A DNA stretch of 64,000 nt from positions 66,801 to 130,800 of the forward strand of contig CAWKGF010000001.1 of assembly GCA_963849135.1 (NCBI GenBank), read 5' to 3'. Under the pieces are notes generated by a model. It made no database searches. It was given only the letters and a program-made list of their open reading frames with translations, and was not told where the DNA came from. Source of the stretch: an uncultured Actinomycetes bacterium (GTDB taxonomy: Bacteria > Actinomycetota > Acidimicrobiia > IMCC26256 > PALSA-555). Positions 1 through 64,000 of the stretch are shown here, in pieces; the stretch's first letter is position 1, and each line of letters begins with the position of its first letter. The position numbers and the translations under genes are program-made.

Positions 1-993
1 GGCGTGCTCCTCATCATCCGGGCCGTGCGCGCCGGCCCCGGCGACACCCGCCGGGCCACCACCCGGGTCATCGCGGCGGTCGTCGTCGGCGGCCTCACCT
101 TCATCCCCTGGCTGCCGACCTTCCTCTACCAGACCCGCCACACCGGGACCCCGTGGGGTGACGCCCGGGTCCCCTGGTCCGCGATCTACGACACGGTGCT
201 GCGCTTCGCGGGCAGCCCCCAGAACGCCGAGACCTACATCCTCCTCTTCGCGCTCGCCACCCTGGTCGGCTTCGGCGTCTTCGGCCGCGGCCGCGACGAC
301 CACACCATCGAGCTCGACCTCCGCACCCAGCCGTCCACCCGCCGGGAGGCGGTGCTCGCGGCCGGGACGCTCGTCCTCGGGACCACCGTCGCGTTCGTCG
401 CCGGCAGCGCCGTCGACCCCCGCTACGCGTCGGTGATGTTCCCGTTCTACGCGCTGCTCGCCGCGGTCGGGATCGCCTGCTTCACGAACCGCTGGGTGCG
501 GGTCGGCGTCCTGGTCGTCGTCGTCGGGATCGGGATCATCGGCGGGGTGCGGAACTACACCACCAGCCGCACCCAGGCGTCCCAGGTCGCAGACGTGATC
601 GTCGCCGACGCGCACCGCGGCGACGTCGTCGCCTACTGCCCCGACCAGCTCGGACCGTCGGGGAGCCGGCTGCTGGGCAACGTCCCCGGCCTCGTGCAGC
701 TCACCTTCCCCGACGGGGCCGCCCCGCAGCGGGTCGACTGGGTCGACTACGTCGCCCGCAACCAGGCTGCCAGCACTCAAGGATTCGCGAACCGGGTGCT
801 GCGCCTCGCCGGGTCCCACACCATCTGGTACGTGTACGCGTACGGGTACGACCACCTGGAGGGCCGCTGCGAAGCCGTCGGCGCGTCGCTGGCCGCGGCC
901 CGGCCGGCCGTGCCGCGCGTCCTGCCCAACGAGGTGATCGACCAGCTCGGCTCGGAGTACGAGTACATGGGCCTCACTGCCTATCGGCCGTGA
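1..993 (+). CDS. Polytopic membrane glycosyltransferase, C-terminal part (GT39/PMT_2-like); 5' end lies outside the window
   Basis: Frame is open from base 1. TM-rich sequence with the motif IPWLPTFLYQTRHTGTPWG followed by a soluble tail, as I recall from actinobacterial PMT_2-type GT-C enzymes. GTGA stop/start overlap with the next gene. Confidence 0.55.
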   Translation, partial: GVLLIIRAVRAGPGDTRRATTRVIAAVVVGGLTFIPWLPTFLYQTRHTGTPWGDARVPWSAIYDTVLRFAGSPQNAETYILLFALATLVGFGVFGRGRDDHTIELDLRTQPSTRREAVLAAGTLVLGTTVAFVAGSAVDPRYASVMFPFYALLAAVGIACFTNRWVRVGVLVVVVGIGIIGGVRNYTTSRTQASQVADVIVADAHRGDVVAYCPDQLGPSGSRLLGNVPGLVQLTFPDGAAPQRVDWVDYVARNQAASTQGFANRVLRLAGSHTIWYVYAYGYDHLEGRCEAVGASLAAARPAVPRVLPNEVIDQLGSEYEYMGLTAYRP

Positions 994-2126
994 CCAAGAC
1001 CTGGCGCCGCGTCACCGACAGCCGGTTCGTGCGCGACGACCTGCGCGCCGCGGTCATCCCGTGGCTCGTCGCCCGGGCCCTCGTGCTCGCCGCGCTCGCC
1101 GTGGCGCGCTTCAGCGCCGACCAGATCGCCAAGCGCCCCGAGCCGGTCCAGCTCCACCAGGGCCTCTACGCGTGGGACGCCGCCTTCTACCGCAGCCTGG
1201 CCATGAACGGCTACACCGGCCTGCCCCGCTCCGCGCTGCGGTTCTTCCCGCTCGTCCCGATCCTCACCCGTGCCCTCGGGACGGTCCTCCTCGGTCACGA
1301 CGGGCTGGCGCTGCTCCTCATCGCCAACGGGTCCGCGCTCGTCTTCGCGGCGCTCCTGCACCGCATCGCCTGGCTCGAGACCGGCGACGCCCGCCTCGCG
1401 CAACGAGCGGCGTGGTTCGGCGCCGTGTTCCCCCCCTTCTCGGTGCTCGTGCTCGGCTACGCCGACGCGACCGCCATGGCCCTCGCCGCCGGCGTGTTCC
1501 TGGCCCTCCGGACCCGCCGCTTCGGATGGGCGATCCCCCTCGGCGTCCTAGCCGGGGCGTGCCGGCCGGTCGGGGTGCTGCTCGTCGCTCCCGCCGCGTT
1601 CGAAGCCGCGCCCGGCTGGTGGTCCGCCACCGGCCGGGACCAGGCCCGGCGCGTCGGCGCGGTGCTCGCCCCCGCGGTCGGCCTCGGCGCCTTCCTCGCC
1701 TACTCCGGGGTCGCGTTCGGCGACGCGTTCGAGCCGCTCACCATCCAGAACCAAGCCAAGCTGCGCGGCCGCTTCCAGTTCCCGATCACCAGCCTCTGGG
1801 ACGGGATCCGCGACCTCGTCCACGCCGGCCGGTTCGGTCCCGGGCTGCACGTCATCTGGGCGGCCGGGTTCGCGGTCCTGCTCGTCGTCGTGTGGCGTCG
1901 ACTCCCCGGCTCGTACACCGCGTACGCCGCTGTCGCGCTGCTCCTCGGCCTCTCCGCGCACAACCTCGACAGCTTCGAGCGGTACGCGGCCAGCACGCTG
2001 CCGTTCCTCCTCGCGGTCGCGATCATCACCTCGAGACCCAAAGTCGAGCGGGCCGCGCTCGCGCTCGCCTCGGCGGGCCTCTTCGCCTACTCGCTGCTCG
2101 CCTTCTTCGGCGTCTACGTGCCCTGA
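990..2126 (+). CDS. Integral membrane mannosyltransferase-like protein (PIG-V / GT-C-like)
   Basis: 378-aa ORF with many TM segments and the motif YAWDAAFYRSLAMNGY, which resembles the WDxxxYxxIAxxGY signature of PIG-V-type mannosyltransferases. High GC3 coding bias. Confidence 0.55.
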   Translation: MTKTWRRVTDSRFVRDDLRAAVIPWLVARALVLAALAVARFSADQIAKRPEPVQLHQGLYAWDAAFYRSLAMNGYTGLPRSALRFFPLVPILTRALGTVLLGHDGLALLLIANGSALVFAALLHRIAWLETGDARLAQRAAWFGAVFPPFSVLVLGYADATAMALAAGVFLALRTRRFGWAIPLGVLAGACRPVGVLLVAPAAFEAAPGWWSATGRDQARRVGAVLAPAVGLGAFLAYSGVAFGDAFEPLTIQNQAKLRGRFQFPITSLWDGIRDLVHAGRFGPGLHVIWAAGFAVLLVVVWRRLPGSYTAYAAVALLLGLSAHNLDSFERYAASTLPFLLAVAIITSRPKVERAALALASAGLFAYSLLAFFGVYVP

Positions 2127-2169
2127 ACCACCCGAACCGCGCCCTGCCGTCGGTAGGCTGGGGCATCCC

Positions 2170-3631
2170 GTGACCGACACCCCCGATTCCTCGGGCCCGC
2201 TCAACGTCGTCATCATCGGCGCCGGGCCGGCCGGCCTCACCGCCGCCTACCAGCTCTCCAAGCGCGGCGTCACGTCGACGGTCCTCGAATCCGACGACGT
2301 GGTCGGCGGGATCAGCCGCACCGCGGTGCGCGACGGATGGCGCTTCGACATCGGCGGCCACCGCTTCTTCACCAAGGTCACTCCGGTCGAGGAGCTCTGG
2401 TTCGAGATCCTCGGCCCCGACGACTTCCTCCGCCGGCCCCGCAAGAGCCGCATCTACTACGACGGGAAGTTCATCGACTACCCGCTGGCGCCCGTCAACG
2501 CCCTCCGGAGCCTCGGGTTCGTCGAGGCGGTCCGCTGCGTCGGCTCCTACGTGTGGGCGCGGATCCACCCGCCCAAGGACCAGACCAACCTCGAGGGCTT
2601 CTACGTGGCCCGGTTCGGCTGGCGGCTCTACCGCATCTTCTTTAAGACCTACACCGAGAAGCTCTGGGGCGTCCCCGTCTCGGACATCCAGTCCGACTGG
2701 GGCGCCCAGCGGGTCAAGGACCTCTCCTTGTTCCGAGCCGTGTTCGAGGCCCTGAAGCCCAAGTGGATCCGGCGCAGCCGCGACAAGTCCCAGCAGGTCA
2801 CCAGCCTCATCGAGGAGTTCAACTACCCCAAGTACGGGCCGGGGATGATGTGGGAGCGGGCCGCGGACTCGTCACCGCCCGCGGCACCAAGGTCGTGCTC
2901 CAATCCCGGGTCGAGAAGGTCCACCACGCCGACGGCCGCGCCGTGGCGGTCACCGCGACCACCGACGGGGTGCCGACCCGCTACGACTGCACCCACGGTC
3001 ATCTCCTCGATGCCGCTCGGCGCGCTGGTCCGGGCCATGGACCCGCCCGCCCCGCCCGAGGTGCTGGCCGCCGCCGACGGCCTCACCTTCCGTGACTTCA
3101 TCACCGTGGCGCTCGTCGTGCCCGCCGACCGGGTCCCCTGGGACGACAACTGGATCTACATCCACGCCCCCGAGGTCCAGACCATGCGGATCCAGAACTT
3201 CGGGTCCTGGTCGCCGTACCTGGTCAAGGACGGCCGCAACGTCCTCGGCCTCGAGTACACGGTCTGGGAGCGCGACCCGGCCTGGACGGCACCCGACCAC
3301 GACCTCATCGAGCAGGGCAAGCACGAGCTCGAGCGTGCTCGGCCTGGTCCGATCCGCCGACATCGACGCCGGCTACGTGGTGCGGATGCCGAAGGCCTAC
3401 CCGATGTACGACGCCACCTTCAAAGCCAACGTCGACACGCTCCGAGGCTGGCTCTCCGAGCACGCCGCCAACGTGTACCCGGTCGGTCGCAACGGCATGC
3501 ACCGGTACAACAACCAGGACCACTCGATGTACACCGCGATGCTCTCGGTCGAGAACATCTTCGGCGCCGACCACGACGTGTGGACGGTCAACGTCGAAGC
3601 CGACTACCACGAGGAGCGCACCGACCCGTAG
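2170..3631 (+). CDS. NAD(P)/FAD-dependent oxidoreductase (amine-oxidase / UDP-galactopyranose-mutase-like fold); reading frame broken three times in this assembly
   Basis: N-terminal Rossmann motif VVIIGAGPAGLTAAY...ESDDVVGG. Conserved sequence continues across frames: frame 1 to about 2868, frame 0 to about 2997, frame 1 to about 3334, then frame 2 to the stop at 3631 (..RNGMHRYNNQDHSMYTAM..). Confidence 0.8.
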
Positions 3632-3647
3632 CCGGGCCGGGTGGTGC

Positions 3648-4400
3648 TCAGGTGGCCCGGGCGGCCCGGCGGGCGGCGCGACGCCGACCCCGGGCGAAGT
3701 CCCGCACCCCCCACCAGGTGACGAGCGACAGCTCCTCGGCCGCGACGGCCAGCGACATCTTCGACTGCCCGCGCACCCGGTCCGTGAACGTGATCGGGAC
3801 CTCGACCAGCCGGCCGCTCCACTGCCACAGCCGGTAGGCGGTCTCGATCTGGAACCCGTAGCCGCGGGAGCGGGTCTCGGCGTAGTCGATCGCCTGCAGC
3901 GCCTCCGCCCGGTAGGCGCGGAACCCCGACGTCGCGTCGTGCACGTTGAACCCGAGCAGCAGCGCCGCGTACCGGTTCCCGTACTTCGACAGCGCCCGGC
4001 GCCGGCGCGGCCAGTGCGGGATCGACCCGCCCGGCACGTACCGGGAGCCGATCACCGCGTCGGCGTCCCCGGCCGCGACCGGTCCGACGATGGCCGGCAG
4101 CGCGGCCGGGTCGTGCGACAGGTCGGCGTCCATCTGGCAGAGGACCTCGACGCCCCGCTCGATGCCCCACCCGAACCCGGCCCGGTAGGCGCTGCCGAGC
4201 CCCGACTTGGCCGGACGGCGCAACAGCGAGATCTGGCCCAGCTCGGCGGCCGTCTGCTCCACCACGTCCCCGGTGCCGTCGGGGCTGTCGTCGTCGACGA
4301 CGAGCAGGTCGGCGCCGGGCAGCGCGGCCCGCGCCCGGCGCAGCACCTCCGCCACGTTCGCCGCCTCCTCGTAGGTCGGCACGACGACCAGGGTCTTCAT
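3648..4400 (-). CDS. ppm1: Polyprenol-phosphate mannose synthase (GT2, Ppm1/Dpm1-like)
   Basis: MKTLVVVPTYEEAANV...VVDDDSPDGT...MDADLSHDP...GSRYVPGG...DATSGFRAY. These are the classic DPM1/Ppm1 motifs. The long upstream ORF extension (to 5888) is an antisense artefact. Confidence 0.85.
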   Translation of the reverse strand: MKTLVVVPTYEEAANVAEVLRRARAALPGADLLVVDDDSPDGTGDVVEQTAAELGQISLLRRPAKSGLGSAYRAGFGWGIERGVEVLCQMDADLSHDPAALPAIVGPVAAGDADAVIGSRYVPGGSIPHWPRRRRALSKYGNRYAALLLGFNVHDATSGFRAYRAEALQAIDYAETRSRGYGFQIETAYRLWQWSGRLVEVPITFTDRVRGQSKMSLAVAAEELSLVTWWGVRDFARGRRRAARRAARAT

Positions 4401-4411
4401 GGCGGGGGAGC

Positions 4412-6100
4412 CTACTGACCGTCCGCTACGGGACGGGAGCGTTCCCGTGCGCGGCATCGCACCAGCAGCGCGTACAACGGGTCGTTCTTCACCGTGCAGA
4501 AGTCCTTCTTCAACACGTCGTTCGGCTTCTCCGGCCCGTAGTCGAGCGAGTAGTTCGGTTCCACCCACTTGTCCCACACTCGGGACAGGATCACGATGTT
4601 CGCCGACGCGACGTCCGAGGCCAGCCGGGAGTTCTTGGCGTTCGCGACCCCCGGATCCATCTCGATGTAGTAGGTGGCCGGGGTCAGGTCCGGCAGCATG
4701 TAGTAGATGAACGCGTCGCTGTACGGGGTCTTGCGCAGGTCTCCGGTGCCCACGAACAGCCGCTGCCCCGGCTTCGAGACCTTGTCGGCCAGGTGCAGGA
4801 TCTGGGTCAGCTGCGTCTGGACCGCCCGCCGGCCGTAGAAGAAGTCCCGCCCGTCGTTCTTGATCTCGAACGAGTTGCGGTGCAACCCGAACGTCTGCGC
4901 GGACAGGTCCGCGTAATTGCGGAGCATGTAGTTCGGGATGACCAGGTACAGGAACGCCGCGATCGGCACCATCGCCACCGCGACCAGACGGGTCCAGCTC
5001 CAGCCCGGCCGGCGGGCCCGCAGGATCTCCACCCCGAGGACGGGGAGGAAGCCGAACGGCACGCAGCTCACCCACGCCACGTGCGTCGTGTCGGGCCGCT
5101 GCAGCGCCTGGGGGAGGATCCCGACCGAGAACGCGGTCACCAGCACCAAGGTCAGGGTCCGCACGTCGTGGCGGGCGTGACGCCACAAGTAGAAGGACAC
5201 CGCGGCGAGGAGCACCAGGCTGAACAGGAGGAGGAAGAACCAGACCGTCAGCTGCGCGGGGGCGGGGATGCGGGGGATCGCCCACTTCAACGCCCCGTGC
5301 TCCCCGGCGCCGATGAGGAACCCGTCGAACTGGCTCAGCCGGGGCGGCACCGGCAGGCGCCGGCCGGCCCGGAGCTTGAAGACGGGGGTGACGATGATCC
5401 CCTCGATGGTGTTGTGGAGCCCCGCCATCGCGACCTGCACCAGGTAGAGGCTCAGCAGCGCGGCTAGCCCGGCGGCCAGCCACTTGCGCGCCGAGCGGGC
5501 CAGCGCCGGCACCAGGAAGAGCCCGACCAGCACGACGGCGACGATCAGGTCGGGCCGGTACAGCAGGGCCAGGCCGAACAGTGCCCCGCTCGTCAACGCC
5601 AGCCCGCGGGCGCCGCGGGGGGTCTCGGCCCGGGTCGAGGCCAGCCCCGCCACCAGCCCGAACAGCCCGAACGCCACCGCCCCGTTCCAGGCCAGGGCGG
5701 TCAACCCGATCGGCGGCAGGATGATCAGCGCCGTGATCGTCGCCCCCAGCACGGCGAGCTTGCGGCCCCACGGCCGCAGGATCAGAAAGAAGATCCCGAA
5801 GATGATCCCGAGCAGCTGCGCCAGCCCGACCAGCCGCTCGGCGAGCAGCGACACCCCGAACACCTTGAACACCGCGGCGAGGCCCCACACGCCGCCCGGC
5901 CCGTAGAGATAGAGGAAGTCCTTGTTCGGGACCGCGCCCTTGAGGAACTGCTCGGCGAACACGAGCATGAATCCCTCTTCCATCGGCGGCCCCTGCTGCA
6001 CCAGCAGGCCGCGCAACGGCACCGCGACGACGACGCAGACCATCAAGATCGCGATCGCCGTCCTCTGGCGAGGTGTCAACGCGGACAAGCGCCCGAGCAC
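4412..6100 (-). CDS. Large polytopic membrane protein with C-terminal soluble domain (possible GT-C glycosyltransferase)
   Basis: At least 10 hydrophobic segments followed by a roughly 170-aa hydrophilic C-terminus. GTG start at 6100 chosen (a downstream in-frame Met, beginning MVCVV, is the alternative). Divergent from the GT2 gene at 6176. Function inferred from context only. Confidence 0.5.
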   Translation of the reverse strand: MLGRLSALTPRQRTAIAILMVCVVVAVPLRGLLVQQGPPMEEGFMLVFAEQFLKGAVPNKDFLYLYGPGGVWGLAAVFKVFGVSLLAERLVGLAQLLGIIFGIFFLILRPWGRKLAVLGATITALIILPPIGLTALAWNGAVAFGLFGLVAGLASTRAETPRGARGLALTSGALFGLALLYRPDLIVAVVLVGLFLVPALARSARKWLAAGLAALLSLYLVQVAMAGLHNTIEGIIVTPVFKLRAGRRLPVPPRLSQFDGFLIGAGEHGALKWAIPRIPAPAQLTVWFFLLLFSLVLLAAVSFYLWRHARHDVRTLTLVLVTAFSVGILPQALQRPDTTHVAWVSCVPFGFLPVLGVEILRARRPGWSWTRLVAVAMVPIAAFLYLVIPNYMLRNYADLSAQTFGLHRNSFEIKNDGRDFFYGRRAVQTQLTQILHLADKVSKPGQRLFVGTGDLRKTPYSDAFIYYMLPDLTPATYYIEMDPGVANAKNSRLASDVASANIVILSRVWDKWVEPNYSLDYGPEKPNDVLKKDFCTVKNDPLYALLVRCRARERSRPVADGQ

Positions 6101-6175
6101 GTCGCTCCTGTCGTAGAAGGGGGCTTCCCCGCGTGCCCCGCGCGGACGTCCGGGCCGGCTCGGATCCAGGCCCAG

Positions 6176-6964
6176 ATGCCAGGCGAGAGGGTACCGTCTC
6201 GTCCTGTTCGACCTTTGATCATCGTCCCGGCCTACAACGAAGAGGGCGCGCTCCCGTCGACGCTGCGGGGGATCGCCGGCGTGCGGCCGGCGGTCGATGT
6301 CGTCGTCGTCGACGACGGATCCCGGGACCACACCGCCGACGCCGCGGCCGCCGCCGGCGCCAGCGTCCTCCAGCTCCCCTTCAACCTCGGGGTCGGCGCG
6401 GCCGTCCGCACCGGGCTGCACTACGCGGCGAGCGAAGGCTACGAGCGCGTCGTCGTCATGGACGCGGACGGCCAGCACGACCCCGACGGCGTGTCCGTGC
6501 TGCTCACCGCGCTCGACCACGCCGACCTCGTCATCGGCAGCCGGTTCGGGCCCGGTGCTCCGGACTACCCGGTCGGCCGCACCCGACGCCGCGCCATGCG
6601 CTTCCTCGCCGCCATCGTGCGGCTCCGCACCGGGCAGCGCTTCACCGACGTCACCTCCGGGTTCCGCGCCATGCGACGTCCCGTCATCGAGCTGCTCGCC
6701 GCCGAGTACCCCGCCGAGTACCTCGCTGACACCGTCGAGGCGCTCCTCATCGTCCACGACCACGGGCTGTCGATCGGCGAGGTCCCCGTGCCGATGCGGC
6801 CCCGCACCGCCGGGGTCCCCTCGAGCCGTGGGATCCTGCTCGCCCTCAACTACCTTCGGGTGCTGGTCGGCATCCTGAGCTCCACGGTGTTCCGCCGCCG
6901 TCCCCCGGCGTCCGGCGCACCGGCCCGGGAGCCCGGCGCGCCGACCGGGGAGGAGGAACGATGA
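6176..6964 (+). CDS. Glycosyltransferase family 2
   Basis: LIIVPAYNEEGAL...VVVVDDGSRDHT...MDADGQHDP...IGSRF. These are GT2 DXD-type motifs. ATGA overlap with the downstream DUF2304 gene. Confidence 0.85.
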   Translation: MPGERVPSRPVRPLIIVPAYNEEGALPSTLRGIAGVRPAVDVVVVDDGSRDHTADAAAAAGASVLQLPFNLGVGAAVRTGLHYAASEGYERVVVMDADGQHDPDGVSVLLTALDHADLVIGSRFGPGAPDYPVGRTRRRAMRFLAAIVRLRTGQRFTDVTSGFRAMRRPVIELLAAEYPAEYLADTVEALLIVHDHGLSIGEVPVPMRPRTAGVPSSRGILLALNYLRVLVGILSSTVFRRRPPASGAPAREPGAPTGEEER

Positions 6965-7323
6965 GGACGTCGGCTCACATCCTCGTGCTGGTTCTGAGCG
7001 TGCTGGTCGTGCTGTTCATCGCCCGGCTCGTGGCGCTCCGCCAGCTGCGCAGCAAGTACGCCCTGCTGTGGCTCGCCAGCGCGGTGCTGCTCCTGCCGCT
7101 CGCCGCGGTGCCGTCCCTCCTGAACGACCTGGCCAGCTGGGCCGGCTTCAAGTACGCGCCCGACCTGCTGTTCTTCTTCGCGACCGGGTTCCTGTTCGCG
7201 GTCGTGATGCACTTCTCCTGGGAGCTGTCCCGCCTCGAGACGCGCGTCCGGCTCCTCGCCGAGGAGCTCGCCCTCGAACGGGCCCGGCGGGTCAGCACCC
7301 AATCGGAGGCACCCGACCGGTAG
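6961..7323 (+). CDS. DUF2304 family small membrane protein (GT2 partner)
   Basis: 120 aa with three or four TM segments and a C-terminal coiled segment (SRLETRVRLLAEELALE). The sequence pattern and the translationally coupled position after a GT2 match my recollection of DUF2304. Confidence 0.7.
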   Translation: MRTSAHILVLVLSVLVVLFIARLVALRQLRSKYALLWLASAVLLLPLAAVPSLLNDLASWAGFKYAPDLLFFFATGFLFAVVMHFSWELSRLETRVRLLAEELALERARRVSTQSEAPDR

Positions 7324-7333
7324 AGTTCGGCCA

Positions 7334-8737
7334 ATGCTCGCCCGGTTGAGCACCAAATCCCGCCGGTTCTACGCCTGGGTCGCCGCCGCGTGGGCCATTG
7401 GGCTCGCGGTCCGGCTCTTCTACGCGCTCCAGTACAAGTGGAACCAGACCATCTACGGCGACGCTGCCTACTTCTTCTACCAAGCGCGGGCCATCTCCGA
7501 AGGCCACTGGTTCGTCGACGCGCTCCGCTGGCACTGGCTCCACCAGGGCTTCCACCCCGGCGCCGAGCACCCGCCCCTCTACACGCTGTTCCTCACCGTG
7601 CCCGACGTCCTCGGCTTCGGGACGTTCCGCGAGGCGATGATCGCCAGCGTCCTGCTTGGCTCTCTCACCGTGATCGCCGTCGCCTACCTCGGCCGCGAGG
7701 TCGGAGGGTGGAAGGTCGGCGTCGTCGCCGGCTTCCTCGCCGCCATCTACGCCAACCTGTGGATCAACGACGCCCTCGTCATCTCCGAGACCGTCGCCGC
7801 ACTCGCCATCGCGCTGTTCATCCTCTTCGCCTACAAGTTCTGGCGACAGCCCACCTGGAAGCACGCGGCCTGGTTCGGGTTCTTCGGCGCGCTCTGCGTC
7901 CTCAGCCGGGCCGAGTTCGCGTTCCTCGTCCCCTGCCTCGGCCTCGTGCTCGCCCTCACCGCCCGCACCCTCCCGATGCGCCAGCGACTCGAGCGCCTCG
8001 GCGTCATGGCGCTGCTCGTCGCGCTGCCCGTCACCCCATGGGTCGCCTACAACATGGTGCGCTTCGACCATGCGGTCACGCTCGACACCGGAGGCGAGTT
8101 CACCCTCGCCAACACCAACTGCGCCGGCACCTACTACGGACCGAACCTCGGCTGGTGGGACGCCAGCTGCCTCGCCAACCGCTACCAGCAGAAGGGCGAC
8201 GAGTCGAGCGTCGCGCTGCACTACGAGCACCAGGGGCTCACCTACGCCGAGCACCACCTCAGCCGGCTCCCGATCGTGCTGGCGGCGCGGGTCGGGCGGA
8301 TGTGGGGCCTGTTCCGACCCATCCAGCAGCTGCCGAAGGAGGACTTCGAGCAGGGCCGTGGGCCCCGTACGATCACGAAGCTCGCCCTCCTCGAGTACTA
8401 CGCGCTGGCGATCCTCGCCATCTGGGGCCTCGTCATGCTCCGGCGCCGCAAGGTGATCATCTACCCGCTGGTGTCGCTGGCCGTCATCGCGACCGTCGCC
8501 GCGATGCTCGCCTTCGGCGCGACCCGCTACCGGGTCCCGGCCGAGATCGCGATCGTCGTCGCCGCCGCGGTCCCCCTCACCGCGTTCCTCGAGTACGCGG
8601 GCGCGGGAGCTGAGACCGCCGCAGATCTCCAGCGGCCCGCCGGGGCCCGACGCCAACGGGTCCGGGCCGAGCGAGACCGCCGAGGACACGCCGAAGCTCG
8701 ACGAGACCGTCGGCGCGCCGGTCGGGCCCTGAGCTGA
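7334..8737 (+). CDS. Glycosyltransferase family 39 (ArnT/PMT-like) membrane protein
   Basis: 467-aa polytopic protein. The N-terminal region (YGDAAYFFYQARAISEGHWF...EHPPLYTLFL) resembles ArnT/Pmt-type GT-C enzymes. Confidence 0.7.
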   Translation: MLARLSTKSRRFYAWVAAAWAIGLAVRLFYALQYKWNQTIYGDAAYFFYQARAISEGHWFVDALRWHWLHQGFHPGAEHPPLYTLFLTVPDVLGFGTFREAMIASVLLGSLTVIAVAYLGREVGGWKVGVVAGFLAAIYANLWINDALVISETVAALAIALFILFAYKFWRQPTWKHAAWFGFFGALCVLSRAEFAFLVPCLGLVLALTARTLPMRQRLERLGVMALLVALPVTPWVAYNMVRFDHAVTLDTGGEFTLANTNCAGTYYGPNLGWWDASCLANRYQQKGDESSVALHYEHQGLTYAEHHLSRLPIVLAARVGRMWGLFRPIQQLPKEDFEQGRGPRTITKLALLEYYALAILAIWGLVMLRRRKVIIYPLVSLAVIATVAAMLAFGATRYRVPAEIAIVVAAAVPLTAFLEYAGAGAETAADLQRPAGARRQRVRAERDRRGHAEARRDRRRAGRALS

Positions 8738-8744
8738 CCGCCCC

Positions 8745-9557
8745 TCAGCGGGGCGGGCACACGTTCGACGTCAGCTGCAAGGTGACCGCGTTGTACGAGG
8801 TCGAGTGCGTGTACACGGCGGCCTGCCGCCATGACCCCGACTGCCACTGCTTCGACGGCGGGGCGAGGCCGAGCGGCTTCTGCAACGTGTCGTAGACCAG
8901 CTGACCCAGGCGGGCTGCGCCGTCCGGGCACAGGTGCTGCCCGTCGACCTTCCGGACCCGCACCAGCCGACCGTTCGGGCCGGGCAGGAACATCGCGTAC
9001 TGACCGTTCGGCCCGTCGAACGTCGAATCGGGCGACACGAAGTGGACATCGGGTCGGGTCGCGGCCTGCTCCTCGACGATGTGGTTCAGGTTGGCCCGCT
9101 GCGCCTCGTTCTCGAACCGGGCCGAGCCGGGCAGCATGCCGACCCACGCCACCTGCTCCCCGCGCCCGGTGAGCAGGTCCATGACCTGGCCGACCAGCGC
9201 GCCGTACGCGACCGGGTGCGCCGCCGCGTACGCCAGGTCGAAGCCGCCCAGGAGGATCGCCACCCCGGTCGGTTTGGTCTGGTTCAGGATCGTCGTGTAG
9301 TCGACCCGCCAGTTCGACTTGGTGAGGCCGTAGCCCGGGAACGCCCGCGGGTAGACGGTCACGTGCCCGGTGGACGTCAGGATGGCCTGGATCCCGGGGG
9401 AGCCGTCCACCATGACCGAGTCGCCCAGGATCGTGACCACCTGGCTCGGGTGGCGGGCCGGCTTCGGGTGCGGCGCCGCGGCGACCGGGGTCGCCCCGAG
9501 CCCCGCCGCGACCGCGCAGGCCACGACCGCGACGAGACCCCGGCGGAGGCTCAGCAT
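8745..9557 (-). CDS. Secreted SGNH/GDSL-like hydrolase family protein
   Basis: Signal peptide MLSLRRGLVAVVACAVAAG..AAP, then VVTILGDSVM (block I GDS) and a C-terminal KVDGQHLCPDGAARLG. Start at the Met at 9557. The longer ORF to 9860 is unsupported. Confidence 0.7.
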   Translation of the reverse strand: MLSLRRGLVAVVACAVAAGLGATPVAAAPHPKPARHPSQVVTILGDSVMVDGSPGIQAILTSTGHVTVYPRAFPGYGLTKSNWRVDYTTILNQTKPTGVAILLGGFDLAYAAAHPVAYGALVGQVMDLLTGRGEQVAWVGMLPGSARFENEAQRANLNHIVEEQAATRPDVHFVSPDSTFDGPNGQYAMFLPGPNGRLVRVRKVDGQHLCPDGAARLGQLVYDTLQKPLGLAPPSKQWQSGSWRQAAVYTHSTSYNAVTLQLTSNVCPPR

Positions 9558-9659
9558 GGGCGGCGATGGTACGGGAGGCGGCCGCCGAGCCCGCCGCGTG
9601 CCAGGGTGGGCGGGGTGTCCGTCGCTAGGCTTGCGTGCTTCCTGCCCGCGGAGGACCCT

Positions 9660-10848
9660 GTGGACAGCCGCGACGTCGAGCCCGGGCCCGGGTCCGCCGA
9701 CGCCAAGCTTGGTGACATCGCCGCCACCGCCGGCCTGCAGCGCATCCACCTGCTGGCCTGGCGGGACCTCGACGACCCCGAAGCGGGCGGCTCCGAGCCT
9801 CCACGCCCACATGATCGCCTCCCGGTGGGCTCGCGCCGGACTCGACGTGACCATGCGCACCTCGTTCGCGGCCGACCACCCGACCGTCGGTCACCGGGAC
9901 GGCTACCGGGTCATCCGCAAGGCCGGCCGCTACCTCGTGTTTCCCCGCGCCGCGCTCTCCGAGCGGGCCGGGTTCCACGGGCCCACCGACGGGCTGGTCG
10001 AGATCTGGAACGGCATGCCCTTCTTCTCCCCGCTCTGGTGCCGGGGGCCTCGGATCGTCTTCCTCCACCATCTCCACGCCGAGATGTGGGACATGACCCT
10101 CTCGCCCGACCTCGCCCGGCTCGGCCGGTTCGTCGAGGCCCGCCTCGCGCCGCCGCTCTACCGGCGGACCAGCATCGTCACCCTCTCCGAATTGTCGAGG
10201 CACGAGCTCGTCACCGAGATGCGCTTCCGGGCCGACCGGGTCCGGGTCGTGCACCCCGGCGTCGAGCCCCGCTTCAGCCCCGGCGCGGCGAAGGCGCCCC
10301 ACCCGACCGTGCTCTCGGTCGGGCGCCTCGTCCCGGTGAAGCGCTTCCACCTCCTCCTCGACTCCCTCGTCGAGCTGCGCGCCCGGATCCCCGACCTCGA
10401 AGCGATCATCGTGGGGGAGGGCTATGAGCGCGAGCGGATCGAAGCCGCCCGCCGCGACGCCGACGCCGAGGACTGGATCCACCTGCCGGGCCGGGTCGAC
10501 GACGACACCCTCCTCGACCTGTACCGCAGCTCCTGGGTCGTCGCCAGCGCCTCGGCCCGCGAAGGCTGGGGGATGACGATCACCGAAGCCGCCGCGTGCG
10601 GCACCCCGGCCGTGGTGACGAACATCGCCGGGCACCGCGACGCGGTCGTCGACGGTGAGAGCGGGCTGCTCGTCGACGACGCCACGCAGCTCGCCGACGC
10701 ACTCGATCGAGTGCTCACCGACCCGACGCTGCGAGCCCGGCTCGGCAGCGGGGCGATCGCCCGCGCCGCCGAGTGCAGCTGGGATGCCACCGCCGTCGGG
10801 ACGCTCGAAGCGCTCGCGGCGGACGCGGTGCGGCGCCGCCGAGCGTGA
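9660..10848 (+). CDS. Glycosyltransferase family 4 (GT-B); one frameshift near 9797
   Basis: The N-terminus RIHLLAWRDLDDPEAGGSE (frame 0) continues as LHAHMIASRWARAGLDVT (frame 1) after an extra C at about 9797. The C-terminal half has EGWGMTITEAAACGTPAV, which is the GT4 E-x7-E region. Confidence 0.8.
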
Positions 10849-13800
10849 GCCAAGCCAGGCCCAAGCAGGTCCGGCGCGACTGGTCGGTCCCGCTCCTCGC
10901 CGCCATCGCCTACATCCCGTTCTTCTTGTCCGACCCGGGCAAGATCAGCGCCGACACCAAGGCCTACCTGTACCTCAACCCGAGCCGGCTGCTCGCCAGC
11001 GCCGCGTATCTCGGGACCCCAAGTACGGGGCGGGCACCGTCCCCCAGCAGAACATCGGGTACCTGTTCCCGATGGGGCCCTACTACACGCTCACCAACCT
11101 GCTCGGCATCCCGGCTTGGATCGCGCAGCGGTTCTGGCTCGGCAGCATCAGCTTCGCCGCCGCGGCCGGCGTCCTGTACCTCCTGTCGACCCTCAACTGG
11201 AAGCACCGGGGCGCGGCGTTCGTCGCTGCCCTCGTCTACATGCTCACCCCGTACCAGCTGGCCTACACGGCCCGCATCTCGGCGGTGCTGCTGCCCTGGG
11301 CCGGGCTGCCGTGGCTGGTCGCGCTCGCCATCCGATCGGTGCGACGTGGCGGCTGGCGCGACCCGGCCATCTTCGCCCTGGTCTGCCTCCTGATCGGCGG
11401 AACGAACGCGACGTCGCTGCTGCTCGCCGGCATCGCGCCGGTGCTCTGGATCGTCTTCGCGGTCATCTTCGGCGACGTGTCGCTCCAACGCGCCGTCAAC
11501 GCGGTCCTGCGCATCGGCGTGCTCACGCTCACCACCTCGCTGTGGTGGATCTTTGCCCTGTACGACCAAGGCAAGTACGGGATCAACTACCTGGCTGTCT
11601 CCGAGACCGTGCAGACCGTCACGTCCGCGTCGTCGCCCACCGAGGTGCTCCGCGGCCTCGGCAACTGGTTCTTCTACGGCGGCGACGCGGTCGGCACCTG
11701 GATCAACGCGTCGGTCGACTACACCCAGCACCGATGGCTCATCCTGGTCAGCTTCGCGATCCCACTCCTCGCCCTCGCCGCCGCGATGGTCATCAAGTGG
11801 AAGCACCGCGCCTTCTTCGCGGCGCTGGTCGTCCTCGGCACCGTCATCGCGGTCGGCGCCTACCCCTACAGCAACCCCTCCGCGATCGGCGCCCTCTTCA
11901 AGGGCTTCGCCACCGGCTCCACGTTCGGGCTCGCCTTGCGCAGCACCCCCCGGGCCGTCCCCCTCGTCGCGCTCGGCATCGCCGGCCTCATCGCGGCCGG
12001 GCTCGCCGCGCTCGCGCCGCTGCGCCGCTGGACCCGCATCGCCGCGGTCGTCGTCACCGGCGGGCTGGTGCTCGTCAACTTCGCCCCCGTCTGGGCGGAC
12101 GGCTACGTCCAGGACCGGGTCGCGTTCCCCGAGAGCATCCCCTCCTACTGGACCCAGGCCGGGAAGGCCATCCAGGCGGTCGGGGACAGCACCCGGGCCA
12201 TGGAGCTGCCCGGCTCGGACTTCGCCGCCTACCGGTGGGGCGACACCGTCGACCCGATCATGCCCGCCATCTCCAGCCGGCCCTGGGTCGCCCGGGAGCT
12301 CATCCCCTTCGGCTCGCCGCAGTCCGCGAACCTCCTCATCGCGCTCGACCACCGCCTCCAGGAAGGCACCTTCGAGCCCGCGTCGCTGGTGCCCATCGCC
12401 CGCATGATGAACAGCGGCTCGGTCGTGCTCCGCACCGACCTCGAGTACGAGCGGTACAACACCCCCGAGCCCCGGGTGCTGTGGCAGGAGTTCGACAACC
12501 CGCGACCAGCCGGGCTCGGGTCGCCCCAGACGTTCGGGCCCACCACCCCCAACGTCGCCACCGCGGTGCCCGACTTCAACGAGCACGACCTCATCACCGC
12601 CGGCACGCCGTGGCCGCCGAAGGTCGCCGTCTTCCCGGTCAGCGGCGTCGCCAACATCGTCAGCACCGCCCCCACCACCCGCCCGGTCGTCGTCGACGGC
12701 GACGGCGAGGGGCTCGTCGACCTCGCCGCGGCCGGGATCCTCAACGGGGAGAGCACCGTCCTCTACTCCGCGGCGCAAAGCGGCGCCAGCCTCCAGCGGG
12801 CGCTGCACAACGGCGCCGACCTCGTCGTCACCGACTCGAACCGCAAGCGGGCCGAACGGTGGGGGACCGTCCGCGACACCACCGGCTACACCGAGACCGC
12901 CAACGAGCAGCCCCTCGTCGTCGACACCAACGACTACCGGCTCAACCCGTTCCCCGGCGCCGGCACCGACACCCAGACCGTCACCGAGCTCGGCGGCGTG
13001 CAGAGCGTCGAAGCGACCGGCTACGGGCAGAACGCCTACTACACCCCCGACGAGCGGCCCACCAACGCGCTCGACGGGGACCCCAACACCGCCTGGCGGG
13101 TCGCGGGGGAGAACAACCCGGTCGGCCAGGAGCTCCAGATCAAGCTGAACCACCCGATCACGACCGCCCACATCAACCTCGTGCAGCCCCTCACCGGGGA
13201 CACCTACCGCAACCTCACCCAGGTGAAGCTCCTCTTCGACGGCGGCCACCCGGTGACCGTCAACCTCGGCCCCAGCTCCCTCGTCGAGTCCGGCCAGACC
13301 GTCCCGTTCTCCCGCCGGACCTTCAAGACGCTCACCATCGTCCTCGAGGCGACCAACATCGGCACCCGGGCCGGCTACAGCGGCATCAACGGGGTCGGGT
13401 TCGCCGAGGTCCGCATCCCCGGCGTCCACCTGAGCCAGACCGTTCGGCTCCCCACCGACCTGCTGCAACGGACCGGCACCGCCTCCCTCGACCACGCCCT
13501 CGTCCTCGAGATGACCCGCCTCCGCTACGACCCCACCGCCCGCTACCGCCAAGACGAGGAGCTCGACCTGGCCCGCACCTTCACGCTCCCCACCGCCCGC
13601 GGCTTCACCCTCACCGGCCAGGCCCGCGTCGACCCCAACGCCCCCGACAGCGTCCTCGACTCGGTGCTCGGCACCACCGCGCCCGGCGTCACCTACAGCG
13701 CCTCCGCGCATCTCGCCGGCGACACCGCGGCGCGGGCGTCGAGCGCCTTCGACGACAACCCCGCCACCGCGTGGACCACCCCGTTCGGGGCGACGGTCGG

Positions 13801-15207
13801 CCAGTGGATCCAGGCCTCCCTCCCGGCCCCGATCACGATGGACCACGTGAACCTCGCCGTCGTCGCCGACGGGAAGCACTCCGTCCCCACCCAGCTCCAG
13901 CTCAGCACCGACACCGGCCAGACCCGCACCCTCAACCTTCCGCCGATCGCCGACCGGCCGGCCGAGGGCGCCACGGTCAGCGTGCCGGTCTCGTTCCCGG
14001 CCGTCACCGGCCGCTCGTTCCGGCTCACCATCACCGCCGTCCGCCCCGAGACGACCGTCGACTACACGACCCGAGTCCCGATCGACAAGCCGGTCGCGAT
14101 CGCCGAGGCCGGCCTGCCCGGCGTGCCCGCCCCCGCGCAGCCCACCACCGTCGACACCGGCTGTCGCAGCGACCTGCTCACCATCGACGGGCACCCGGTC
14201 CCGGTCCGGATCACCGGGTCGAGCCGTGACGCGGTGAACGACGACCCCCTCTCGCTCGCCGCCTGCGACACCACCCCCAGCTCTCGGCCGGGAAGCACAC
14301 GCTGAACACGATCCCCGGCCAGCCGGTCGGCCTCGACGTCGACCGGGTCGTGCTCGCCTCCGCGCCCGGCGGCGCGCCGACCGCCCCCGCCCCGCTCGGC
14401 GCGCCCCGCACCGACACCAGCTCGACGGTGACCATCACCCACCAGACGCCGACCAGCTTCAACCTGTCCGTGCACTCCCCCGACGGGAAGCCGATGTGGC
14501 TCATCCTCGGTCAGAGCTACGACGCGGGCTGGCACGCCACCGTCAGCGGCGACGCCCGGCTGCTCGGCAAGCAGATCGTCAACGGCTACGCCAACGGCTG
14601 GGAGATCGACCCGAACCACCCCGGCACGTTCACCGTGCAGCTCCGCTGGGTCGGCCAGACCATCGTCTGGATCGGGCTCGTCCTCTCCGGGCTCGCCATC
14701 CTCGTCTGCCTCGCGCTCATCTGGATCGAGCGCCGCCGCCGCCGTCCCGACCTCGAACGCCGCGACCCCGAGCCGCGCCTCGCCTCCCCGCTCGTGTCCG
14801 GCGGCGCGCGACCACCGCCCCGCACCGTGGCGGTCACCGCCGTCCTCGCCGGCCTCGCCGCCGGGCTCATGACCCGACCCTGGATCGGGCTGTTCGTCGC
14901 GGCCGGCGTCGCCGCCGCGCTCTGGTGGCCGAAGGCCCGGCTCGTGCTCAGCGCGGGCAGCGTCGCCGCGCTCGGGATCGACGCCCTGTACGTGATCATC
15001 CAGCAGGGCCGCTACCGGTACCCGCCCATCTACAACTGGCCGTCGAACTTCGGCAGCCTCGCCGACCTGGCCTGGCTCGCGGTGATGCTCCTCGGCGCCG
15101 ACGTCCTCGTCCAGTCCGTCCGCCACCGCGCCGCTCGCCGCGACCCGAAACGTGACGAACCGCCCCCCGACGGCACCGAGGAGCCCGCCCCGACGGCCCG
15201 CGACTGA
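10845..15207 (+). CDS. AftD-like alpha-(1->3)-arabinofuranosyltransferase-family giant membrane protein with two F5/8-type-C (discoidin)-like modules; two frameshifts
   Basis: The N-terminus (YIPFFLSDPGKISADTKAYLYLNPSRLL..YL[W]DPKYGAGTVPQQNIGYLFPMGPYY) resembles the AftD/DUF3367 family. A single base (the T of a TGG codon) appears lost at about 11012. A second shift near 14275 joins ..ACDTTP to QLSAGKHTLNT...GWHATVSG. ALDGDPNTAWRV and AFDDNPATAWTT are discoidin-like motifs. Confidence 0.8.
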
Positions 15208-15288
15208 CCGGCGGGGCGCCCCGCGGCGCCGCCGTCCCCGATCCCTACACTGGCCCGCTCCGACCGGAAGCACGAGAGGCACGCGACC

Positions 15289-15888
15289 GTGGCTTGGCTA
15301 GGCGTCGTCGCGATCGTCGGGCTCGCCATCTGCGGGATCGGCGAGCTGCGCGACTTCCTCAGGAGACGCAAGGAACGCAAGCTGGCCCCCGGCGCCGTGC
15401 TCCCCCCGAGCCGATGGACCGGGCGGCGGCTCGCGCTCTGCAGCGTCGCCGGGATCCTCGTCCTCGCCCTCCTCGGGTTCCTCGCCAACCTGGCCTTCCC
15501 CGCCCCCAAGCCGGTCACCATCAACACCAAAGAGGCGACGACGACCACCACCCTCCCCGCCACCACCACCACGACCACGCCGCCCGCCACCCTCCCCGCC
15601 CCCGGCCGGCCCCCCTCCGAGGTTCACGTCGGCGTCGTGAACGCCAGCGGCGTCGCCAAGGCCGCCGCGACCAAGGCTGCCGGCCTCGGCTCGATCGGCT
15701 ACGCCATCGTCGGCACCGCCAACGCTCCCAAGCAGGCCGCCACCGTCGTCGAGTGCAAGCCCGGATTCACCCTCGAGGCCACGAACCTGGCCGCCGCCGT
15801 CGGCCCCGGCACGACCGTCGTGCCCTTCCCCGCCACCGCCCCGAGCGGGCTCGCCGCCGCCGACTGCCTCGTCGTCCTCGGCGGGTAG
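15289..15888 (+). CDS. Membrane-anchored LytR_C domain protein
   Basis: N-terminal TM segments, a Thr-rich linker (TKEATTTTTLPATTTTTTPP), then VHVGVVNASGVAKAAATKAAGLGSIGY..ADCLVVLG, typical of the LytR C-terminal domain. Confidence 0.7.
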   Translation: MAWLGVVAIVGLAICGIGELRDFLRRRKERKLAPGAVLPPSRWTGRRLALCSVAGILVLALLGFLANLAFPAPKPVTINTKEATTTTTLPATTTTTTPPATLPAPGRPPSEVHVGVVNASGVAKAAATKAAGLGSIGYAIVGTANAPKQAATVVECKPGFTLEATNLAAAVGPGTTVVPFPATAPSGLAAADCLVVLGG

Positions 15889-15945
15889 GGCTCCCTGCGC
15901 CGGCCCGAGCCGTGCCGGTCGCCCAGTCCGTCTAGGCTGCCCGCC

Positions 15946-17578
15946 GTGGGCAGAGGGGCTGCTTCTCGGTTGGCGAAAACCGTCTTCACCGCCGCGCTCG
16001 GGGCGGGGCTCGTGTTCGCGCTGCCCGCCACCGCCCTCGCCAAGCCCCACCCGCACAGCACCACCACCACGACCACCACCCCCGGCGGCTCCGCGGCCAG
16101 CAAGGCGTTCGCGACCCTCGTCCTGCTGCCGGCGTCGGTCGGGCACGTCTCGGTCGAGAAGTCGGGGACGACCACCTTCGCCCCGGCCACCAACAACGAG
16201 GCGCTGCACGTCGGCGACACCGTGCAGACCGACAGCGTCGGGTTGGCTGAGATCGACTACGCCACCGACTCCTACACCCGACTCGACGTCAACACCACGT
16301 TCACGATCACCAAGCTGACCGACAGCGAAGGCAACCGGCAGGTCAACGGCAGCCTCCAGACCGGTCAGACCTGGAACCGCACCGTCGCGCTCACCCAGAG
16401 CGAATCGTTCCAGCAGACCGGTGGCGGCACCACCGCCGCCGTGGCTGGCACCGCGTTCGTCGTCGACTGCACCAGCCCCACCACCTGCACGTTCACCGGC
16501 GTGATCGACGACGTGACCCTGACCGGCAGCGGCGGGCAGACCCAGGCTCTCAACCCGCTCACCCAGTGCGTCTCTACCAGCGGGAGCCTCTGCGCCGCCC
16601 CGTCCGCGCTCACCCCCGACCAGCTGGCCCTGATCCAGTGGATCCAGCTCAACGTGTTCCTCGACCTCACCGAGCACGGCCTCGGCAACGGCATCTTCGA
16701 CCCGTTCGCCGGGACCACGACCGTCACCAACGGGGTCGTCCAGACGTTCACTCCGTCCGGTCCTGGCTTCACGCCAGTGGTTCCGCCGCCGCCGACGGCG
16801 CCGACGATCGGGTCGTCACCCATCAGTGCCGGGGGCGGCTATGCCGGCAGCGGCCAAGATCCGACCGGGTTCTGCACGCTCGGGAGCCAGACGAATTACC
16901 AGCCGACCTCACAGATCAATGTGGGTGATGACTGCTCAGTCGACTTCAAGCTCAACGTCACCGGCGATGGCTCGCGGCCGTTCTATGTCCAGTTCACAGG
17001 GTTGCCGGGCTTTGGTGAGCCTCCTCGACCAGACGCTCGATGATGCTGCCGTCGTTGCAATGCAGAGCTATTCGGCAACCGACGTGTTCACGTTCGCCTC
17101 GAGCGATATTGGGACCGGCCCCGGCGAGGACACGGGACCCACGTCGTTCATGTTCCAGGCGGTGGACGCGGAGGACTCCGATCTCGTGAGTGCCGCGACG
17201 GTCGCAGTCGACGTACTGCCGGACTGTGATGACTCGAACCCGCCGACCCAAGTCCCGGATCCCAGCTTCAATTGCGTCAGCCCGACGGCAAGCTCCGCTC
17301 CCGCGCCCAATGCTGGGCCGGTCACCAGTCCAACGACGGCCGACGGTCAGGGGTCAACTGCCACTGTCCCGGCCACGACCCCGACCACTACGGGGACCAC
17401 GACGCCGACCACCACCGCGACGACCACCACCGCGACGACCACCACCGCGACGACCACCACCGCGACGACCACCACCGCGACGACCACCACCGCGACGACC
17501 ACCACCGCGACGACCACGCCGGCCACCGCCCCGAGCGGCCCGACCGCACCCCTGACCGGTCACCGGCGCCACCCGTAG
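15946..17578 (+). CDS. Secreted FecR-domain protein with a Thr-rich repeat tail; one frameshift near 17016
   Basis: Signal peptide, a poly-Thr stretch, and a FecR-like core (GHVSVEK..ALHVGDTVQTDSVGLAEIDY...GTAFVVDC). ..FTGLPGFG (frame 1) continues as SLLDQTLDDAAV.. (frame 2). The C-terminus carries 7x TTTAT. Confidence 0.7.
17408..17512 (+). repeat. Perfect 15-bp tandem repeat (ACCACCACCGCGACG) x7, in-frame, encoding (TTTAT)7
   Basis: Read directly from the sequence. There are seven identical units from 17408 to 17512, and the eighth unit diverges (accacgcc). Confidence 0.95.
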
Positions 17579-17641
17579 CCAGTGTGGCTGTACGCCGCGA
17601 GCGGGGTGAAGATTCGCAGTCAGGCCGGGTAGGTTGCCGGC

Positions 17642-18308
17642 GTGGCCGACGAACCCAAGTCCTTCAACCTGTCGCCGGAGGCTCCACGAGTACCTGACCG
17701 AGCGGGGCACCCCACCCGACGAGGTGCAGCGCTGGCTCATCGCGGAGACCAAGACCCGCGCCGGGGACTTCGCGGGGATGCAGATCGCCCCCGAGCAGGG
17801 CGCGTTCATGACCATCCTCACCCGGCTCCTCACCGTCCGCAGCGCGGTGGAGGTGGGCACGTTCACCGGCTACTCGGCACTCAGCATCGCCCGCGGGCTC
17901 GCCCCGGGCGGGCGGCTGCTCTGCTGCGACATCAGCGAGGAGTGGACGGCCCTCGCCCGTGAGGCCTGGGCCAAGGCCGGGGTCGCCGACCGCATCGAGC
18001 TGCGGATCGGGCCGGCCCTCGACACGCTGCGGGCCCTCCCCACCGAGCCGACCATCGACCTGGCCTTCATCGACGCCGACAAGGGCAACTACGCCAACTA
18101 CTACGAGGAGCTGCTCGCCCGCCTCCGGCCCAACGGGGCGATCCTCGTCGACAACACCCTCTGGCGCGGCACCGTGATCGACGCCACCAGCCAGGACCAG
18201 AACCTGCTCGCCATCCGGGCCTTCAACGACCTCGTCGCCGCCGACGACCGCGTCGACACGGTCCTGCTCCCGATCAGCGACGGGTTGACGCTCCTGCGCA
18301 AGCGCTGA
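17642..18308 (+). CDS. Class I SAM-dependent O-methyltransferase (caffeoyl-CoA OMT / Methyltransf_3 family); one frameshift near 17681
   Basis: VADEPKSFNLSPE (frame 2) is followed by LHEYLTERGTPPD.. (frame 0) after an extra G. VEVGTFTGYSALSIA...FIDADKGNYANYYE are the family motifs. Confidence 0.85.
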
Positions 18309-18522
18309 GCGCCGCACGCCGCGTCTACGCGGGGCTGACACGTCCGTCAGTCAGGCGCCGTTACGCACCAGCTCCGGCACCCGACCGGTGCTCGCGCGGC
18401 TCCCGATGCCATACTGACCGGCGTTTGCCGCGGGAGCGTCGACCAGCGTCGAGCGCGGCTCGAACCCGATGCGATGGGCGCATCGATTGAACACCGAGAC
18501 GTCGCCATCTTCTGGGGGGACC

Positions 18523-19338
18523 GTGGCGCAGGACGGGGCCGAAGCCCTGATCGTGGAGGACGTGTCGGTCGCCTTCGGTGGCCTGCTGGCCCTCGACGCG
18601 GTGTCGCTGCACGTGCGACGGGGCGAGATCGTCGGGGTGATCGGACCCAACGGAGCCGGCAAGACCACCCTCTTCAACGTCGTGTCCGGGTTCGTGGCCC
18701 CCGACGGCGGCCGCATCGTCATCAACGGCCGGCCGTTCCGACGCCTGCGACCGCATCAGCTCGCCCGGCTCGGGGTGGCGCGCACCCTCCAGGGCATTGG
18801 GCTGTGGTCCCAGCTGACCGTGCTCGAGAACGTCATGGCCGGCGCGCAGGTGGCGAGCCGAGCTGGGCTGGTCTCGGCGCTGCTCGGATTGCTGCGCTCG
18901 TCGCGCGACGAGGTTGCGGTGGCCGCGAAGGCGATGAGCGCCCTCGAGGAGCTCGGCGTCGACGACGTCGCGAACCGGCTGCCCCCCACCCTCCCGTACG
19001 CCACCCAGAAGCGCGTCGCGCTGGCCCGGGCCCTCGTCGCCGCGCCGAGCCTGCTGTTGCTCGACGAGCCGGCCAGCGGACTCTCCGACACCGAGCTCGC
19101 CGGCCTCGAGACGCTGCTGCGAGACCTGAAGGACCGCATGGCCATCGTGTTGGTCGAGCACCATATGGACTTCGTGATGGACGTCTGCGACCGGGTGGTG
19201 GTCCTCGACGCGGGCGGTGTCATCGCCACCGGCAGCCCCGACGAGGTGAAGGCGAACCCGGCCGTCACCTCCGCCTACCTCGGCGGTGAGGTCGACGAGC
19301 ATGCGCCGCACGGATCGTTCGGCGGGACGAGCAGCTGA
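18523..19338 (+). CDS. livG: Branched-chain amino acid-type ABC transporter ATP-binding protein (LivG-like)
   Basis: Walker A GPNGAGKTT, signature LPYATQKRVALARAL, Walker B LLLLDEP and a C-terminal LivG-type extension. GTG start at 18523. Confidence 0.85.
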   Translation: MAQDGAEALIVEDVSVAFGGLLALDAVSLHVRRGEIVGVIGPNGAGKTTLFNVVSGFVAPDGGRIVINGRPFRRLRPHQLARLGVARTLQGIGLWSQLTVLENVMAGAQVASRAGLVSALLGLLRSSRDEVAVAAKAMSALEELGVDDVANRLPPTLPYATQKRVALARALVAAPSLLLLDEPASGLSDTELAGLETLLRDLKDRMAIVLVEHHMDFVMDVCDRVVVLDAGGVIATGSPDEVKANPAVTSAYLGGEVDEHAPHGSFGGTSS

Positions 19339-20045
19339 TGCTGGCCGTCGACGGGCTCACCACCAGCTACGGGGCGATCGAGGCGCTACACGACGTGTCG
19401 TTCACCGCCCCTGACGGGTCGATCACCGCGGTGCTCGGCGCCAACGGGGCCGGGAAGACCACCCTGCTGCGCTCCATGACCGGCCTCGTCAAGCCCCAGT
19501 CGGGCACCGTCCGCTACGACGGCACCGACCTGCTGGGCCTGCCGGTCGAGGACGTGGTCCGGCGCGGCGTCGCGCACGTCCCCGAGGGCCGCAGCGTCGT
19601 CCAGGAGCTGACCGTCGACGAGAACCTCCGCCTCGGTGGCCTGTGGCGCTCCGACCGGGCCGACCGGGCGCGCGCCCTCGACGAGGTCTACGCGCTGTTC
19701 CCGCCCCTCACCACCCGTCGCCGACGGGCCGCGTTCACGCTCTCGGGCGGCGAATCGCAGATGCTGGCCATCGGGCGAGCGCTGATGAGCCGACCCCGGG
19801 TCCTGCTCCTCGACGAGCCGTCGCTCGGCCTCGCCCCCCTCGTCGTCGCCCAGATCATGCGCCTCCTCCGCGACCTCACCCAACGGGAGCAGCTCACCGT
19901 CGTCCTCGTCGAGCAGAACGCCCGCACCGCGCTCTCGATCGCCGACCGTGCCCTCGTCCTCTACCTGGGCCGGGTCGTGCTCGCCGACGACGCCGACCGA
20001 GTCGCCCACGACCCCGACCTCGTGCGCCACTACCTCGGCTTCTGA
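19338..20045 (+). CDS. livF: Branched-chain amino acid-type ABC transporter ATP-binding protein (LivF-like)
   Basis: GANGAGKTTLL, LSGGESQMLAIGRAL and LLLDEPSLGLAP. Overlaps the preceding stop. Confidence 0.85.
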   Translation: MLAVDGLTTSYGAIEALHDVSFTAPDGSITAVLGANGAGKTTLLRSMTGLVKPQSGTVRYDGTDLLGLPVEDVVRRGVAHVPEGRSVVQELTVDENLRLGGLWRSDRADRARALDEVYALFPPLTTRRRRAAFTLSGGESQMLAIGRALMSRPRVLLLDEPSLGLAPLVVAQIMRLLRDLTQREQLTVVLVEQNARTALSIADRALVLYLGRVVLADDADRVAHDPDLVRHYLGF

Positions 20046-20094
20046 TGACCGACGCCGCCTCGCCCCCGCCCGCCCACACCCAGGAGGAGCCCCG

Positions 20095-20973
20095 GTGCTG
20101 AACGAGACCCTCACCGGCATCACGAGCGGCGCGATCTACGCGTCGATCGCGCTGGCGCTCGTCCTCATCTGGCGGGGGACCCGGGTCGTGAACTTCGCGG
20201 CCGGCGCGATGGGCATGGTGAGCGCCTTCATCGCCCTGACCGTGATCGAGAGCGGCGCCAGCTACTGGCTCGCCTTCGCGGCCGCGCTCGGCTTCGGGCT
20301 CGTCGCCGGCGCGGTCGTCGAGCGGGTCCTCGTCCGCCCGGTCGAGTCGAAATCGCCGCTGACCGGGGTCATCCTCACCTTCGGGCTCCTCATCCTCATC
20401 GAGGCGGTGGTCGGCATGATCTGGGGTGCCGGCGCCCGGTCCCTCCCCGCCGCGACCTTCTCCATTCACGGGCTCACGATCGGCGGGCAGACCGTCGCCC
20501 TCTCGCCGTTCGACCTGTTCGTCATCGGCGCGGTGCTCGTCACGATGGTGGTGCTCATCGTCCTGTTCCGCTTCACCAACGTCGGCCTCCGCATGCGCGC
20601 CTCGGCGTTCGCGCCCGAGGTCAGCCGGCTCCTCGGCGTCCGGGTCGGACGGATGCTCAGCCTCGGGTGGGCGTTGGCATCCCTCGTCGGCGCGCTCGCC
20701 GCCGTGCTCGTCGCCCCCAAGATCTTCCTTTCGCCGAACATGATGGACGCGCCGCTCGTGTACGGGTTCGCGGCGGCCGTGATCGGCGGGCTCGACAGCC
20801 CGGTCGGCGCGGTCGCCGGCGGCCTCGCCATCGGGCTCGTGACCAGCTACGTCGGAGGCTGGTCGGTGCTCGGACCCAGCCTCGAGGTCCTCGGCGTCTT
20901 CGTGCTCCTCATCGTCGTCCTCATGGTCCGCCCCGAAGGCCTCTTCAGCGGCATCAAGCCGCGGCGGGTCTGA
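20095..20973 (+). CDS. livH: Branched-chain amino acid-type ABC permease (LivH-like)
   Basis: GTG at 20095 is preceded by AGGAGG (20082-20087). ITSGAIYASIALALVLIWRGTRVVNFAAGAMGM is the typical LivH N-terminus. Confidence 0.85.
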   Translation: MLNETLTGITSGAIYASIALALVLIWRGTRVVNFAAGAMGMVSAFIALTVIESGASYWLAFAAALGFGLVAGAVVERVLVRPVESKSPLTGVILTFGLLILIEAVVGMIWGAGARSLPAATFSIHGLTIGGQTVALSPFDLFVIGAVLVTMVVLIVLFRFTNVGLRMRASAFAPEVSRLLGVRVGRMLSLGWALASLVGALAAVLVAPKIFLSPNMMDAPLVYGFAAAVIGGLDSPVGAVAGGLAIGLVTSYVGGWSVLGPSLEVLGVFVLLIVVLMVRPEGLFSGIKPRRV

Positions 20974-20974
20974 C

Positions 20975-22168
20975 GTGAGCGCCGACCGCGTCCGCGAGAC
21001 ACCCGCCCCCGACCCGCCGGCCGCGACCGGCTCCGAGGTCGCCGGCCCGAGCGTCACCCAAGCCGCGCTGGGCCGCGCCGCGACGGCCGCGACCCCGCCC
21101 GGCCGCACCGGGGGACCCCGTCGCCTCCTGCCCCGCCAGCCGCTGGCCCGCCACCTCCTCCTCGCCCTCGGCGGGCTCGCCGTGATCTACCTCATCACCT
21201 CGCGGGTCAGCGCCTACGACAACTTCCAGCTCGCTCAGGTCGGCGCGTACCTCGTCGCGATCGCGGGGCTGACCGTCCTCACCGGGCTGAACGGGCAGAT
21301 CTCGCTCGGGCACGGCGCGCTCATGGCCATCGGCGCCTACGCGACCGCGCTCATCATGCTCCACGCCCACGTCCCCCTCGTCGGCGTGCTCGCCCTGTCG
21401 ATGGTCATCACCGGGCTGGCCGGCCTCATCATCGGCCTCGGCGCGGCGCGCCTGCGCGGCCCGTACCTGGCCGGCGCGACGCTCGCCCTCGCGGTGGGGC
21501 TCCCCACGGTCGCCTACCGGTGGCCGGGCACGCTCGGCGGGGGCACCGGCCTCACCATCGCCCAGCCGACCCCGCCGACCTGGCTCGGCACCACCTTCGA
21601 CCCTCAGGAGTGGATCGCGTGGATCTCCGGGGTGTGCGTCGTCGTGACGCTCGTGCTCCTCGCCAACCTGATCCGCAGCCGCTACGGCCGATCGTTCCGC
21701 ACCGTCCGCGACGACGAGATCGCGGCGTCGGTGGTCGGGATCAACGTGGCCCGCACCCAGGTCATCGCGTTCGTGGTCAGCTCCGCCTGCGCGGGGCTGG
21801 GCGGCGCGCTGTTCGCGCTCTCGACCGGCACCGTGAACCCGCTCGGCTTCCCGCTCAGCCTCTCCATCGCCCTGCTCGCCGGCGCGGTGGTCGGGGGGCT
21901 CGGGAGCCTCACCGGCGCGATCTGGGGCGCCATCCTGATCGTGTACCTGCCCCAGTGGGCGACGTCGTTCTCGAACACGTTCAGCCTCTCGAAGGGCGTC
22001 AGCTCCAACCTCGCGCTCGGCGTGTACGGGCTGGCGCTCATCGTCGCCATGCTCGCCTTCCCGGGCGGGATCCAGGGCGGCCTCCGCCGAATCCTCGGCG
22101 CCGCCCGGCGGCTCTGGGCCCGCCGGAGCCGCCCCCGCCCGACCGCCGCCACCCCAGGAGGTGAATGA
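20975..22168 (+). CDS. livM: Branched-chain amino acid-type ABC permease (LivM-like)
   Basis: Polytopic protein. GLNGQISLGHGALMAIGAYATA is the LivM signature region. It has a Pro/Ala-rich N-terminal extension. Confidence 0.8.
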   Translation: MSADRVRETPAPDPPAATGSEVAGPSVTQAALGRAATAATPPGRTGGPRRLLPRQPLARHLLLALGGLAVIYLITSRVSAYDNFQLAQVGAYLVAIAGLTVLTGLNGQISLGHGALMAIGAYATALIMLHAHVPLVGVLALSMVITGLAGLIIGLGAARLRGPYLAGATLALAVGLPTVAYRWPGTLGGGTGLTIAQPTPPTWLGTTFDPQEWIAWISGVCVVVTLVLLANLIRSRYGRSFRTVRDDEIAASVVGINVARTQVIAFVVSSACAGLGGALFALSTGTVNPLGFPLSLSIALLAGAVVGGLGSLTGAIWGAILIVYLPQWATSFSNTFSLSKGVSSNLALGVYGLALIVAMLAFPGGIQGGLRRILGAARRLWARRSRPRPTAATPGGE

Positions 22169-22310
22169 ACGTTCATACAGTCCACTGCTAGCGTCAGATC
22201 GCCCCGGGCCGCCGAGCAACGGGAGACCGGCGGGTCGGGTCGGACAGCTACCAGCCATGCGCAGCCGGTGGGGCCGAGCCCCGCCGCCTGCTCCGTCTGA
22301 GGGGGGAAAC

Positions 22311-23624
22311 GTGAGCAACCGCTCTGGGAAGGCCCGGTGGCGCCTCCGAGCCATCGCGGGGGGCGTCATCGTCGCGCTCGTCGCGGTGCTGGCCGGTGCC
22401 ACGGCGTTCGCGTCCAACAGCTCGTCACGAGCGGAGCAGACCGCGCCGGGCGTGACGTCCAACTCCATTCTCATCGGCAGCCATCAGCCGCTCACCGGGA
22501 TCGCGGCGGCCGGCTACGACGAGATCGCCCCGGCCGAGAACGCCTTCTACCAGTACGTGAACTCGAAGGGCGGCGTGAACGGCCGCAAGATCAGCTTCAA
22601 GTACCTCGACGACGCGTACAACCCGGCCCAGACGCCGGTCGTGGTGCGCCAGCTGGTGCTCCAGGACAACGTGTTCGGGATCGTCAGCGGCCTCGGGACA
22701 CCGACCCACGAGACCGTCCTGTCCTACCTGAACTCGAACAAGGTCCCCGACCTCTTCGTCGCCTCCGGGTGCGACTGCTGGAACCAGGCGTCGAAGTACC
22801 CGTACACGTTCGGCTACCAGACCGACTACACGGTCGAGGCCAAGATCCTCGGCAAGTACGTGACCGACCACTTCAAGGGTGAGAAGGTCGCGGTGATCTA
22901 CCAGAACGACGACGTCGGCCAGGGCGCCCTGAAGGGCATCCCCCAGGAGGTGCCCAAGTCCGCGATCGTCACCAAGCAGCCGTACAGCGTCAACGACCTC
23001 ACGTCGGCGTCCGGTCTGCAGAACCAGGTCAGCGCGGTCAAGGCCTCGGGCGCGCAGGTGGTCATCGTGTTCGCGGTCAACTTCGGCACGAACCTGATCC
23101 TCAAGGAATCGGCGTCGCTCGGCTACCACCCGCAGTTCGTGATCTCGAGCATCGGCAGCGACCCGCCGATCATCGACGGCCTCCTCGGGGCTGGGAACAC
23201 CTCCCTCGAGAACGGGGTGATCACCGACGGGTACCTGCCCTCGGAGGACAACCTGGCCAACCCGTGGATCTCGCTGTTCAAGAAGATCCACGACCAGTAC
23301 GACGCCAGCGAGCCCTTCGACGGGAACACCGTCTACGGCATGGCGGCCGGCTACGCGTTCGTGCAGGCGGTCCAGGCCGCGGGCAAGAACCTGACCCGCC
23401 AGAGCATCGTGAACGCCCTGAACTCGAAGGGATCCACCTTCAAGGGCCCCGGCGTGGTGCCGTTCGGGTTCTCGTCGTCGAACCACACCGGCTACACCGG
23501 CGCGCAGATCGCCACGGTGCAGAACGGGCAGGTGACGGCGATGGGGCCGGTGTTCCAGTCCACTGACACCGGGCCGGTGACCGTCTACACCGGAACCCAG
23601 CCCCCGCCCCCGTCGAACTTCTAG
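22311..23624 (+). CDS. ABC transporter substrate-binding protein (Leu/Ile/Val-binding family, periplasmic-binding type 1)
   Basis: TM/signal anchor, then ILIGSHQPLTGIAAAGYDEI..NGRKISFKYLDDAYNPAQT, typical of LivJ/K-family binding proteins. GTG start at 22311 chosen. Confidence 0.8.
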   Translation: MSNRSGKARWRLRAIAGGVIVALVAVLAGATAFASNSSSRAEQTAPGVTSNSILIGSHQPLTGIAAAGYDEIAPAENAFYQYVNSKGGVNGRKISFKYLDDAYNPAQTPVVVRQLVLQDNVFGIVSGLGTPTHETVLSYLNSNKVPDLFVASGCDCWNQASKYPYTFGYQTDYTVEAKILGKYVTDHFKGEKVAVIYQNDDVGQGALKGIPQEVPKSAIVTKQPYSVNDLTSASGLQNQVSAVKASGAQVVIVFAVNFGTNLILKESASLGYHPQFVISSIGSDPPIIDGLLGAGNTSLENGVITDGYLPSEDNLANPWISLFKKIHDQYDASEPFDGNTVYGMAAGYAFVQAVQAAGKNLTRQSIVNALNSKGSTFKGPGVVPFGFSSSNHTGYTGAQIATVQNGQVTAMGPVFQSTDTGPVTVYTGTQPPPPSNF

Positions 23625-23649
23625 ACCGGCGAGGGTTCCACTCCGACCC

Positions 23650-23681
23650 GGGAGGGCCGGCCGGTCACGGCCGGCCCTCCC
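23650..23681. terminator. Perfect 13-bp stem / 6-nt loop hairpin between convergent genes
   Basis: gggagggccggcc-ggtcac-ggccggccctccc, read directly from the sequence. It sits between the binding-protein stop (23624) and the MBL-gene stop (23790). There is no U-tract, which is usual in high-GC actinobacteria. Confidence 0.55.
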
Positions 23682-23789
23682 GCCGCGTCGGGACCCCCCG
23701 GGCGACCGGCGGGACCTGACGGTCAGCACGGCGCTCCGTTTCCTCGCCGCGGTCGGCGAGCGCTGGGCGCTCCTCGTCGAGATCGAGCG

Positions 23790-25239
23790 CTACGAGCCCC
23801 CGCCCGGCGCGGCGGCGGCCTCCTCGTCCCGGGACGCGAGCTGCCCCGACATCCGCTCCGCGAGCGACCCCCGCCCGAGCGCCCCCCGGGCGGCCTGGAG
23901 CAGCTCGGCCCGCCGCCGCCACGCCGCCCGCAGCATCCGGGGCCGGGCCAGGCGCCGAGCCGGCAGGTAGCCGAGCTCCCAGATCCCGAGCAGGCCCCAG
24001 AAGGCCAGGTCGTCGCCGACGCCGCCCGGCTCCAGATGGTCGTGGAACCGCATCGAGATGTGCACGTAGTGCACGATCTGGTTCGCGATCGCGTCGGCGA
24101 GCACCCCGGGCGGGGCGGTGATCACGCTCGCCGCGCCGCTCGGGACGGCCGCCACCCGCTCGACCCGCCGTCGACGCACGTCCACCACCCAGTACGGGAG
24201 CGGGTCGCCGGCCACCGCGAAGACGATCGGGCGCCGCACCGCCAGCCGGCCGGTGAGTGGCGGCAGGGCCCGCACGAACGCGCCGAAGAACCGGGAGAAG
24301 TCCTCGAAGGTGAGGGGCCGGTCCTGCTCCTCGTGGGCGCTCCGAGCGATCGCGGTCGACGCCAGGTCGGCCAGCTCCTCGACCGTGCGCTCCCGGTCCC
24401 GGTACCAGTCGGTGCCGTCCAGCTCGAAGCCGGTGCCGCTGTCCCACCGGTCACCGGGTGCCATCACCACCACCTCGGTGGGGGACTCGGGATGCGTCGT
24501 TCGGAACGCGGCCTGCACCTCGGGCGGCGTGATCAGGAACTCGTTGCACGGCCGCGACTCGGGGTGCAAGAACGCCACCATGCTCGCGAACGGCACCGCG
24601 AAGCGCGGCTCGGCCTCCTCGACCGCGCCGAAGAAGTCGTCGAGGAAGCTGCGGCGCGACACCAGCCCCAGCTGGGCCGGGTCCTCTGCGTCGTAGCAGT
24701 TCGGGTACCCCTGCGCGAACGAGTGGCTCTTCAGCATCACGTCCGGGTTCCCGAACCGGCGCACGACCTGACGCAGCGGCCGGCCGTGGATCTTGCAGTC
24801 GTTCACGTCGAAGAGGACCGTCCCGTGATCCGAGACCACGAGCAGCGTGTCATCGAACCCGTACTGGAACGACGCCACCGACACCCCGGGGGCGAAGCTC
24901 CTGCTCCCGGCCGTGGGGCAGCTCGGTGACGTCCTCGAAGCCGAGCCGGTGGAACTCGCCCACCATGAAGTCGACCCCGAACCGGGGCACGAGCACCCGG
25001 GTCCGGCGGTCCAGGCGCCGCAAGGTCGGGTAGTGGAAGTGGTCGAAGTGGTCGTGGGTCAGGTACAGGAAGTCGGGGGCCAGCCACGCCGGGTCGACGT
25101 CCCCGGTGGGCGGGAAGTGCCACCAGGACCGCCAGTAGCACGACCCCGAGAACCATGGGTCGACGAGCAACGTCGGCCCGCTCGTCTCGACGAACAGCGT
25201 GCTGTGCCCGATGACGGTGAAGCGCATGCTGGTCGTCAC
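23790..25239 (-). CDS. MBL-fold metallo-hydrolase with a C-terminal extension; one frameshift in a G5/C5 run at 24888-24892
   Basis: The N-terminus has the LYLTHDHFDHF (HxHxDH) motif. ..ELPHGREQELRP (one frame) continues as GVSVASFQYGFDDTLLVVSDHG in the adjacent frame across a five-base homopolymer. Confidence 0.75.
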
Positions 25240-25276
25240 CCCCGGTCGTCGGCGCCCACGGGCCCGACGACCCGCG

Positions 25277-25939
25277 CTACATCTTCCCCGTCCGACCGTA
25301 CCGGTAGTAGCCCGAGAAGGTCTGGTTCACCTCGGCCGGCAGCGGCACGATCGTCCCCAGCGCTCGGGCGCCCCACACGATCTCGGCGGTGCGCTCGACC
25401 AGCGCCGCGATGTGGAGCGCGTCCTTCGGGTCCTTCCCGACCGCGAACAGCCCGTGGTTCGCCATCAGCACCGCCGCCTTGTCCCCGACCCGGCTCGCCA
25501 CCTCGGCCGCCAGCTCCTCGGTCCCGGTCGTCTTGTAGTCCGCGACGTCCACGTCCCCGCCGACGAACACGTCGAACTCCTCGATCACGGCCGGGATCGG
25601 CGTGCGGGTCAGGGCGAACATGGTGGCGTACTTGGCGTGGCAGTGCATCGTCGCGTCGATGTCCTCGTTGACCCGCAGCGCGCTCAGGTGCAGCGCCTTC
25701 TCGCTCGTCGGACCCCGGGTTCCCTCGAGCACGTTGCCGTCCAAGTCGCAGACCACCAGGTCGTCGAGTGTCATCTCCAGGTAGTCGAGCGACGACGGGG
25801 TCAGGACCGCGTTGCCGTCCGGCAGCCGCGCCCCCAGGTTCCCGGCCGTGCCCTGCACCAGGTTGGTGCGCAGCATCTCCTTGGCGACCCAGAGCAGCTG
25901 CTCCCGGGTCTCGCGGTCGGACAGCTTCGGCTTGCTCAC
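25277..25939 (-). CDS. Class II aldolase/adducin family protein
   Basis: 220 aa. GTAGNLGARL...ALHLSALRV...MHCHAKYAT matches the class II (fuculose-phosphate-aldolase-like) fold. Overlaps the upstream dehydrogenase stop. Confidence 0.8.
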   Translation of the reverse strand: MSKPKLSDRETREQLLWVAKEMLRTNLVQGTAGNLGARLPDGNAVLTPSSLDYLEMTLDDLVVCDLDGNVLEGTRGPTSEKALHLSALRVNEDIDATMHCHAKYATMFALTRTPIPAVIEEFDVFVGGDVDVADYKTTGTEELAAEVASRVGDKAAVLMANHGLFAVGKDPKDALHIAALVERTAEIVWGARALGTIVPLPAEVNQTFSGYYRYGRTGKM

Positions 25940-26925
25940 GCGAGCACCTCCGGGTTCACGAGGTTGTCAGGCTTCCCGCCGGCGAGCAGCGTCGCCAGCC
26001 CATCCGCGATCAGCTTCGAGTGGTTGGCCTCGGTGTCGTACGTCGCGCCCCCGATGTGGGGGGTCAGCACCACGTTCGGCATGCTCACCAGCGGGTGGTC
26101 GACGGCCAGGTGCTCGCCCTCGAAGTGGTCGAGGCCCGCCCCGCCCAGATGGCCCGACTGGAGCGCGGCGACCAGCGCGTCGGTGTCGTGGAGCAGCGCC
26201 CGCGCCGAGTTCAGGTAGATCGCGCCCGGCCGCATCCGCGCGAACTGGTCGGCGCCGATCAGCCCCGTCGTCTCCGGCGTCACCACCGCGTGCATCGACA
26301 CCACGTCGGCCTCGGCCAGCAGGTCGTCGAGGGAGTGGGTGGCGTCCGGCGCGTACGGGTCGTGCGCGACGACGCGCATCCCGAGCCCCTCCAGCCGCCA
26401 CTTCGTGGCCCGGCCCACCGCGCCGAGGCCCACCACCCCCGCGGTGCGGCCGGCCAGCTGCCAGGCCCGGAACCGCTGGTACGGGATCGTGCCGTCCCGG
26501 TAGGTCTGGCCCTCCCGCACGTCGAGATCCGCCCGCACCACCCCTCGGTTCACGGCCAGGAGCAACGCGACGGTCAGCTCCGCGACCGCGTTGGCGTTGC
26601 GGCCCGGCGCCCGCAGCACCGGGATCCCGCGGGCGGTGGCCGCAGCCACGTCCACGTTGTTGGGGTCCCCCCGGCACGATCCGACCGCCCGCAGGCCCAG
26701 GTCGAGCACCCGGCCTGACACGAAGTCCGACTCGACGACAAGCAGCTCGGCGTCCTCGGCCTTGACCCGCTCCGCGAGCTGGTCGCCGTTCAGGATCCGG
26801 ATCGGGGAGTGGTCGATCCAGGGGTCCAGGACGACCTCGGCGATCGAACGCAGAGTGTCGAGCCCCTCCCCCCGGAAAGGGGCGGTCACGAGGGCGGTGG
26901 GCCGGTCGCTCACGCCGGGGATCAT
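25936..26925 (-). CDS. D-isomer-specific 2-hydroxyacid dehydrogenase (PGDH-like)
   Basis: GRTAGVVGLGAVGRA NAD-binding motif and LNSARALLHDTDAL...TPHIGGAT catalytic region. Confidence 0.85.
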   Translation of the reverse strand: MIPGVSDRPTALVTAPFRGEGLDTLRSIAEVVLDPWIDHSPIRILNGDQLAERVKAEDAELLVVESDFVSGRVLDLGLRAVGSCRGDPNNVDVAAATARGIPVLRAPGRNANAVAELTVALLLAVNRGVVRADLDVREGQTYRDGTIPYQRFRAWQLAGRTAGVVGLGAVGRATKWRLEGLGMRVVAHDPYAPDATHSLDDLLAEADVVSMHAVVTPETTGLIGADQFARMRPGAIYLNSARALLHDTDALVAALQSGHLGGAGLDHFEGEHLAVDHPLVSMPNVVLTPHIGGATYDTEANHSKLIADGLATLLAGGKPDNLVNPEVLA

Positions 26926-27099
26926 CGCACACCAGCCTGACACCCCCGTCAGGTCGCGACCCCGGCCCGCGGCGAGCGGCTCCGAGGCGGGTCGCCCCGA
27001 AGAGGCGTCACCCCGACCTGACGAGCTGTCACGTCGCTGGGGGCGGGCCGTTTGCAGTTATCCCGCAAACCACGCTCGTCGACTTGGTCACGAAACGGC

Positions 27100-27330
27100 C
27101 GCGGCAGCGCGCGGCGAGGCTCATCGGCCCCGCTTCGGCCTCGGACGTGACCTCATCGCCGGCAGGACGCCGAGAGCGCACCGCGGCCGGCGCTCCGTCG
27201 AGAAGGCTTCGCGTGCACCGGCCCGCCTTGCTCGAGCCGTGTCGTCCCGTGGGTGTGACGCAACGCGTGGAGGGTGGTCGCCAGCAGGCCACTCCGCCCA
27301 ACCATCGCCGGGGAAGCCAAACTCACGCCC
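27100..27330 (-). pseudogene. Relic of a tyrosine recombinase (C-terminal catalytic region only)
   Basis: The minus-strand translation gives ..TLHALRHTHGTTRLEQGGPVH.., matching the HxLRHT box II region of phage-type integrases. No intact ORF, N-terminal domain or catalytic Tyr region is recoverable. Confidence 0.45.
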
Positions 27331-27535
27331 GTCGGCTGCCCGGACGGCCGCCGAGCCGGGGAACGCCACGTCCTGCTCACGTCAGCGCCGCGCCGATCAC
27401 CAGCGCGAACGAGAACGCGACGTGCAACGGACCCGAGCCCAGGCCAAGCGGAGCCGTCTGTCTCCTGCTCCACGCCGACAGGCTCTGGTCCGTCAACCGA
27501 GGCGAGCCTCGGAGTTCAAACGACGCGATACCCTG

Positions 27536-28480
27536 ATGCGCCGCTATCGGGAGCACGACCGAGTGACGATCAGCGAAACGATCGCTCCCCCCGAGGGATG
27601 GCTGACCCTGGACCCCGTCAGGTGGCGGGCGAGCTATGCACGGCAACCCTTCACCATCTCGCACGGTCTCGCAGGACACCCGCTGCTCACCTTCGACGCG
27701 GTGTGCGACCTCGTCTCCCGGTTCCCGGAGGACCAAATCAACCACAACCTCGGCGACATCCCTGAGGTCCTCCCCCGTACCGCGCCGCGTCTGGACCAGC
27801 CTCCCACCGACATCATCCGGGGACTCGAACACAACGGGTGCTGGATGGCGATTTGGTACATCATGCAAGACCCCGCGTATCACGAGCTGTGCAATCAAGT
27901 GCTCGACCAGGTCGCGGCCGCGCTCGGACCGGGCTACGACACGCAGCATCGCGAGGCGTACCTCTTCCTCAGCGGCACGTCGAGTGTCACTCCCAGCCAT
28001 TGCGACCCGGAGCACAACTTCTTGCTCCAAGTCCGAGGAAACAAGGCCTTCACCGTTGCCGAACCGCCGGATCGCGATCAGGGACAGCGCTTCCTTGAGC
28101 ACTACTACCGTCACGGGGAGTTCCACACGCCGTACTCGCCGGTCAACCGCCAGGAGTTCGATCTTGCACCGGGAGTCGGAATCTATGTGCCGCCCCACCG
28201 CCCTCACCTCGTCCGATCGCGTTCCGGGCTCACGCTGTCCCTCTCAGTCACCTGGAGGCCCCGCGACCTGCGTCGTGAGGGGCGCGTCTACGCGTTCAAC
28301 GGCCGTCGGCGCGAGCACGGCGCTACCCCGCGTCCCGTCGGTGAATTGAAAGTGCGGGATTGGACGAAGGCAACCTACGAGGGCAGCTTGTCGCGGATCC
28401 GGCGCGGGCTCGGGCGGGGACGCGGCAGGGGGCTATGCGTGAGCCGGGCCACGACCGGCGGCCCGGAGCGGATGTCCTGA
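27536..28480 (+). CDS. JmjC/cupin-like Fe(II)/2-oxoglutarate oxygenase-fold protein
   Basis: ATG at 27536. SVTPSHCDPEHNFLLQVRGNKAF (HxD) plus a downstream VPPHRPH suggest a facial-triad cupin. The ORF extension upstream to 26591 is non-coding in character. Confidence 0.6.
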   Translation: MRRYREHDRVTISETIAPPEGWLTLDPVRWRASYARQPFTISHGLAGHPLLTFDAVCDLVSRFPEDQINHNLGDIPEVLPRTAPRLDQPPTDIIRGLEHNGCWMAIWYIMQDPAYHELCNQVLDQVAAALGPGYDTQHREAYLFLSGTSSVTPSHCDPEHNFLLQVRGNKAFTVAEPPDRDQGQRFLEHYYRHGEFHTPYSPVNRQEFDLAPGVGIYVPPHRPHLVRSRSGLTLSLSVTWRPRDLRREGRVYAFNGRRREHGATPRPVGELKVRDWTKATYEGSLSRIRRGLGRGRGRGLCVSRATTGGPERMS

Positions 28481-28790
28481 GCTCGGGTTGGGTCGAGGTG
28501 GCGGGGCCACCCCTCCGACGCAGGGGGCCAGCCCGGCTGTGACGCACGAGCCCAACGCCCCCGCGAGGGGGATCCAGTTGGAGGTGGTCATCTTGGCGGG
28601 GCCTGCGTTCGGCCACGTCCGGGACCGGAGGCTGGTCACGCCCTCGTCACGAGCCCCGCGGCGGTCCCTGCGACGTTCGCCTACCCTAAGAACCCCGCGA
28701 CCCGCTGATCCCAGCCCACCGCGACCACTGCGACCGGTGAGACACCCGTGGTAGAAGTGTCAGGTTTGTTGGGGGCGCCGCGGAGGACGC

Positions 28791-29600
28791 ATGCCGATCC
28801 ATTACGAGCCGGACGACGAGCACATCGTCCGCATCACCATCGACCGGCCCGAGGCCAAGAACTCGGCCGACATGGAGCACTTCAAGCAGCTGCGGGAGGC
28901 GTGGGAACGCTTCGCCGACGACGACGAGGCGTGGGTGGCGATCATCACCGGCGTCAAGGACGCCTTCTTCACCGGCGCCGACCTCAAGCGCTACATCCCC
29001 GAGATCACCAAGCTCCAGCACCGCATCGCCGACGGTGACCTCGCCGAGCTCGACGGGTACCGGCTCGACGACGGGACCAAGGCCGTGCTGCGGGGGGCGA
29101 AGATCTGGAAGCCGATCATCGCGGCCGTCAACGGGTTCTGCACCGCGGGCGGGATGGAGATGCTCGGCGGGGTCGACATCCGGGTCGCCTGCCCGGAGGC
29201 CAAGTTCGCGGTGATGGAGCCCAAGCGGGGCCTCTTCGCGGGGGGCGGGACCACGGTCCGCCTGCCCCGCCAGATCCCGTTCCCGCAGGCGATGGAGTTC
29301 CTGCTCTGCGCCGACCTCATCCCCGCCCAGCGGGCCTACGAGATGGGGTTCCTGAACGCGATCGTCCCCCGCGAGGAGCTCCTCGACGCCGCCTACGGGT
29401 TCGCGCGTCGCATCACCGCCAACGCGCCGCTCGCCGTGCAGGCCACCAAGCAGAGCGTCTGGGAAGGGCTCGGGCTCCCGCTTGCGGAGGCGTACAAGAA
29501 CGAGTCGGCCATCTCGTCGTTCGTGTTCCAGACCGAGGACGCCAAGGAGGGCCCGCTCGCCTTCGCCGAGAAGCGACCGCCCCGGTGGCAAGGCCGGTGA
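28791..29600 (+). CDS. Enoyl-CoA hydratase/isomerase (crotonase) family protein
   Basis: RITIDRPEAKNS..FFTGADLK..AAVNGFCTAGGMEMLGG are crotonase oxyanion-hole motifs. Confidence 0.85.
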   Translation: MPIHYEPDDEHIVRITIDRPEAKNSADMEHFKQLREAWERFADDDEAWVAIITGVKDAFFTGADLKRYIPEITKLQHRIADGDLAELDGYRLDDGTKAVLRGAKIWKPIIAAVNGFCTAGGMEMLGGVDIRVACPEAKFAVMEPKRGLFAGGGTTVRLPRQIPFPQAMEFLLCADLIPAQRAYEMGFLNAIVPREELLDAAYGFARRITANAPLAVQATKQSVWEGLGLPLAEAYKNESAISSFVFQTEDAKEGPLAFAEKRPPRWQGR

Positions 29601-29619
29601 CCCGACCCGGCGCGGGCCC

Positions 29620-31143
29620 GTGACCGACCCCCGCACGCCGTGCCTCATCGGGGTCGGGCAGCGCACCTGGCATCCCGACGAGGTCGGCGACGCCGGCGCC
29701 CCCGAGCCGCTCGCCATGTGGGAGGAAGTCGCCCGCGACGCGGCCGGCGACTCCGGGGTCGGCTCCGCCGCGCTCGAGCGGCTCGACTCCCTCGACGTCG
29801 TCTACTGCCAGACCTGGCAGTACGACGACCCGCCGGCCCGGCTCGCCGAGCGGCTGCGTGCCGACCCGGCCCGGCCCCGCTACTCCGGGATCGGCGGCAC
29901 CACCCCCCAGGTGCTCGTCCAGGACGCCGCAGCTCGCATCCTCGCCGGGGAGAGCGACCTGGCGATGGTGTGCGGCGCCGAGGCGCTCGCCACCCAGCGC
30001 CGCTACAAGCGGCGCGGGGACCGCTACCCGTACTCGTACCAGCCGGCCGAGCGGCGCGGCTTCCCGTGGGAGGCGCCGTTCCATCCCGCCGAGCTCGCCC
30101 ACCAGGTGTCCCAAGCGTGGCTGACCTTCGCGATCTTCGACAACGCCCGTCGCGCCCACCGGGGGCGAGGCCTCCCCGAGTACCGCCACGACCTCGGCGA
30201 GATGCTCGCCCCCATGACCGAGATCGCGGCCAAGAACCCGCGGGCCTGGTTCCCCATCGCCCGCAGCGTCGACGAGATCATCGACCCGACCCCCGAGAAC
30301 CGCATGGTCGGCTACCCGTACACCAAGTACATGATCTCGATCATGGACGTCGACATGGCCGCCGCGGTGATCCTCGCCAGCGAGGAGACCGCCGACGCGC
30401 TCGGCGTCCCCGCGGACCGGCGCGTCTACCCGCGCGGCTGGTGCTACGCCACCGACCCGATCTACGTCGCCGAGCACGACCAGCTGTACGCGTCGCCGGC
30501 CATGGCCGCCAGCGCCGGCGAGGCGATGCGCCAGGCCGGCATCGGCGTCGACGACGTCGCCCACCTCGACCTGTACTCGTGCTTCGGCAGCTCGCTGAAC
30601 TTCGCCAAGGACGCGCTCGGCCTCACCGACGACGACCCCCGCCCGCTCACCGTCACCGGCGGCCTCCCGTACCACGGCGGGGCGGGCAGCGACTACATGA
30701 CACATGCCATCGCGACCATGACCGAGGTGCTGCGCGACGATCCCGGCTCGCACGGGATGGTCAGCGGCGTCGGGATGCACATGACGAAGCACGTCTACGG
30801 CGTGTACAGCACCGAGCCCGGCCCGGTCGTCCCGTCCGAGCAGGCGGCCGTGCAGCAACGCCTCGACGCTGCCCACCCCGCCCGCCGGCTCGTGGACTCG
30901 GCGGCCGGGGAGGCGACCGTCGCCGCCTACTCGGTCGTGCACGGGCGGGACGGCGCCCCCGAGGCGGGCGTGTTGGTCTGCGACGTCGACGACGGACGCA
31001 CCTACGGGAGGCTGCTCGACCCGGGCGACCTCGCGGCGGTGGAAGAACACGAGCTGGTCGGCCGTCGGGTGCGGCTCTCGCCGCAGCCCACCGAGCTGCC
31101 GACCGGCGCCGAGGGCGTGGTCAACCTGGCCACCCTGATCTAG
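29620..31143 (+). CDS. Thiolase-like (SCP-x/acetyl-CoA acetyltransferase-like) protein with a C-terminal OB-fold-like tail
   Basis: GTG at 29620. VGYPYTKYM..DLYSCFGSSL..GGLPYHGGAGSDY resemble thiolase-superfamily motifs. Confidence 0.7.
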   Translation: MTDPRTPCLIGVGQRTWHPDEVGDAGAPEPLAMWEEVARDAAGDSGVGSAALERLDSLDVVYCQTWQYDDPPARLAERLRADPARPRYSGIGGTTPQVLVQDAAARILAGESDLAMVCGAEALATQRRYKRRGDRYPYSYQPAERRGFPWEAPFHPAELAHQVSQAWLTFAIFDNARRAHRGRGLPEYRHDLGEMLAPMTEIAAKNPRAWFPIARSVDEIIDPTPENRMVGYPYTKYMISIMDVDMAAAVILASEETADALGVPADRRVYPRGWCYATDPIYVAEHDQLYASPAMAASAGEAMRQAGIGVDDVAHLDLYSCFGSSLNFAKDALGLTDDDPRPLTVTGGLPYHGGAGSDYMTHAIATMTEVLRDDPGSHGMVSGVGMHMTKHVYGVYSTEPGPVVPSEQAAVQQRLDAAHPARRLVDSAAGEATVAAYSVVHGRDGAPEAGVLVCDVDDGRTYGRLLDPGDLAAVEEHELVGRRVRLSPQPTELPTGAEGVVNLATLI

Positions 31144-31159
31144 CAACGAGGGAGCACCG

Positions 31160-32461
31160 ATGGCGTGGGACTTCTCGACCGAGCCTGAATTCCAGGAGAA
31201 GCTCGACTGGATCCGAGACTTCGTGGAGCGCGAGGTCGAGCCCCTCGACCTCGCCTTCGGGTCCCACGTCGTGTACGACAAGTCGCACCCCGTCCACCGG
31301 GAGGTGATCCGACCCCTGCAGCAGCAGGTCAAGGCCCAGGACCTGTGGGCCTGCCACCTCGGGCCCGACCTGGGCGGCAAAGGCTACGGGCAGATGAAGC
31401 TCGCCCTCATGAACGAGATCCTGGGCCGGTCCCACTGGGCCCCCAGCGTGTTTGGGTGCCAGGCCCCCGACTCGGGCAACGCCGAGATCATCGCCCACTA
31501 CGGCACCGAGGACCAGAAGGCCAAGTACCTCCAGCCGCTCCTCGACGGCGAGATCGTGTCCTGCTACTCGATGACCGAGCCCCAAGCCGGCTCGGACCCC
31601 GCCCAGTTCACCTGCCGGGCCACGAAGGACGGCGGGGAGTGGGTCATCGAGGGCGAGAAGTGGTTCTCGTCGAACCTGCGCTACGCCGAGTTCGCGATCG
31701 TGATGGCGGTCACCGACCCCGACGTGTCCGTCTACCAGGGCACCTCGATGTTCCTGGTGCCCACCTCGACCCCCGGGATCAACATCGTCCGCAACGTCGG
31801 GCTCGGCTCCGAGCCCGAAGACGCGGGGTCGCACGCCTACGTCCGCTACGAGGCGGTGCGCGTCCCGGCCGAGAACCTGCTCGGCGGGGAAGGCCAGGCG
31901 TTCGTCATCGCCCAGACCCGGCTCGGCGGCGGTCGTGTCCACCACGCCATGCGGACCATCGGGATGTGCCAGCGGGCCTTCGACATGATGTGCCAGCGGG
32001 CGCTGTCCCGGGTCACCCAAGGCGAGGTGCTGGCCAAGAAGCAGATGGTCCAAGAGGCGATCGCTGACTCGTACATCGACCTCGAGCAGTTCCGGCTGCT
32101 CGTCCTGCAGACGGCGTGGAAGATCGACCAGGTCGGCGGCCCCAAGGCCCGCACCGAGATCGCGGCGGTGAAGGTGCTGACCCCGAAGGTCCTCCACGAC
32201 ATCGTCTACCGGGCCGTGCACGTCCACGGGGCGCTCGGCGTCTCCAACGAGATGCCGCTGGCCGGCATGTGGTCGATGATCCCGGTCATGGGCATCGCCG
32301 ATGGGCCGACCGAGGTTCACAAGGTGACGATCGCCCGCCAGGTCCTGAAGCGCTACCAGCCCTACGAGGGCCTCTGGCCCTCCGAGCACCTGCCCGAGCG
32401 GCGCGCCGCGGCCCGCCGCAGGTTCGCGGGGCTGCTCGAGCACGAGGCGGCGCAGCTGTGA
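31160..32461 (+). CDS. Acyl-CoA dehydrogenase family protein (ACAD10/11-type)
   Basis: 433 aa. SMTEPQAGSDP and GPTEVHKVTIAR are ACAD motifs. GTGA overlap with the downstream kinase-fold gene. Confidence 0.85.
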   Translation: MAWDFSTEPEFQEKLDWIRDFVEREVEPLDLAFGSHVVYDKSHPVHREVIRPLQQQVKAQDLWACHLGPDLGGKGYGQMKLALMNEILGRSHWAPSVFGCQAPDSGNAEIIAHYGTEDQKAKYLQPLLDGEIVSCYSMTEPQAGSDPAQFTCRATKDGGEWVIEGEKWFSSNLRYAEFAIVMAVTDPDVSVYQGTSMFLVPTSTPGINIVRNVGLGSEPEDAGSHAYVRYEAVRVPAENLLGGEGQAFVIAQTRLGGGRVHHAMRTIGMCQRAFDMMCQRALSRVTQGEVLAKKQMVQEAIADSYIDLEQFRLLVLQTAWKIDQVGGPKARTEIAAVKVLTPKVLHDIVYRAVHVHGALGVSNEMPLAGMWSMIPVMGIADGPTEVHKVTIARQVLKRYQPYEGLWPSEHLPERRAAARRRFAGLLEHEAAQL

Positions 32462-33540
32462 GCGACACCGCCAACGCCTGGGACTCGGTCGACGACACCG
32501 CCCGCACCGCGGGCCTCGTCGACCCCGACGCGCTCGGCGACTGGATGGACGCCCAGGACCTCCCGGGGCGGGGCGAGCCGGTCGAGACCACCTTCATCAG
32601 CGGCGGCTCCTCCAACGAGATCTTCGAGATCCGCCGCGGCGAGCACCGCGTCGCGCTGCGCCGCCCCCCCCGTGTCGTCCCGGAGGGCCGCAACGAGACC
32701 ATGCTGCGCGAGTACCGGGTGCTCGAAGCCCTGAACGGCACCGACGTCCCACACCCCGAGGCGTACGCCGCCTGCGACGACACCTCTGTCATCGGCGCCG
32801 CGTTCTACCTCATGGGCTTTGTCGACGGCTGGTCGCCGATGAGCTACCAGCGGACCTGGCCCGCGCCCTTCGACACCGACCTCGACGCCCGAGCCGGGCT
32901 CGGCCTCCAGCTCGTGGACGGGATCGCCCGCCTGGCCCGCGTCGACTGGCGAGCCAAGGGCCTCGAAGGGTTCGGCAAGCCGGACGGGTTCCTCGAGCGG
33001 CAGGTCGACCGGTGGCTCGCCCACCTGCAACGCAACGGGTGCCGCGACCTCGCGGGAACCGACGTCACCGCGGCGTGGCTGCGCGACAACATCCCGAGCA
33101 CCTACGAGCCCGGCATCATCCACGGCGACTACCAGTTCGCCAACGTCATGTTCCGGAACGGCGCCCCGGCCCGCCTGGCCGCCATCGTCGACTGGGAGAT
33201 GACGACCATCGGCGACCCGCTCCTCGACCTGGGCTGGGTCACCTACAGCTGGCCCGGCGAGGGCGACGACGCGTCGCAGAGCGGCTACGTCGACATGGTC
33301 GGCATGCCACCGAAGGCCGCGCTGCTCGACCACTACTCCGAGGTGAGCGGCCGCTCGACCGCCGACATCGACTACTACGAGATCCTCGCCCGGTTCAAGC
33401 TCGCGGTCGTGCTCGAGGCCCAGTACGCCCGGTACCGGCGGGGCGGAGCCGACAACCCCAAGATCGAGGCGTTCGCTCCTATCACCGTCGACCTGATGCA
33501 CGGCGCGGCGGAGCACACCACCCGGGCCCGGGTCTCCTGA
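32458..33540 (+). CDS. Phosphotransferase (APH/choline-kinase fold) family protein
   Basis: GGSSNEIFEI..., catalytic IHGDYQFANVMF (Brenner motif) and IVDWEMTTIGDP. Confidence 0.8.
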   Translation: MSDTANAWDSVDDTARTAGLVDPDALGDWMDAQDLPGRGEPVETTFISGGSSNEIFEIRRGEHRVALRRPPRVVPEGRNETMLREYRVLEALNGTDVPHPEAYAACDDTSVIGAAFYLMGFVDGWSPMSYQRTWPAPFDTDLDARAGLGLQLVDGIARLARVDWRAKGLEGFGKPDGFLERQVDRWLAHLQRNGCRDLAGTDVTAAWLRDNIPSTYEPGIIHGDYQFANVMFRNGAPARLAAIVDWEMTTIGDPLLDLGWVTYSWPGEGDDASQSGYVDMVGMPPKAALLDHYSEVSGRSTADIDYYEILARFKLAVVLEAQYARYRRGGADNPKIEAFAPITVDLMHGAAEHTTRARVS

Positions 33541-33564
33541 CCCGAGCCGGCCCGGGCCGGCACC

Positions 33565-34026
33565 TCACCCCCACACGTCGCGGAGGCGGCGGACCTGCTC
33601 GAGCAGCTGCGGCTCCGGGACCGGCGTGGCGTCCCACCGGAGCGGCGCCTCCGGCGCCGGGTCGTCGAGGTACCGGGGCTGCAGATGGGTGTGCACGTGG
33701 GGGACCTTGTTGCCGAGCAGCTGGTAGTTGAGGTGCGCGGGCTCGAAGAAGGCCGTGAGCAGGCGGGCCGCCTCGAGCACCTCGAGCCAGTAGCGGGTCG
33801 CCTCCTCTGGTTCGAGCTCGCTGACGTCAGGCACGTGCCGTCCCCGCCAGACGATGATCGAGTAGCCCGGGAGCGACGCGGCGCGCTGGAGGTAGGCGTC
33901 GGCGGAGACCCCTTCGAAGAAGCGGATCCCGAACTCGGTGACCTCGGGGCGTCCCTGCCCGCACATCGGGCAGCCCGCCCCTGCCCGGCGCTCCACCCAG
34001 TCCGGCGGCCACGTTCGAGGCCCCAC
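33565..34026 (-). CDS. HIT family protein
   Basis: CPMCG near the N-terminus and the histidine triad VPHVHTHLQPR. GTG start at 34026 chosen. Confidence 0.75.
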   Translation of the reverse strand: MGPRTWPPDWVERRAGAGCPMCGQGRPEVTEFGIRFFEGVSADAYLQRAASLPGYSIIVWRGRHVPDVSELEPEEATRYWLEVLEAARLLTAFFEPAHLNYQLLGNKVPHVHTHLQPRYLDDPAPEAPLRWDATPVPEPQLLEQVRRLRDVWG

Positions 34027-34028
34027 GC

Positions 34029-34297
34029 TCAGCGCCCGCCGACGAGCTGACGCAGCGCGGCTCGGAGCCGGGGCTTCGCCCCGAGCGCGCCGCGCAGGTC
34101 CTCGCCGCCGACCATCAGCGGGCTGCGCTGGAACAACCCGGAGGGTTGTACGAGCAGAACCGGATGCTCTCGCGGCCGTCCTCGTACTCCAGCAGCTGAA
34201 TGGTCGGCTCGTGGTGCTCGCCGACCGTGCTGGCCTCCTCGACGACGAGCCCCCGTCCCCAGGGCATCGTGAACGGGCGTGGCACGCGGCGTCCCAT
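34029..34297 (-). CDS. Conserved small hypothetical protein; one frameshift near 34145
   Basis: MGRRVPRPFTMPWGRGLVVEE..IQLLEYEDGRESIRFCSYN continues in the adjacent frame as ..GLFQRSPLMVGGEDLRGALGAKPRLRAALRQLV. Coding bias is good in both parts. Confidence 0.5.
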
Positions 34298-34306
34298 CCG
34301 GCCACG

Positions 34307-35008
34307 TTACGCAGCGACGCGCCCCACGTCCTGCACCATGACCTGCAGATGGAGCCGCGTCCCCGCTCGGCTCCGAAGCCCAGGCGTCACGACCGGTTCG
34401 CGGTGGCGCGCGAACCCCACCGATTCGAAGAACGCCATCGCGGTCAGGTTCTCGGCGAACGTCTGGAGGTGGCACCCGCAGCCGCCACGAGCCCGCAGCA
34501 GGTCGAACCACCGGCGCATCAGCTGGCGGCCCAGGCCCTGACCGCGAGCCTCGGGGAGCAGATCGATGTGCAGATGAGCCGGCCAGCGCTCGTCGGAGAA
34601 CTCGAGGTCCTCCAGCGCGACCCGCCGACGCGCCACGTCGACCACCGTGTCAGCGAGCGTGCGCCAGATCACCGGCGCGGTGCCAGGCCGGAAGGCCAGG
34701 CCCCGGTGGAGGAGGTGCCGGCCGACGATCGCCTGGGGCTTCCACGCCCGCCCGGTCTCGAGGCAGCCGAGGAGATAGCCGCACACGACGCCGGCTCGAT
34801 CGATCACGAACGCCGACCCGGGCTCCGCGTCGGTGTAGTAGCTGGTGAAGAGGTCGGCGAAGCTCTCCTGGTCGCGCCACTGCCAGTCGATCGGCTCGCC
34901 CAGGTAGCCGGTGCGGAAGCAGACGTCGCGCACGGCGGACCGGTCGCTCGGGGACGCGTACGGCCGAACCGTGAACTCGCCGACGCCGGGCTCGCTCACC
35001 CGCTCCAA
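34307..35008 (-). CDS. GNAT family N-acetyltransferase
   Basis: HIDLLPEARGQGLGRQLMRRWFDLLRARG is the acetyl-CoA-binding motif A (Q/RxxGxG/A). Confidence 0.8.
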   Translation of the reverse strand: MERVSEPGVGEFTVRPYASPSDRSAVRDVCFRTGYLGEPIDWQWRDQESFADLFTSYYTDAEPGSAFVIDRAGVVCGYLLGCLETGRAWKPQAIVGRHLLHRGLAFRPGTAPVIWRTLADTVVDVARRRVALEDLEFSDERWPAHLHIDLLPEARGQGLGRQLMRRWFDLLRARGGCGCHLQTFAENLTAMAFFESVGFARHREPVVTPGLRSRAGTRLHLQVMVQDVGRVAA

Positions 35009-35039
35009 CCGGTCCGGCCCGCGACCTGGCGCGCCCGAC

Positions 35040-35471
35040 TCAACGGGGCGTCAGGACCACGACCGGGATCTCCCGGTCGGTGCGGGTCTGGTACACGGAG
35101 TACTGGCCGTGGTTGACCTCGTCGGCCCGGGTCCAGAGCCGTGACCGCTCCGCACCCTCCGCGACCCGGGCCCGCACCGCCCGCCGCTCACGCCCGACCT
35201 GGATCTCCACGTCCGGGTCGGCCATCAGGTTGTGGAACCACCCGGGATGGTGCGGGTCGCCGCCCTTCGACGCGACCACCACGTACCCGTCCCCGTCCCG
35301 CACGTACAGGAGCGCCGAGGTCCGCGGCCGACCACTGCGCCGCCCGACCGTTCGCAGCAGCAGCATCGGGCGGCCACCGACGCTGGCTCCCACCCGGCCG
35401 TCGGTGGTCTCGTAGAGCCACTGGTGAACGACCAGCCCCTTGGCGAGGATCTGCTCGACCTTCGAGTTCAT
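35040..35471 (-). CDS. Deazaflavin (F420)-dependent nitroreductase family protein (DDN/DUF385)
   Basis: LLLRTVGRRSGRPRTSALLYVRDGDGYVVVASKGGDPHHPGWFHNL matches the Ddn-family core. Confidence 0.85.
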   Translation of the reverse strand: MNSKVEQILAKGLVVHQWLYETTDGRVGASVGGRPMLLLRTVGRRSGRPRTSALLYVRDGDGYVVVASKGGDPHHPGWFHNLMADPDVEIQVGRERRAVRARVAEGAERSRLWTRADEVNHGQYSVYQTRTDREIPVVVLTPR

Positions 35472-35577
35472 GCGCCTACCCTCTCGGCGTGACGGACAGC
35501 CCGGGCCCCGGTCCGGCGCTCCGGCGTGACACTAGAGGTGATCGGCTCGATCGGCGACCGCGGACGACAGGAGCACC

Positions 35578-36054
35578 ATGGCAGCGAAGATCGCCACCGT
35601 CCGGCGTGTCGAACGAGCCGTGCTGGTCGACTTCCTCCGCCCCCGTCACCACGGCCTGCTGTCGACCCGACGGGCCGACGGGTGGCCGCAGCTCTCCCCG
35701 GTCACGTTCGGCGTCGACGTCGAGGGCCGCATCGTGATCGCGACCTACCCCAGCCGGGCGAAGGTCCTGAACGCCCGCCGGGACGCCCGCGTCTCGCTCT
35801 GCGCCCAGTCCGAGGACTGGAGCGGCGAGTACGTGCAGATCGACGGCCACGCCGACGTCATCGACCTGCCCGACGCCGCGGAGCCGCTCGTCGAGTACTA
35901 CCGGGCCATCTCCGGTGAGCACCCCGACTGGGACGCGTACCGTCGCGCCATGCGTGAGCAGGGGAAGTGCCTGCTGCGGATCACCATCGAGCGGTGGGGT
36001 CCGATCGCCACCGGCGGCTTCCCCCCCGGGCGCGAGCCCGGGAGAGCGTCGTGA
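35578..36054 (+). CDS. PPOX-class F420-dependent oxidoreductase (pyridoxamine-5'-phosphate-oxidase fold)
   Basis: 158 aa. HHGLLSTRRADGWPQLSPVTF..IVIATYPSRAKVLNARRDARVSL is typical of this class. Confidence 0.75.
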   Translation: MAAKIATVRRVERAVLVDFLRPRHHGLLSTRRADGWPQLSPVTFGVDVEGRIVIATYPSRAKVLNARRDARVSLCAQSEDWSGEYVQIDGHADVIDLPDAAEPLVEYYRAISGEHPDWDAYRRAMREQGKCLLRITIERWGPIATGGFPPGREPGRAS

Positions 36055-36588
36055 CCGCCCGCCCGCTCGCCGGAGCGGTCCTCGGCGTGGTGCTGAGCGC
36101 GGTGGTCGCCGTGGGCTGCTCCGGCGGCTCGTCGAGCAGCACGACGACGTCGACGAGCGCCCCGTCCCTCACCACCTGCCAGATCGGCCAGCTGCGGCCC
36201 ACGTTCGGCGAGGAGCAGGGCACCACCGGCCACTACCACGCCACCCTCATCCTGGCGAACACCGAGCGCGACGACCTGCACGCTGCGCGGCTACGTCGAC
36301 CTGCAGATGCTCACCTCGACCGGCCAGGCCCTCCCGACCTCGGTGACCCAGGATCACTTCTACGGCCCGGTCACCCTCGTCGTGCTCCACCACGCCGGGC
36401 GGGCATCGACGCAACTGAGCTGGGTCGAGATCCCGGTCGCCTCGCCCTGCGTCACCCCGGCCCGGGTCCAGATCACCCCGCCCGGCGCGACCGGCACCCT
36501 CACCCTCCCCTGGCCGCCGCAGCACAATGTCGTCTGCGACCCCGCGATCGACTCGACCCCGATCCAACCGGGTGTTCCTCGAGTCTGA
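36051..36588 (+). CDS. DUF4232-like lipoprotein; one frameshift near 36262
   Basis: Lipobox VAVGCSGG, an S/T linker, then C-x-IGQL...ATLILANT (frame 0) continuing as SATTCTLRGYVDLQML (frame 1). This resembles the LTNxSxxxCTLxGYP hallmark of DUF4232. Confidence 0.65.
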
Positions 36589-37244
36589 GCCGCGTCGTGA
36601 CACCTCACCGCACCGATCGCGGTCTCGTGTCGCGCCCACACCGCGTAGAGCGGGTCGCCGGGCTGCCCGGCTGGGATGCAACGCTTGGCGACCGGGACCG
36701 ACCAACCCTGCGACGCCCGGAAGTACGTGCTGACGACCTCCAGGTGCCCCTCGTCGTCGGTCGCCAGCCAGCCGCGGATCGCCTTGGTCGGGAAGCAGCG
36801 GTTCGAGAACGTGCACACGAACGGCGCTCCCGGGCGCAGCACCCGGGCTACCTCGTCGAACACCTCCAGCGGGCGCACCAGGTAGTCGACCGACACGCAG
36901 CACGTCGCGGCGTCGAAGGACGCGGCCTCGAACGGGAGCCGCGGGTCGGCGTTGAGGTCGTGGACCAGCCACTCGGCCGCCTGCGCGTTGTGCTCGAGCT
37001 CGGCCGCGTTCATGCCCAGCGCGACGAGCCAGGCCCGTCGGGCCCGGAAGTGCGAGATCCACGACGAGCAGACGTCCAGCACCGTCCCGCGCAGCCCGAG
37101 CTCGTCGTACAGCGCCCCCACCGCGGCGATCGCCGCGTCGTCGAGATGGGTGACCAGCCGGACCGGTGCGTAGAAGCCGTCGTCCGATGACTCGTCAGCA
37201 CGCGTGAAGAAGCGGTCCGGGAACACGCGGTACCGGCCGTCCAT
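36360..37244 (-). CDS. Class I SAM-dependent methyltransferase (3' end uncertain)
   Basis: VLDVCSSWISHF...ASFDAATCCVSVDYL..VLRPGAPF. The family-like sequence ends around ..DPLYAVWARHE (about 36615). The remaining 80 or so codons overlap the convergent gene and may be read-through. Confidence 0.7.
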   Translation of the reverse strand: MDGRYRVFPDRFFTRADESSDDGFYAPVRLVTHLDDAAIAAVGALYDELGLRGTVLDVCSSWISHFRARRAWLVALGMNAAELEHNAQAAEWLVHDLNADPRLPFEAASFDAATCCVSVDYLVRPLEVFDEVARVLRPGAPFVCTFSNRCFPTKAIRGWLATDDEGHLEVVSTYFRASQGWSVPVAKRCIPAGQPGDPLYAVWARHETAIGAVRCHDAAQTRGTPGWIGVESIAGSQTTLCCGGQGRVRVPVAPGGVIWTRAGVTQGEATGISTQLSCVDARPAWWSTTRVTGP

Positions 37245-37332
37245 CAGGCCATGATTCCAAACTCGCCACCGTGCGCGTCAGCGTCCCCGACGCGCCACCG
37301 TTGCCGGCGGTGCTCGACGTACCCTCACGCTC

Positions 37333-38210
37333 GTGAAACGTGGCGTGGGAGTCCTCGCCCTCGTGGCCGCCGGGTTGGTCGCCACGGTCGCGGCTCCTGC
37401 TCGCCCCGCGTCGGCGCAGGGGCTGGCGCCGATCATCCTGTACGGCGACTCGGTCGCCACAAATCGAAGGACACGCTCGCCCAACAGCTCAGCGCAGCCA
37501 ACCTCGGCGCGCCGGTCGTTCCGCAGACCTATCCCGGCACCGCGCTCTGCGACTGGATGCCACGAATGAGCGCGGAGGCGGCCGCCCTCTCCCCCCAGCT
37601 GGTCGTCATCATCTTCACCGGCATCCCGAACCGGCCCTGCATCGCCGCGCAGGGCGCCTACGGCGTGTCGTGGGAGAACGATCTCCAGCAGGTCGCGAGC
37701 TTCTGGGCCCAGCGCGGCACGAGGGTTCTCCTCGTCGGCCTGCCCGGCGAGGTGTCCGGGGCGCCCACCGTGCCGATCGCGCCGACCGATCCGAGCTTCG
37801 ACGCCCGTAGCGTCGCCCGGATGGAAGCCGACGTGGCCAGCGGCGGGAACCCGCTGGTGCGCTACGTCGACCTCAGCCCCGTCTTCGTCGGCGCCGACGG
37901 CCGCTACGACCAGTACCTGTCCTGCCTGCCGACCGAGGGGGCCCCGCAGGGGTGCGGCGCCGCCCCCGCACCGGCGGGCCAGATCCAGGTCCGCAACACC
38001 GACGGCCAGCACTTCTGCGTGGTCGGGCACCTCAGCGCGATCGAGGCCTGCCCCGTGTACTCGAGCGGCGTGCTGCGCCTCGCCCAGAGCGTCGCGCAAG
38101 CGACCGAAGGCTGGCCGCTGCCGAGCAACCCAACCACGGCGGAGGAAGCGGCCGCAGGTGGCCAGTTGGTCTTGCAGCTGCGAACCGCCTGGTCTGGGCT
38201 CGCGCCCTGA
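37333..38210 (+). CDS. Secreted SGNH-like protein, paralogue of 38480..39388; one frameshift near 37463
   Basis: Signal peptide MKRGVGVLALVAAGLVATVAAPARPASA plus IILYGDSVA (frame 1) continues as SKDTLAQQLS..YPGTALCDW (frame 0). It aligns by eye with the downstream paralogue. Confidence 0.65.
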
Positions 38211-38479
38211 CGCGCCAGGCCGGCATCGGCGAGCAGGTTCGCGGCAGCTCGGTTGCCGCGAGGCCCGGAAGCGACGAGACCGCGAGCGCAGTCTGACCCT
38301 GAGCGTCGCAGCGCCGCGCTGGTCCAGTCCTGCATCTGAAGGCGTGGTCAACCCCTCGCTCTGGGTGGCCGTAGACAAACCATCGTGCGCATCTCGCGTG
38401 GGCAGTCTCAGTACAGTTCGTGCCGGCGGGCGGGTTCGCGAGCCAACGCGGCAGACCCTCGCTGGGCACTGAGGCCAAC

Positions 38480-39388
38480 ATGAATCGAGTCGTGAAGGCG
38501 CTCATCGGAGCGGTCTTCCTCGGGGCGGTGGCCTCAGCCTGCGTGCCGGTCGCGCCACCGCAACCACCACCGACCGTCATCATCTACGGGGACTCGTTCC
38601 TGACTCAGGCCCAGACCTACGTCGCAGACAGCCTGTCGGGATACGGCTGGAACGTCATCATCCGCCAGTATCCCGGGACGGCGGCCTGTGACTGGCTGTC
38701 GACGATGACGAACGACGTGGACACGATCCCGAACATCAAAGCGGTGGAGTTCGTCTTCACCGGCAACATGAGCACGCCGTGCACCCAGGGTCGCGGAACC
38801 CAGCTCGCGGTGTACACCGCAGACCTGACGACCGCGATTCAGATGTGGGCCAAGTCGGGTGTTCACATCGGACTGGTCTCGCCGCCCGGCCCAGGGCCGG
38901 TGACGCCTGATGCCTCGCCTGCTCCGCCCGGAGGTCCCGCGGGGCCGCATCCGCTTGCCGCGCTGTACTCACAGCTCGCGGGGCAGTTCGGTGACGTGTA
39001 CGGCGACGGTGGCCAGCTGCTGCACGACGACAGCGTTCCCGAGCTGTGGCCGCTTGACCTTCCCTGCCAGTCGTTCGACGTGGCTGCAGGAGCGTGCGTC
39101 GCCGGGCTAGCCCAAGTCAGAACATCGGCGACGAATGGGCACCTCTGTGACGTCGTACCGGTCGGGACCGATCCGTGCCCGGTCTACTCCAGTGGAGTCG
39201 TCCGGTGGGGTTCGATGGTCGTCTCCGTCATGGACACGGAGATGGGTGTCGTGCCGACCGCACCGGGGGTGAGCGCCACGATCACGACGACGACCACGGT
39301 CCCGCCGTCGACGTCGACGAGCTCTCCATCGACGACCTCCACGTCAACGACGACGACCACGGACGGACTGCCGCCAACGACGGGCTAG
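38480..39388 (+). CDS. Secreted SGNH-like protein with a C-terminal Ser/Thr-rich tail
   Basis: Signal/lipobox-like N-terminus (..GAVASAC), VIIYGDSFL, YPGTAACDW, ..NGHLCDVVPVGTDPCPVYSSGVVRWG and the tail TITTTTTVPPSTSTSSPSTTSTSTTTTT. Confidence 0.65.
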   Translation: MNRVVKALIGAVFLGAVASACVPVAPPQPPPTVIIYGDSFLTQAQTYVADSLSGYGWNVIIRQYPGTAACDWLSTMTNDVDTIPNIKAVEFVFTGNMSTPCTQGRGTQLAVYTADLTTAIQMWAKSGVHIGLVSPPGPGPVTPDASPAPPGGPAGPHPLAALYSQLAGQFGDVYGDGGQLLHDDSVPELWPLDLPCQSFDVAAGACVAGLAQVRTSATNGHLCDVVPVGTDPCPVYSSGVVRWGSMVVSVMDTEMGVVPTAPGVSATITTTTTVPPSTSTSSPSTTSTSTTTTTDGLPPTTG

Positions 39389-39512
39389 CGACGCTCGCGC
39401 GGTGGCTCGGGTCGGCTGAGCGTGACTCGGGGCCGCACGCCGCGCACCGTTGGGCTGCCGTCGCGAGCTGGCGGTGGTTGGAGGGCTGATCCTCGAGATC
39501 CGAGCTTCGGCG

Positions 39513-40679
39513 TCAGGCGCGGGGGAGGCCGAGGATGCGGGTGGCGAGGATGTTCTTGTTCACTTGCGTCGTGCCGCCGGCGATGGTGTGGGAGCGGGCC
39601 ATGACCCGATCTCGGCCCCACTCGCCCTGGTTGGCGTCCGGGCCGAGCACGTCGCCGGCCACCTCGGCCACCAGCTGCTCGGTCTCGCTCCACTGGAGCT
39701 TCGCGATGCTGCCCTCCGGCCCGAGCGGTCGGCCGTGGAGCTCCCCCGAGATCGCGCGATCGGAGATGAGCTTCAGCAGCTCGGCCTGGAGGTAGGCGCG
39801 GGCCAGCCGGACCCGGAGCGTCGGGTCGTCGCTCGCCATCCGCCCGTCGCCGAGCGGGGTCCGGCGGGCCTCCTTGAGGAGGCGTGCGACCTTGGCCCGC
39901 AGGGCGAGGTGCAACTTGGCGACCCCGCCCCGCTCGTGGGCGAGGGTCGTCATCGCGACCCGCCAGCCGTCATGGACCGGGCCGAGCGTCTGCGCGACGG
40001 GCACCCGGACGTCGTCGAAGAACACCTCGTTGAACTCGGGCTCGCCGGTGATCGTCACCAGCGGCCGGACCTCGACCCCAGGGCGGTCCAGGTCGACGAG
40101 CACGCAGGTGATCCCGCGGTGCTTCGGCGCCTCCGGGTCGGTGCGCACCAGCAGCTCGCACCAGTCGGCGACGTGGGCGAGCGTCGTCCAGATCTTCTGC
40201 CCCGTGATCACCCAGTCGTCGCCGTCGCGCACCGCGCGGGTGCGCAGCGACGCCAGGTCCGAGCCCGCGTCGGGCTCGGAGAAGCCCTGGCACCAGATGT
40301 CATCACCGCGGCGGATCCCCGGCAGCAGCCCCGCCTTCTGGTCCTCGGTGCCGTGCGCCATGATCGCCGGCGCCACGTTCGGGATGCCGAGCACGTTGAT
40401 CGGACCCGGCGCGCCGGAGCGGTGCAGCTCCTCGTTCCACACCACCTGGTCCATCACGCCCGCCCCGCGCCCGCCGTACTCCACCGGCCACGAGATGGCC
40501 GCGTAGCCGGCGTCGGCCAGCTCCCGGTTCCACGCCCGCAGCGCCTCCAGCCCCGACGACCGGGGGTCGAGGCGGGCGCCCCGCCCGAGGGCGCGGATCT
40601 CGTCGGTCACGTGCTCGTCGAGCCAGCCCCGCAGCTCGGCGCGGAACGTCTCCGCCTCCGCCGGGTAGGTGAAGTCCAC
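39513..40679 (-). CDS. Acyl-CoA dehydrogenase family protein
   Basis: GTG start at 40679 (VDFTYPAEAETFRAELRGWL). CQGFSEPDAGSDLASL and AGGTTQVNKNILA are ACAD motifs. Confidence 0.85.
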   Translation of the reverse strand: MDFTYPAEAETFRAELRGWLDEHVTDEIRALGRGARLDPRSSGLEALRAWNRELADAGYAAISWPVEYGGRGAGVMDQVVWNEELHRSGAPGPINVLGIPNVAPAIMAHGTEDQKAGLLPGIRRGDDIWCQGFSEPDAGSDLASLRTRAVRDGDDWVITGQKIWTTLAHVADWCELLVRTDPEAPKHRGITCVLVDLDRPGVEVRPLVTITGEPEFNEVFFDDVRVPVAQTLGPVHDGWRVAMTTLAHERGGVAKLHLALRAKVARLLKEARRTPLGDGRMASDDPTLRVRLARAYLQAELLKLISDRAISGELHGRPLGPEGSIAKLQWSETEQLVAEVAGDVLGPDANQGEWGRDRVMARSHTIAGGTTQVNKNILATRILGLPRA

Positions 40680-40687
40680 GCCCGGTG

Positions 40688-41554
40688 TCAGTCGTCGAGG
40701 CCGCCGGCGGCGAGGCGCGCCTCGACCTCGCGTTGCCGGGCCACGTTCTCGGTGTGGAGCTCCTCGGTGGTGCGGATCCGCCCGTCGGCCTTCAGCTCGC
40801 CCATCACGTGCACCTCCCCCAGGGTGTCGTGCAGGTAGCCGGGGCCCTCCAGGGTCGGGATGAACCAGCCGGTCGGGCACATGGTCAGCACCTCGACGAA
40901 CGAGAAGCCCTCCCGGCGCTGTTGCACCTCGAGCGCCCGGCGCACCATCTTCTTCGTGCGGGCCACCGCCCCCGCGTTGTGCACCGAGCCGCGAGCGACG
41001 TAGGCCGCACCCTCCAGGCGGGCCAGGAGGTCCCCGATCAGGATCGGGTACCCGTGGTAGGCGGCGTCGCGGCCCTCGAGGGTGTTCTTCGTGCGCTGCC
41101 CCAGCACCGTCGTCGCGGTCATGTGGCCGCCCGTCTCGCCGAACACCCCGTTGTTCAGGAGCACCCCGGTGACCGCCTCCCCGCGGGCCGCGGTGTGGAG
41201 CACCTCCTGGAGGCCCTCGTTCACCATGTCCCCGTCGCCTTGCAGCGTGAAGACCGTCGCGTCGGGGCGCATCCGCTTCACGCCGGTCGCGACCGACGGG
41301 GCCCGTCCGTGCAGCGCCTGGACGAGGTCGACGTCGAGGGCGGTGGAGAACGCGGTGTAGCAGCCGATCCCCATCACCCCGACCGTCCGGTCGGTGAGCC
41401 CCAGGTCGGTGATCGTGTCCAGCAGGCAGCGCAGCGCCAGCGGCTCGCCGCAGCCGGGGCAGAGATGGTGCTCCCCGGTCAGCAGCAGCTCCGGCTTCAG
41501 CGCGCCGACCTGTCGGGCGCCGCTCGGCGGGTGCTGGGTGTCGATCGTCACCAT
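40688..41554 (-). CDS. 2-oxoacid:ferredoxin oxidoreductase, beta (TPP-binding) subunit
   Basis: HHLCPGCGEP... and TLQGDGDMVNEGLQE (GDG TPP motif). ATG at 41554 is preceded by AAGGAG. Confidence 0.85.
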   Translation of the reverse strand: MVTIDTQHPPSGARQVGALKPELLLTGEHHLCPGCGEPLALRCLLDTITDLGLTDRTVGVMGIGCYTAFSTALDVDLVQALHGRAPSVATGVKRMRPDATVFTLQGDGDMVNEGLQEVLHTAARGEAVTGVLLNNGVFGETGGHMTATTVLGQRTKNTLEGRDAAYHGYPILIGDLLARLEGAAYVARGSVHNAGAVARTKKMVRRALEVQQRREGFSFVEVLTMCPTGWFIPTLEGPGYLHDTLGEVHVMGELKADGRIRTTEELHTENVARQREVEARLAAGGLDD

Positions 41555-42705
41555 GAGCTGCTCCTTACCACAGGGTGCGTTCGTTGTCGGGGAGCGGGGG
41601 GAAGCTCGGCGTCGGGTCCGCCCCGGTGCACCGCCGCGATCCGATCCCGGACCCGTTCCACGTCGAGGAGCCGGCCCACCCCGAACCCTGACCCGTCGGT
41701 GGAGATCCCGCCGATGCCGACCACCGGGGCCGCGCCGAGCACGGCGAGGCGCACGTCGTCGATCATCTGCCCCGCGCAGAGCTCGAACGTCGCCACGGTC
41801 CGGGCCCCCGCCGCGGCCGACGCGACCACGTCGCTCGGGAACGGCCACAGGGTGATCGGCCGCACGAACCCGATCCGCTCACCGGCCGCGCGCAGCTCCG
41901 CGATGGCGGCCCGCACGAACCGGGCCGGGCTGCCGAAGGCGACGACGACCGTCTCCGCGTCGTCGAGGTACCCGGTCTCGACGCGTGCCTCCCGCCGCTG
42001 GATCTCGGCGTGCTTGGCCGCGATCGCGCGCAGGTGGGTCTCGATCCCGATCGGCTCGGCGCCGGTCTTGGCGAGCCCGAGCGGGGAGAGGAGCTGCGCG
42101 TGGCCGCTCCCGGTACCGGACCCGTCGACCGCCCAGCGCTTCTCCGGGACCGGCCCGAAGTCGATGGGCTCGATCGCCACCGACTCCTGCACGTGCGCGG
42201 TCAGGTAGTCGCCGTACACGAGGACCGGGTTCCGCCACCGGTCGGCGAGATGGAAGGCGAGCTGGGTCAGCTCCACCGTCTCGGTGATGTCGACCGGCGC
42301 CAGCACGACGTGCCGGTAGTCGCCGTGCCCCCCGCCCCGGGTGGCCTGGTAGTAGTCGCCCTGGCTGCGGGCCAGGTTGAAGATCACCAGCGGCAGCTCG
42401 GCCAGGGTGATCTCGGCGAACGACTCCTGCATCAGCGACAGGCCCTGCCCGGTCGAGCCGGTCGCGGCCCGCGCCCCGGTCGCCAGGGCGCCCCAGGCCA
42501 TGCCGACCGCCTCCAGCTCGCTCTCGGCGTTGATGCAGGTGCCGCCGACCTCGGGGAGGCACTGAGCGAAGCTCTCCAGCACCTCCGTGAACGGGGTCAT
42601 CGGGTAGCCGGCGAAGAACCGACATCCGGCCGCGATCGCGGCCCGGGCGATCGCCTCGCTGCCCTCCATGAGCCGCCGGTCTTGGGACGTGACCGTGAAC
42701 GTCAT
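41548..42705 (-). CDS. 2-oxoacid:ferredoxin oxidoreductase, alpha subunit (3' end uncertain)
   Basis: MEGSEAIARAAIAAGCRFFAGYPMTPFTEV is a typical POR/KOR alpha N-terminus. An alternative frame across the homopolymer run at 41596-41601 would end at a TAA immediately before the beta-subunit RBS. Confidence 0.85.
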   Translation of the reverse strand: MTFTVTSQDRRLMEGSEAIARAAIAAGCRFFAGYPMTPFTEVLESFAQCLPEVGGTCINAESELEAVGMAWGALATGARAATGSTGQGLSLMQESFAEITLAELPLVIFNLARSQGDYYQATRGGGHGDYRHVVLAPVDITETVELTQLAFHLADRWRNPVLVYGDYLTAHVQESVAIEPIDFGPVPEKRWAVDGSGTGSGHAQLLSPLGLAKTGAEPIGIETHLRAIAAKHAEIQRREARVETGYLDDAETVVVAFGSPARFVRAAIAELRAAGERIGFVRPITLWPFPSDVVASAAAGARTVATFELCAGQMIDDVRLAVLGAAPVVGIGGISTDGSGFGVGRLLDVERVRDRIAAVHRGGPDAELPPAPRQRTHPVVRSSSW

Positions 42706-42950
42706 GCCGGCACCTCGGTCGTGACGGGCTGCTCGAACCGGAACACCTCGAAGCAGAAGTCCGGGCACACGAACAGGCACGCCGCGCAGCCCGTGCACCC
42801 CGGGTGCAGCACCGGGGTGTGGAACCCGGCCCGGTTCAGCTCCTCGCCCATCGAGAGCACCCCCGGCGGGCAGGCCGGGATGCACAGCTCGCAGCCCTTG
42901 CACGCCTCGGTGTCGATCGTCACCGTGCCCCGGCTAGTGATCGTGCTCAC
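42702..42950 (-). CDS. 2-oxoacid:ferredoxin oxidoreductase, delta subunit (2x[4Fe-4S] ferredoxin)
   Basis: 82 aa with two cluster motifs, CKGCELCIPACP and CTGCAACLFVCP. Confidence 0.85.
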   Translation of the reverse strand: MSTITSRGTVTIDTEACKGCELCIPACPPGVLSMGEELNRAGFHTPVLHPGCTGCAACLFVCPDFCFEVFRFEQPVTTEVPA

Positions 42951-43528
42951 GTGCGGACGGGCTCCTGCGCCCAGGCCGGCCGCGTGACCGGGCCGAGCGC
43001 GTCGGCGCCGACCCGGAGCGCGGCCTCGTTGCGCTCCAGATGCTGGCGGCGGTACGCGGGCACCGACTCGCGCATCCCGGCCACCAGCGCGTCGAGCCCC
43101 ACCAGGCCCGTCACCGCCGCGTAGGCGCCGACGATCACCATCGACGCCGCGAGCTCGTCGCCGACCTGCGCGGCCAGCTCGCTCGCCCGCACCCGGTACC
43201 CGTCGTAGCGGTCATCGAGCTCGGCGGTGAACGTGCTGTCGTTGACCAGGACCACACCGCCGTCGCGGACTTTCGGCGCGATCGGCGCCCAGAAGCGGTC
43301 GTGCATCGCGATTGCCGACCACGTCGACGACAGCAGCGGCGGGGACTGGATCGGGCCGTCCCCGACCACGACCGTCCCGTCGGTGTTCATGCCCCGCATC
43401 GCGCCACCGTAGACACCGAACAGCAGCACGTCGCGACCCTCGAGCACCGCGGCGCGGGCCAGCACCTGCGCGGCGAGCTGCACCCCCTGCCCGCCGATGC
43501 CGGTGAGGAGCACCTCCCGCTCGGTCAC
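42947..43528 (-). CDS. 2-oxoacid:ferredoxin oxidoreductase, gamma subunit
   Basis: GTG at 43528. LLTGIGGQGVQLAAQVLARAA is the canonical gamma-subunit GxGGQG motif. Confidence 0.85.
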   Translation of the reverse strand: MTEREVLLTGIGGQGVQLAAQVLARAAVLEGRDVLLFGVYGGAMRGMNTDGTVVVGDGPIQSPPLLSSTWSAIAMHDRFWAPIAPKVRDGGVVLVNDSTFTAELDDRYDGYRVRASELAAQVGDELAASMVIVGAYAAVTGLVGLDALVAGMRESVPAYRRQHLERNEAALRVGADALGPVTRPAWAQEPVRT

Positions 43529-44151
43529 GACGCTGCCACCCCGATGGCCCGCAGCGCGAACGCGACCGTGTGCGCGACGTCGCCGCCGGACGGCGTCACC
43601 CGCCGGGCGATCGCATCCTGGGTCTGGCCCATCGTCAGCTCGTAGATGGCGTCCGCGTCCCGGCGCGGGTCGGCGCCGAGCGCCGCCACCGCGTCCCGCA
43701 GCGGCGCCACGACCCGCTCCCGCTGGGTCGCGATCGCGTCCGGGTACCGCTCCGCCAGCCGGGGCCCGTTCAGCGCGAAGGGCCGCGTGTTCTCGGCCGC
43801 CTCCGGGTTGCGGGCCTGCTCGAGCACCCCCTCGATCCACGCCCGGACCGGGCCCGGACCCGGCTCGGCGCGGTCCATGCGCCGCTCGAGGGCCCGCACC
43901 AAGCGGCGCTGCCCGTCCTCGAGCACCGCCAGGAGCAGCTCGTCCTTGCCGCGGAAGTGACGGTAGAAGGCCTGATTCGAGAGCCCCGACGTCGCCACGA
44001 TGTCACTCACCCTCGGATCGACCGAGCCGGTGCGGCGCATCACCTCGTAGGCGGCGTCGACCAGGCGTCGGATCTCGTCGGCGTAGGCCTCTGCCCGGTC
44101 GGCGAGGGTCCGCGCCGCCACCGACCGCTCGATCGGAACAACGTTCTGCAT
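43525..44151 (-). CDS. TetR/AcrR family transcriptional regulator
   Basis: RVSDIVATSGLSNQAFYRHFRGKDELLLAVLE is the TetR HTH. It is divergent from the acyl-CoA synthetase gene and co-directional with the OFOR operon. Confidence 0.85.
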   Translation of the reverse strand: MQNVVPIERSVAARTLADRAEAYADEIRRLVDAAYEVMRRTGSVDPRVSDIVATSGLSNQAFYRHFRGKDELLLAVLEDGQRRLVRALERRMDRAEPGPGPVRAWIEGVLEQARNPEAAENTRPFALNGPRLAERYPDAIATQRERVVAPLRDAVAALGADPRRDADAIYELTMGQTQDAIARRVTPSGGDVAHTVAFALRAIGVAAS

Positions 44152-44248
44152 TAGGGGAACAGTATTCCGGCCAGGCCGGGTGGGCAAGGGCCACCGGGCC
44201 TGGCCGGACGGTACCGTCTGGAGCCGAAGACGACGGGGGATTGCGCGG

Positions 44249-45898
44249 ATGGCACTCGAGCTCGAGCGGCCCGGGATCGACGGGGCCCGAACCCGCCGGT
44301 ACGTCGCCGACGGCTCCTGGACCGACCAGACCCTCGGCAGCATCCTCGCCGAGGGGCTCGTCGAGGGCCGAGACCTGCCCCTCGTCATCCACTCCGACAC
44401 CCACCCCTTCCGCGGCACGTTCGCCGACGGCGACGACCTGGCCCGCCGCGTCGCGGGCGGGCTGGCGGGAGTCGGGGTCCAGCCCGGCGAGCCGGTCGCG
44501 TTCCAGCTGCCGAACTGGGTCGAGGCCGCGGCCACGTTCTGGGCCGTCGCGATGCTCGGCGCCATCCCCGTCCCCATCGTCCACTTCTACGGGGCCAAGG
44601 AAGTCGGGTTCATCCTCGAGCAGTCCCAGGCCCGGGTGCTCGTCACCGCCGACCGGTTCGGGCACCTCGACTTCCTCGCCAACCTGGAACAGCTCCGGCC
44701 CCGCCTCGACGCGCTGGAGCACGTGTTCGTCGTCGGCGACACGAGCCCGGCCCGGACCCGGCCCTTCACCGACCTGTCCGCCGCGCCGCCCATCGACGGG
44801 CCGGTCCCGACCGATCCGTCCGCCCCCGCGCTGGTCGCGTACACGTCGGGCACCACCGCCGACCCGAAAGGCGTCGTGCACTCGCACCGCACGATCGGGT
44901 TCGAGATCCGCCAGCTCGCGGCCATGGGGGGCATGGGAAGCCTGCCGACGCTGGTCGGCGCGCCGGTCGGGCACGGCATCGGGATGCTCGCCGCGCTGCT
45001 CATCCCGGTGTGGCGACACGACCCGATCCATCTCATCGACGTCTGGGACCCGGGCCGCGTCCTCGCCACCATGCTCGACGAAGGGATCTCGAGCGGGAAC
45101 GGCTCCACCTACTTCCTCATCAGCCTCCTCGACCATCCCGACTTCACCGACGCGCACCGGGCGCTCATGCCCCACATCGGGCTCGGCGGCTCCGCCGTTC
45201 CGGCCACGGTGGGGGAGCGGTGCGCAGCCATGGGCATCTCGACCGTGCGCAGCTTCGGGTCGACCGAGCACCCGTCGATCACCGGCATGACCCACGACGC
45301 GCCGTTCGAGAAGCGGCTCCACACCGACGGGCGGCCTCTCCCCGGGGTCGAGATCGAGCTGCGCGACGAGGAGGGGCGTCCGGTTCCGGTCGGGCAGCCC
45401 GGCGAGATCTGGAGCAAAGGGCCGGACTGCTTCATCGGGTACACCGACCCGGCGCTCACCGCGGCGGCCTTCGACGCCGACGGCTGGTTCGCCACCGGCG
45501 ACGTCGGGGTCCTCGACACCGACGGCTACCTATGCATCGTCGACCGCAAGAAGGACATCATCATCCGAGGCGGCGAGAACATCAGCGCGCTCGAGGTGGA
45601 GGAGCAGCTGCTGCGCCTCCCCGCCGTCGCCGAGGTCGCGGTCGTCGCGGCCCCCGACGTCCGCCTCGGCGAGCACGCCTGCGCGTTCGTGCGGATGCAC
45701 GAGCAGGCCGAGCCGCCCACGTTGCCCGAGCTGCGCGACCACCTCGAACGCTCCGGGCTGGCCCGCCAGAAGTGGCCCGAGGAGATCCGTCCCGTCGACG
45801 ACTTCCCCCGCACCGCGTCCGGCAAGGTGCAGAAGTTCGTGCTCCGCCAGCGGCTCCGCGACGAATCGGTGACCGCTCAGGGCGACTCGCCCAGGTAG
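44249..45898 (+). CDS. AMP-dependent synthetase/ligase (acyl-CoA synthetase)
   Basis: AYTSGTTADPKGVVHSH (AMP-binding motif I), GWFATGDVG and SGKVQKFVLR. Confidence 0.85.
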   Translation: MALELERPGIDGARTRRYVADGSWTDQTLGSILAEGLVEGRDLPLVIHSDTHPFRGTFADGDDLARRVAGGLAGVGVQPGEPVAFQLPNWVEAAATFWAVAMLGAIPVPIVHFYGAKEVGFILEQSQARVLVTADRFGHLDFLANLEQLRPRLDALEHVFVVGDTSPARTRPFTDLSAAPPIDGPVPTDPSAPALVAYTSGTTADPKGVVHSHRTIGFEIRQLAAMGGMGSLPTLVGAPVGHGIGMLAALLIPVWRHDPIHLIDVWDPGRVLATMLDEGISSGNGSTYFLISLLDHPDFTDAHRALMPHIGLGGSAVPATVGERCAAMGISTVRSFGSTEHPSITGMTHDAPFEKRLHTDGRPLPGVEIELRDEEGRPVPVGQPGEIWSKGPDCFIGYTDPALTAAAFDADGWFATGDVGVLDTDGYLCIVDRKKDIIIRGGENISALEVEEQLLRLPAVAEVAVVAAPDVRLGEHACAFVRMHEQAEPPTLPELRDHLERSGLARQKWPEEIRPVDDFPRTASGKVQKFVLRQRLRDESVTAQGDSPR

Positions 45899-46595
45899 CC
45901 GGCCACCAGCTCGCTGCCCGCGTCGCTCGCCGCGCCCTGCCACACCACCCGGCCCCGCCGCAGGATCACCGCCTGGTCCGCGAGCTCGAGGGCCCGCTCC
46001 ACGTACTGCTCGACGAGGAGCAGCGCCACGCCCTCCTGGCGGGCCTGATGCAAGGCCGTGAACACCAGGTCGACGAGACGGGGCGCGAGCCCGAGCGACA
46101 TCTCGTCGGCGACGAGGAGGCGGGGCGGGGCGGCCAGCACCCGGGCCAGGCTGAGCATCTGCTGCTCCCCACCCGAGAGCGTGCCGGCCTGCTGGCGTCG
46201 ACGCTCGGCGAGCACCGGGAACGTGGCGAGGGCCCGGTCCAGCGCCGCGGTCCGCTCCCCGCGGGGCACCGCGTAGCGGAGCCGGACCCGCAGGTTCTCG
46301 AGCACGGTGAGATGCGGGAAGATCGCCCGCTCCTCGGGCACGTAGGCCAGCCCCTGACCGCTCATCCGGTACGCGGCCCATCCGGTGACGTCACGTCCGC
46401 CCAGCCGGATCCGACCGGCCGAGGGGCGGACCCGCCCGCGATCGCGCCGGCCAGCGAGCTCTTCCCAGCCCCGTTCGGGCCCAGCACCGCCACCGCCGCG
46501 CCGGGCGCCACCTCGACGCTCACGCCGAACAGCGCCTGCGCCTCCCCGTAGGTGACGTCGAGGTCCGAGACCGAGAGCAGCGGCTCGGGTTTCAC
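45877..46595 (-). CDS. ABC transporter ATP-binding protein (LivF-like); one frameshift near 46437
   Basis: GPNGAGKSSLAGAIAG (one frame) continues as RVRPSAGRIRLGGRDVTG...LSGGEQQMLSLARVL in the adjacent frame. Confidence 0.8.
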
Positions 46596-47377
46596 GATCC
46601 CTCCGACGCCGACGCGGAGCCGAGGTAGGCCGCCTGCACCGCCGAGCTGGACCGAATCGCGGCCGGCGGTCCGTCCGCGATCTCCCGCCCGAAGTCGAGG
46701 ACGGTGACGTCGTCGCAGAGCTCGAGCACGAGCTCGACGTCATGCTCGACGAGCACGAACGCCACCCCTCGCTCAGCGCGTGCGGTTCGGAGCGCGGCCG
46801 CGACCCGCTCCGTCTCGTGCACATCCAGGCCCGACGTCGGCTCGTCGAGCAGCACGACCCGAGGCTCGGTCGCGAGCGCCCGCCCCAGCTCGACGATCCG
46901 GCCCGTGCCGAGCGGCACCAGCGACACCGGCTGGCTCGCAACTTCGCGCAGGTCGAGCAGGTCAAGGAGCCCGTCGACGGCGTCGTCCTCACCCGGTGAC
47001 GCCCGGCGGCCCAACCCGATCAGGTCACGCAGCAGCGACCGGTCCCGTCCCTCCTGGATGCGGCGGGCAACGACCAAGTGGTCGCGGACGGTCAGCTCCT
47101 CGAAGAGCTCGAGACGCTGGAAGGTGCGGGCCAGACCCAGCCGAGCCCGGCGCTGCGGGCTCGCCCCGGTGACGTCGACCCCGCCCAGCTCGACTCGCCC
47201 CGACCGGGGGGTAAGCAGGCCCGAGAGCACGCCGAACAGGGTGGTCTTCCCGGCGCCGTTCGGGCCCACCAGGCCCACGATCCCCCCCGCCGGCACGCCC
47301 AGGGCCACGCCCGCCAGCGCGGTGACGCCCCCGAAGCGCACCGCGACGTCACGCGCGTCGAGCAGCAGATCGCTCAC
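46592..47377 (-). CDS. ABC transporter ATP-binding protein (LivG-like)
   Basis: GTG at 47377. GPNGAGKTTLF, LGTGRIVELGRAL and VLLDEPTSGLD. Confidence 0.85.
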   Translation of the reverse strand: MSDLLLDARDVAVRFGGVTALAGVALGVPAGGIVGLVGPNGAGKTTLFGVLSGLLTPRSGRVELGGVDVTGASPQRRARLGLARTFQRLELFEELTVRDHLVVARRIQEGRDRSLLRDLIGLGRRASPGEDDAVDGLLDLLDLREVASQPVSLVPLGTGRIVELGRALATEPRVVLLDEPTSGLDVHETERVAAALRTARAERGVAFVLVEHDVELVLELCDDVTVLDFGREIADGPPAAIRSSSAVQAAYLGSASASEGS

Positions 47378-49357
47378 GCCGCCACCTGCCCCTCGACCGC
47401 GAGGCGTTGGCGGGACCGACGCCGGCGTTTCGCCCGGACCCGCTGCTGGACGTCCGGAATCACGCCGCGTCGGTTGATCGCCAGCCGGATCGCGCCGATC
47501 CCGAAGAGCAGGGTCGGGACCATCGCCCAGCTGGTGGAGAAGTGCTCGCTGAACAGCTGGGGGACGACCGCGTAGAGGATCCCAGCGATCAGCGCCGCGA
47601 GGACGGATCGAATCCCGAAGCTGGCCACGATGGCCAGCCACACGATGCCGATCAGCACCTCGAAGCTGTCCGGCGACGCCCGCCCGATCGTCACCGCGAA
47701 GAGCGCCCCTCCGAGCCCAGCCACGAACGAGCTGAGCCCGAAGGCCAGCAGCTTCGAGCGGACGATCCGCACGCCGACCGTCGCCGCGGCCTGCTCGCTG
47801 GAGCGCATAGACGCCAGCACCAGGCCGGTCGTCGATCGGCGCAGGTTGACGGTCAGCAGCGCGACCAGGCAGAAGACGCCGGCCAGGAGCCAGAAGAACG
47901 TCGTCGGGTCGTTGAAGTTCACCCCGAGGAACACCGGCCGGTTCAGTGAGATCCCGGCGCCGAAGTTGTCGAACTCGGGACGAGCGAACACCAGCTGCTC
48001 GACGAGCAGCGCGAAGGCGAGGGTCGCCAACGCGAGGTACACGTCGCCGAGGCGCAGGCTCAGCGCCGCCACGAGCAGCCCGATCGGCACCGCGACGAGC
48101 GCCCCGGCGAGGATGGCCAGCCCGATCGGCCAGCCGGTCGACGCCGAGAACGGATTCGGGACCAGCCAGCCGAACAGCGGCGAGTGCGTCGCCAGCGACG
48201 CGGTGGTGAGCGCCCCGATCCCGGCCAGGGTGGCCTGACACAGCGACAGCATCCCGCCCTCGCCAGTCACGATCGTGAAGGTCAAGAACAAGATGGCGAG
48301 CGCCGCGCCCTGGCTGACCACCCCCACCCAGAAGGTGCTGAGCCACAGCGGCACCGAGAAGAGCGCCACCGCCACCGCCAGCGGGCCGATCGCGGCCCGC
48401 CAGCCCCGCGGTGGGGGTGGTGGCGGCGCCTCCTCGGCCGCCGGCCCGGCCCGTCGGTCGACGTCGAAGCGCTCTCGTCGGAGGCCCCGGTAGAGGAGCA
48501 AGCAGCCGAGCATCACGATGAACGGGACGCTCGGTCCGAAGCCGGTCGACAACACCCCGTGGCTGGGCAGGAAGTCGACCGAGATGCCCTGGATGAGGCC
48601 GATGACCATCGCGCCGAGGAACGTCAAGGGAAGGCTGGTCAGCCGGCCCACCGTGGCGGCGGCGAGCGACGCGACCAGCAGCAGCGTGAACTCGCCGTTG
48701 TTCAACCCGAGGATCGGGGCCAGCAGGATCCCGGCCAGGCCGGCCAAGACGGTGCCGACCATCCACGAGCCGGCGCTGACCAGCGTGGTGTTGATCCCCG
48801 AGATCGCCGCTGTGCCCGGCGAATCGACGGTGGCCCGAGTCGCCAACCCGACCGGCGTGGCGCGGCAGGAGCGCGCTGAGCGTCACCGCCACGACGACGC
48901 CCCCGATGAGGACCGCGAGCTGGTTGGCGTTGATCGAGACGCCCAGCCAGCCGAGCCGGAAGATCGAGGCTGGCACCCTCGCGAACCCCTGCGACTGCAG
49001 GATCTGACCCTGGCTGAACGGGAACACGAGCTGCACCGCGGCGGGCAGCGCGACCCATAGGCCGACCGTGGCGAGGAACCGGATGTCAGGCGGCGCGTGC
49101 GTCAGGTGCCGGAACAGGATCCCCCACAGGGCCAGACCCAACGCGGGCGAGAACACGAGGAGCGACATTGCCGCCGACGCGGGGATCGACCAGCCGTGCA
49201 CCTGATTCAGCCAATGGAAGAACACCGCGACCGTGTACGCCATGGCCCCGTGCGCGAAGTTGATGACCCGCGACGACGAGTAGGTGAGCACCAGCCCCAA
49301 TGCCGACACGGCGTAGATGCTCCCCAGCACCAGGCCGGCGAGGACATACCCCTGCAA
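47374..49357 (-). CDS. Fused LivH-LivM-type ABC permease (about 660 aa); one frameshift near 48870
   Basis: The N-terminal LivH-like half (GSIYAVSALGLVLTYSSSRVINFAHGAM) continues after ..VAVTLSALL in the adjacent frame as RATPVGLATRATVDSPGTAAISGIN. It then runs without a stop into a LivM-like half (GEGGMLSLCQATLAGIGA). Confidence 0.8.
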
Positions 49358-49418
49358 CGGTCCTCCTCGGCCGCCGAGGGGCCGACCCGGATGGTCGACC
49401 CCGCAGCGACGTGCGGTC

Positions 49419-50736
49419 CTACCCCTGGGCTTGCTCGGCCGGGGTCAGCTTCGTGAGCGTGCCGTTATGGATCACGCCCGACGCGGAGAACGGCTTCCCG
49501 CCGAACTGCGGTACGAACGTCCCGTTCTGCACCTGCACGTAGTAGACGCAGTAGAAGGGCCGCCCGAAGATGTTCGAGAAGGAGATCGGCGCGAACGTGC
49601 CGTGAGCAGTCCAGTTCTTCTCGAGACGCAGGTTCGTGATGAAGGCCTTCCGCGTCGGGCAGCTCATCCCCGCCTGCTTGAGACCCTCGATGAACGTGTC
49701 GGCGGACAGCCACCCGATGTAGGGGATCTCGCCCTGGTAGTACTTGCCCTCCTTCTGCATCTGGGCCTTGTAGGTGACATACGCGGGCGGGTTCTCCTCG
49801 AACGGGATCACCTCGAGCCCGAAGTACACGTCGTTGATTCCAGGCAGCGTCGTGATCCGGCTGTCGTAGCCACCGGGGTACACGGTTGCCTTCAGCTTGT
49901 AGTTGTCCTGCACCAGCGCCGCCGAGAGCGCCACGTTCTGCAGGAAGTCCATGCCGGTGACCAGCGCGTCGGCGCCCGTGTCCTTGATCTTCTGTGCCTG
50001 GGCCGTGAAGTCTTGCTGCCCGACCGCAACGTCGGTCGTCTGATACACGACCTTGATCGGCGAATGGGTCAACGTGATCGACTTCGCGATCTGATCGACG
50101 AACGTCGCGCTGTTCGACGTGTTTACCCCGACCAGCGCCAGCTTCGTGACTCCTTGCGTCTTCAGGAAGTCAGCCGTGTTCGTGGTGTAGGTCGTACTCG
50201 GGTCCGGCGGCTGCGTGTTTCGCCATCCGAACATGTTCGGGTACTTGCCGAACGACGCCAGGCCGAGCTGCCATCCGGTCACCGGGATGCCTTGCTGGTT
50301 CAGGTACTTGGCGCTCGCGTCGGCCTCGAGGCTGTTTTCGATGATCCCGAACACGCCGTTCTGCTCGACTAGCTGCTGGGCGGCGGTGACGTTGCGGGCC
50401 GGGTCGCCGGCGTCGTCGACGACGGTCAGGTTGATCTTGCGCTTCCCGAGTCTCGCCGTCCGAGTTCGCCATGTCGATCCGGGCCTTCATCCCGTCTTCC
50501 GACGCCGCGAACGACGATGCGCTCGGCCCGCTCAAGGGCAGGATCGCCCCCACGTTGATCGTGGAGCTGCTCACCCCGTCGGTGTTCGGGCACGGGTTCG
50601 GGGCCTTCACGGGCTTGAGGTTCGAGAACTGGCCGGATCCGCCGCCGCTCGCCGCGCCGGCCGCACCGCTGAGCAGCGCGACCGGCCCGACCGTGAGCAC
50701 GACCGCGACCAGCAAGGCAACACGCCGAATGACCAT
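49419..50736 (-). CDS. ABC transporter substrate-binding protein (LivJ-like family); one frameshift near 50447
   Basis: Signal peptide plus INVGAILPLSGPSASSFAASEDGMKARIDMANSDG (one frame) continues as GKRKINLTVVDDAGDPARNVTAAQQLVEQNGVFGIIENS (adjacent frame). Confidence 0.8.
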
Positions 50737-50794
50737 CGTCCCCCCTCTACCTCTGGTCAGAGGAGGGGAGTATTCACCCTGGGGTGGCCGCCCG

Positions 50795-52240
50795 TCAGGT
50801 CGGTGCCACCGCGGTGAGTCGCTCGACCAGCAGGGTGCGCTGCACCTGACCGGTGGCCGGGGTGCGAGGCAGCGCCTCGACGAGCTCGACGCGGCGCGGC
50901 TGCTTGAACCCGGCCAGCCGGCCCTCGCAGTGGGCGCGGAGTGACTCGACGGTCAGCTCCGTGTCGCGGCCCGGCTCGGACACCACCACCGCGCACACCA
51001 CCTCGCCCCAGCGGACGTCGGGCAGCCCCACCACGGCCACCTCCGCGACCGCCGGATGCGACATGAGGACCTGCTCGACCTCGCCGGGGGAGACCGTCTC
51101 CCCGCCCGTGCGCAGCACGTCGCGGGCCCGGCCCACGATCGAGAGGTAGCCCTCCTCGTCGAGGGCCCCCAGGTCCCCGGTGTGGTACCAGCCGTCCCGC
51201 AGCGCGGCCGCAGTCGCCTCCGGCTGCTCGAAGTAGCCGTCCATGAGGAACTCGCTGCGGACGCACACCTCGCCGTCGTCGCTCAGGCGCAGGTCGACAC
51301 CTGACGCCGGCAGGCCCACCGAGCCCGGCTTGCGGACCAGGTCCGCGTTGCCGAGCAGCGTCGCCGGTCCGGCCTCGGTGGAGCCGTAGTAGATCCGCGT
51401 CACGGTGCCGGGGAACGCGGCGCTGATCGCGCGGAGCAACTCGGGTGGTGTCGCCGACGTTCCGGTGTCGCACTCCCGGACCGAGGCCAGGTCATAGCCC
51501 TCGAGTCCGTGCTGGAGCACCCGGTCCCACACCGCCGGGAGGCAGTAGAGCCGGCTGGCCTGGCGGCGGTCGGCCGTCTCGAGCAGCGTCGCTGCGTCCG
51601 GGGCCGCGAAGTGCACCGGGAGCCGCATCTGCCAGGCGTTCAGGGTCATCGACCAGCCCGACATGTGGAAGAGGGGGAACATGCAGACGGTGCTGCCCTC
51701 CCAGTCGGTGATCAGGTTCGGGAAGCTGCGCAGGCAGCTGCACCGGTGCGAGAGCACCACCCCCTTCGACCGGCCGGTGCTGCCGCTGGTGAAGAACACG
51801 ACGTGGGTGTCACGCTCGTCGAGCGACGGGTCGACCACCCCCGACGCTTCCACCCGCGCGGCGCGCTGGAGCAGCTCGGCCTGGGAGAGGCACTCGAACC
51901 CTCCCGTCTCGTGGGCGGCGTCGACCACGGTCAGGCGAGGCCGGGCGTACCCGACCACCTCGGTCGCCTCGTCGGCGCTCAGGCGGGCGTTGACCGGCAT
52001 GAACGCCGCCCCGAGCTTGGCCAGCCCCCCGAAGATCGGCATCGCCTCGAGGCTGGTCTCGCCCCACCAGGCCACCCGGTCGCCGCGGGCCACGCCCCGC
52101 TCGGCCAGGACCCGGGCGACCTGGTTCGACGCCGCCTCCAGCTCCCCGAAGGTGAGCTCGTCGTCGCCCATCGTCGCCGCGAGCCGACCCGGGACGACCG
52201 CCGCCCCGTGTCGGATCACGTCCCCGACCAGCAGGCCCAT
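50795..52240 (-). CDS. AMP-dependent synthetase/ligase (acyl-CoA synthetase)
   Basis: ATG at 52240. FFTSGSTGRSKGVVLSH, YYGSTEAG, GWYHTGDLG and TGQVQRTLL. The long upstream ORF extension is ignored. Confidence 0.85.
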   Translation of the reverse strand: MGLLVGDVIRHGAAVVPGRLAATMGDDELTFGELEAASNQVARVLAERGVARGDRVAWWGETSLEAMPIFGGLAKLGAAFMPVNARLSADEATEVVGYARPRLTVVDAAHETGGFECLSQAELLQRAARVEASGVVDPSLDERDTHVVFFTSGSTGRSKGVVLSHRCSCLRSFPNLITDWEGSTVCMFPLFHMSGWSMTLNAWQMRLPVHFAAPDAATLLETADRRQASRLYCLPAVWDRVLQHGLEGYDLASVRECDTGTSATPPELLRAISAAFPGTVTRIYYGSTEAGPATLLGNADLVRKPGSVGLPASGVDLRLSDDGEVCVRSEFLMDGYFEQPEATAAALRDGWYHTGDLGALDEEGYLSIVGRARDVLRTGGETVSPGEVEQVLMSHPAVAEVAVVGLPDVRWGEVVCAVVVSEPGRDTELTVESLRAHCEGRLAGFKQPRRVELVEALPRTPATGQVQRTLLVERLTAVAPT

Positions 52241-52309
52241 CGGGCCGCAGGTTACGCGGGCGCGTTGCGCTCCCCCGCGGGGCACCCGGCGAACCCCCGG
52301 TTCGCAGCT

Positions 52310-52322
52310 GACAATAATTGTC
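52310..52322. promoter_or_regulatory. Candidate Fur/PerR-type operator: 6-1-6 palindrome GACAAT-A-ATTGTC
   Basis: A perfect AT-rich palindrome in GC-rich surroundings, 18 nt upstream of the Fur-family ATG (52340), in the divergent region shared with the acyl-CoA synthetase gene. Confidence 0.5.
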
Positions 52323-52339
52323 GATAAACTGTGCTTGTC

Positions 52340-52771
52340 ATGAAGACGGTCGAGGATCTGACGGAGCGGTTCCGGGAGCGAGGTCTGCGGGTCACACCGC
52401 AGCGCCAAGCCATTTTCGGGCTCCTGTCCGGCGACGCCAGCCACCCCACGGTCGAGGCGCTCTACGAGCGGGCTCGCACCACGATGCCGACCATCTCGCT
52501 CAAGACCGTGTACCAGACCGTGCACGACCTCGAGGAGATGGGAGAGGTCGAGCTCATCCACCTCGGCACCGGCAGCGTCCGCGTCGACCCCAACGTCGAG
52601 CACGCGCACCACCACCTGATCTGCACCGTCTGCGGTGATGTCCGCGACGTGCTCGTCGACGTGCGCGACCTGCGCCTCCCCGCCCGCGACCGTCGCGGGT
52701 TCGCGGTCACCGACGTCGAGGTGCACTTCCGCGGCGTGTGTGACGTCTGCGCCGAACGCCAGTTGTCCTGA
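52340..52771 (+). CDS. Fur family transcriptional regulator (PerR/FurA-like)
   Basis: GLRVTPQRQAIFGLL..HPTVEALYE..TISLKTVYQTVHDLEE..HHHLICTVCGDV...CDVC. These are the winged helix plus CxxC zinc motifs of Fur-family proteins. Confidence 0.85.
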   Translation: MKTVEDLTERFRERGLRVTPQRQAIFGLLSGDASHPTVEALYERARTTMPTISLKTVYQTVHDLEEMGEVELIHLGTGSVRVDPNVEHAHHHLICTVCGDVRDVLVDVRDLRLPARDRRGFAVTDVEVHFRGVCDVCAERQLS

Positions 52772-52800
52772 AACCGAAGATCCAAAGGAGCCAAGTCACG

Positions 52801-53223
<423 letters not shown>

Positions 53224-53377
53224 GCGGACCGTCCGGTGTGCTCGACGGCCCCGGGAACCGTCCCGGGGCCGTCGCACACCGACCGTCTCTCCGTCTCGAT
53301 CGGACCACCACGACCGGACCGCGGGCGGGCACGCGTCGTGCTGAGCCTCGCCGGACCGGAGGAGGAGTCGTGCACCG

Positions 53378-53956
53378 GTGCGTAAGCTGACGGTCGCTGA
53401 CATCAAGGACCTGCGCGAGTACGAGCGGGAGCGGGAGGAGTTCCGCGCCGAGATCGTCGCCCTGAAGAAGCGGCGCCGCATCCTGCTCGGTGACCTCATG
53501 AGCATCGTGTTCGAGAACGCGGCAACGATGCGGTTCCAGATCCAGGAGATGGCCCGCGCCGAGCGGATGTTGCGCGACGAGCAGATCGCTCACGAGGTCG
53601 AGACCTTCAACCAGCTCGTCCCCGCTGACGGGGAGCTCTCCTGCACCCTGTTCATCGAGATCACCGACGGGGAGGCTCTCCGCTACTGGCTGCCCCGTCT
53701 CGTCGGGATCCACGAATACGTCCACGTCGTCGTCGGCGAGGACGTCGTGACCGGACGGGCCGAGGACCTGGAGCGACTCACCCGCTCCGACACCACCACC
53801 ACCGTCCACTACCTGAAGTTCACGTTCAGCCCCGGGCAGCAGGAGGCCTTCCGGGACGCGAAGGTCCGCCTCGTCGTCGACCACCCCGAGTACCAGGTCG
53901 ACATCACGCTCACCGACGAGCAGCGCGACGAGCTGGTGGGAGACTTCGCCGCTTGA
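53378..53956 (+). CDS. DUF3501 family protein
   Basis: 192 aa. ..[55 protein letters not shown].. matches my recollection of DUF3501, a family commonly found beside rubrerythrin-type genes. Confidence 0.6.
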
Positions 53957-54396
53957 GCCTCCAGATCCGGATCGCCCGGCTCGACCCGGCGGTGCCGCTG
54001 CCCGCGCCGGCCCACGACCACGACGCCGGCTACGACCTCACCGCCCGCGTCGAGGCCACCCTCTCGCCGGGCGGCGGGCGCGCGCTGATCCCGACCGGGG
54101 TCGCGGTGGCCATCCCGCCCGGCCACGCCGGCTTGGTGCTGCCCCGCTCCGGGCTTGCCCTCCGGCACGGGGTGACCTGCCTCAACACCCCCGGGCTCAT
54201 CGACCCCCCGTACCGGGGGGAGCTGAAGGTGCTCCTCGTCAACACCGACCCCGACGCGTCGTACACCGTCCAGCGCGGGGACCGGATCGCGCAACTCGTG
54301 GTCACCGCCGTCGACTCGACCGTCGACTGGGTCGAAGTCTCGTCCCTCGACGAGACCGGGCGCGACACCTTCGGGTTCGGCTCGACCGGCCGCTGA
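53953..54396 (+). CDS. dut: dUTP diphosphatase
   Basis: AGYDL, PRSGLALRHGV, GLIDPPYRGEL, GDRIAQLV and GFGSTG are the five dUTPase motifs. TTGA overlap start. Confidence 0.9.
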   Translation: MSLQIRIARLDPAVPLPAPAHDHDAGYDLTARVEATLSPGGGRALIPTGVAVAIPPGHAGLVLPRSGLALRHGVTCLNTPGLIDPPYRGELKVLLVNTDPDASYTVQRGDRIAQLVVTAVDSTVDWVEVSSLDETGRDTFGFGSTGR

Positions 54397-54468
54397 CCGC
54401 GCGCCTCCCGGCCGCGGCGCCGAGGTCTCCGATGGACCGCCGTCTCGCCCCACCGGTAGCGTGCCGCG

Positions 54469-55413
54469 GTGCCTCACGACCGCAAGTTCCGATTCGGCGT
54501 CATGGCCCCCCGAGCCGAGTCGGGGTCGCAGTACCGCGACGCGGCTCGACGGTGGGAGGACCTCGGCTACTCGACCCTGTTCGTCCCCGACCACTTCGTC
54601 GACCATCCCCTCGCGCCCATCCCGGCCATGGCGATGGTCGCCGAGGCGACCACCACGCTGCGGGTCGGGTCGCTCGTCCTCGGCAACGACTACAAGCACC
54701 CCGTCGTCCTCGCCCGGGAGGCCGCGACCCTCGACTTCCTCTCGGACGGTCGCCTCGAGCTCGGGATCGGCGCCGGGTGGATGACCGCCGACTACGAGCA
54801 GGCCGGCCTGACCCTCGACCCACCGGGCGTCCGGGTCGAGCGGCTCGGCGAGTCGATCACCGTCCTGCGCGGCCTCTTCGCCGACGAGCCGCTCACCTTC
54901 GACGCGCAGCACTACCACATCCACGGACTCGACGGGATGCCGAAACCCGTCCAGCGTCCGGCTCCGCCGATCATCGTCGGCGGCGGTGCGAAACGGGTCC
55001 TGTCGCTCGCGGCCCGCCAAGCCGACATCGTCGGGATCAACGCCAACCTCCGACGCGGCGAAGCCCAACACCCCGACGCCGCCCACTCGCTCAGCGCCGC
55101 GGCAACCGACCAGAAGCTCGGATGGGTCCGCGAGGCCGCCGGTGACCGCTTCGACGACCTCGAGATCCAGCAGTACGCCGGGTTCGTGCTCTTCACCGAC
55201 GACCGCCAGTCGCTGGCCGAAGCGATGGCACCCGCCTTCGGCGTGAGCCCCGAGATGGCGCTCGAGACCCCGATCGCGATCGTCGGGACCGCCGAGCAGA
55301 TGCTCGACGACCTCGTCGCCCGCCGGGAACGATGGCAGATGAGCTACGTCGTGGTCGACGACGCGGTCGCCGAGCAGTTTGCGCCGATCGTCGCCAACCT
55401 CGCCGGTACTTGA
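54469..55413 (+). CDS. LLM-class F420-dependent oxidoreductase
   Basis: FRFGVMAP..GYSTLFVPDHF..LGNDYKHP..ELGIGAGW are luciferase-like monooxygenase motifs. Paralogous to the next gene. Confidence 0.8.
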   Translation: MPHDRKFRFGVMAPRAESGSQYRDAARRWEDLGYSTLFVPDHFVDHPLAPIPAMAMVAEATTTLRVGSLVLGNDYKHPVVLAREAATLDFLSDGRLELGIGAGWMTADYEQAGLTLDPPGVRVERLGESITVLRGLFADEPLTFDAQHYHIHGLDGMPKPVQRPAPPIIVGGGAKRVLSLAARQADIVGINANLRRGEAQHPDAAHSLSAAATDQKLGWVREAAGDRFDDLEIQQYAGFVLFTDDRQSLAEAMAPAFGVSPEMALETPIAIVGTAEQMLDDLVARRERWQMSYVVVDDAVAEQFAPIVANLAGT

Positions 55414-55420
55414 GGACGCG

Positions 55421-56362
55421 ATGGCGCACGACCGCACGTTCCGCTTCGGGGTCCAGGTCGGCGGATCGCACGATCCGGCCAGCTGGCGGGAGCTGGCCCG
55501 CAAGATCGAGGCCCTCGGCTACTCGACTCTGTTCATGCCCGACCACTTCATCGACACCGAGCTCGCCCCGATGGTCGGCATCTCGTTCGCGGCCGCCGCC
55601 ACCGACCAGCTCCGAGTTGGGATGCTCGTCCTCGGCAACGACTACAAGCACCCCGCCGTCACCGCCAAGGAGGCCGCGACGGTCGACGTGCTGTCCAACG
55701 GCCGCCTCGAGTTCGGGCTCGGAGCCGGCTGGATGCAAACCGACTACGAGGCCCTCGGCCTCGCCTACGACCCGCCCCGCGCCCGCATCGAACGGCTCCA
55801 AGAGGCCCTCGCGATCGTCAAGGGCGCCTGGGGTGACGGCCCCTTCGACCACGACGGCGCCAACTACACGATCCGCTCCTACAACGGCATCCCCAAGCCC
55901 GCCCAGCAGCCCCGCCCGCCGATCGTCATCGGCGGCGGAGGGCCTCGGCTGCTGCGCCTCGCCGGACAGGAGGCCGACATCGTGGGGATCAACCCGAACC
56001 TGCGCGCCGGCGCGATCACCGAGGACGCGCTCCGCTCCGCCCTCGCCGACCAGACCCGCCAGAAGATCGCCTGGGTCCGCGAAGGCGCCGGCGACCGCTT
56101 CGACGACCTCGAGCTCCAGATCCGCTACTACCTCTCCGCGATCACCGACGACGCCCGAGGGTTCGCCGACGCGCTCGCCCCCGGGTTCGGGCTCACCGCC
56201 GACGAAGCACTCGAATCGGGCACCGCGCTCCTCGGCACCGTCGACGAGGTCTGCGACACCCTCCAGCAGCGGCGCGAAGCCTGGGGGGTGTCCTACATCG
56301 TGGTCGGCGACAACAACTTCGAAGACTTTGGACCCGTCGTCGCTCGGCTCGCCGGAACCTGA
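55421..56362 (+). CDS. LLM-class F420-dependent oxidoreductase (tandem paralogue)
   Basis: FRFGVQVG..GYSTLFMPDHF..LGNDYKHP..EFGLGAGW. Collinear similarity to 54469..55413 is visible by eye. Confidence 0.8.
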   Translation: MAHDRTFRFGVQVGGSHDPASWRELARKIEALGYSTLFMPDHFIDTELAPMVGISFAAAATDQLRVGMLVLGNDYKHPAVTAKEAATVDVLSNGRLEFGLGAGWMQTDYEALGLAYDPPRARIERLQEALAIVKGAWGDGPFDHDGANYTIRSYNGIPKPAQQPRPPIVIGGGGPRLLRLAGQEADIVGINPNLRAGAITEDALRSALADQTRQKIAWVREGAGDRFDDLELQIRYYLSAITDDARGFADALAPGFGLTADEALESGTALLGTVDEVCDTLQQRREAWGVSYIVVGDNNFEDFGPVVARLAGT

Positions 56363-56475
56363 CCACCAGCTCCTCGCGCCAACGACCGGGGCCGAGCCAG
56401 TGCCCCGCCGGCCGGCGGGCCACAGCACGACAACATCCAGGTGCGAGACGGCCTGCGCTATTCTCGACTGCTCGC

Positions 56476-56548
56476 GCGGACGTGGCTCAGCTGGTAGAGC
56501 ATCACCTTGCCAAGGTGAGGGTCGCGGGTTCGAATCCCGTCGTCCGCT
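56476..56548 (+). tRNA. tRNA-Gly: tRNA-Gly (anticodon GCC)
   Basis: Cloverleaf folded by hand: acceptor GCGGACG/CGTCCGC, D arm GCTC-AGCTGGTA-GAGC, anticodon arm TCACC-TTGCCAA-GGTGA, T arm GCGGG-TTCGAAT-CCCGT. The following bases are CCG, so CCA is not encoded here. Confidence 0.9.
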
Positions 56549-57729
56549 CCGAATAATCGCTGGTCAGCGGCCTCGTTCGAGGCCGCTGATGCTTCTCGGA
56601 GCTGTCGCGGATTTGCGTGGGCCGCGTGTGGGCCGCGGAGCGCGGCCCGGCGCGCTGGAAGGTGTCCTCGAGACTGGCGGCGAGGGCTTGGCGGGCGGCG
56701 GGGAACAGGTGCCCGTAGCGATCCGAGGTGACGCGGATCGTGGAGTGCCCGAGGTGGGCTTTGATCTCTTCGAGGTGTCGCCCGTCGGCGATGAGCAGCG
56801 CGGCGCAGGTGTGCCGCAGGTCATGGAAACGAAGCCGCGGGTTGAGTCCGGCATGCTCGACGGCGGGCCGGAAGTGGCGGGCGTAGAAGTTGCGATGCCG
56901 GATGGGGCCGCCTTCGGCGGCGCTGAACACGAAGCCGTCGCGGGACGGGTAGCGGCCGATGTGGGCGCCGAGCACGCCAGCGAGGAACGCGGGCAGGCCG
57001 ATGGTGCGGGGCCGCCCGGTCTTGGTGGGCCCGATCACCAGACGACCGCGCACTTCGCTGAGCGATTCGACGACGTCGAGGGTGCGGGCGAGTAGCTGCA
57101 GATGACCGACGCGCAGCGCGCCGAGCTCGCCGGCGCGCAGGCCGCCGTAGGCGGCGGTGTAGATCAGGACCCGGTAACGGTCCTCGATGGCGTCGGCGAG
57201 CTGGTTGACCTGCTCGGCGCTGAGGAACAGCATTTCTTCGCGGTTACGGTCGGAGGGCAGCTCGATGCCCCGGCACGGTGAGCGGGAGATCAGGTCGTCG
57301 ATGACGGCCTGCTCGAAGATCTGGACGGCGATCTGGTAGATCGCATGCACGCTGGCCGGCGCGAGGCCCTGGGCGACGAGGTCAGCCACCCAGGCGCGGA
57401 TATCCGACGGACGCACCCGCGCGACCGCCATATTCCCGAACGCTGGCAGCACATAGTTGCGCAGCCGTCCTTCGACGTTGACGTAGCTGCGCGGGCTCAC
57501 GCTGGCCTTGGTGCTCAGCCAGTCCGCCGCCACGACGCAGACGGGTGTGCGCGCCGAGCGCGGGGTCGATCCACTCGCCGCGACTCTTGGCGGCAAGCAC
57601 CGTGTTGAGAAACCGCTCCGCGTCGGCACGCCGAGCAAAGCTTCGGGAACGCTCCCGACCGTTGGGGTCGCGGTAGCGGGCCCGCCACACGTTGCGACCT
57701 GTGCGGCGCCGCCGCTCGATGTGAGCCAT
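56502..57729 (-). CDS. int: Tyrosine-type site-specific integrase; one frameshift near 57555; ORF runs into the tRNA
   Basis: MAHIERRRRTGRNVWRARYRDPNGRERSRSF..GEWIDPALG (one frame) continues as ARTPVCVVAADWL... in the adjacent frame. The catalytic region has GLRAGELGAL, HDLRHTCAALL, LGHSTI and SDRYGHL. No stop occurs until 56502, within the tRNA. Confidence 0.85.
56507..56550. repeat. attL: 44-bp direct repeat (3' part of tRNA-Gly), identical to 60404..60447
   Basis: ttgccaaggtgagggtcgcgggttcgaatcccgtcgtccgctcc occurs identically at both positions, compared base by base. Confidence 0.9.
56564..56589 (+). terminator. Hairpin just downstream of tRNA-Gly (element-borne)
   Basis: tcagcggcctcg-tt-cgaggccgctga, a perfect 12-bp inverted repeat starting 14 nt after the tRNA. 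It lies inside the 3' extension of the integrase ORF. Confidence 0.5.
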
Positions 57730-57868
57730 CACATCACTCCGTCGACGCACTCATGCGGTTGTGAGGGCCGCTGTATCGCCCATAGAGGCCGCTCCAGCAT
57801 CGACGTGGTAGTCGGGTACAGGAAGATTTGCTCGCGTCGCGGTCGTGCCTTGATGTGTACACCGCGCG

Positions 57869-58093
57869 TCAAGACGCGTCGCGGCGCGCCGCGAGCCACG
57901 CCTCGACATCCTCGACCCGGTAGCGAACGTGCCGGCCGACCCGATAGCCGCGCGGTCCTTCGCTGCGGGAGCGCCACCGGTACACGGTCCGCAGCGGCAC
58001 GCCCAGGAACGCGGCGACCTCATCGGGGCCGACGAGCCGCGCCGCCGACGGGCCGGCGTCGTGATGCCTGGCACCAGCGCTGTTGGGTTTCAT
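57869..58093 (-). CDS. xis: Excisionase-family DNA-binding protein (HTH_17/MerR-like)
   Basis: LVGPDEVAAFLGVPLRTVYRWRSRSEGPRGYRVGRHVRYRVEDVEAWL is the typical excisionase HTH. Met start at 58093. Confidence 0.75.
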   Translation of the reverse strand: MKPNSAGARHHDAGPSAARLVGPDEVAAFLGVPLRTVYRWRSRSEGPRGYRVGRHVRYRVEDVEAWLAARRDAS

Positions 58094-58475
58094 GTTCACG
58101 AAGCGCCTCTCTGCGATTGGGTAGTCATGCGCGAAGCCGCGCACCTACACCAAGCGCAAACCCGCACGCCGAGGGGGACACCCATCGCGAAGAAATCCGG
58201 TCTCGAACGACGCCAGCGACACGCAGTACGGGCACGGTGCGCGCCCGGACAAAACTGGTGCGGGCATATAGCGCCCCGGCGAGTCTGCTCCTCGTAGTTC
58301 ATGCGATGGTTCATGTTTTGAGGCCCGTTAGTTCAGATTCGCGTTTCTTTTCCGTCTGGGCCCGAGCGGCGGAATCTGAACTTCAGGTCGGAGGATCTGA
58401 AGTTCAGATCATCAACCGCTGTTCAGCTGGGTCGCCGATGACCCACTGGCAACCGGTAGGAGCAGGGGTCGGCTC

Positions 58476-58643
58476 ATGAACATGCCCAAGCGGTCGGTGC
58501 GGATGTCAGAAGGGGCGGGGACGCTCGAGATGGACGCCCCCGACGTCTACGCGTTGATCGGCGATCGAGGCGAGCTCAGGGCCGGCAGGGGCCGTGACGG
58601 CGTCGTCTACGTGCCCGAACAAGCTCTCCGGGGCTACCAGTAG
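58476..58643 (+). CDS. Small ORF (55 aa), possible HTH/excisionase-like protein
   Basis: Below the ORF-track cutoff, translated by hand: MNMPKRSVRMSEGAGTLEMDAPDVYALIGDRGELRAGRGRDGVVYVPEQALRGYQ. A GGAG-containing stretch (taggagcagggg) lies about 15-25 nt upstream of the ATG. Flanked by repeated GTTCAGATTCGC motifs. Weak resemblance to the ..VYRLI..GELPAxRVG.. pattern. Confidence 0.35.
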   Translation: MNMPKRSVRMSEGAGTLEMDAPDVYALIGDRGELRAGRGRDGVVYVPEQALRGYQ

Positions 58644-59077
58644 CGACACGCAACAGGATCTCGCTAGCTCGAACCGTCGGGGCCGGGAGCGGCAGTCACC
58701 AGGCGTGGCCGGCGTTGCGAACCGTGAAGTTCAGATTCGCAGGGCAGCGGACGCTGCAAGTGTGTCTCTCGCGAGATCCTGGTCGCGGGGGTCACTGGGT
58801 GTGCACGGACGGTGATGGCGAGAGCCGGGAGTTGATGCGCGAGTCCGGTTGTTCGGGAATGGCTCGGCGTGGACGCCGAGGGGTGTGGCCTATTGTCATC
58901 TCCCGCCCACGTCGCCGGGTGGTCGGAGATCGGTCGAGGTGCTGGGCCCGGGCGCCGGGGCCTCGGCTCGGCCAGTTAGCCAGCCCGAGACCGTTCCCGG
59001 AGCCGCTCGGAAGGCTAGGGTCCTACGGCATCGGATGCTCGGCGGGAAGCCCGGCCGGGAAGCGGAGGTCGTGCGGC

Positions 59078-60208
59078 ATGAGGCTGCGTCTGGCGGGTGC
59101 AGGGGTAGGCGCGGCAGCGACCGCCGTGTTGGGTGTGGTGGCGCTGGCGGTGGGCTCGGGTCCGGCGGGGGCGGCGCCGACGACGCTGTTCTCCTCGAGC
59201 ACGGCCGGGCCGCTGGTATCGGCGACCGTGCCGGCTGGCATCTGTTTCGTGACCATCAGCGCTGCAGGCGGGCATGGGGGCGCCAACAGCGACGGCAGCC
59301 AAGTCGGCGGCGCGGCGGCGAGCCTCACCGCCAGAGTGGCCGTCACCCCAGGCGAGTCCCTTACCGTCCAGGTCGGCGGCGCGGGCGCAACCGCCCCCTC
59401 GGCGACGCAGGCTGGTGCTGGCGGGATCGGCGGCGGCGGCGGCGGCGCGGCAGCGAGTCCGGCCGGCGGTGGCGGCGGTGGTGCCTCGGCGGTCAGTGGT
59501 CCTACGGGACCCCTGGTCGTCGCTGGCGGCGGCGGGGGCGGCGGGGGCGGCGTGGGCGGGGCCGGCGGAACGCTTGGAAACCCGGGCGGGAACGGCGGCA
59601 CCAACGGGTTCGCCGGAACCGAAGGCGTCGGCGGCGGCACCAACGGGGTCGGCGTCGGCGGCACTGGTGGCACCGACTTCGACGTCGCCGGCGCTGGGAG
59701 CGGCGGTGGCGTCATCGCTGGTGGCCCCGCCGCCGAGGGTGGCGGGGCCGGCGGAGGTGGTGCCAACGGGATCGGCGGGGGCGGCGGTGGTCCCGGCTCC
59801 GTGGCGAGCGCCGCCGGGACGGGCGGGACGGGCGGTGCCGCTGGTCAGATCGGCCAAGCAGGAACCGCCAGCCCCTTGATCAACGGCAACGGCGGGGTCG
59901 GCAATGACAGCGGCGGCAACGCCGGGGTTGCCGGTGGTGCCGGTGGCGGCGGGGGCGGCGGTGGCGGGATCGGCTTCGGCGGCGGCGGCGCCGCCCTCGA
60001 AGCTGGGGGCGGCGGGGGTGGCGCCGGGTATGGGGCCGGGGGTGGCGGCCTTGGCGGTGGCGGCGGGGGCTCCTCGTTCGAGGTGCCCGGTGCGACGAAC
60101 GTCGTTCCTCCGGTGCTCAGCGGGAGCAGTCAGGTGACTATCAGCTACGACCCGAGCACCGACAGCTGCCCGACTGCGCTGGTCGTGGCTCCAAGTTTCA
60201 CCGGATAA
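59078..60208 (+). CDS. Secreted glycine-rich domain protein (element cargo)
   Basis: Signal peptide MRLRLAGAGVGAAATAVLGVVALAVGSGPAGAAP. The core (ICFVTISAAGGHGGAN...SLTARVAVTPGESLTVQVGGAG...PLVVAGGGGGGG) resembles the glycine-rich domain family (Gly_rich-type). Cys-containing C-terminus. Confidence 0.7.
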   Translation: MRLRLAGAGVGAAATAVLGVVALAVGSGPAGAAPTTLFSSSTAGPLVSATVPAGICFVTISAAGGHGGANSDGSQVGGAAASLTARVAVTPGESLTVQVGGAGATAPSATQAGAGGIGGGGGGAAASPAGGGGGGASAVSGPTGPLVVAGGGGGGGGGVGGAGGTLGNPGGNGGTNGFAGTEGVGGGTNGVGVGGTGGTDFDVAGAGSGGGVIAGGPAAEGGGAGGGGANGIGGGGGGPGSVASAAGTGGTGGAAGQIGQAGTASPLINGNGGVGNDSGGNAGVAGGAGGGGGGGGGIGFGGGGAALEAGGGGGGAGYGAGGGGLGGGGGGSSFEVPGATNVVPPVLSGSSQVTISYDPSTDSCPTALVVAPSFTG

Positions 60209-60403
60209 GTACCGGGCCTACAACGGGGATGGCGCGACGCTCACGCATGTTGCGTGTGGTCGCTGGTTTCCGCTGATCCAAGCTGTTGGGCCGCGAGTGG
60301 GCCGCGGAAGGTCACGAAACATCGACATTCACCGCCAGCTGTTGACAGACGTCTGTGCTGGTCACCCCGGATCTTGGCTGATCACGTCTCCGCATCGGTC
60401 GGA

Positions 60404-60447
60404 TTGCCAAGGTGAGGGTCGCGGGTTCGAATCCCGTCGTCCGCTCC
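60404..60447. repeat. attR: displaced original 3' end of tRNA-Gly (44-bp copy), here followed by A so that CCA is encoded
   Basis: Identical to 56507..56550. The sequence continues ..cgtccgctCCA at attR but ..cgtccgctCCG at attL. Confidence 0.9.
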
Positions 60448-60460
60448 AAGAAGTGCTGGT

Positions 60461-60484
60461 CAGGCCTTCGTTCTCGGAGGCCTG
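60461..60484 (+). terminator. Hairpin after the displaced tRNA 3' end (probable ancestral tRNA terminator)
   Basis: caggccttcg-ttct-cggaggcctg, a 10-bp stem with one G-U pair. Its position and flanking gctggtcag are homologous to the hairpin at 56564..56589. Confidence 0.5.
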
Positions 60485-60526
60485 TCGCATTCTCGGGCGG
60501 GTCGTGTCCATCCACTGTCCATCCCC

Positions 60527-60572
60527 GGTGTCGGTACCGGGTCTTGACAGGTGTCGGTACCGGGTCTTGACA
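60527..60572. repeat. Perfect 23-bp tandem direct repeat x2 (ggtgtcggtaccgggtcttgaca)
   Basis: Read directly from the sequence. Each unit contains the palindrome CGGTACCG and a TTGACA hexamer. A partial third unit (tgtcgg) follows. Confidence 0.9.
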
Positions 60573-60602
60573 TGTCGGCAGCGGGGAGACGTGCTGGGCG
60601 CG

Positions 60603-60911
60603 TCAAGGTCTGTTGTCCCACCGGGTCATTTTGGTGAGGGTGGGGTCCATGATCAGCTGCAAGGCGTTCTGGGCCATCACGTTGGACGCGACACGCGCCT
60701 GCCAGCCGAGAACGGCCTCGGTCCAGTCCTGCGTCGAGACGCCCGCCCGCTCTGCGTTCGTGGCGGTCACGTTGCCGCCGGCACCGGCCCGCGGGATCTG
60801 GGTCACCTGGACGTAGGTCTGGAGGCTGACCCCGTTGATCGGCTGCAACTCGGGGCTGTCCCAATCGATCCCCCACTTTTGCTCCGGAGTACGCCTACGG
60901 AATAGACCCAT
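60603..60911 (-). CDS. Hypothetical protein (102 aa)
   Basis: ATG start and good GC3 coding bias when translated by hand. No family recognised. Confidence 0.55.
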   Translation of the reverse strand: MGLFRRRTPEQKWGIDWDSPELQPINGVSLQTYVQVTQIPRAGAGGNVTATNAERAGVSTQDWTEAVLGWQARVASNVMAQNALQLIMDPTLTKMTRWDNRP

Positions 60912-61009
60912 GACCCCTCCCTTGCGGTGGTCGTGGCGCGAGCCGCGTCAAGCGGCGCGCCGCCAACATGATCGCAGCCACCCAACGCAGAGTCCTGAGT
61001 AGACGCTAC

Positions 61010-61255
61010 TCAGACCAGCAGGCCAGGCACCGGCTCCGGGGGCACAGCGGCGTCTCTCGTCACCAAGTCATGGTCGAGGAGGAGGAAGAAAAAGAACAAG
61101 AAGCTCACGAACACGAAGACGATGATCAGCATCGTCGTGATGATCACGAAGAGGGCGACGAGCAGGGCGACGAAGACGACGGGCAGCAAGGGCATGAACA
61201 AGAACAGCCGGCAGGCGCGGGAGAGCCCCGGTTCCGGGTACCTCATCGCCGGCAT
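61010..61255 (-). CDS. Small, extremely hydrophobic membrane protein (81 aa)
   Basis: About 43 consecutive hydrophobic residues (LFLFMPLLPVVFVALLVALFVIITTMLIIVFVFVSFLFFFFLLL). Minus-strand codons are GC3-rich (TTC, GTC, CTG, ATC), whereas the overlapping plus-strand acidic ORF uses GAA/GAT. A hairpin overlaps the stop codon. Confidence 0.6.
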   Translation of the reverse strand: MPAMRYPEPGLSRACRLFLFMPLLPVVFVALLVALFVIITTMLIIVFVFVSFLFFFFLLLDHDLVTRDAAVPPEPVPGLLV

Positions 61256-61294
61256 CAGGACTTCTCTCGCCCGGTGAGGGTCTTGAGAACGCCT

Positions 61295-61391
61295 GTAAAC
61301 GATCGTTTATAAGGGGTGGGTGTAAGCGTTCGTTTTCAGTTGGCACATGTAAACGAACGTATACAATAGATAATTGTAAACGCTCGCTTAC
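61295..61391. promoter_or_regulatory. Array of four 16-bp pseudo-palindromic operators (consensus GTAAACGnnCGTTTAC) with exact 27-bp phasing
   Basis: GTAAACGATCGTTTAT (61295), GTAAGCGTTCGTTTTC (61322), GTAAACGAACGTATAC (61349) and GTAAACGCTCGCTTAC (61376). They lie in an AT-rich divergent region between the 81-aa membrane ORF and the XRE/HipB-like gene. Confidence 0.8.
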
Positions 61392-61395
61392 ACTA

Positions 61396-61716
61396 TTGAA
61401 ATCGCTCCAAAATTCCGCCCAAAAGGGACATCGCGAAAATCAGCTCGCCCCACGACCTCGCGGTGGCCGCCCGCAGCCGACGCCAGGACCTCGGCCTGAT
61501 GCAGACCGAGCTGGCGTCGCAGGCCGGGGTCTCCCGTCTCTGGCTCAACCAGATCGAGGGCGGGCAAGCCAACCGCCGAATTCAGCCTCGTGATCCGCCT
61601 CGTTGACGCTCTTGGCCTCCGTCTTGAGCTGCACAGGGGACGACGTCCGCGGCGACGACGCCTTCCCGCCATCGCGAGATCTCGACAAGGTACTTAGGGA
61701 CTACCGCAACCGATGA
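61396..61716 (+). pseudogene. XRE-family HTH, HipB-like antitoxin gene, frame broken about three times
   Basis: Joining frames gives MKSLQNSAQKGHRE / ISSPHDLAVAARSRRQDLGLMQTELASQAGVSRLWLNQIEGG / KPTAEFSLVIRLVDALGLRLELHR / DDVRGDDAFPPSRDLDKVLRDYRNR*. The breaks lie near 61436 (A-run), 61563 and 61640. The stop overlaps the next ATG (ATGA). Confidence 0.6.
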
Positions 61717-61835
61717 CCGACCCACTCGTCGCCATCCTCGAGACGCCCGTGGACGCCTCCGCTTCGACTATGCGGACGCCGAGGGAGCTATGCCGTCGGC
61801 GGTGGCTATTCCTCATTCCAGTCATTGATCACGAC
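61713..61835 (+). pseudogene. HipA-family toxin gene remnant (N-terminal 40 or so codons only, frameshifted)
   Basis: MTDPLVAIL.. then, one frame over, DARGRLRFDYADAEGAMPSAVAIPHSSH*. This resembles the HipA N-terminal coupling domain (L.V.L.g..vG.L.F.Y). The kinase body is absent, since the next gene starts at 61961. Confidence 0.5.
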
Positions 61836-61960
61836 GCGGGTTTGGGCCAGGGATCAGAAGATGTTGAAATAGTGCTCAAGCGACATCCCGAGCAGTGACG
61901 CGTTACCCAGGCCACAGGCGCGGTGCGGGGGCGACCGTGACCGGTCAGAGAGGCGGTGTC

Positions 61961-62704
61961 ATGTCCAACGCGCAGTTGTACGACACCATCGGAGCCACCT
62001 ACACCGTGACCCGTCGCACCGAGCCGCGGATCGCCGCGCGGATCTGGGCTGCGCTCGGCGATGCCCGGACAGTACTGAACGTCGGGGCGGGCACCGGGTC
62101 CTACGAGCCCCCCGACCGCCACGTCCTCGCGGTGGAACCGTCGGCGCTCATGCGTTCGCAGCGCCTCCCTGACGCGGCGCCGTGCCTGGCTGCATCTGCC
62201 GAGAACCTGCCGTTCGATGACCAGTCCTTCGACGCCGCGATGGCTTTTTCCACCGTTCATCACTGGCAGGACCCGATCGCCGGCCTGCGCGAGATGCGGC
62301 GCGTTGCTCGCCGCGTGGTGGTGTTCACGTTCGACACCAGTGTCCCTAGCCAGTTCTGGCTGACTCGTGACTACCTGCCCGAGTTCGCTGCCTTGAGAGC
62401 CTGCAGAGTCTTGGCATCGCTGACCGAGCTGGCCCGCGCGATCGGAGCCCAGATGGAACCGGTGCCCATCCCGTGGGACTGCGCTGACGGCTTCTTCGAG
62501 GCCTACTGGCGCCGGCCCGAGGCATACCTGGACGAGAATGTGCGTCGCGGAATATCGGTCTGGGCCACAGTCGGGCCGGATGCCGAGCAGAGGGCAGTGC
62601 ACAGCCTCCGCAATGACCTCACCTCAGGTCGGTGGGCCGAACGCAACCGCGACCTCGTCGATCTCGACGCAGCAGAGCTTGGTGCGCGCCTGCTTATCGC
62701 CTGA
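61961..62704 (+). CDS. Class I SAM-dependent methyltransferase
   Basis: VLNVGAGTGSYEP (motif I), LPFDDQSFDAAMAFSTVHHW and REMRRVARRVVVF. Confidence 0.8.
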   Translation: MSNAQLYDTIGATYTVTRRTEPRIAARIWAALGDARTVLNVGAGTGSYEPPDRHVLAVEPSALMRSQRLPDAAPCLAASAENLPFDDQSFDAAMAFSTVHHWQDPIAGLREMRRVARRVVVFTFDTSVPSQFWLTRDYLPEFAALRACRVLASLTELARAIGAQMEPVPIPWDCADGFFEAYWRRPEAYLDENVRRGISVWATVGPDAEQRAVHSLRNDLTSGRWAERNRDLVDLDAAELGARLLIA

Positions 62705-62816
62705 ACCCGCCACATCTGGGTACGGTCTCTTCGGGTCCGCTGGTTGGTTGCTTCACGGTGGCCGGGCTCGGATTATCGTCCTGGCGGCGAGGCGGCCTTA
62801 GCTCGAGGGAGTTGGC

Positions 62817-63062
62817 ATGACTGCACTCAACGTGTCGATGGTGACAGACCACGGGCACCGGATTGTGCTCAGCACCGAAGGTACTCAGGTCGAGCTTCCA
62901 CCCGTGGAGAACCTGCTCTTCTACGCTGGGCTCGGCGCGCTGGTCGCGGCCAACGTGGTCGAGTTGCCGGTGGCGCTCGTGCTCACCGTCGGCCACATCC
63001 TCATTCAGCTGACGCACCGCCCCGGGCTGGAGGCACTCGGCGCCGCCTTCGAGGAGGTCTGA
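62817..63062 (+). CDS. Hypothetical small protein (81 aa) with one hydrophobic segment
   Basis: ATG start preceded by gggag, and an acceptable coding bias. No family recognised. Confidence 0.4.
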   Translation: MTALNVSMVTDHGHRIVLSTEGTQVELPPVENLLFYAGLGALVAANVVELPVALVLTVGHILIQLTHRPGLEALGAAFEEV

Positions 63063-63241
63063 TCGACGCGGTCCGCGTCTGTCTGGGAGCAACTCCAACC
63101 GGTTGAATGCCCGGCCCCTGGGCACGGCAACCCACGTGGCGTCCATGGCTCCCGCTTCCTGCCCAACACGCATCTCGTTGGCGGCACCCGTTTCAGTCGT
63201 CGCGGACAGCCGGGCGGCAGTTGCTCCGTCCCGGTTCGTCT

Positions 63242-64000
63242 CTAGAGGTCGCTGACCCCGGTGGGCTCGGTCGGACGCGGGTCACGAGGCCCCTGCTGGT
63301 CGCCGCGGTGCGCGACGAGTTGCTCTCCCAAGCGGGCGAGCGCCCGTGGCACCACCACAGAAGCGCCCGTCGCCCCGGTCGAGGCGCCGACTGCGGTGAG
63401 CCAGCCGATCGGGCCGAGCGGACGGCATCCAAAGAACTGGCTGATGCCCGGAACCTGAATCGCGGCGATCAGCGCGGCCGCACTGGCGCCGGTCGCGCCG
63501 AGCACGAGGGGGCTTCGGCCGCCAACGACCAACGTCTGACCGAGTTGGGTCCCCACCAGCGCGGCGAGCGCGATCGTCCGTGCTCGGGTCGGTGTGCCCG
63601 TCATGCGCGCGATGACCCAGGCGGTTGTCGCGCCGGTGGCGGTCGCGCCTGCTCGCACAGCGATCTGGCGGGCGAGAGCGCCACCCAGTGACGCGTCAGG
63701 TCCGGCGTAGAGGAGCGCCTCGGTCGTGCGGTCGGGTGGTTCCCGCAGGGCGATCGCGAGGGCGGGAGCCATGTCGGTCAGCAGATTGACGAGGAGGAGC
63801 TGTCGGGGGTTGAGTGGCGAGGTGCCCGTGATCGCTGAGCCGACCAGGATGAATCCCATCTCGCCGAGGTTTCCGCCGACCAAGATGCCCACGGCATCAC
63901 GGACTGAGTCCCACATGCCCCGGCTCTCCGCGATGGCGTCGACGATCGTCTCGATTCGATCGTCGAAGATCACCACGTCCGCGGTGGCTCGGGCGGCGGC
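63242..64000 (-). CDS. Cation-transporting P-type ATPase, C-terminal part (5' end outside the window)
   Basis: ADVVIFDDRIETIVDAIAESRGMWDSVRDAVGILVGGNLGEMGF...PRQLLLVNLLTDMAPALAIAL is the post-hinge and TM5-TM6 region of P-type ATPases. The frame stays open to base 64000. Confidence 0.8.
   Translation of the reverse strand, partial: AAARATADVVIFDDRIETIVDAIAESRGMWDSVRDAVGILVGGNLGEMGFILVGSAITGTSPLNPRQLLLVNLLTDMAPALAIALREPPDRTTEALLYAGPDASLGGALARQIAVRAGATATGATTAWVIARMTGTPTRARTIALAALVGTQLGQTLVVGGRSPLVLGATGASAAALIAAIQVPGISQFFGCRPLGPIGWLTAVGASTGATGASVVVPRALARLGEQLVAHRGDQQGPRDPRPTEPTGVSDL

Follow-up and report, generated by a model that had tools for sequence, protein, structure and literature searches.

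A mini genomic island inserted at tRNA-Gly(GCC) in an uncultured member of the Acidimicrobiia

We analyzed a window of 64,000 nucleotides (the whole stretch of DNA studied here) from an uncultured Acidimicrobiia bacterium and found that it contains a true mini genomic island, though not a remarkable one: islands of this kind are common in the Acidimicrobiia lineage concerned. It encodes an integrase, an excisionase, a small, probably DNA-binding protein, and a predicted secreted glycine-rich protein. We think it likely that this is a structurally complete, minimal, and non-autonomous cargo island that integrates site-specifically by means of its integrase (int) and excisionase (xis). The marks of a site-specific tyrosine-recombinase element are present: repeats of a tRNA 3' part, an integrase beside the att site, and an unoccupied site in relatives. 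The target locus comprises the following features:

56476..56550, plus strand: tRNA-Gly(GCC) (ARAGORN; Rfam tRNA, 71.8 bits)
56507..56550, plus strand: attL core, left copy of a 44-bp direct repeat (repeat search)
56564..56589, plus strand: element-borne hairpin CAGCGGCCTC-GTTC-GAGGCCGCTG, within the integrase C-terminal tail (sequence)
60404..60447, plus strand: attR core, right copy of the 44-bp repeat (repeat search, congener alignment)
60448..60525, plus strand: original trailer of the tRNA locus, with hairpin GGCCTTCG..CGGAGGCC (congeners G006 and G009)

A sequence-only reading had proposed a 3.9-kb integrative element in tRNA-Gly(GCC), bracketed by perfect 44-bp repeats that span the tRNA from anticodon loop to 3' end. 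ARAGORN confirmed the tRNA gene, and the repeat search the repeats: the copies at 56507-56550 and 60404-60447 are identical throughout, from position 32 of the tRNA, where the anticodon loop begins, to the ...CTCC end. A perfect match of 44 nt cannot arise by chance in 64 kb, and the 31-nt core of the repeat occurs exactly twice in the 3.33-Mb assembly, which has a single gene for that anticodon. The insertion itself is borne out by the empty sites of two congeners, G006 and G009, where the intact tRNA is directly followed by a sequence near-identical to the 78 nt at 60448-60525. At attL, it is the element that now provides the tRNA from its anticodon loop to its 3' end; the attR core is the displaced original 3' part, and the original trailer was moved 3.9 kb by the insertion. 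The place of this native trailer/terminator is taken by the hairpin at 56564..56589, which is also found 3' of the core in the metagenomic relatives L039 and L040. The base after the attR core is an A, so that CCA is encoded there, whereas the G after the attL core makes the tRNA gene read CCG. In the alignment, ...CTCCA is present in 8/8 congeners and in L039 and L040, and CTCCG only in the window element; CCG at attL may have arisen by mutation after integration.

The assembly is prone to indel errors, and one might thus suspect that the segment results from misassembly, or that it is ancestral and non-mobile, its repeat being due to chance or duplication. This is extremely improbable and is already contradicted by the data. 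On both sides, the repeat copies are flanked by different sequences, which speaks against an assembly duplication. The same tRNA/int/xis junction occurs in independent genomes and metagenome contigs (L039, L040), and congeners show the uninterrupted junction between tRNA and trailer. The 3.9-kb segment was absent from all 40 relatives searched, and none had the segment minus its repeats. These results support an integrated site-specific element rather than ancestral DNA or an assembly duplication. The genes of the element have a GC3 of 0.79-0.87, for 0.91-0.97 in the neighbouring host genes. Further elements of small size (0.8-7 kb), as well as tandem att copies, occupy the same tRNA in the relatives G002, G016, G019, G020, G027, G029, and G036. 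A search for the attP junction in JGI metagenome contigs found none.

Between the repeats lie all four of the predicted genes (integrase, excisionase-type HTH, 55-codon ORF, and one cargo gene), together with two intergenic features:

57729 to 56502, minus strand: tyrosine integrase (lambda-Int type, N-terminal arm-binding-type domain), in two frames (Pfam, PHROG, tblastn)
57869..58093, minus strand: excisionase (recombination directionality factor, RDF) of the HTH_17 family (Pfam, TIGR01764, PHROG 66)
58328..58410, no strand: divergent control region between xis-int and orf55 (three AGTTCAGAT copies)
58476..58643, plus strand: orf55, a 55-aa excisionase/MerR-like (HTH_17-like) protein (homologue in G002)
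58728..58830, plus strand: fourth AGTTCAGAT copy, followed by a block of ~85 nt with hairpin CAGCGGACGCTG and then AAGTGTGTCTC... (conserved with L039)
59078..60208, plus strand: cargo, a 376-aa glycine-rich protein, predicted secreted (signal peptide, profile search, Pfam)

The integrase matches Pfam Phage_integrase (1.3e-21), Phage_int_SAM_3, and Phage_int_M, and PHROG 1 integrase (6.7e-58), while Integrase_N_phage was found in its homologues. It is 78-79% identical to the intact homologues P0002 and P0003. Its active-site RKHRHY residues, catalytic Y included, are complete and invariant in the homologue alignment A1. These residues and the N-terminal arm-binding-type domain are shared with lambda/L5-type integrases, whose systems also have paired direct repeats on the arms and an identity segment from anticodon loop to tRNA 3' end. 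We see no essential difference between the two; the anticodon-loop sublocation of tRNA integration sites reportedly has its place in the classification of Williams 2002. As the sequence-only reading had stated, the gene has one frameshift and no stop before the tRNA: tblastn places one extra base at ~57553-57563, and the ORF crosses the att core to a stop at 56502-56504, inside the tRNA. The C-terminal end ...ERTTGFEPATLTLAR is shared with P0002, P0011, and P0036, and the run-on into the tRNA is thus a family trait, a quirk of this high-GC integrase family. Should the extra base be genuine, the element would at present be immobile. Yet in the housekeeping genes of the assembly a frameshift occurs about every 10 kb, in non-homopolymer GCGC-like contexts such as that of the int indel too, and since the assembly is full of frameshifts this one cannot be used as evidence of decay.

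The excisionase gene shares its strand with int and lies immediately upstream of it; an alternative GTG start is at 58144. Its product matches Pfam HTH_17 (3.4e-14), TIGR01764 'excise' (4.4e-9, above cut-off), and PHROG 66, and is 71-77% identical to the product encoded upstream of int in L039 and L040. The product of orf55 has no match in Pfam or NCBIfam, but it has a full-length homologue, 56% identical, in the congener G002 (L021 8564..8752, E 3e-13), and by eye its motif ...VYxLIGxGELRAGxGxDGxVYVPExAL fits the HTH_17 pattern; it is a probable DNA-binding regulator. The AGTTCAGAT copies of the control region include a 17-bp palindrome at 58394-58410. The motif has 4 matches in the window, for 0.02 expected, all in intergenic regions of the element, and this cluster looks operator-like.

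The cargo gene had been read from 58715, but the most likely start is the ATG at 59078, preceded by a GGAGG ribosome-binding site and followed by a signal peptide. The protein then comprises the signal peptide, a glycine-rich domain of ~190 aa, and the extreme C-terminus ...ALVVAPSFTG-COOH. A profile search found 12,966 homologues at E<=1e-3, the match to Pfam Gly_rich_2 is weak (E 0.006), and paralogues elsewhere in the same genome are 56-62% identical. A bare C-terminal PxFTG tail occurs on ~20 secreted proteins per genome.

Searches of the four genes against Pfam, NCBIfam, and PHROGs found no domain of replication proteins, FtsK/Tra, relaxases, or phage structural proteins, in agreement with the earlier description of an element lacking all four. 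A prophage remnant was considered and rejected, as PHROGs and Pfam gave only integration/excision functions and no structural, lysis, or replication gene. Around 630 nt of the element are non-coding, namely 58644-59077 (~435 nt) and 60209-60403 (195 nt), which is compatible with a loss of genes. The sequence-only reading had left the choice between a mini-element and the stump of a larger island. In the latter case, a satellite-like or mobilisable element of ~6-11 kb would have lost its replication, packaging, or relaxase genes through an internal deletion, leaving an int pseudogene and a fixed relic in which only the att scars persist. Besides the two non-coding stretches, the frameshift in int and the change from CCA to CCG at attL would fit such a history, and so would the block at 58745-58829, which is 74% identical to L039 and resembles a leftover. 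Evidence on this choice comes from the arms of the element, which carry:

56618..56637, plus strand: candidate arm-type integrase-binding sites of the int-proximal arm, TGGGCCGCG-TG-TGGGCCGCG (pattern, family comparison)
60287..60306, plus strand: candidate arm-type sites of the distal arm, TGGGCCGCG-AG-TGGGCCGCG (pattern, family comparison)

The proximal pair has an 11-nt period and lies 67 nt from the core; the distal pair, 97 nt from the core, has the same orientation and period. Tandem repeats with an 11-nt period are also present on both arms of L032, L054, L057, L074, L078, and L101. The repeat sequence differs from element to element, while the architecture is found in all delimited relatives of the integrase family (6 others), a pattern suggesting that the pairs may serve as arm-type sites. 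Since both arms keep their family-typical repeats, the element has the appearance of a complete substrate for recombination and not of a random stump.

The rest of the family gives arguments both ways. Window positions 56444-58066 (tRNA, int, xis) are 80-81% nucleotide-identical to L039 and L040, the int-xis-cargo units at tRNA-Gly whose existence the earlier reading had proposed to check. Beyond this cassette the two are unrelated to the window element, except for the block at 58745-58829 in L039, and carry DUF2442/DUF4160 or DUF4258/MqsA pairs. They too are small cargo carriers, with no Rep or packaging genes. On the other hand, the distant family member L121, at the same tRNA and in a syntenic position, encodes AAA_25 (primase-helicase), Terminase_4 (small terminase), and Phage_capsid, and L078 has a TrwC relaxase. 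A deletion origin thus keeps some weight, because distant family members of ~10 kb that occupy the same tRNA in a syntenic position encode replication and packaging functions. Still, the att cores are perfect, both arms retain their paired repeats, and the sole lesion is an indel of the kind seen about once per 10 kb in the assembly's housekeeping genes. We therefore hold a decayed stump to be unlikely, and the evidence leans to a complete mini-element, whose present-day activity lies beyond such evidence.

For this complete element, the lambda-type tyrosine integrase would have recombined the chromosomal gene with an attP that contained the last 44 nt of tRNA-Gly(GCC), with a crossover in or near the anticodon loop. 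In this way the element restored the tRNA at attL, adding a trailer hairpin of its own, and shifted the former 3' half and trailer downstream by 3.9 kb, to attR. The xis-int genes and the 11-nt-period arm repeats form a conserved integration/excision cassette, with ~80% nucleotide identity among relatives, and the DNA distal to it would be swappable cargo: here, the HTH_17-like regulator behind a putative four-operator control region and a secreted glycine-rich, FTG-tailed envelope protein. At most, the element would excise and reintegrate. Because it has no replication, conjugation, or packaging genes, its movement between cells would be rare or depend on a helper (element, phage, vesicles, transformation).

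Such a helper could be exploited by a minimal phage satellite or a cis-mobilisable element with a pac/cos-like or oriT-like site in its non-coding DNA, to be recognised by a helper phage or by a relaxase encoded elsewhere. This reading is compatible with a complete cargo island, for which it would provide the transfer route, but seems quite improbable. The integrase family does occur on satellite-like (L121) and relaxase-bearing (L078) elements, the divergent int-xis/regulator arrangement with its operator cluster recalls phage-inducible islands, and the block at 58745-58830 is conserved and contains a hairpin. However, that block has no match in the relaxase-bearing L078, the element itself has no packaging, interference, primase, or relaxase gene, and 3.9 kb is far under any known capsid fill. 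Furthermore, no HK97-type capsid gene is present in the assembly, and its single FtsK gene is presumably a housekeeping one.

Among known systems, the actinomycete integrative and conjugative elements (AICEs; pSAM2, SLP1, pMEA300) measure 9-24 kb, and their defining features are a gene for replication and an FtsK/SpoIIIE-type Tra. They integrate in the 3' part of tRNA genes, with att identity segments of ~45-60 nt, and share with the window element the actinobacterial host, the int-xis pair, and the type of target. Yet no ORF of the element has a domain of an AICE replication initiator (RepSA, RepAM, Prim-Pol), and none encodes an FtsK/SpoIIIE-type Tra, the single FtsK_SpoIIIE match of the genome being on another contig. 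Integrative mobilisable elements (IMEs) and cis-mobilisable elements are reportedly covered in reviews by Bellanger/Guedon and colleagues. Like the window element, IMEs are small, integrated, and non-self-transmissible, with their own integrase and cargo; unlike them, it lacks a relaxase domain, although its relative L078 carries TrwC. Phage satellites (PICI, cfPICI, PICMI) share the integrase at one end, the small HTH protein (AlpA/Xis-like), and the divergent regulatory region, and the likeness extends in the family to L121, at the same tRNA, with capsid, small terminase, and AAA_25 primase-helicase. In the element, we found no genes typical of these or of P4-like satellites (primase/replicase, packaging, capsid-redirecting, interference), as the PHROGs matches were only int and xis, and we know of no described phage satellite as small as 3.9 kb.

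The closest parallels come from marine Prochlorococcus, where Hackl et al. (bioRxiv 10.1101/2020.12.28.424599) described tycheposons and cryptic tRNA-flanked elements with only integrase and excisionase; about half of 937 elements there had no hallmark genes beyond these two. Tycheposons are likewise tyrosine-recombinase elements lying with their cargo between a full and a partial tRNA. As at the tRNA hotspot studied here, they accrete in tandem, newer arrivals pushing older ones outward, and as in this family, one integration module occurs in cargo-carrying and in PICI-like (capsid/terS) variants. In contrast, they are defined by an inward-facing integrase, whereas that of the window element faces outward, its 3' end overlapping the tRNA. 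The window element also lacks a replication module and shares none of their hallmark replication genes, and its host lineage is soil or freshwater Acidimicrobiia. The earlier claim that it is far smaller than typical elements stands insofar as no other delimited member of the integrase family is as small (the others have 5.9-11.3 kb). Its size is less unusual than implied, because int/xis-only tRNA elements are known (bioRxiv 10.1101/2020.12.28.424599), and it adds another to them.

Current concepts are thus unchanged, but the element is a clean, delimited example of the smallest tRNA-targeting island unit (att core, two candidate arm-site pairs, int, xis, regulator, and one gene) in a poorly studied class of uncultured actinobacteria, one that can help to annotate islands in Acidimicrobiia MAGs and to build integration tools. 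It shows that tRNA-Gly(GCC) is a hotspot in this lineage, used by at least two integrase types, with payloads from single genes to satellite-like and relaxase-bearing modules. The cargo connects the island to the larger question of the role of the C-terminal PxFTG tail. More speculatively, the int-xis cassette with its element-specific arm repeats might be the common chassis of a tycheposon-like system in soil/freshwater Acidimicrobiia, with interchangeable payloads (relaxase, satellite with capsid/terS/primase, pure cargo) and the window element as an active minimal shuttle, a reading that we consider unlikely. If this were true, the element would excise under a four-operator switch and ride on sibling elements or phages, and FTG-tailed glycine-rich envelope proteins would spread between strains, leading to the diversification of the cell surface.

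ARAGORN places a tRNA-Gly(GCC) gene at 56476-56550, and the repeat finder identified a perfect 44-nt direct repeat (family D8) with copies at 56507-56550 (attL, the rebuilt tRNA end) and 60404-60447 (attR, the displaced original 3' part), spaced by 3,897 nt. The repeat runs from position 32 of the tRNA, the first base of the anticodon loop, to ...GCTCC, and its 31-nt core has exactly two copies in the whole assembly (3.33 Mb in 5 contigs). The window corresponds to C1:66801-130800 of this assembly. The assembly contains no other Gly(GCC) tRNA gene, so this sole copy has to remain functional. The sequence-only reading had described a tRNA, 44-bp repeats, an integrase (int), an excisionase (xis), a 55-codon ORF and a cargo gene, which was right in all essentials according to ARAGORN, the repeat finder, Pfam, PHROG and TIGR01764. 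The features between the repeats are listed below.

Genes and candidate sites of the 3.9-kb element (window positions)
56618-56637: proximal TGGGCCGCG pair, 67 nt inside attL
56502..57638, minus strand: integrase, body; Pfam Phage_integrase (1.3e-21), Phage_int_SAM_3 and Phage_int_M; PHROG 1 (6.7e-58)
57382..57750, minus strand: integrase, N-terminal ORF, one of two frames
57869..58093/58144: HTH_17 excisionase; Pfam 3.4e-14, TIGR01764 'excise' above cut-off
58476..58643: orf55, 55 codons
59078-60208: cargo, glycine-rich ORF; probable start ATG 59078, GGAGG 8 nt upstream, signal peptide
60287-60306: distal TGGGCCGCG pair, 97 nt inside attR

The region 55400-61900 served as query against 40 related genomes. 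The left flank, formed by the tRNA and two genes for luciferase-like monooxygenases, is kept in essentially all congeners. The 3.9-kb interior as a unit is absent from all 40 genomes, where its only matches are to the integrase (68-74% at the nucleotide level, in G029, G035 and G036) and to paralogues of the cargo. We then aligned attL and attR with the corresponding tRNA genes of eight congeners and their downstream sequence, a comparison that was later extended. In congeners G006 and G009, the intact tRNA runs directly into the 78 nt found after attR in the window (60448-60525), a trailer that includes the hairpin GGCCTCCG...CGGAGGCC. Since trailer and tRNA are contiguous in these genomes, their junction is interrupted in the window by 3.9 kb. 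The sequence just inside attL (GAATAATCGCTGGTCAGCGGCCTCGTTCGAGGCCGCTGATGC...) matches the same position in L039 and L040, two metagenomic relatives of the element. Relatives carrying the same segment without repeats had been named as the observation that would speak against mobility; with none of the 40 carrying it and two being uninterrupted, the outcome favours mobility. In G006, an integrase of another type follows the trailer, and hence the trailer may itself belong to an older island. The 3.9-kb element would then simply be the latest arrival, and its insertion is unaffected. A tandem array extending downstream in the window genome was ruled out by the lack of a third att copy. The reconstructed attP junction had no exact match in JGI metagenome contigs, nor did the right end of the element in GTDB genomes, and Rfam recognised only the tRNA within the element.

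The rebuilt tRNA at attL ends in ...CTCCG (56550-56551), i.e., CCA is not encoded; the end of attR (60447-60448), all eight congeners, L039 and L040 read ...CTCCA. The sole tRNA-Gly(GCC) would now need a CCA-adding enzyme, unless CTCCG is a base error. The DNA to the right of attR (60448-63700) has a GC3 of 0.77-0.85, versus 0.91-0.97 in core genes, and contains a DUF6620 fragment, a gene for a HipB-type HTH protein accompanied by four palindromic operators, and a hipA that has decayed. A stretch between att copies of the congener G002, where hipA is intact, matches this DNA at 92% identity, and the region looks like older island material. Just past the trailer, at 60523-60568, lies a perfect 23-nt tandem duplication (GGTGTCGGTACCGGGTCTTGACA twice), present as a single copy at the homologous place of G002.

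Lambda- and L5-type integrases bind arm-type sites through their N-terminal domain, and paired arm repeats are the expected signature of such sites. The 9-mer TGGGCCGCG has six copies in the window, four of which are arranged as two tandem pairs of the same orientation and a period of 11 nt, one pair close to each end of the element. We compared the arms of every family member in which both att copies could be located. In all of them, each arm bears 2-3 direct repeats with a period of 10-11 nt, and the sequence of the repeat differs from element to element.

Arm repeats of other elements of the integrase family
L032, 6.9 kb: AAGTCCGCG
L057, 10.9 kb: TTTGGTCCG
L054, about 10.2 kb: TTTGGTCCGC
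L078, 8.7 kb: ACTCCGCGA
L101, 11.3 kb: ATCTGACACA
L074, 5.9 kb: CGTGCAACATC

Homologues of the integrase carry the Pfam domain Integrase_N_phage, and the TGGGCCGCG pairs are candidates for arm-type sites bound by the integrase. As both arms have repeats of the family type, the 3.9-kb element keeps the equivalent of a complete attP, which counts against the view that its ends are chance deletion boundaries.

With the stitched integrase as query we obtained 1,546 homologues, almost all of them from metagenomes of Acidimicrobiia or Actinomycetota. Its two nearest homologues, P0002 (408 aa, 78% identity), carried by L040, and P0003 (423 aa, 79% identity), carried by L039, are intact. The L039 locus shares the gene order of the window (dUTPase, two LLM genes, tRNA-Gly, int, HTH_17) and has DUF2442/DUF4160 and other genes beyond xis. 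In L040, int is accompanied by a DUF4258/MqsA pair. By blastn, window positions 56444-58066 (tRNA, int and most of xis) are 80-81% identical to both loci, and nothing aligns beyond 58066 except one 85-nt block common to L039. Int-xis is a conserved cassette and the remainder is cargo. We found no attR of L039 within 10 kb, and an exact-protein look-up of xis in public assemblies gave no record. The shared block (about 85 nt, 58745-58830 versus L039 8479-8566) is non-coding and 74% kept in elements that otherwise share int-xis only. Its sequence includes the hairpin CAGCGGACGCTG, with AAGTGTGTCTC after it, and has no match in Rfam; it may act as a promoter, oriT-like site or small RNA.

The integrase ORF had been reported to have one frameshift and no stop codon before entering the tRNA, and both points hold. 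Using the intact P0002 as tblastn query, we located the frame break at 57553-57563, where there is one extra base in ...GGCGCGCAC..., the sole lesion of the gene. The assembly has 5 contigs yet an estimated completeness of 67%. Other congeners assembled into few contigs are similarly incomplete (78% for 1 contig, 82% for 6 contigs), and short-read MAGs attain 94-98%. Frameshifts also affect window genes for an FAD oxidoreductase (at least three breaks), an MBL-fold hydrolase and a LivH permease (2170-3837, 23790-25239 and 46592-49357), and some breaks in housekeeping genes lie in non-homopolymer, GCGC-like contexts, as in int. A home-made codon-usage Viterbi, run genome-wide, gave 284 frameshift candidates (at least about 85 per Mb), which we use as a lower-bound indication only, as the method is uncalibrated. 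Its three candidates in the window were all verified by reading the ORFs, and it missed the break in int because most of the element was scored as non-coding. The assembly is clearly rich in indels and likely a long-read one. With breaks at intervals of about 10 kb, a 1.2-kb gene would be hit by an artefactual one with a probability of roughly 10%, which is too high to be neglected. Split integrases are also found in other long-read relatives (G036, G002). An artefact and a real mutation are about equally likely, and hence the frameshift is no evidence of decay. Concerning the overrun, the ORF reaches 56502. The homologues P0002, P0011 and P0036 have the same C-terminal end as the window integrase, ERTTGFEPATLTLAR, and in other homologues the tRNA is read in a different frame. 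Extension of the ORF across the core and into the tRNA is a trait of the family. The region after the catalytic DRYGHLF helix shows no conservation, so the overrun corresponds to run-on in GC-rich DNA and not to a lesion.

The leftward xis-int and rightward orf55 genes are separated by a divergent region of 330 nt that is relatively AT-rich (61% GC). Three of the four window copies of AGTTCAGAT (0.02 expected) are found there, including a 17-bp palindrome at 58394-58410; the fourth, at 58728, lies past the end of orf55, 350 nt before the cargo. The product of orf55 has no significant family in Pfam, NCBIfam or PHROGs and has a full-length homologue in G002 (56% identical, E 3e-13). Both read like proteins of the HTH_17/excisionase fold (...EAVYGLIGRGELRAGKGQDGLVYVPERALEEY). 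We propose a small switch in which one or both HTH proteins would bind the AGTTCAGAT candidate operators and so decide how much is transcribed leftward (xis-int) and how much rightward (orf55-cargo). A scan for consensus promoters gave no match.

The cargo product has 376 aa in four parts: a signal peptide, a glycine-rich domain of about 190 aa (VPAGICFVT...VTPGE.L.V.VGG...GGGGGGASAV...PLVVAGGGGGGG), a glycine-rich spacer, and a short conserved C-terminal block whose last residues are ...ALVVAPSFTG-stop. There was no significant family in Pfam, NCBIfam or PHROGs (sub-threshold Pfam matches only, to Gly_rich_2, at 0.006, and ALK_LTK_GRD), no record in an exact-protein look-up in public assemblies, and, in a word-index search, one weak match for the N-terminal region and none for the C-terminal one. 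An AlphaFold2 model from a 5-sequence alignment was unusable (mean pLDDT 43). Several other loci of the same genome encode paralogues, and as the best of these are merely 56-62% identical, a recent duplication of a host gene was ruled out. We built a profile from five paralogues, and its exhaustive search matched 12,966 representatives (E<=1e-3), with the domain occurring up to 18 times in giant proteins. Among 16 homologues of similar size, nine end in PxFTG-COOH, as do 21 ORFs of at least 120 codons in the window genome, on several unrelated N-terminal domains. A 6.9-kb element at the same tRNA in G036 also encodes a Gly-rich protein, ending in PTFTG. The cargo thus adds a further copy of a secreted or envelope protein that is typical of the lineage.

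The tail itself, ...(V/I)xxPxFTG-stop, is bare, with no transmembrane segment after it. It occurs at window 60180-60208, at C2:279665, C3:672623, C3:787672, C3:1405662 and other sites of the same genome (about 21 ORFs), and in many homologues elsewhere (P0137, P0158, P0170, P0177, P0181, P0184, P0190, P0254 and P0258). The N-terminal domains are unrelated: glycine-rich, beta-helix-like, or of a 'VTVTNVF' type. In a Bacteroidota-like homologue, a C-terminal domain of the T9SS type stands where the tail would be. The tail has the look of a C-terminal tag by which Acidimicrobiia sort or anchor proteins, one not yet described.

Elements of the integrase family occupy many different tRNAs, always with the 3' end of int at the tRNA, and those delimited measure 3.9 (window), 5.9, 6.9, 7.3, 8.5, 8.7, 10.2, 10.9, 10.9 and 11.3 kb. 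Their payloads are diverse.

Payloads of related loci
L121 (also L041), 1-11300: Acidimicrobiia MAG, tRNA-Gly, syntenic position; related integrase, HTH_17, AAA_25 primase-helicase, Terminase_4 small terminase, HK97-type capsid
L123: AAA_25
L078, 3824-12613: Microthrixaceae MAG, tRNA-Ala, 8.7 kb; family integrase and, adjoining int, a 903-aa TrwC relaxase-helicase
L074: AAA_21, HEPN, MarR and ECF-sigma genes
L039, L040: small TA-like pairs

The L121 element is roughly 10 kb or more, with its distal end beyond the 10 kb of sequence examined, and is a candidate capsid-forming phage satellite of this class. The L078 element is, by its gene content, a compact integrative mobilisable element (IME). 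The only other tyrosine recombinase of the window assembly (C3:399970-403332, 28% identical) is 2 kb from an AAA_25-type primase-helicase homologue and may mark a second, replication-competent integrative element.

A second, unrelated type of tyrosine integrase, transcribed away from the tRNA, also targets tRNA-Gly(GCC) in this order (L035 7024-10718; L030 1250-2856; L034 2625-3455). It likewise gives rise to very small elements, such as one of 3.6 kb with a PIN toxin in G019, and its genes also adjoin the tRNA in G006 and sit inside an array of att copies in G020. At the tRNA-Gly of G002 (C1:91836-135126; L021-L023), four att copies over about 43 kb mark off segments that measure 6.3 kb, 4.1 kb and about 33 kb. 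Among the genes of this array are those for a different integrase and ArsR/permease proteins, an intact hipBA and the orf55 homologue. The array is a multi-element accretion hotspot.

This picture closely parallels that of the Prochlorococcus elements, which show tRNA hotspots with tandem accretion, one integration module common to cargo and PICI-like variants, and, in about half of the elements, only integrase/excisionase hallmarks (Hackl et al., bioRxiv 10.1101/2020.12.28.424599). Searches of the element's genes against domain libraries found no replication, relaxase, Tra or packaging gene, in agreement with the earlier claim that Rep, FtsK/Tra, relaxase and phage structural genes are missing. 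The assembly has no HK97 capsid gene and one FtsK gene, presumably housekeeping. To judge from its genes, the window element represents a minimal, cargo-only state of its integrase family. Most likely, it would integrate by Int and excise by Int together with Xis, and it might spread horizontally through external vehicles or by recombination in the conserved flanks. The 3.9-kb element is a real, cleanly delimited mini-island of a kind already known, and the family of FTG-tailed proteins may be more novel than the element that carries one of them. The latter is of interest mainly as a compact exemplar and because it points to a family of modular elements that target tRNAs across Acidimicrobiia.

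Follow-up and report, generated by a model that had tools for sequence, protein, structure and literature searches.

Organization of the locus

The window, namely the whole 64-kb stretch of DNA analyzed here, contains four near-palindromic 16-mers which, upon direct reading of the region 60600-62400, start at positions 61295, 61322, 61349, and 61376. As every one of them is flanked by a T at its 5' end and by an A at its 3' end, the natural unit is an 18-mer of the form TGTAAACG-NN-CGTTTACA. The start-to-start intervals between these units are 27, 27, and 27 bp, with spacers of 9 bp, thereby confirming the four T-preceded palindromes in exact 27-bp register that had been described in a previous, sequence-only reading of this DNA. 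Operator 1 (61294-61311) reads TGTAAACGATCGTTTATA, and operator 2 (61321-61338; TGTAAGCGTTCGTTTTCA) is the most degenerate of the four. Operator 3 (61348-61365; TGTAAACGAACGTATACA) is located between the -35 and -10 elements of a predicted promoter and overlaps the -10, while operator 4 (61375-61392; TGTAAACGCTCGCTTACA) begins 8 bp past this predicted -10. In the same line, a repeat finder reported spacings of 27 and 27 for a 45-nt reference copy, together with many inverted-repeat pairings among the four sites.

The array stands out from the remainder of the window in terms of both motif content and base composition. A search of the 64 kb for GTAAACGNNCGTTTAC, allowing up to 3 mismatches, returned 5 matches, four of which constitute the array (1-2 mismatches each), whereas 0.41 would be expected by chance and 5 matches were attained in 0 of 100 shuffles. 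The possibility that the motif is a dispersed repeat was considered and set aside, given that a single additional match, with 3 mismatches, occurs in the window and that searches based on the DNA motif only, described below, return hipB promoters. Besides, the GC content of the array is 38% compared to 71% for the window overall, and the array corresponds to the lowest-GC 100 bp of the window, in agreement with the earlier description of this segment as the most AT-rich one. Regarding its geometry, a 27-bp period represents 2.57 helical turns, so that on straight DNA the angle between adjacent dimers would be about 206 degrees. Neighboring predicted HipB dimers might thus lie on roughly opposite faces of the helix, as suggested in the sequence-only reading, this geometry being only nominal in view of the bending of DNA by HipB, which is strong in the solved complexes (PMC3920265, PMC4150777).

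On one side of the array, an 81-aa hydrophobic ORF is encoded divergently on the reverse strand (61010-61255), with its ATG 38 bp from operator 1. With a GC3 of 0.91 and a GC2 of 0.34, this ORF may be a real small membrane protein. In the nearest intact relative of the locus, hereafter L001, the ORF is split by two 1-bp indels and its amino-acid sequence is conserved in pieces. The 81-aa ORF was also considered as a component of the module associated with the array, and this was rejected, as similar divergent hydrophobic ORFs were found only in the loci L017 and L044 among about 80 other loci. Further along the same strand, a divergent gene of 102 aa with a weak DUF6620 match (60603-60911) is syntenic with the intact ortholog locus.

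A decayed hipBA module and its intact relative

On the other side, three-frame translation reveals a helix-turn-helix protein of the XRE type downstream of the array, whose coding sequence is split over three frames. Ortholog alignment and profile matches delimit it as a hipB-like antitoxin pseudogene on the forward strand (XRE HTH, TIGR03070/Y4mF type; 61433-61716), a Shine-Dalgarno-like AAGGGA being present at 61423-61428. The position of the start codon (61433-61435), 41 bp past site 4, is occupied by GCG in the window versus GTG in L001, and nucleotide alignment to L001 further indicates single-G (+1) insertions near 61562 and 61631. The TTG at 61396, which had been put forward as a putative start 5 bp past the end of site 4, has to be abandoned: its frame is not that of the HTH, and the start of the ortholog aligns to 61433. 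Downstream, a hipA remnant (61713-61775, forward strand) was recognized by nucleotide alignment to L001, its ATGA start overlapping the hipB stop. It carries a 28-bp internal deletion after 61738, and homology to intact hipA stops at 61775, meaning that about 60 nt of hipA are left and that the window copy lacks the downstream HipA toxin of a HipBA module. The array had been described as filling the divergent region between the gene for the 81-aa protein and an XRE/HipB-like gene; this holds as far as the 81-aa ORF is concerned, which looks coding, whereas the XRE/HipB-like gene is a pseudogene followed by a hipA that has been almost wholly deleted.

Once reconstructed, the window protein matches the Pfam families HTH_31 and HTH_3, and its best NCBIfam match is TIGR03070 (couple_hipB; 60.8 bits, E = 9e-17), which is below the cut-off because the window copy is damaged. 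A protein search identified an intact relative, P0001, a HipB of 93 aa with 88% identity to the reconstructed protein, which reaches 73.2 bits against TIGR03070, above the cut-off of 71.65, and which, along its whole length, shares 32% identity with the E. coli HipB. L001, the contig encoding P0001, belongs to the metagenome-assembled genome of the uncultured Actinomycetes bacterium MFD02248.bin.2.1, the nearest relative. In this contig, hipB is followed, through an ATGA overlap, by a gene coding for a 429-aa HipA with Couple_hipA and HipA_C domains, which shows 33% identity to the E. coli HipA (E = 1e-49). This ortholog HipA carries a glycine where the E. coli HipA has G22, the residue of hipA7.

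The array of L001 consists of the same four sites with the same spacing as in the window, operator 1 being there a perfect palindrome, TGTAAACGATCGTTTACA. Between the two loci, 3 of 72 positions differ in the sites versus 6 of 27 in the spacers, so that the sites are better conserved (Fisher p = 0.012). Homology between the window and L001 is confined to 60444-61775. Just past the hipA truncation, the stretch 61776-61960 is relatively AT-rich (51-53% GC) and without homology to L001; it is followed by a class I SAM methyltransferase gene (about 61961-62704).

Taken together, these data indicate that the window holds a decayed member of the HipBA type II toxin-antitoxin modules, and that the array is a recent relic, given that the hipB start is lost, that two frameshifts have accumulated, and that hipA is deleted beyond its first 60 nt or so. 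Sequencing errors may account for the two +1 G insertions, and the neighboring integrase gene is likewise split across frames. Considering the damage as pure sequencing error was nevertheless rejected, as this would leave unexplained the substitution in the start codon, the 28-bp deletion, and the loss of homology at 61775.

With its own repressor gene inactivated, the array may no longer serve any function in this genome; it would do so only if its sites were recognized by a paralogous HipB whose gene lies elsewhere in the genome. One can then ask whether the array is still at work, bound in trans by a paralogous HipB from outside the window whose recognition helix carries the leucine or proline discussed below, and regulating the leftover transcript or the divergent small gene. 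In favor of this, the sites have remained almost intact and, in the comparison with L001, have changed less than the spacers; moreover, in Caulobacter, where hipBA paralogs share identical inverted repeats, cross-regulation between them has been proposed (PMC7029023). However, neither a second array site nor another hipB-like gene is found within the 64-kb window, the conservation of the sites is explicable by recent decay together with selection in the L001 lineage, and the C that would complete the palindrome is already gone from site 1. Continued function in trans therefore appears quite unlikely, and the array is here regarded as the relic of a hipBA promoter.

Conservation of the array across related loci

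In order to place the array in a broader context, 80 loci encoding relatives at 47-99% identity were fetched. Their hosts include Solirubrobacterales, Acidimicrobiales, Streptosporangiaceae, Kribbella, and one Limnocylindrales genome. In nearly all of them, the upstream regions contain 18-bp palindromes of the form TG-NNNN-CG-NN-CG-NNNN-CA. When sites were detected with a loose palindrome-plus-core score, comparing the 200 bp upstream with the remainder of the 80 loci, their density was 13.9 per kb in the former versus 0.96 per kb in the latter. The distance between neighboring sites is exactly 27 bp in 125 of 149 cases and 54 bp in 14 of 149. An independent, motif-free measure, the lag autocorrelation of base identity over 77 non-identical upstream regions of 140 bp, peaks only at lags 27 (0.449) and 54 (0.39) above a background of about 0.25, and no comparable lag peak was detected in coding and far-upstream control regions. 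Conservation of the 27-bp phasing in homologous loci, a check that had been proposed along with the array, is thus borne out both by these neighboring pairs and by the autocorrelation peak at lag 27.

The number of sites per array varies from 2 to 5, three being present in 37 loci and four in 30. The hipA gene directly follows hipB in 74 of 80 loci, at least 3 of the 6 exceptions being at contig ends, and the array is found upstream of more than 70 homologous hipB-hipA operons with differing upstream neighbors. Judged from these upstream regions, many Actinomycetota from soil share the 27-bp layout. A tblastn search of the PLSDB plasmids with the ortholog HipB gave no match at 1e-8.

At the protein level, alignment of P0001-P0006 shows that a C-terminal (S/R)xDLDxxLxxYR is invariant or nearly so in the HipB family, while the preceding linker is variable. 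By analogy with the C-terminus of the E. coli HipB, this motif is a candidate HipA-docking or degradation tag.

Co-variation between HipB and the operators

The identity of the protein that would bind the array can be addressed by comparing half-sites and repressors. Among 70 non-identical proteins, the half-site positions 1, 2, 7, and 8 (TG...CG) are essentially invariant, and positions 3-6 co-vary with the first residue of the recognition helix after a conserved VSR. When this residue is K, positions 3-6 read CCAC, CTAC, or ACAC; when it is P or L, L being the residue of the window clade, they read TAAA, TAAC, or TAGC. A D at this position is associated with TCGA, an E with TGGA or TGTA, a Q or an A with TCGn, and an H with TTCA. 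For instance, the helix VSRLWLN would correspond to TGTAAACG operators and the helix VSRKWIY to TGCCACCG operators. The mutual information amounts to 0.77-1.03 bits at positions 3-6, a level reached in 0 of 2000 shuffles that ignored phylogeny and thereby overstate the significance, and is about 0 at the invariant positions. Besides, a further position of the helix (S or N versus Y) tracks base 3 of the half-site.

In structural terms, the variable residue after VSR corresponds in the alignment to Ala40 of the E. coli HipB, where the recognition helix of that protein begins, and the family profile matches the solved HipB chains 8ezt, 5k98, 2wiu, and 4yg4, as well as the 434 repressor and Cro. 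Such a co-variation is the pattern that repressor-operator co-evolution would predict, and the sequence comparison strongly supports this reading; binding by an unrelated protein would be hard to reconcile with it.

The association was also found in the opposite direction, i.e., starting from the DNA without any protein reference. Metagenome contigs were scanned for TGTAANCGNNCGNTTACA-N9-TGTAANCG, two sites 27 bp apart, which yielded 21 loci. An ORF of the HipB family lies beside the array in 12 of the 21 (hmmsearch E-values from 7e-8 to 1e-32), and 4 of the 21 contain the first codons of a hipB-family gene before the contig ends or a junction is reached. The other 5 comprise three arrays at contig ends, one half array joined to unrelated DNA, and one promoter of a different toxin-antitoxin system. 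A similar DNA-only scan of viral contigs gave one locus, with a HipB-family ORF. The scan of other genomes that had been suggested as a check therefore recovers hipB-family genes almost exclusively. In the locus L103 (700-1000), a single palindrome, TGTAATCGAACGATTACA, and a half-site 27 bp away are located upstream of a HigB/RelE-like 'killer' gene, which belongs to a different type of toxin-antitoxin system; the same operator letters may be used there by another family of XRE antitoxins.

These results bear on whether the palindromes could be the sites of another regulator, for example of the LacI/CcpA or TetR type, controlling the intergenic region or the 81-aa gene rather than hipB. In favor of this, TGTAAACG resembles half of a cre/LacI-type box, and literature matches to this string are mostly primers and cre boxes; moreover, the array is situated in a divergent region beside a plausible small gene. 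The likeness to the CcpA/LacI cre box (TGTAAGCGCTTACA-like) lies in the half-site letters TGTAA(A/G)CG and is one of letters only. Operators of the LacI/CcpA cre type are palindromes of 14-16 bp, 14 bp for the cre box itself, built around one central CG and recognized by a LacI-family protein, whereas the window sites are 18 bp in length with a CG-NN-CG core, i.e., two CG dinucleotides 2 nt apart, and neither a LacI nor a TetR gene is adjacent; a cre-type site was therefore rejected. Furthermore, the array follows hipB through more than 70 loci despite the differing upstream neighbors, its variable bases co-vary with the HipB recognition helix, and the DNA-only scans recover hipB. Control by such another regulator is thus very unlikely, and HipB is retained as the predicted binder.

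Proximity to a tRNA-Gly integration hotspot

The surroundings of the array also include the traces of a mobile element. The last 44 bp of a tRNA-Gly (56507-56550) are repeated exactly at 60404-60447, and these two 44-bp repeats bracket an integrative element of about 3.9 kb (region 56476-60447). It encodes, on the reverse strand, a tyrosine integrase (56502-57638), the N-terminal part of which is in another frame (57382-57750), and an HTH_17 excisionase-like gene (57869-58144), as well as a glycine-rich ORF of 497 aa (58715-60208). The left end of the homology with L001 coincides with the end of the right 44-bp repeat, and the hipBA relic is therefore located just outside this integration hotspot. 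Elsewhere in the window, a 'tRNA-???' whose anticodon would have four bases (cgcg) is called by ARAGORN at 40699-40791, amid long ORFs; this call is probably a false positive.

In the metagenomic contigs, one hipB array is encountered in several junction variants. It is intact in L090 (4954-5407) and in L106 (2480-3039), is joined to a tRNA 3' end after 10 hipB codons in L088 (386-520), and is cut through its middle by the junction in L091 (1118-1192). In L106, an IMG/VR contig, a tRNA fragment is found about 70 bp upstream of the array, and HipA was not detected in this contig by tblastn. These observations suggest that the hipB(A) family is often at the edge of tRNA-integrated elements.

This proximity raises the question of whether the repeats might be iterons, or arm-type sites of the recombinase of the element integrated at the tRNA-Gly. 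The array is about 850 bp from the right att-like 44-bp repeat of an element that encodes an integrase and an excisionase, in L088 and L106 tRNA fragments are found some 70 bp away from related arrays, and an even spacing is typical of iterons. Such a role is nonetheless scarcely credible: the sites are palindromes, hence inverted rather than direct repeats, the array is outside the att-bounded element, nearly all of the 80 loci keep it immediately 5' of hipB with a promoter embedded in it, and it travels and co-varies with HipB and not with the integrase. An origin as operators of a hipBA promoter thus remains the preferred reading, and the layout of this promoter is considered below.

Promoter layout and proposed mechanism

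A sigma-70-type promoter is predicted on the forward strand at 61340-61367, composed of TTGGCA (61340-61345), a 16-nt spacer, and TACAAT (61362-61367). With 10 of 12 consensus matches, it is the only such site in 60900-61800. By homology with the family, an alternative -10 would be the GATAAT located in spacer 3 (61369-61374). An extended -10, TGnTAnnnT, is indeed present in one of the 9-bp spacers in 52 of 73 non-redundant arrays, with T at position 1 in 47 of the 52 and G at position 2 in 38 of the 52, a clear spacer -10 being absent in the other 21 of the 73 under the criteria used. The operator that precedes the -10 spacer begins with (T)TG, thereby providing a -35-like TTGnnn 16 nt upstream, and past the -10 the array continues with one or two operators. 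In the family, 6-15 bp usually separate the end of the last site from the start codon, compared to 38-41 bp in the window clade, and the best promoter match of the window is shifted by about 7 bp with respect to the family pattern. Due to this longer gap and this shift, the details of occlusion may differ in the window clade.

Considering the homologous arrays, the conserved register, and the co-variation with the recognition helix, the array very probably comprises the operators through which a hipBA type II toxin-antitoxin promoter is autoregulated. This upholds the initial proposal that the palindromes are the operators of the adjacent XRE/HipB-like repressor, analogous to those of the E. 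coli hipBA. In the predicted mechanism, one HipB-like XRE dimer would bind each 18-bp palindrome TG-NNNN-CG-NN-CG-NNNN-CA, the three to five sites being arranged head to tail with 9-bp spacers so that a 27-bp period would run across the promoter. Site 3 would fill the interval between the -35 and the -10 under either choice of -10, and site 4 would cover the expected transcription start and the 5' UTR. Occupation of every site by HipB would then occlude the RNA polymerase and shut off hipBA. By analogy with E. coli, the bound form is probably HipA2HipB2, with HipA acting as a co-repressor.

A more speculative and on the whole improbable extension can be envisaged. The uniform 27-bp register, in which 3-5 operators follow one another without any shift of phase, might give rise to a continuous filament of HipA2HipB2, in which the internal HipA kinases would be locked by dimerization with their neighbors and the number of operators would set the extent of toxin sequestration. 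The classes of helix and half-site (K, P/L, D, E, Q, H) would at the same time represent orthogonal repressor-operator pairs that prevent cross-talk between mobile hipBA modules.

Significance

Existing knowledge of hipBA regulation is unchanged by this finding, whose added value resides in the family-wide 27-bp register and in the clear co-variation between operator and recognition helix. It reveals how the operators read and how the promoter is arranged in a large HipBA clade of uncultured soil bacteria, covering Thermoleophilia, Acidimicrobiia, Actinomycetes, and one Chloroflexota genome. In the literature searched, no description of the operators of actinobacterial HipBA was found. The approximately 70 natural repressor-operator pairs, in which four half-site bases shift together with one or two helix residues, constitute a dataset for the recognition code of XRE/HipB proteins and for the building of orthogonal repressors. 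In terms of annotation, the locus of the window is to be described as a toxin-antitoxin module that has decayed and that borders on a tRNA-Gly integration hotspot. Finally, as the 27-bp period is nearly that of the 28-bp operator pairs of E. coli, it lends itself naturally to testing whether HipA-HipA contacts that depend on spacing occur in HipBA generally.

Comparison with known systems

The closest parallel is the hipBA operon of E. coli K-12, where the operator TATCC-N8-GGATA is located four times upstream of hipB, with start-to-start distances of 28, 39, and 28 bp, in agreement with the published separations of 10, 21, and 10 bp (PMC4150777). As in the window, four 18-bp palindromic operators lie upstream of hipB-hipA and span the promoter, a TATAAT hexamer being present in the O3-O4 spacer of E. 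coli. The O1-O2 and O3-O4 pairs are spaced by 28 bp compared to 27 bp in the window array, and the proteins are homologous, the repressor XRE HTH being 32% identical and HipA 33% identical. The E. coli HipB binds cooperatively, with HipA as a co-repressor (PMC3920265), and, according to secondary citations, HipA dimerizes within the HipA/HipB/operator complexes of E. coli (PMC7029023), the contact being described as one between complexes on neighboring operators about 28 bp apart.

On the other hand, the half-sites differ, as had been noticed from the outset: the window reads TGTAAACG-NN-CGTTTACA, with CG-NN-CG at its center, instead of TATCC-N8-GGATA, for an equal total length of 18 bp. The spacing is 28/39/28 bp in E. 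coli versus a uniform 27/27/27 in the window, and the four sites are fixed in number there, whereas they vary from 2 to 5 in the present family. In addition, the hosts of the window family are Actinomycetota, and the window copy is a pseudogene. The perfectly regular spacing pointed out in the sequence-only reading is therefore real, but less unusual than was implied, since the E. coli pairs are 28 bp apart and the operators of Shewanella are equally spaced.

In Shewanella oneidensis MR-1, the hipBA operon possesses four such equally spaced operators, GTGTA-N6-TACAC, and ternary complexes of HipB, HipA, and DNA are formed, without cooperativity of HipB between adjacent operators (PMC4150777). 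Cooperative binding of four dimers, deduced from the regular spacing in the sequence-only reading, would hence not necessarily take place on the window array. Compared to the window, these operators are 16 bp long and 34 bp apart, corresponding to a 50-bp period, and the fourth one is inside the hipB reading frame.

A more distant likeness exists with the OR1-OR3 operators of the phage 434 and lambda Cro/cI systems, in which HTH dimers of the XRE/Cro fold also occupy several adjacent palindromes overlapping promoters. These phage operators differ in that they serve a switch between two divergent promoters, with differing affinities, without a toxin partner, and without a fixed 27-bp register.

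Finally, the inverted repeats of hipBA1 and hipBA2 in Caulobacter crescentus occur at intervals that are said to fit the higher-order HipA/HipB/promoter complex of E. coli (PMC7029023). There, as for the window array, the link between repeats and complex is deduced from sequence only, whereas the host is proteobacterial and the repeat sequence is another one. The Caulobacter paralogs share identical repeats, which suggests crosstalk between them, while in the family of the window the operator classes diverge together with the recognition helix.
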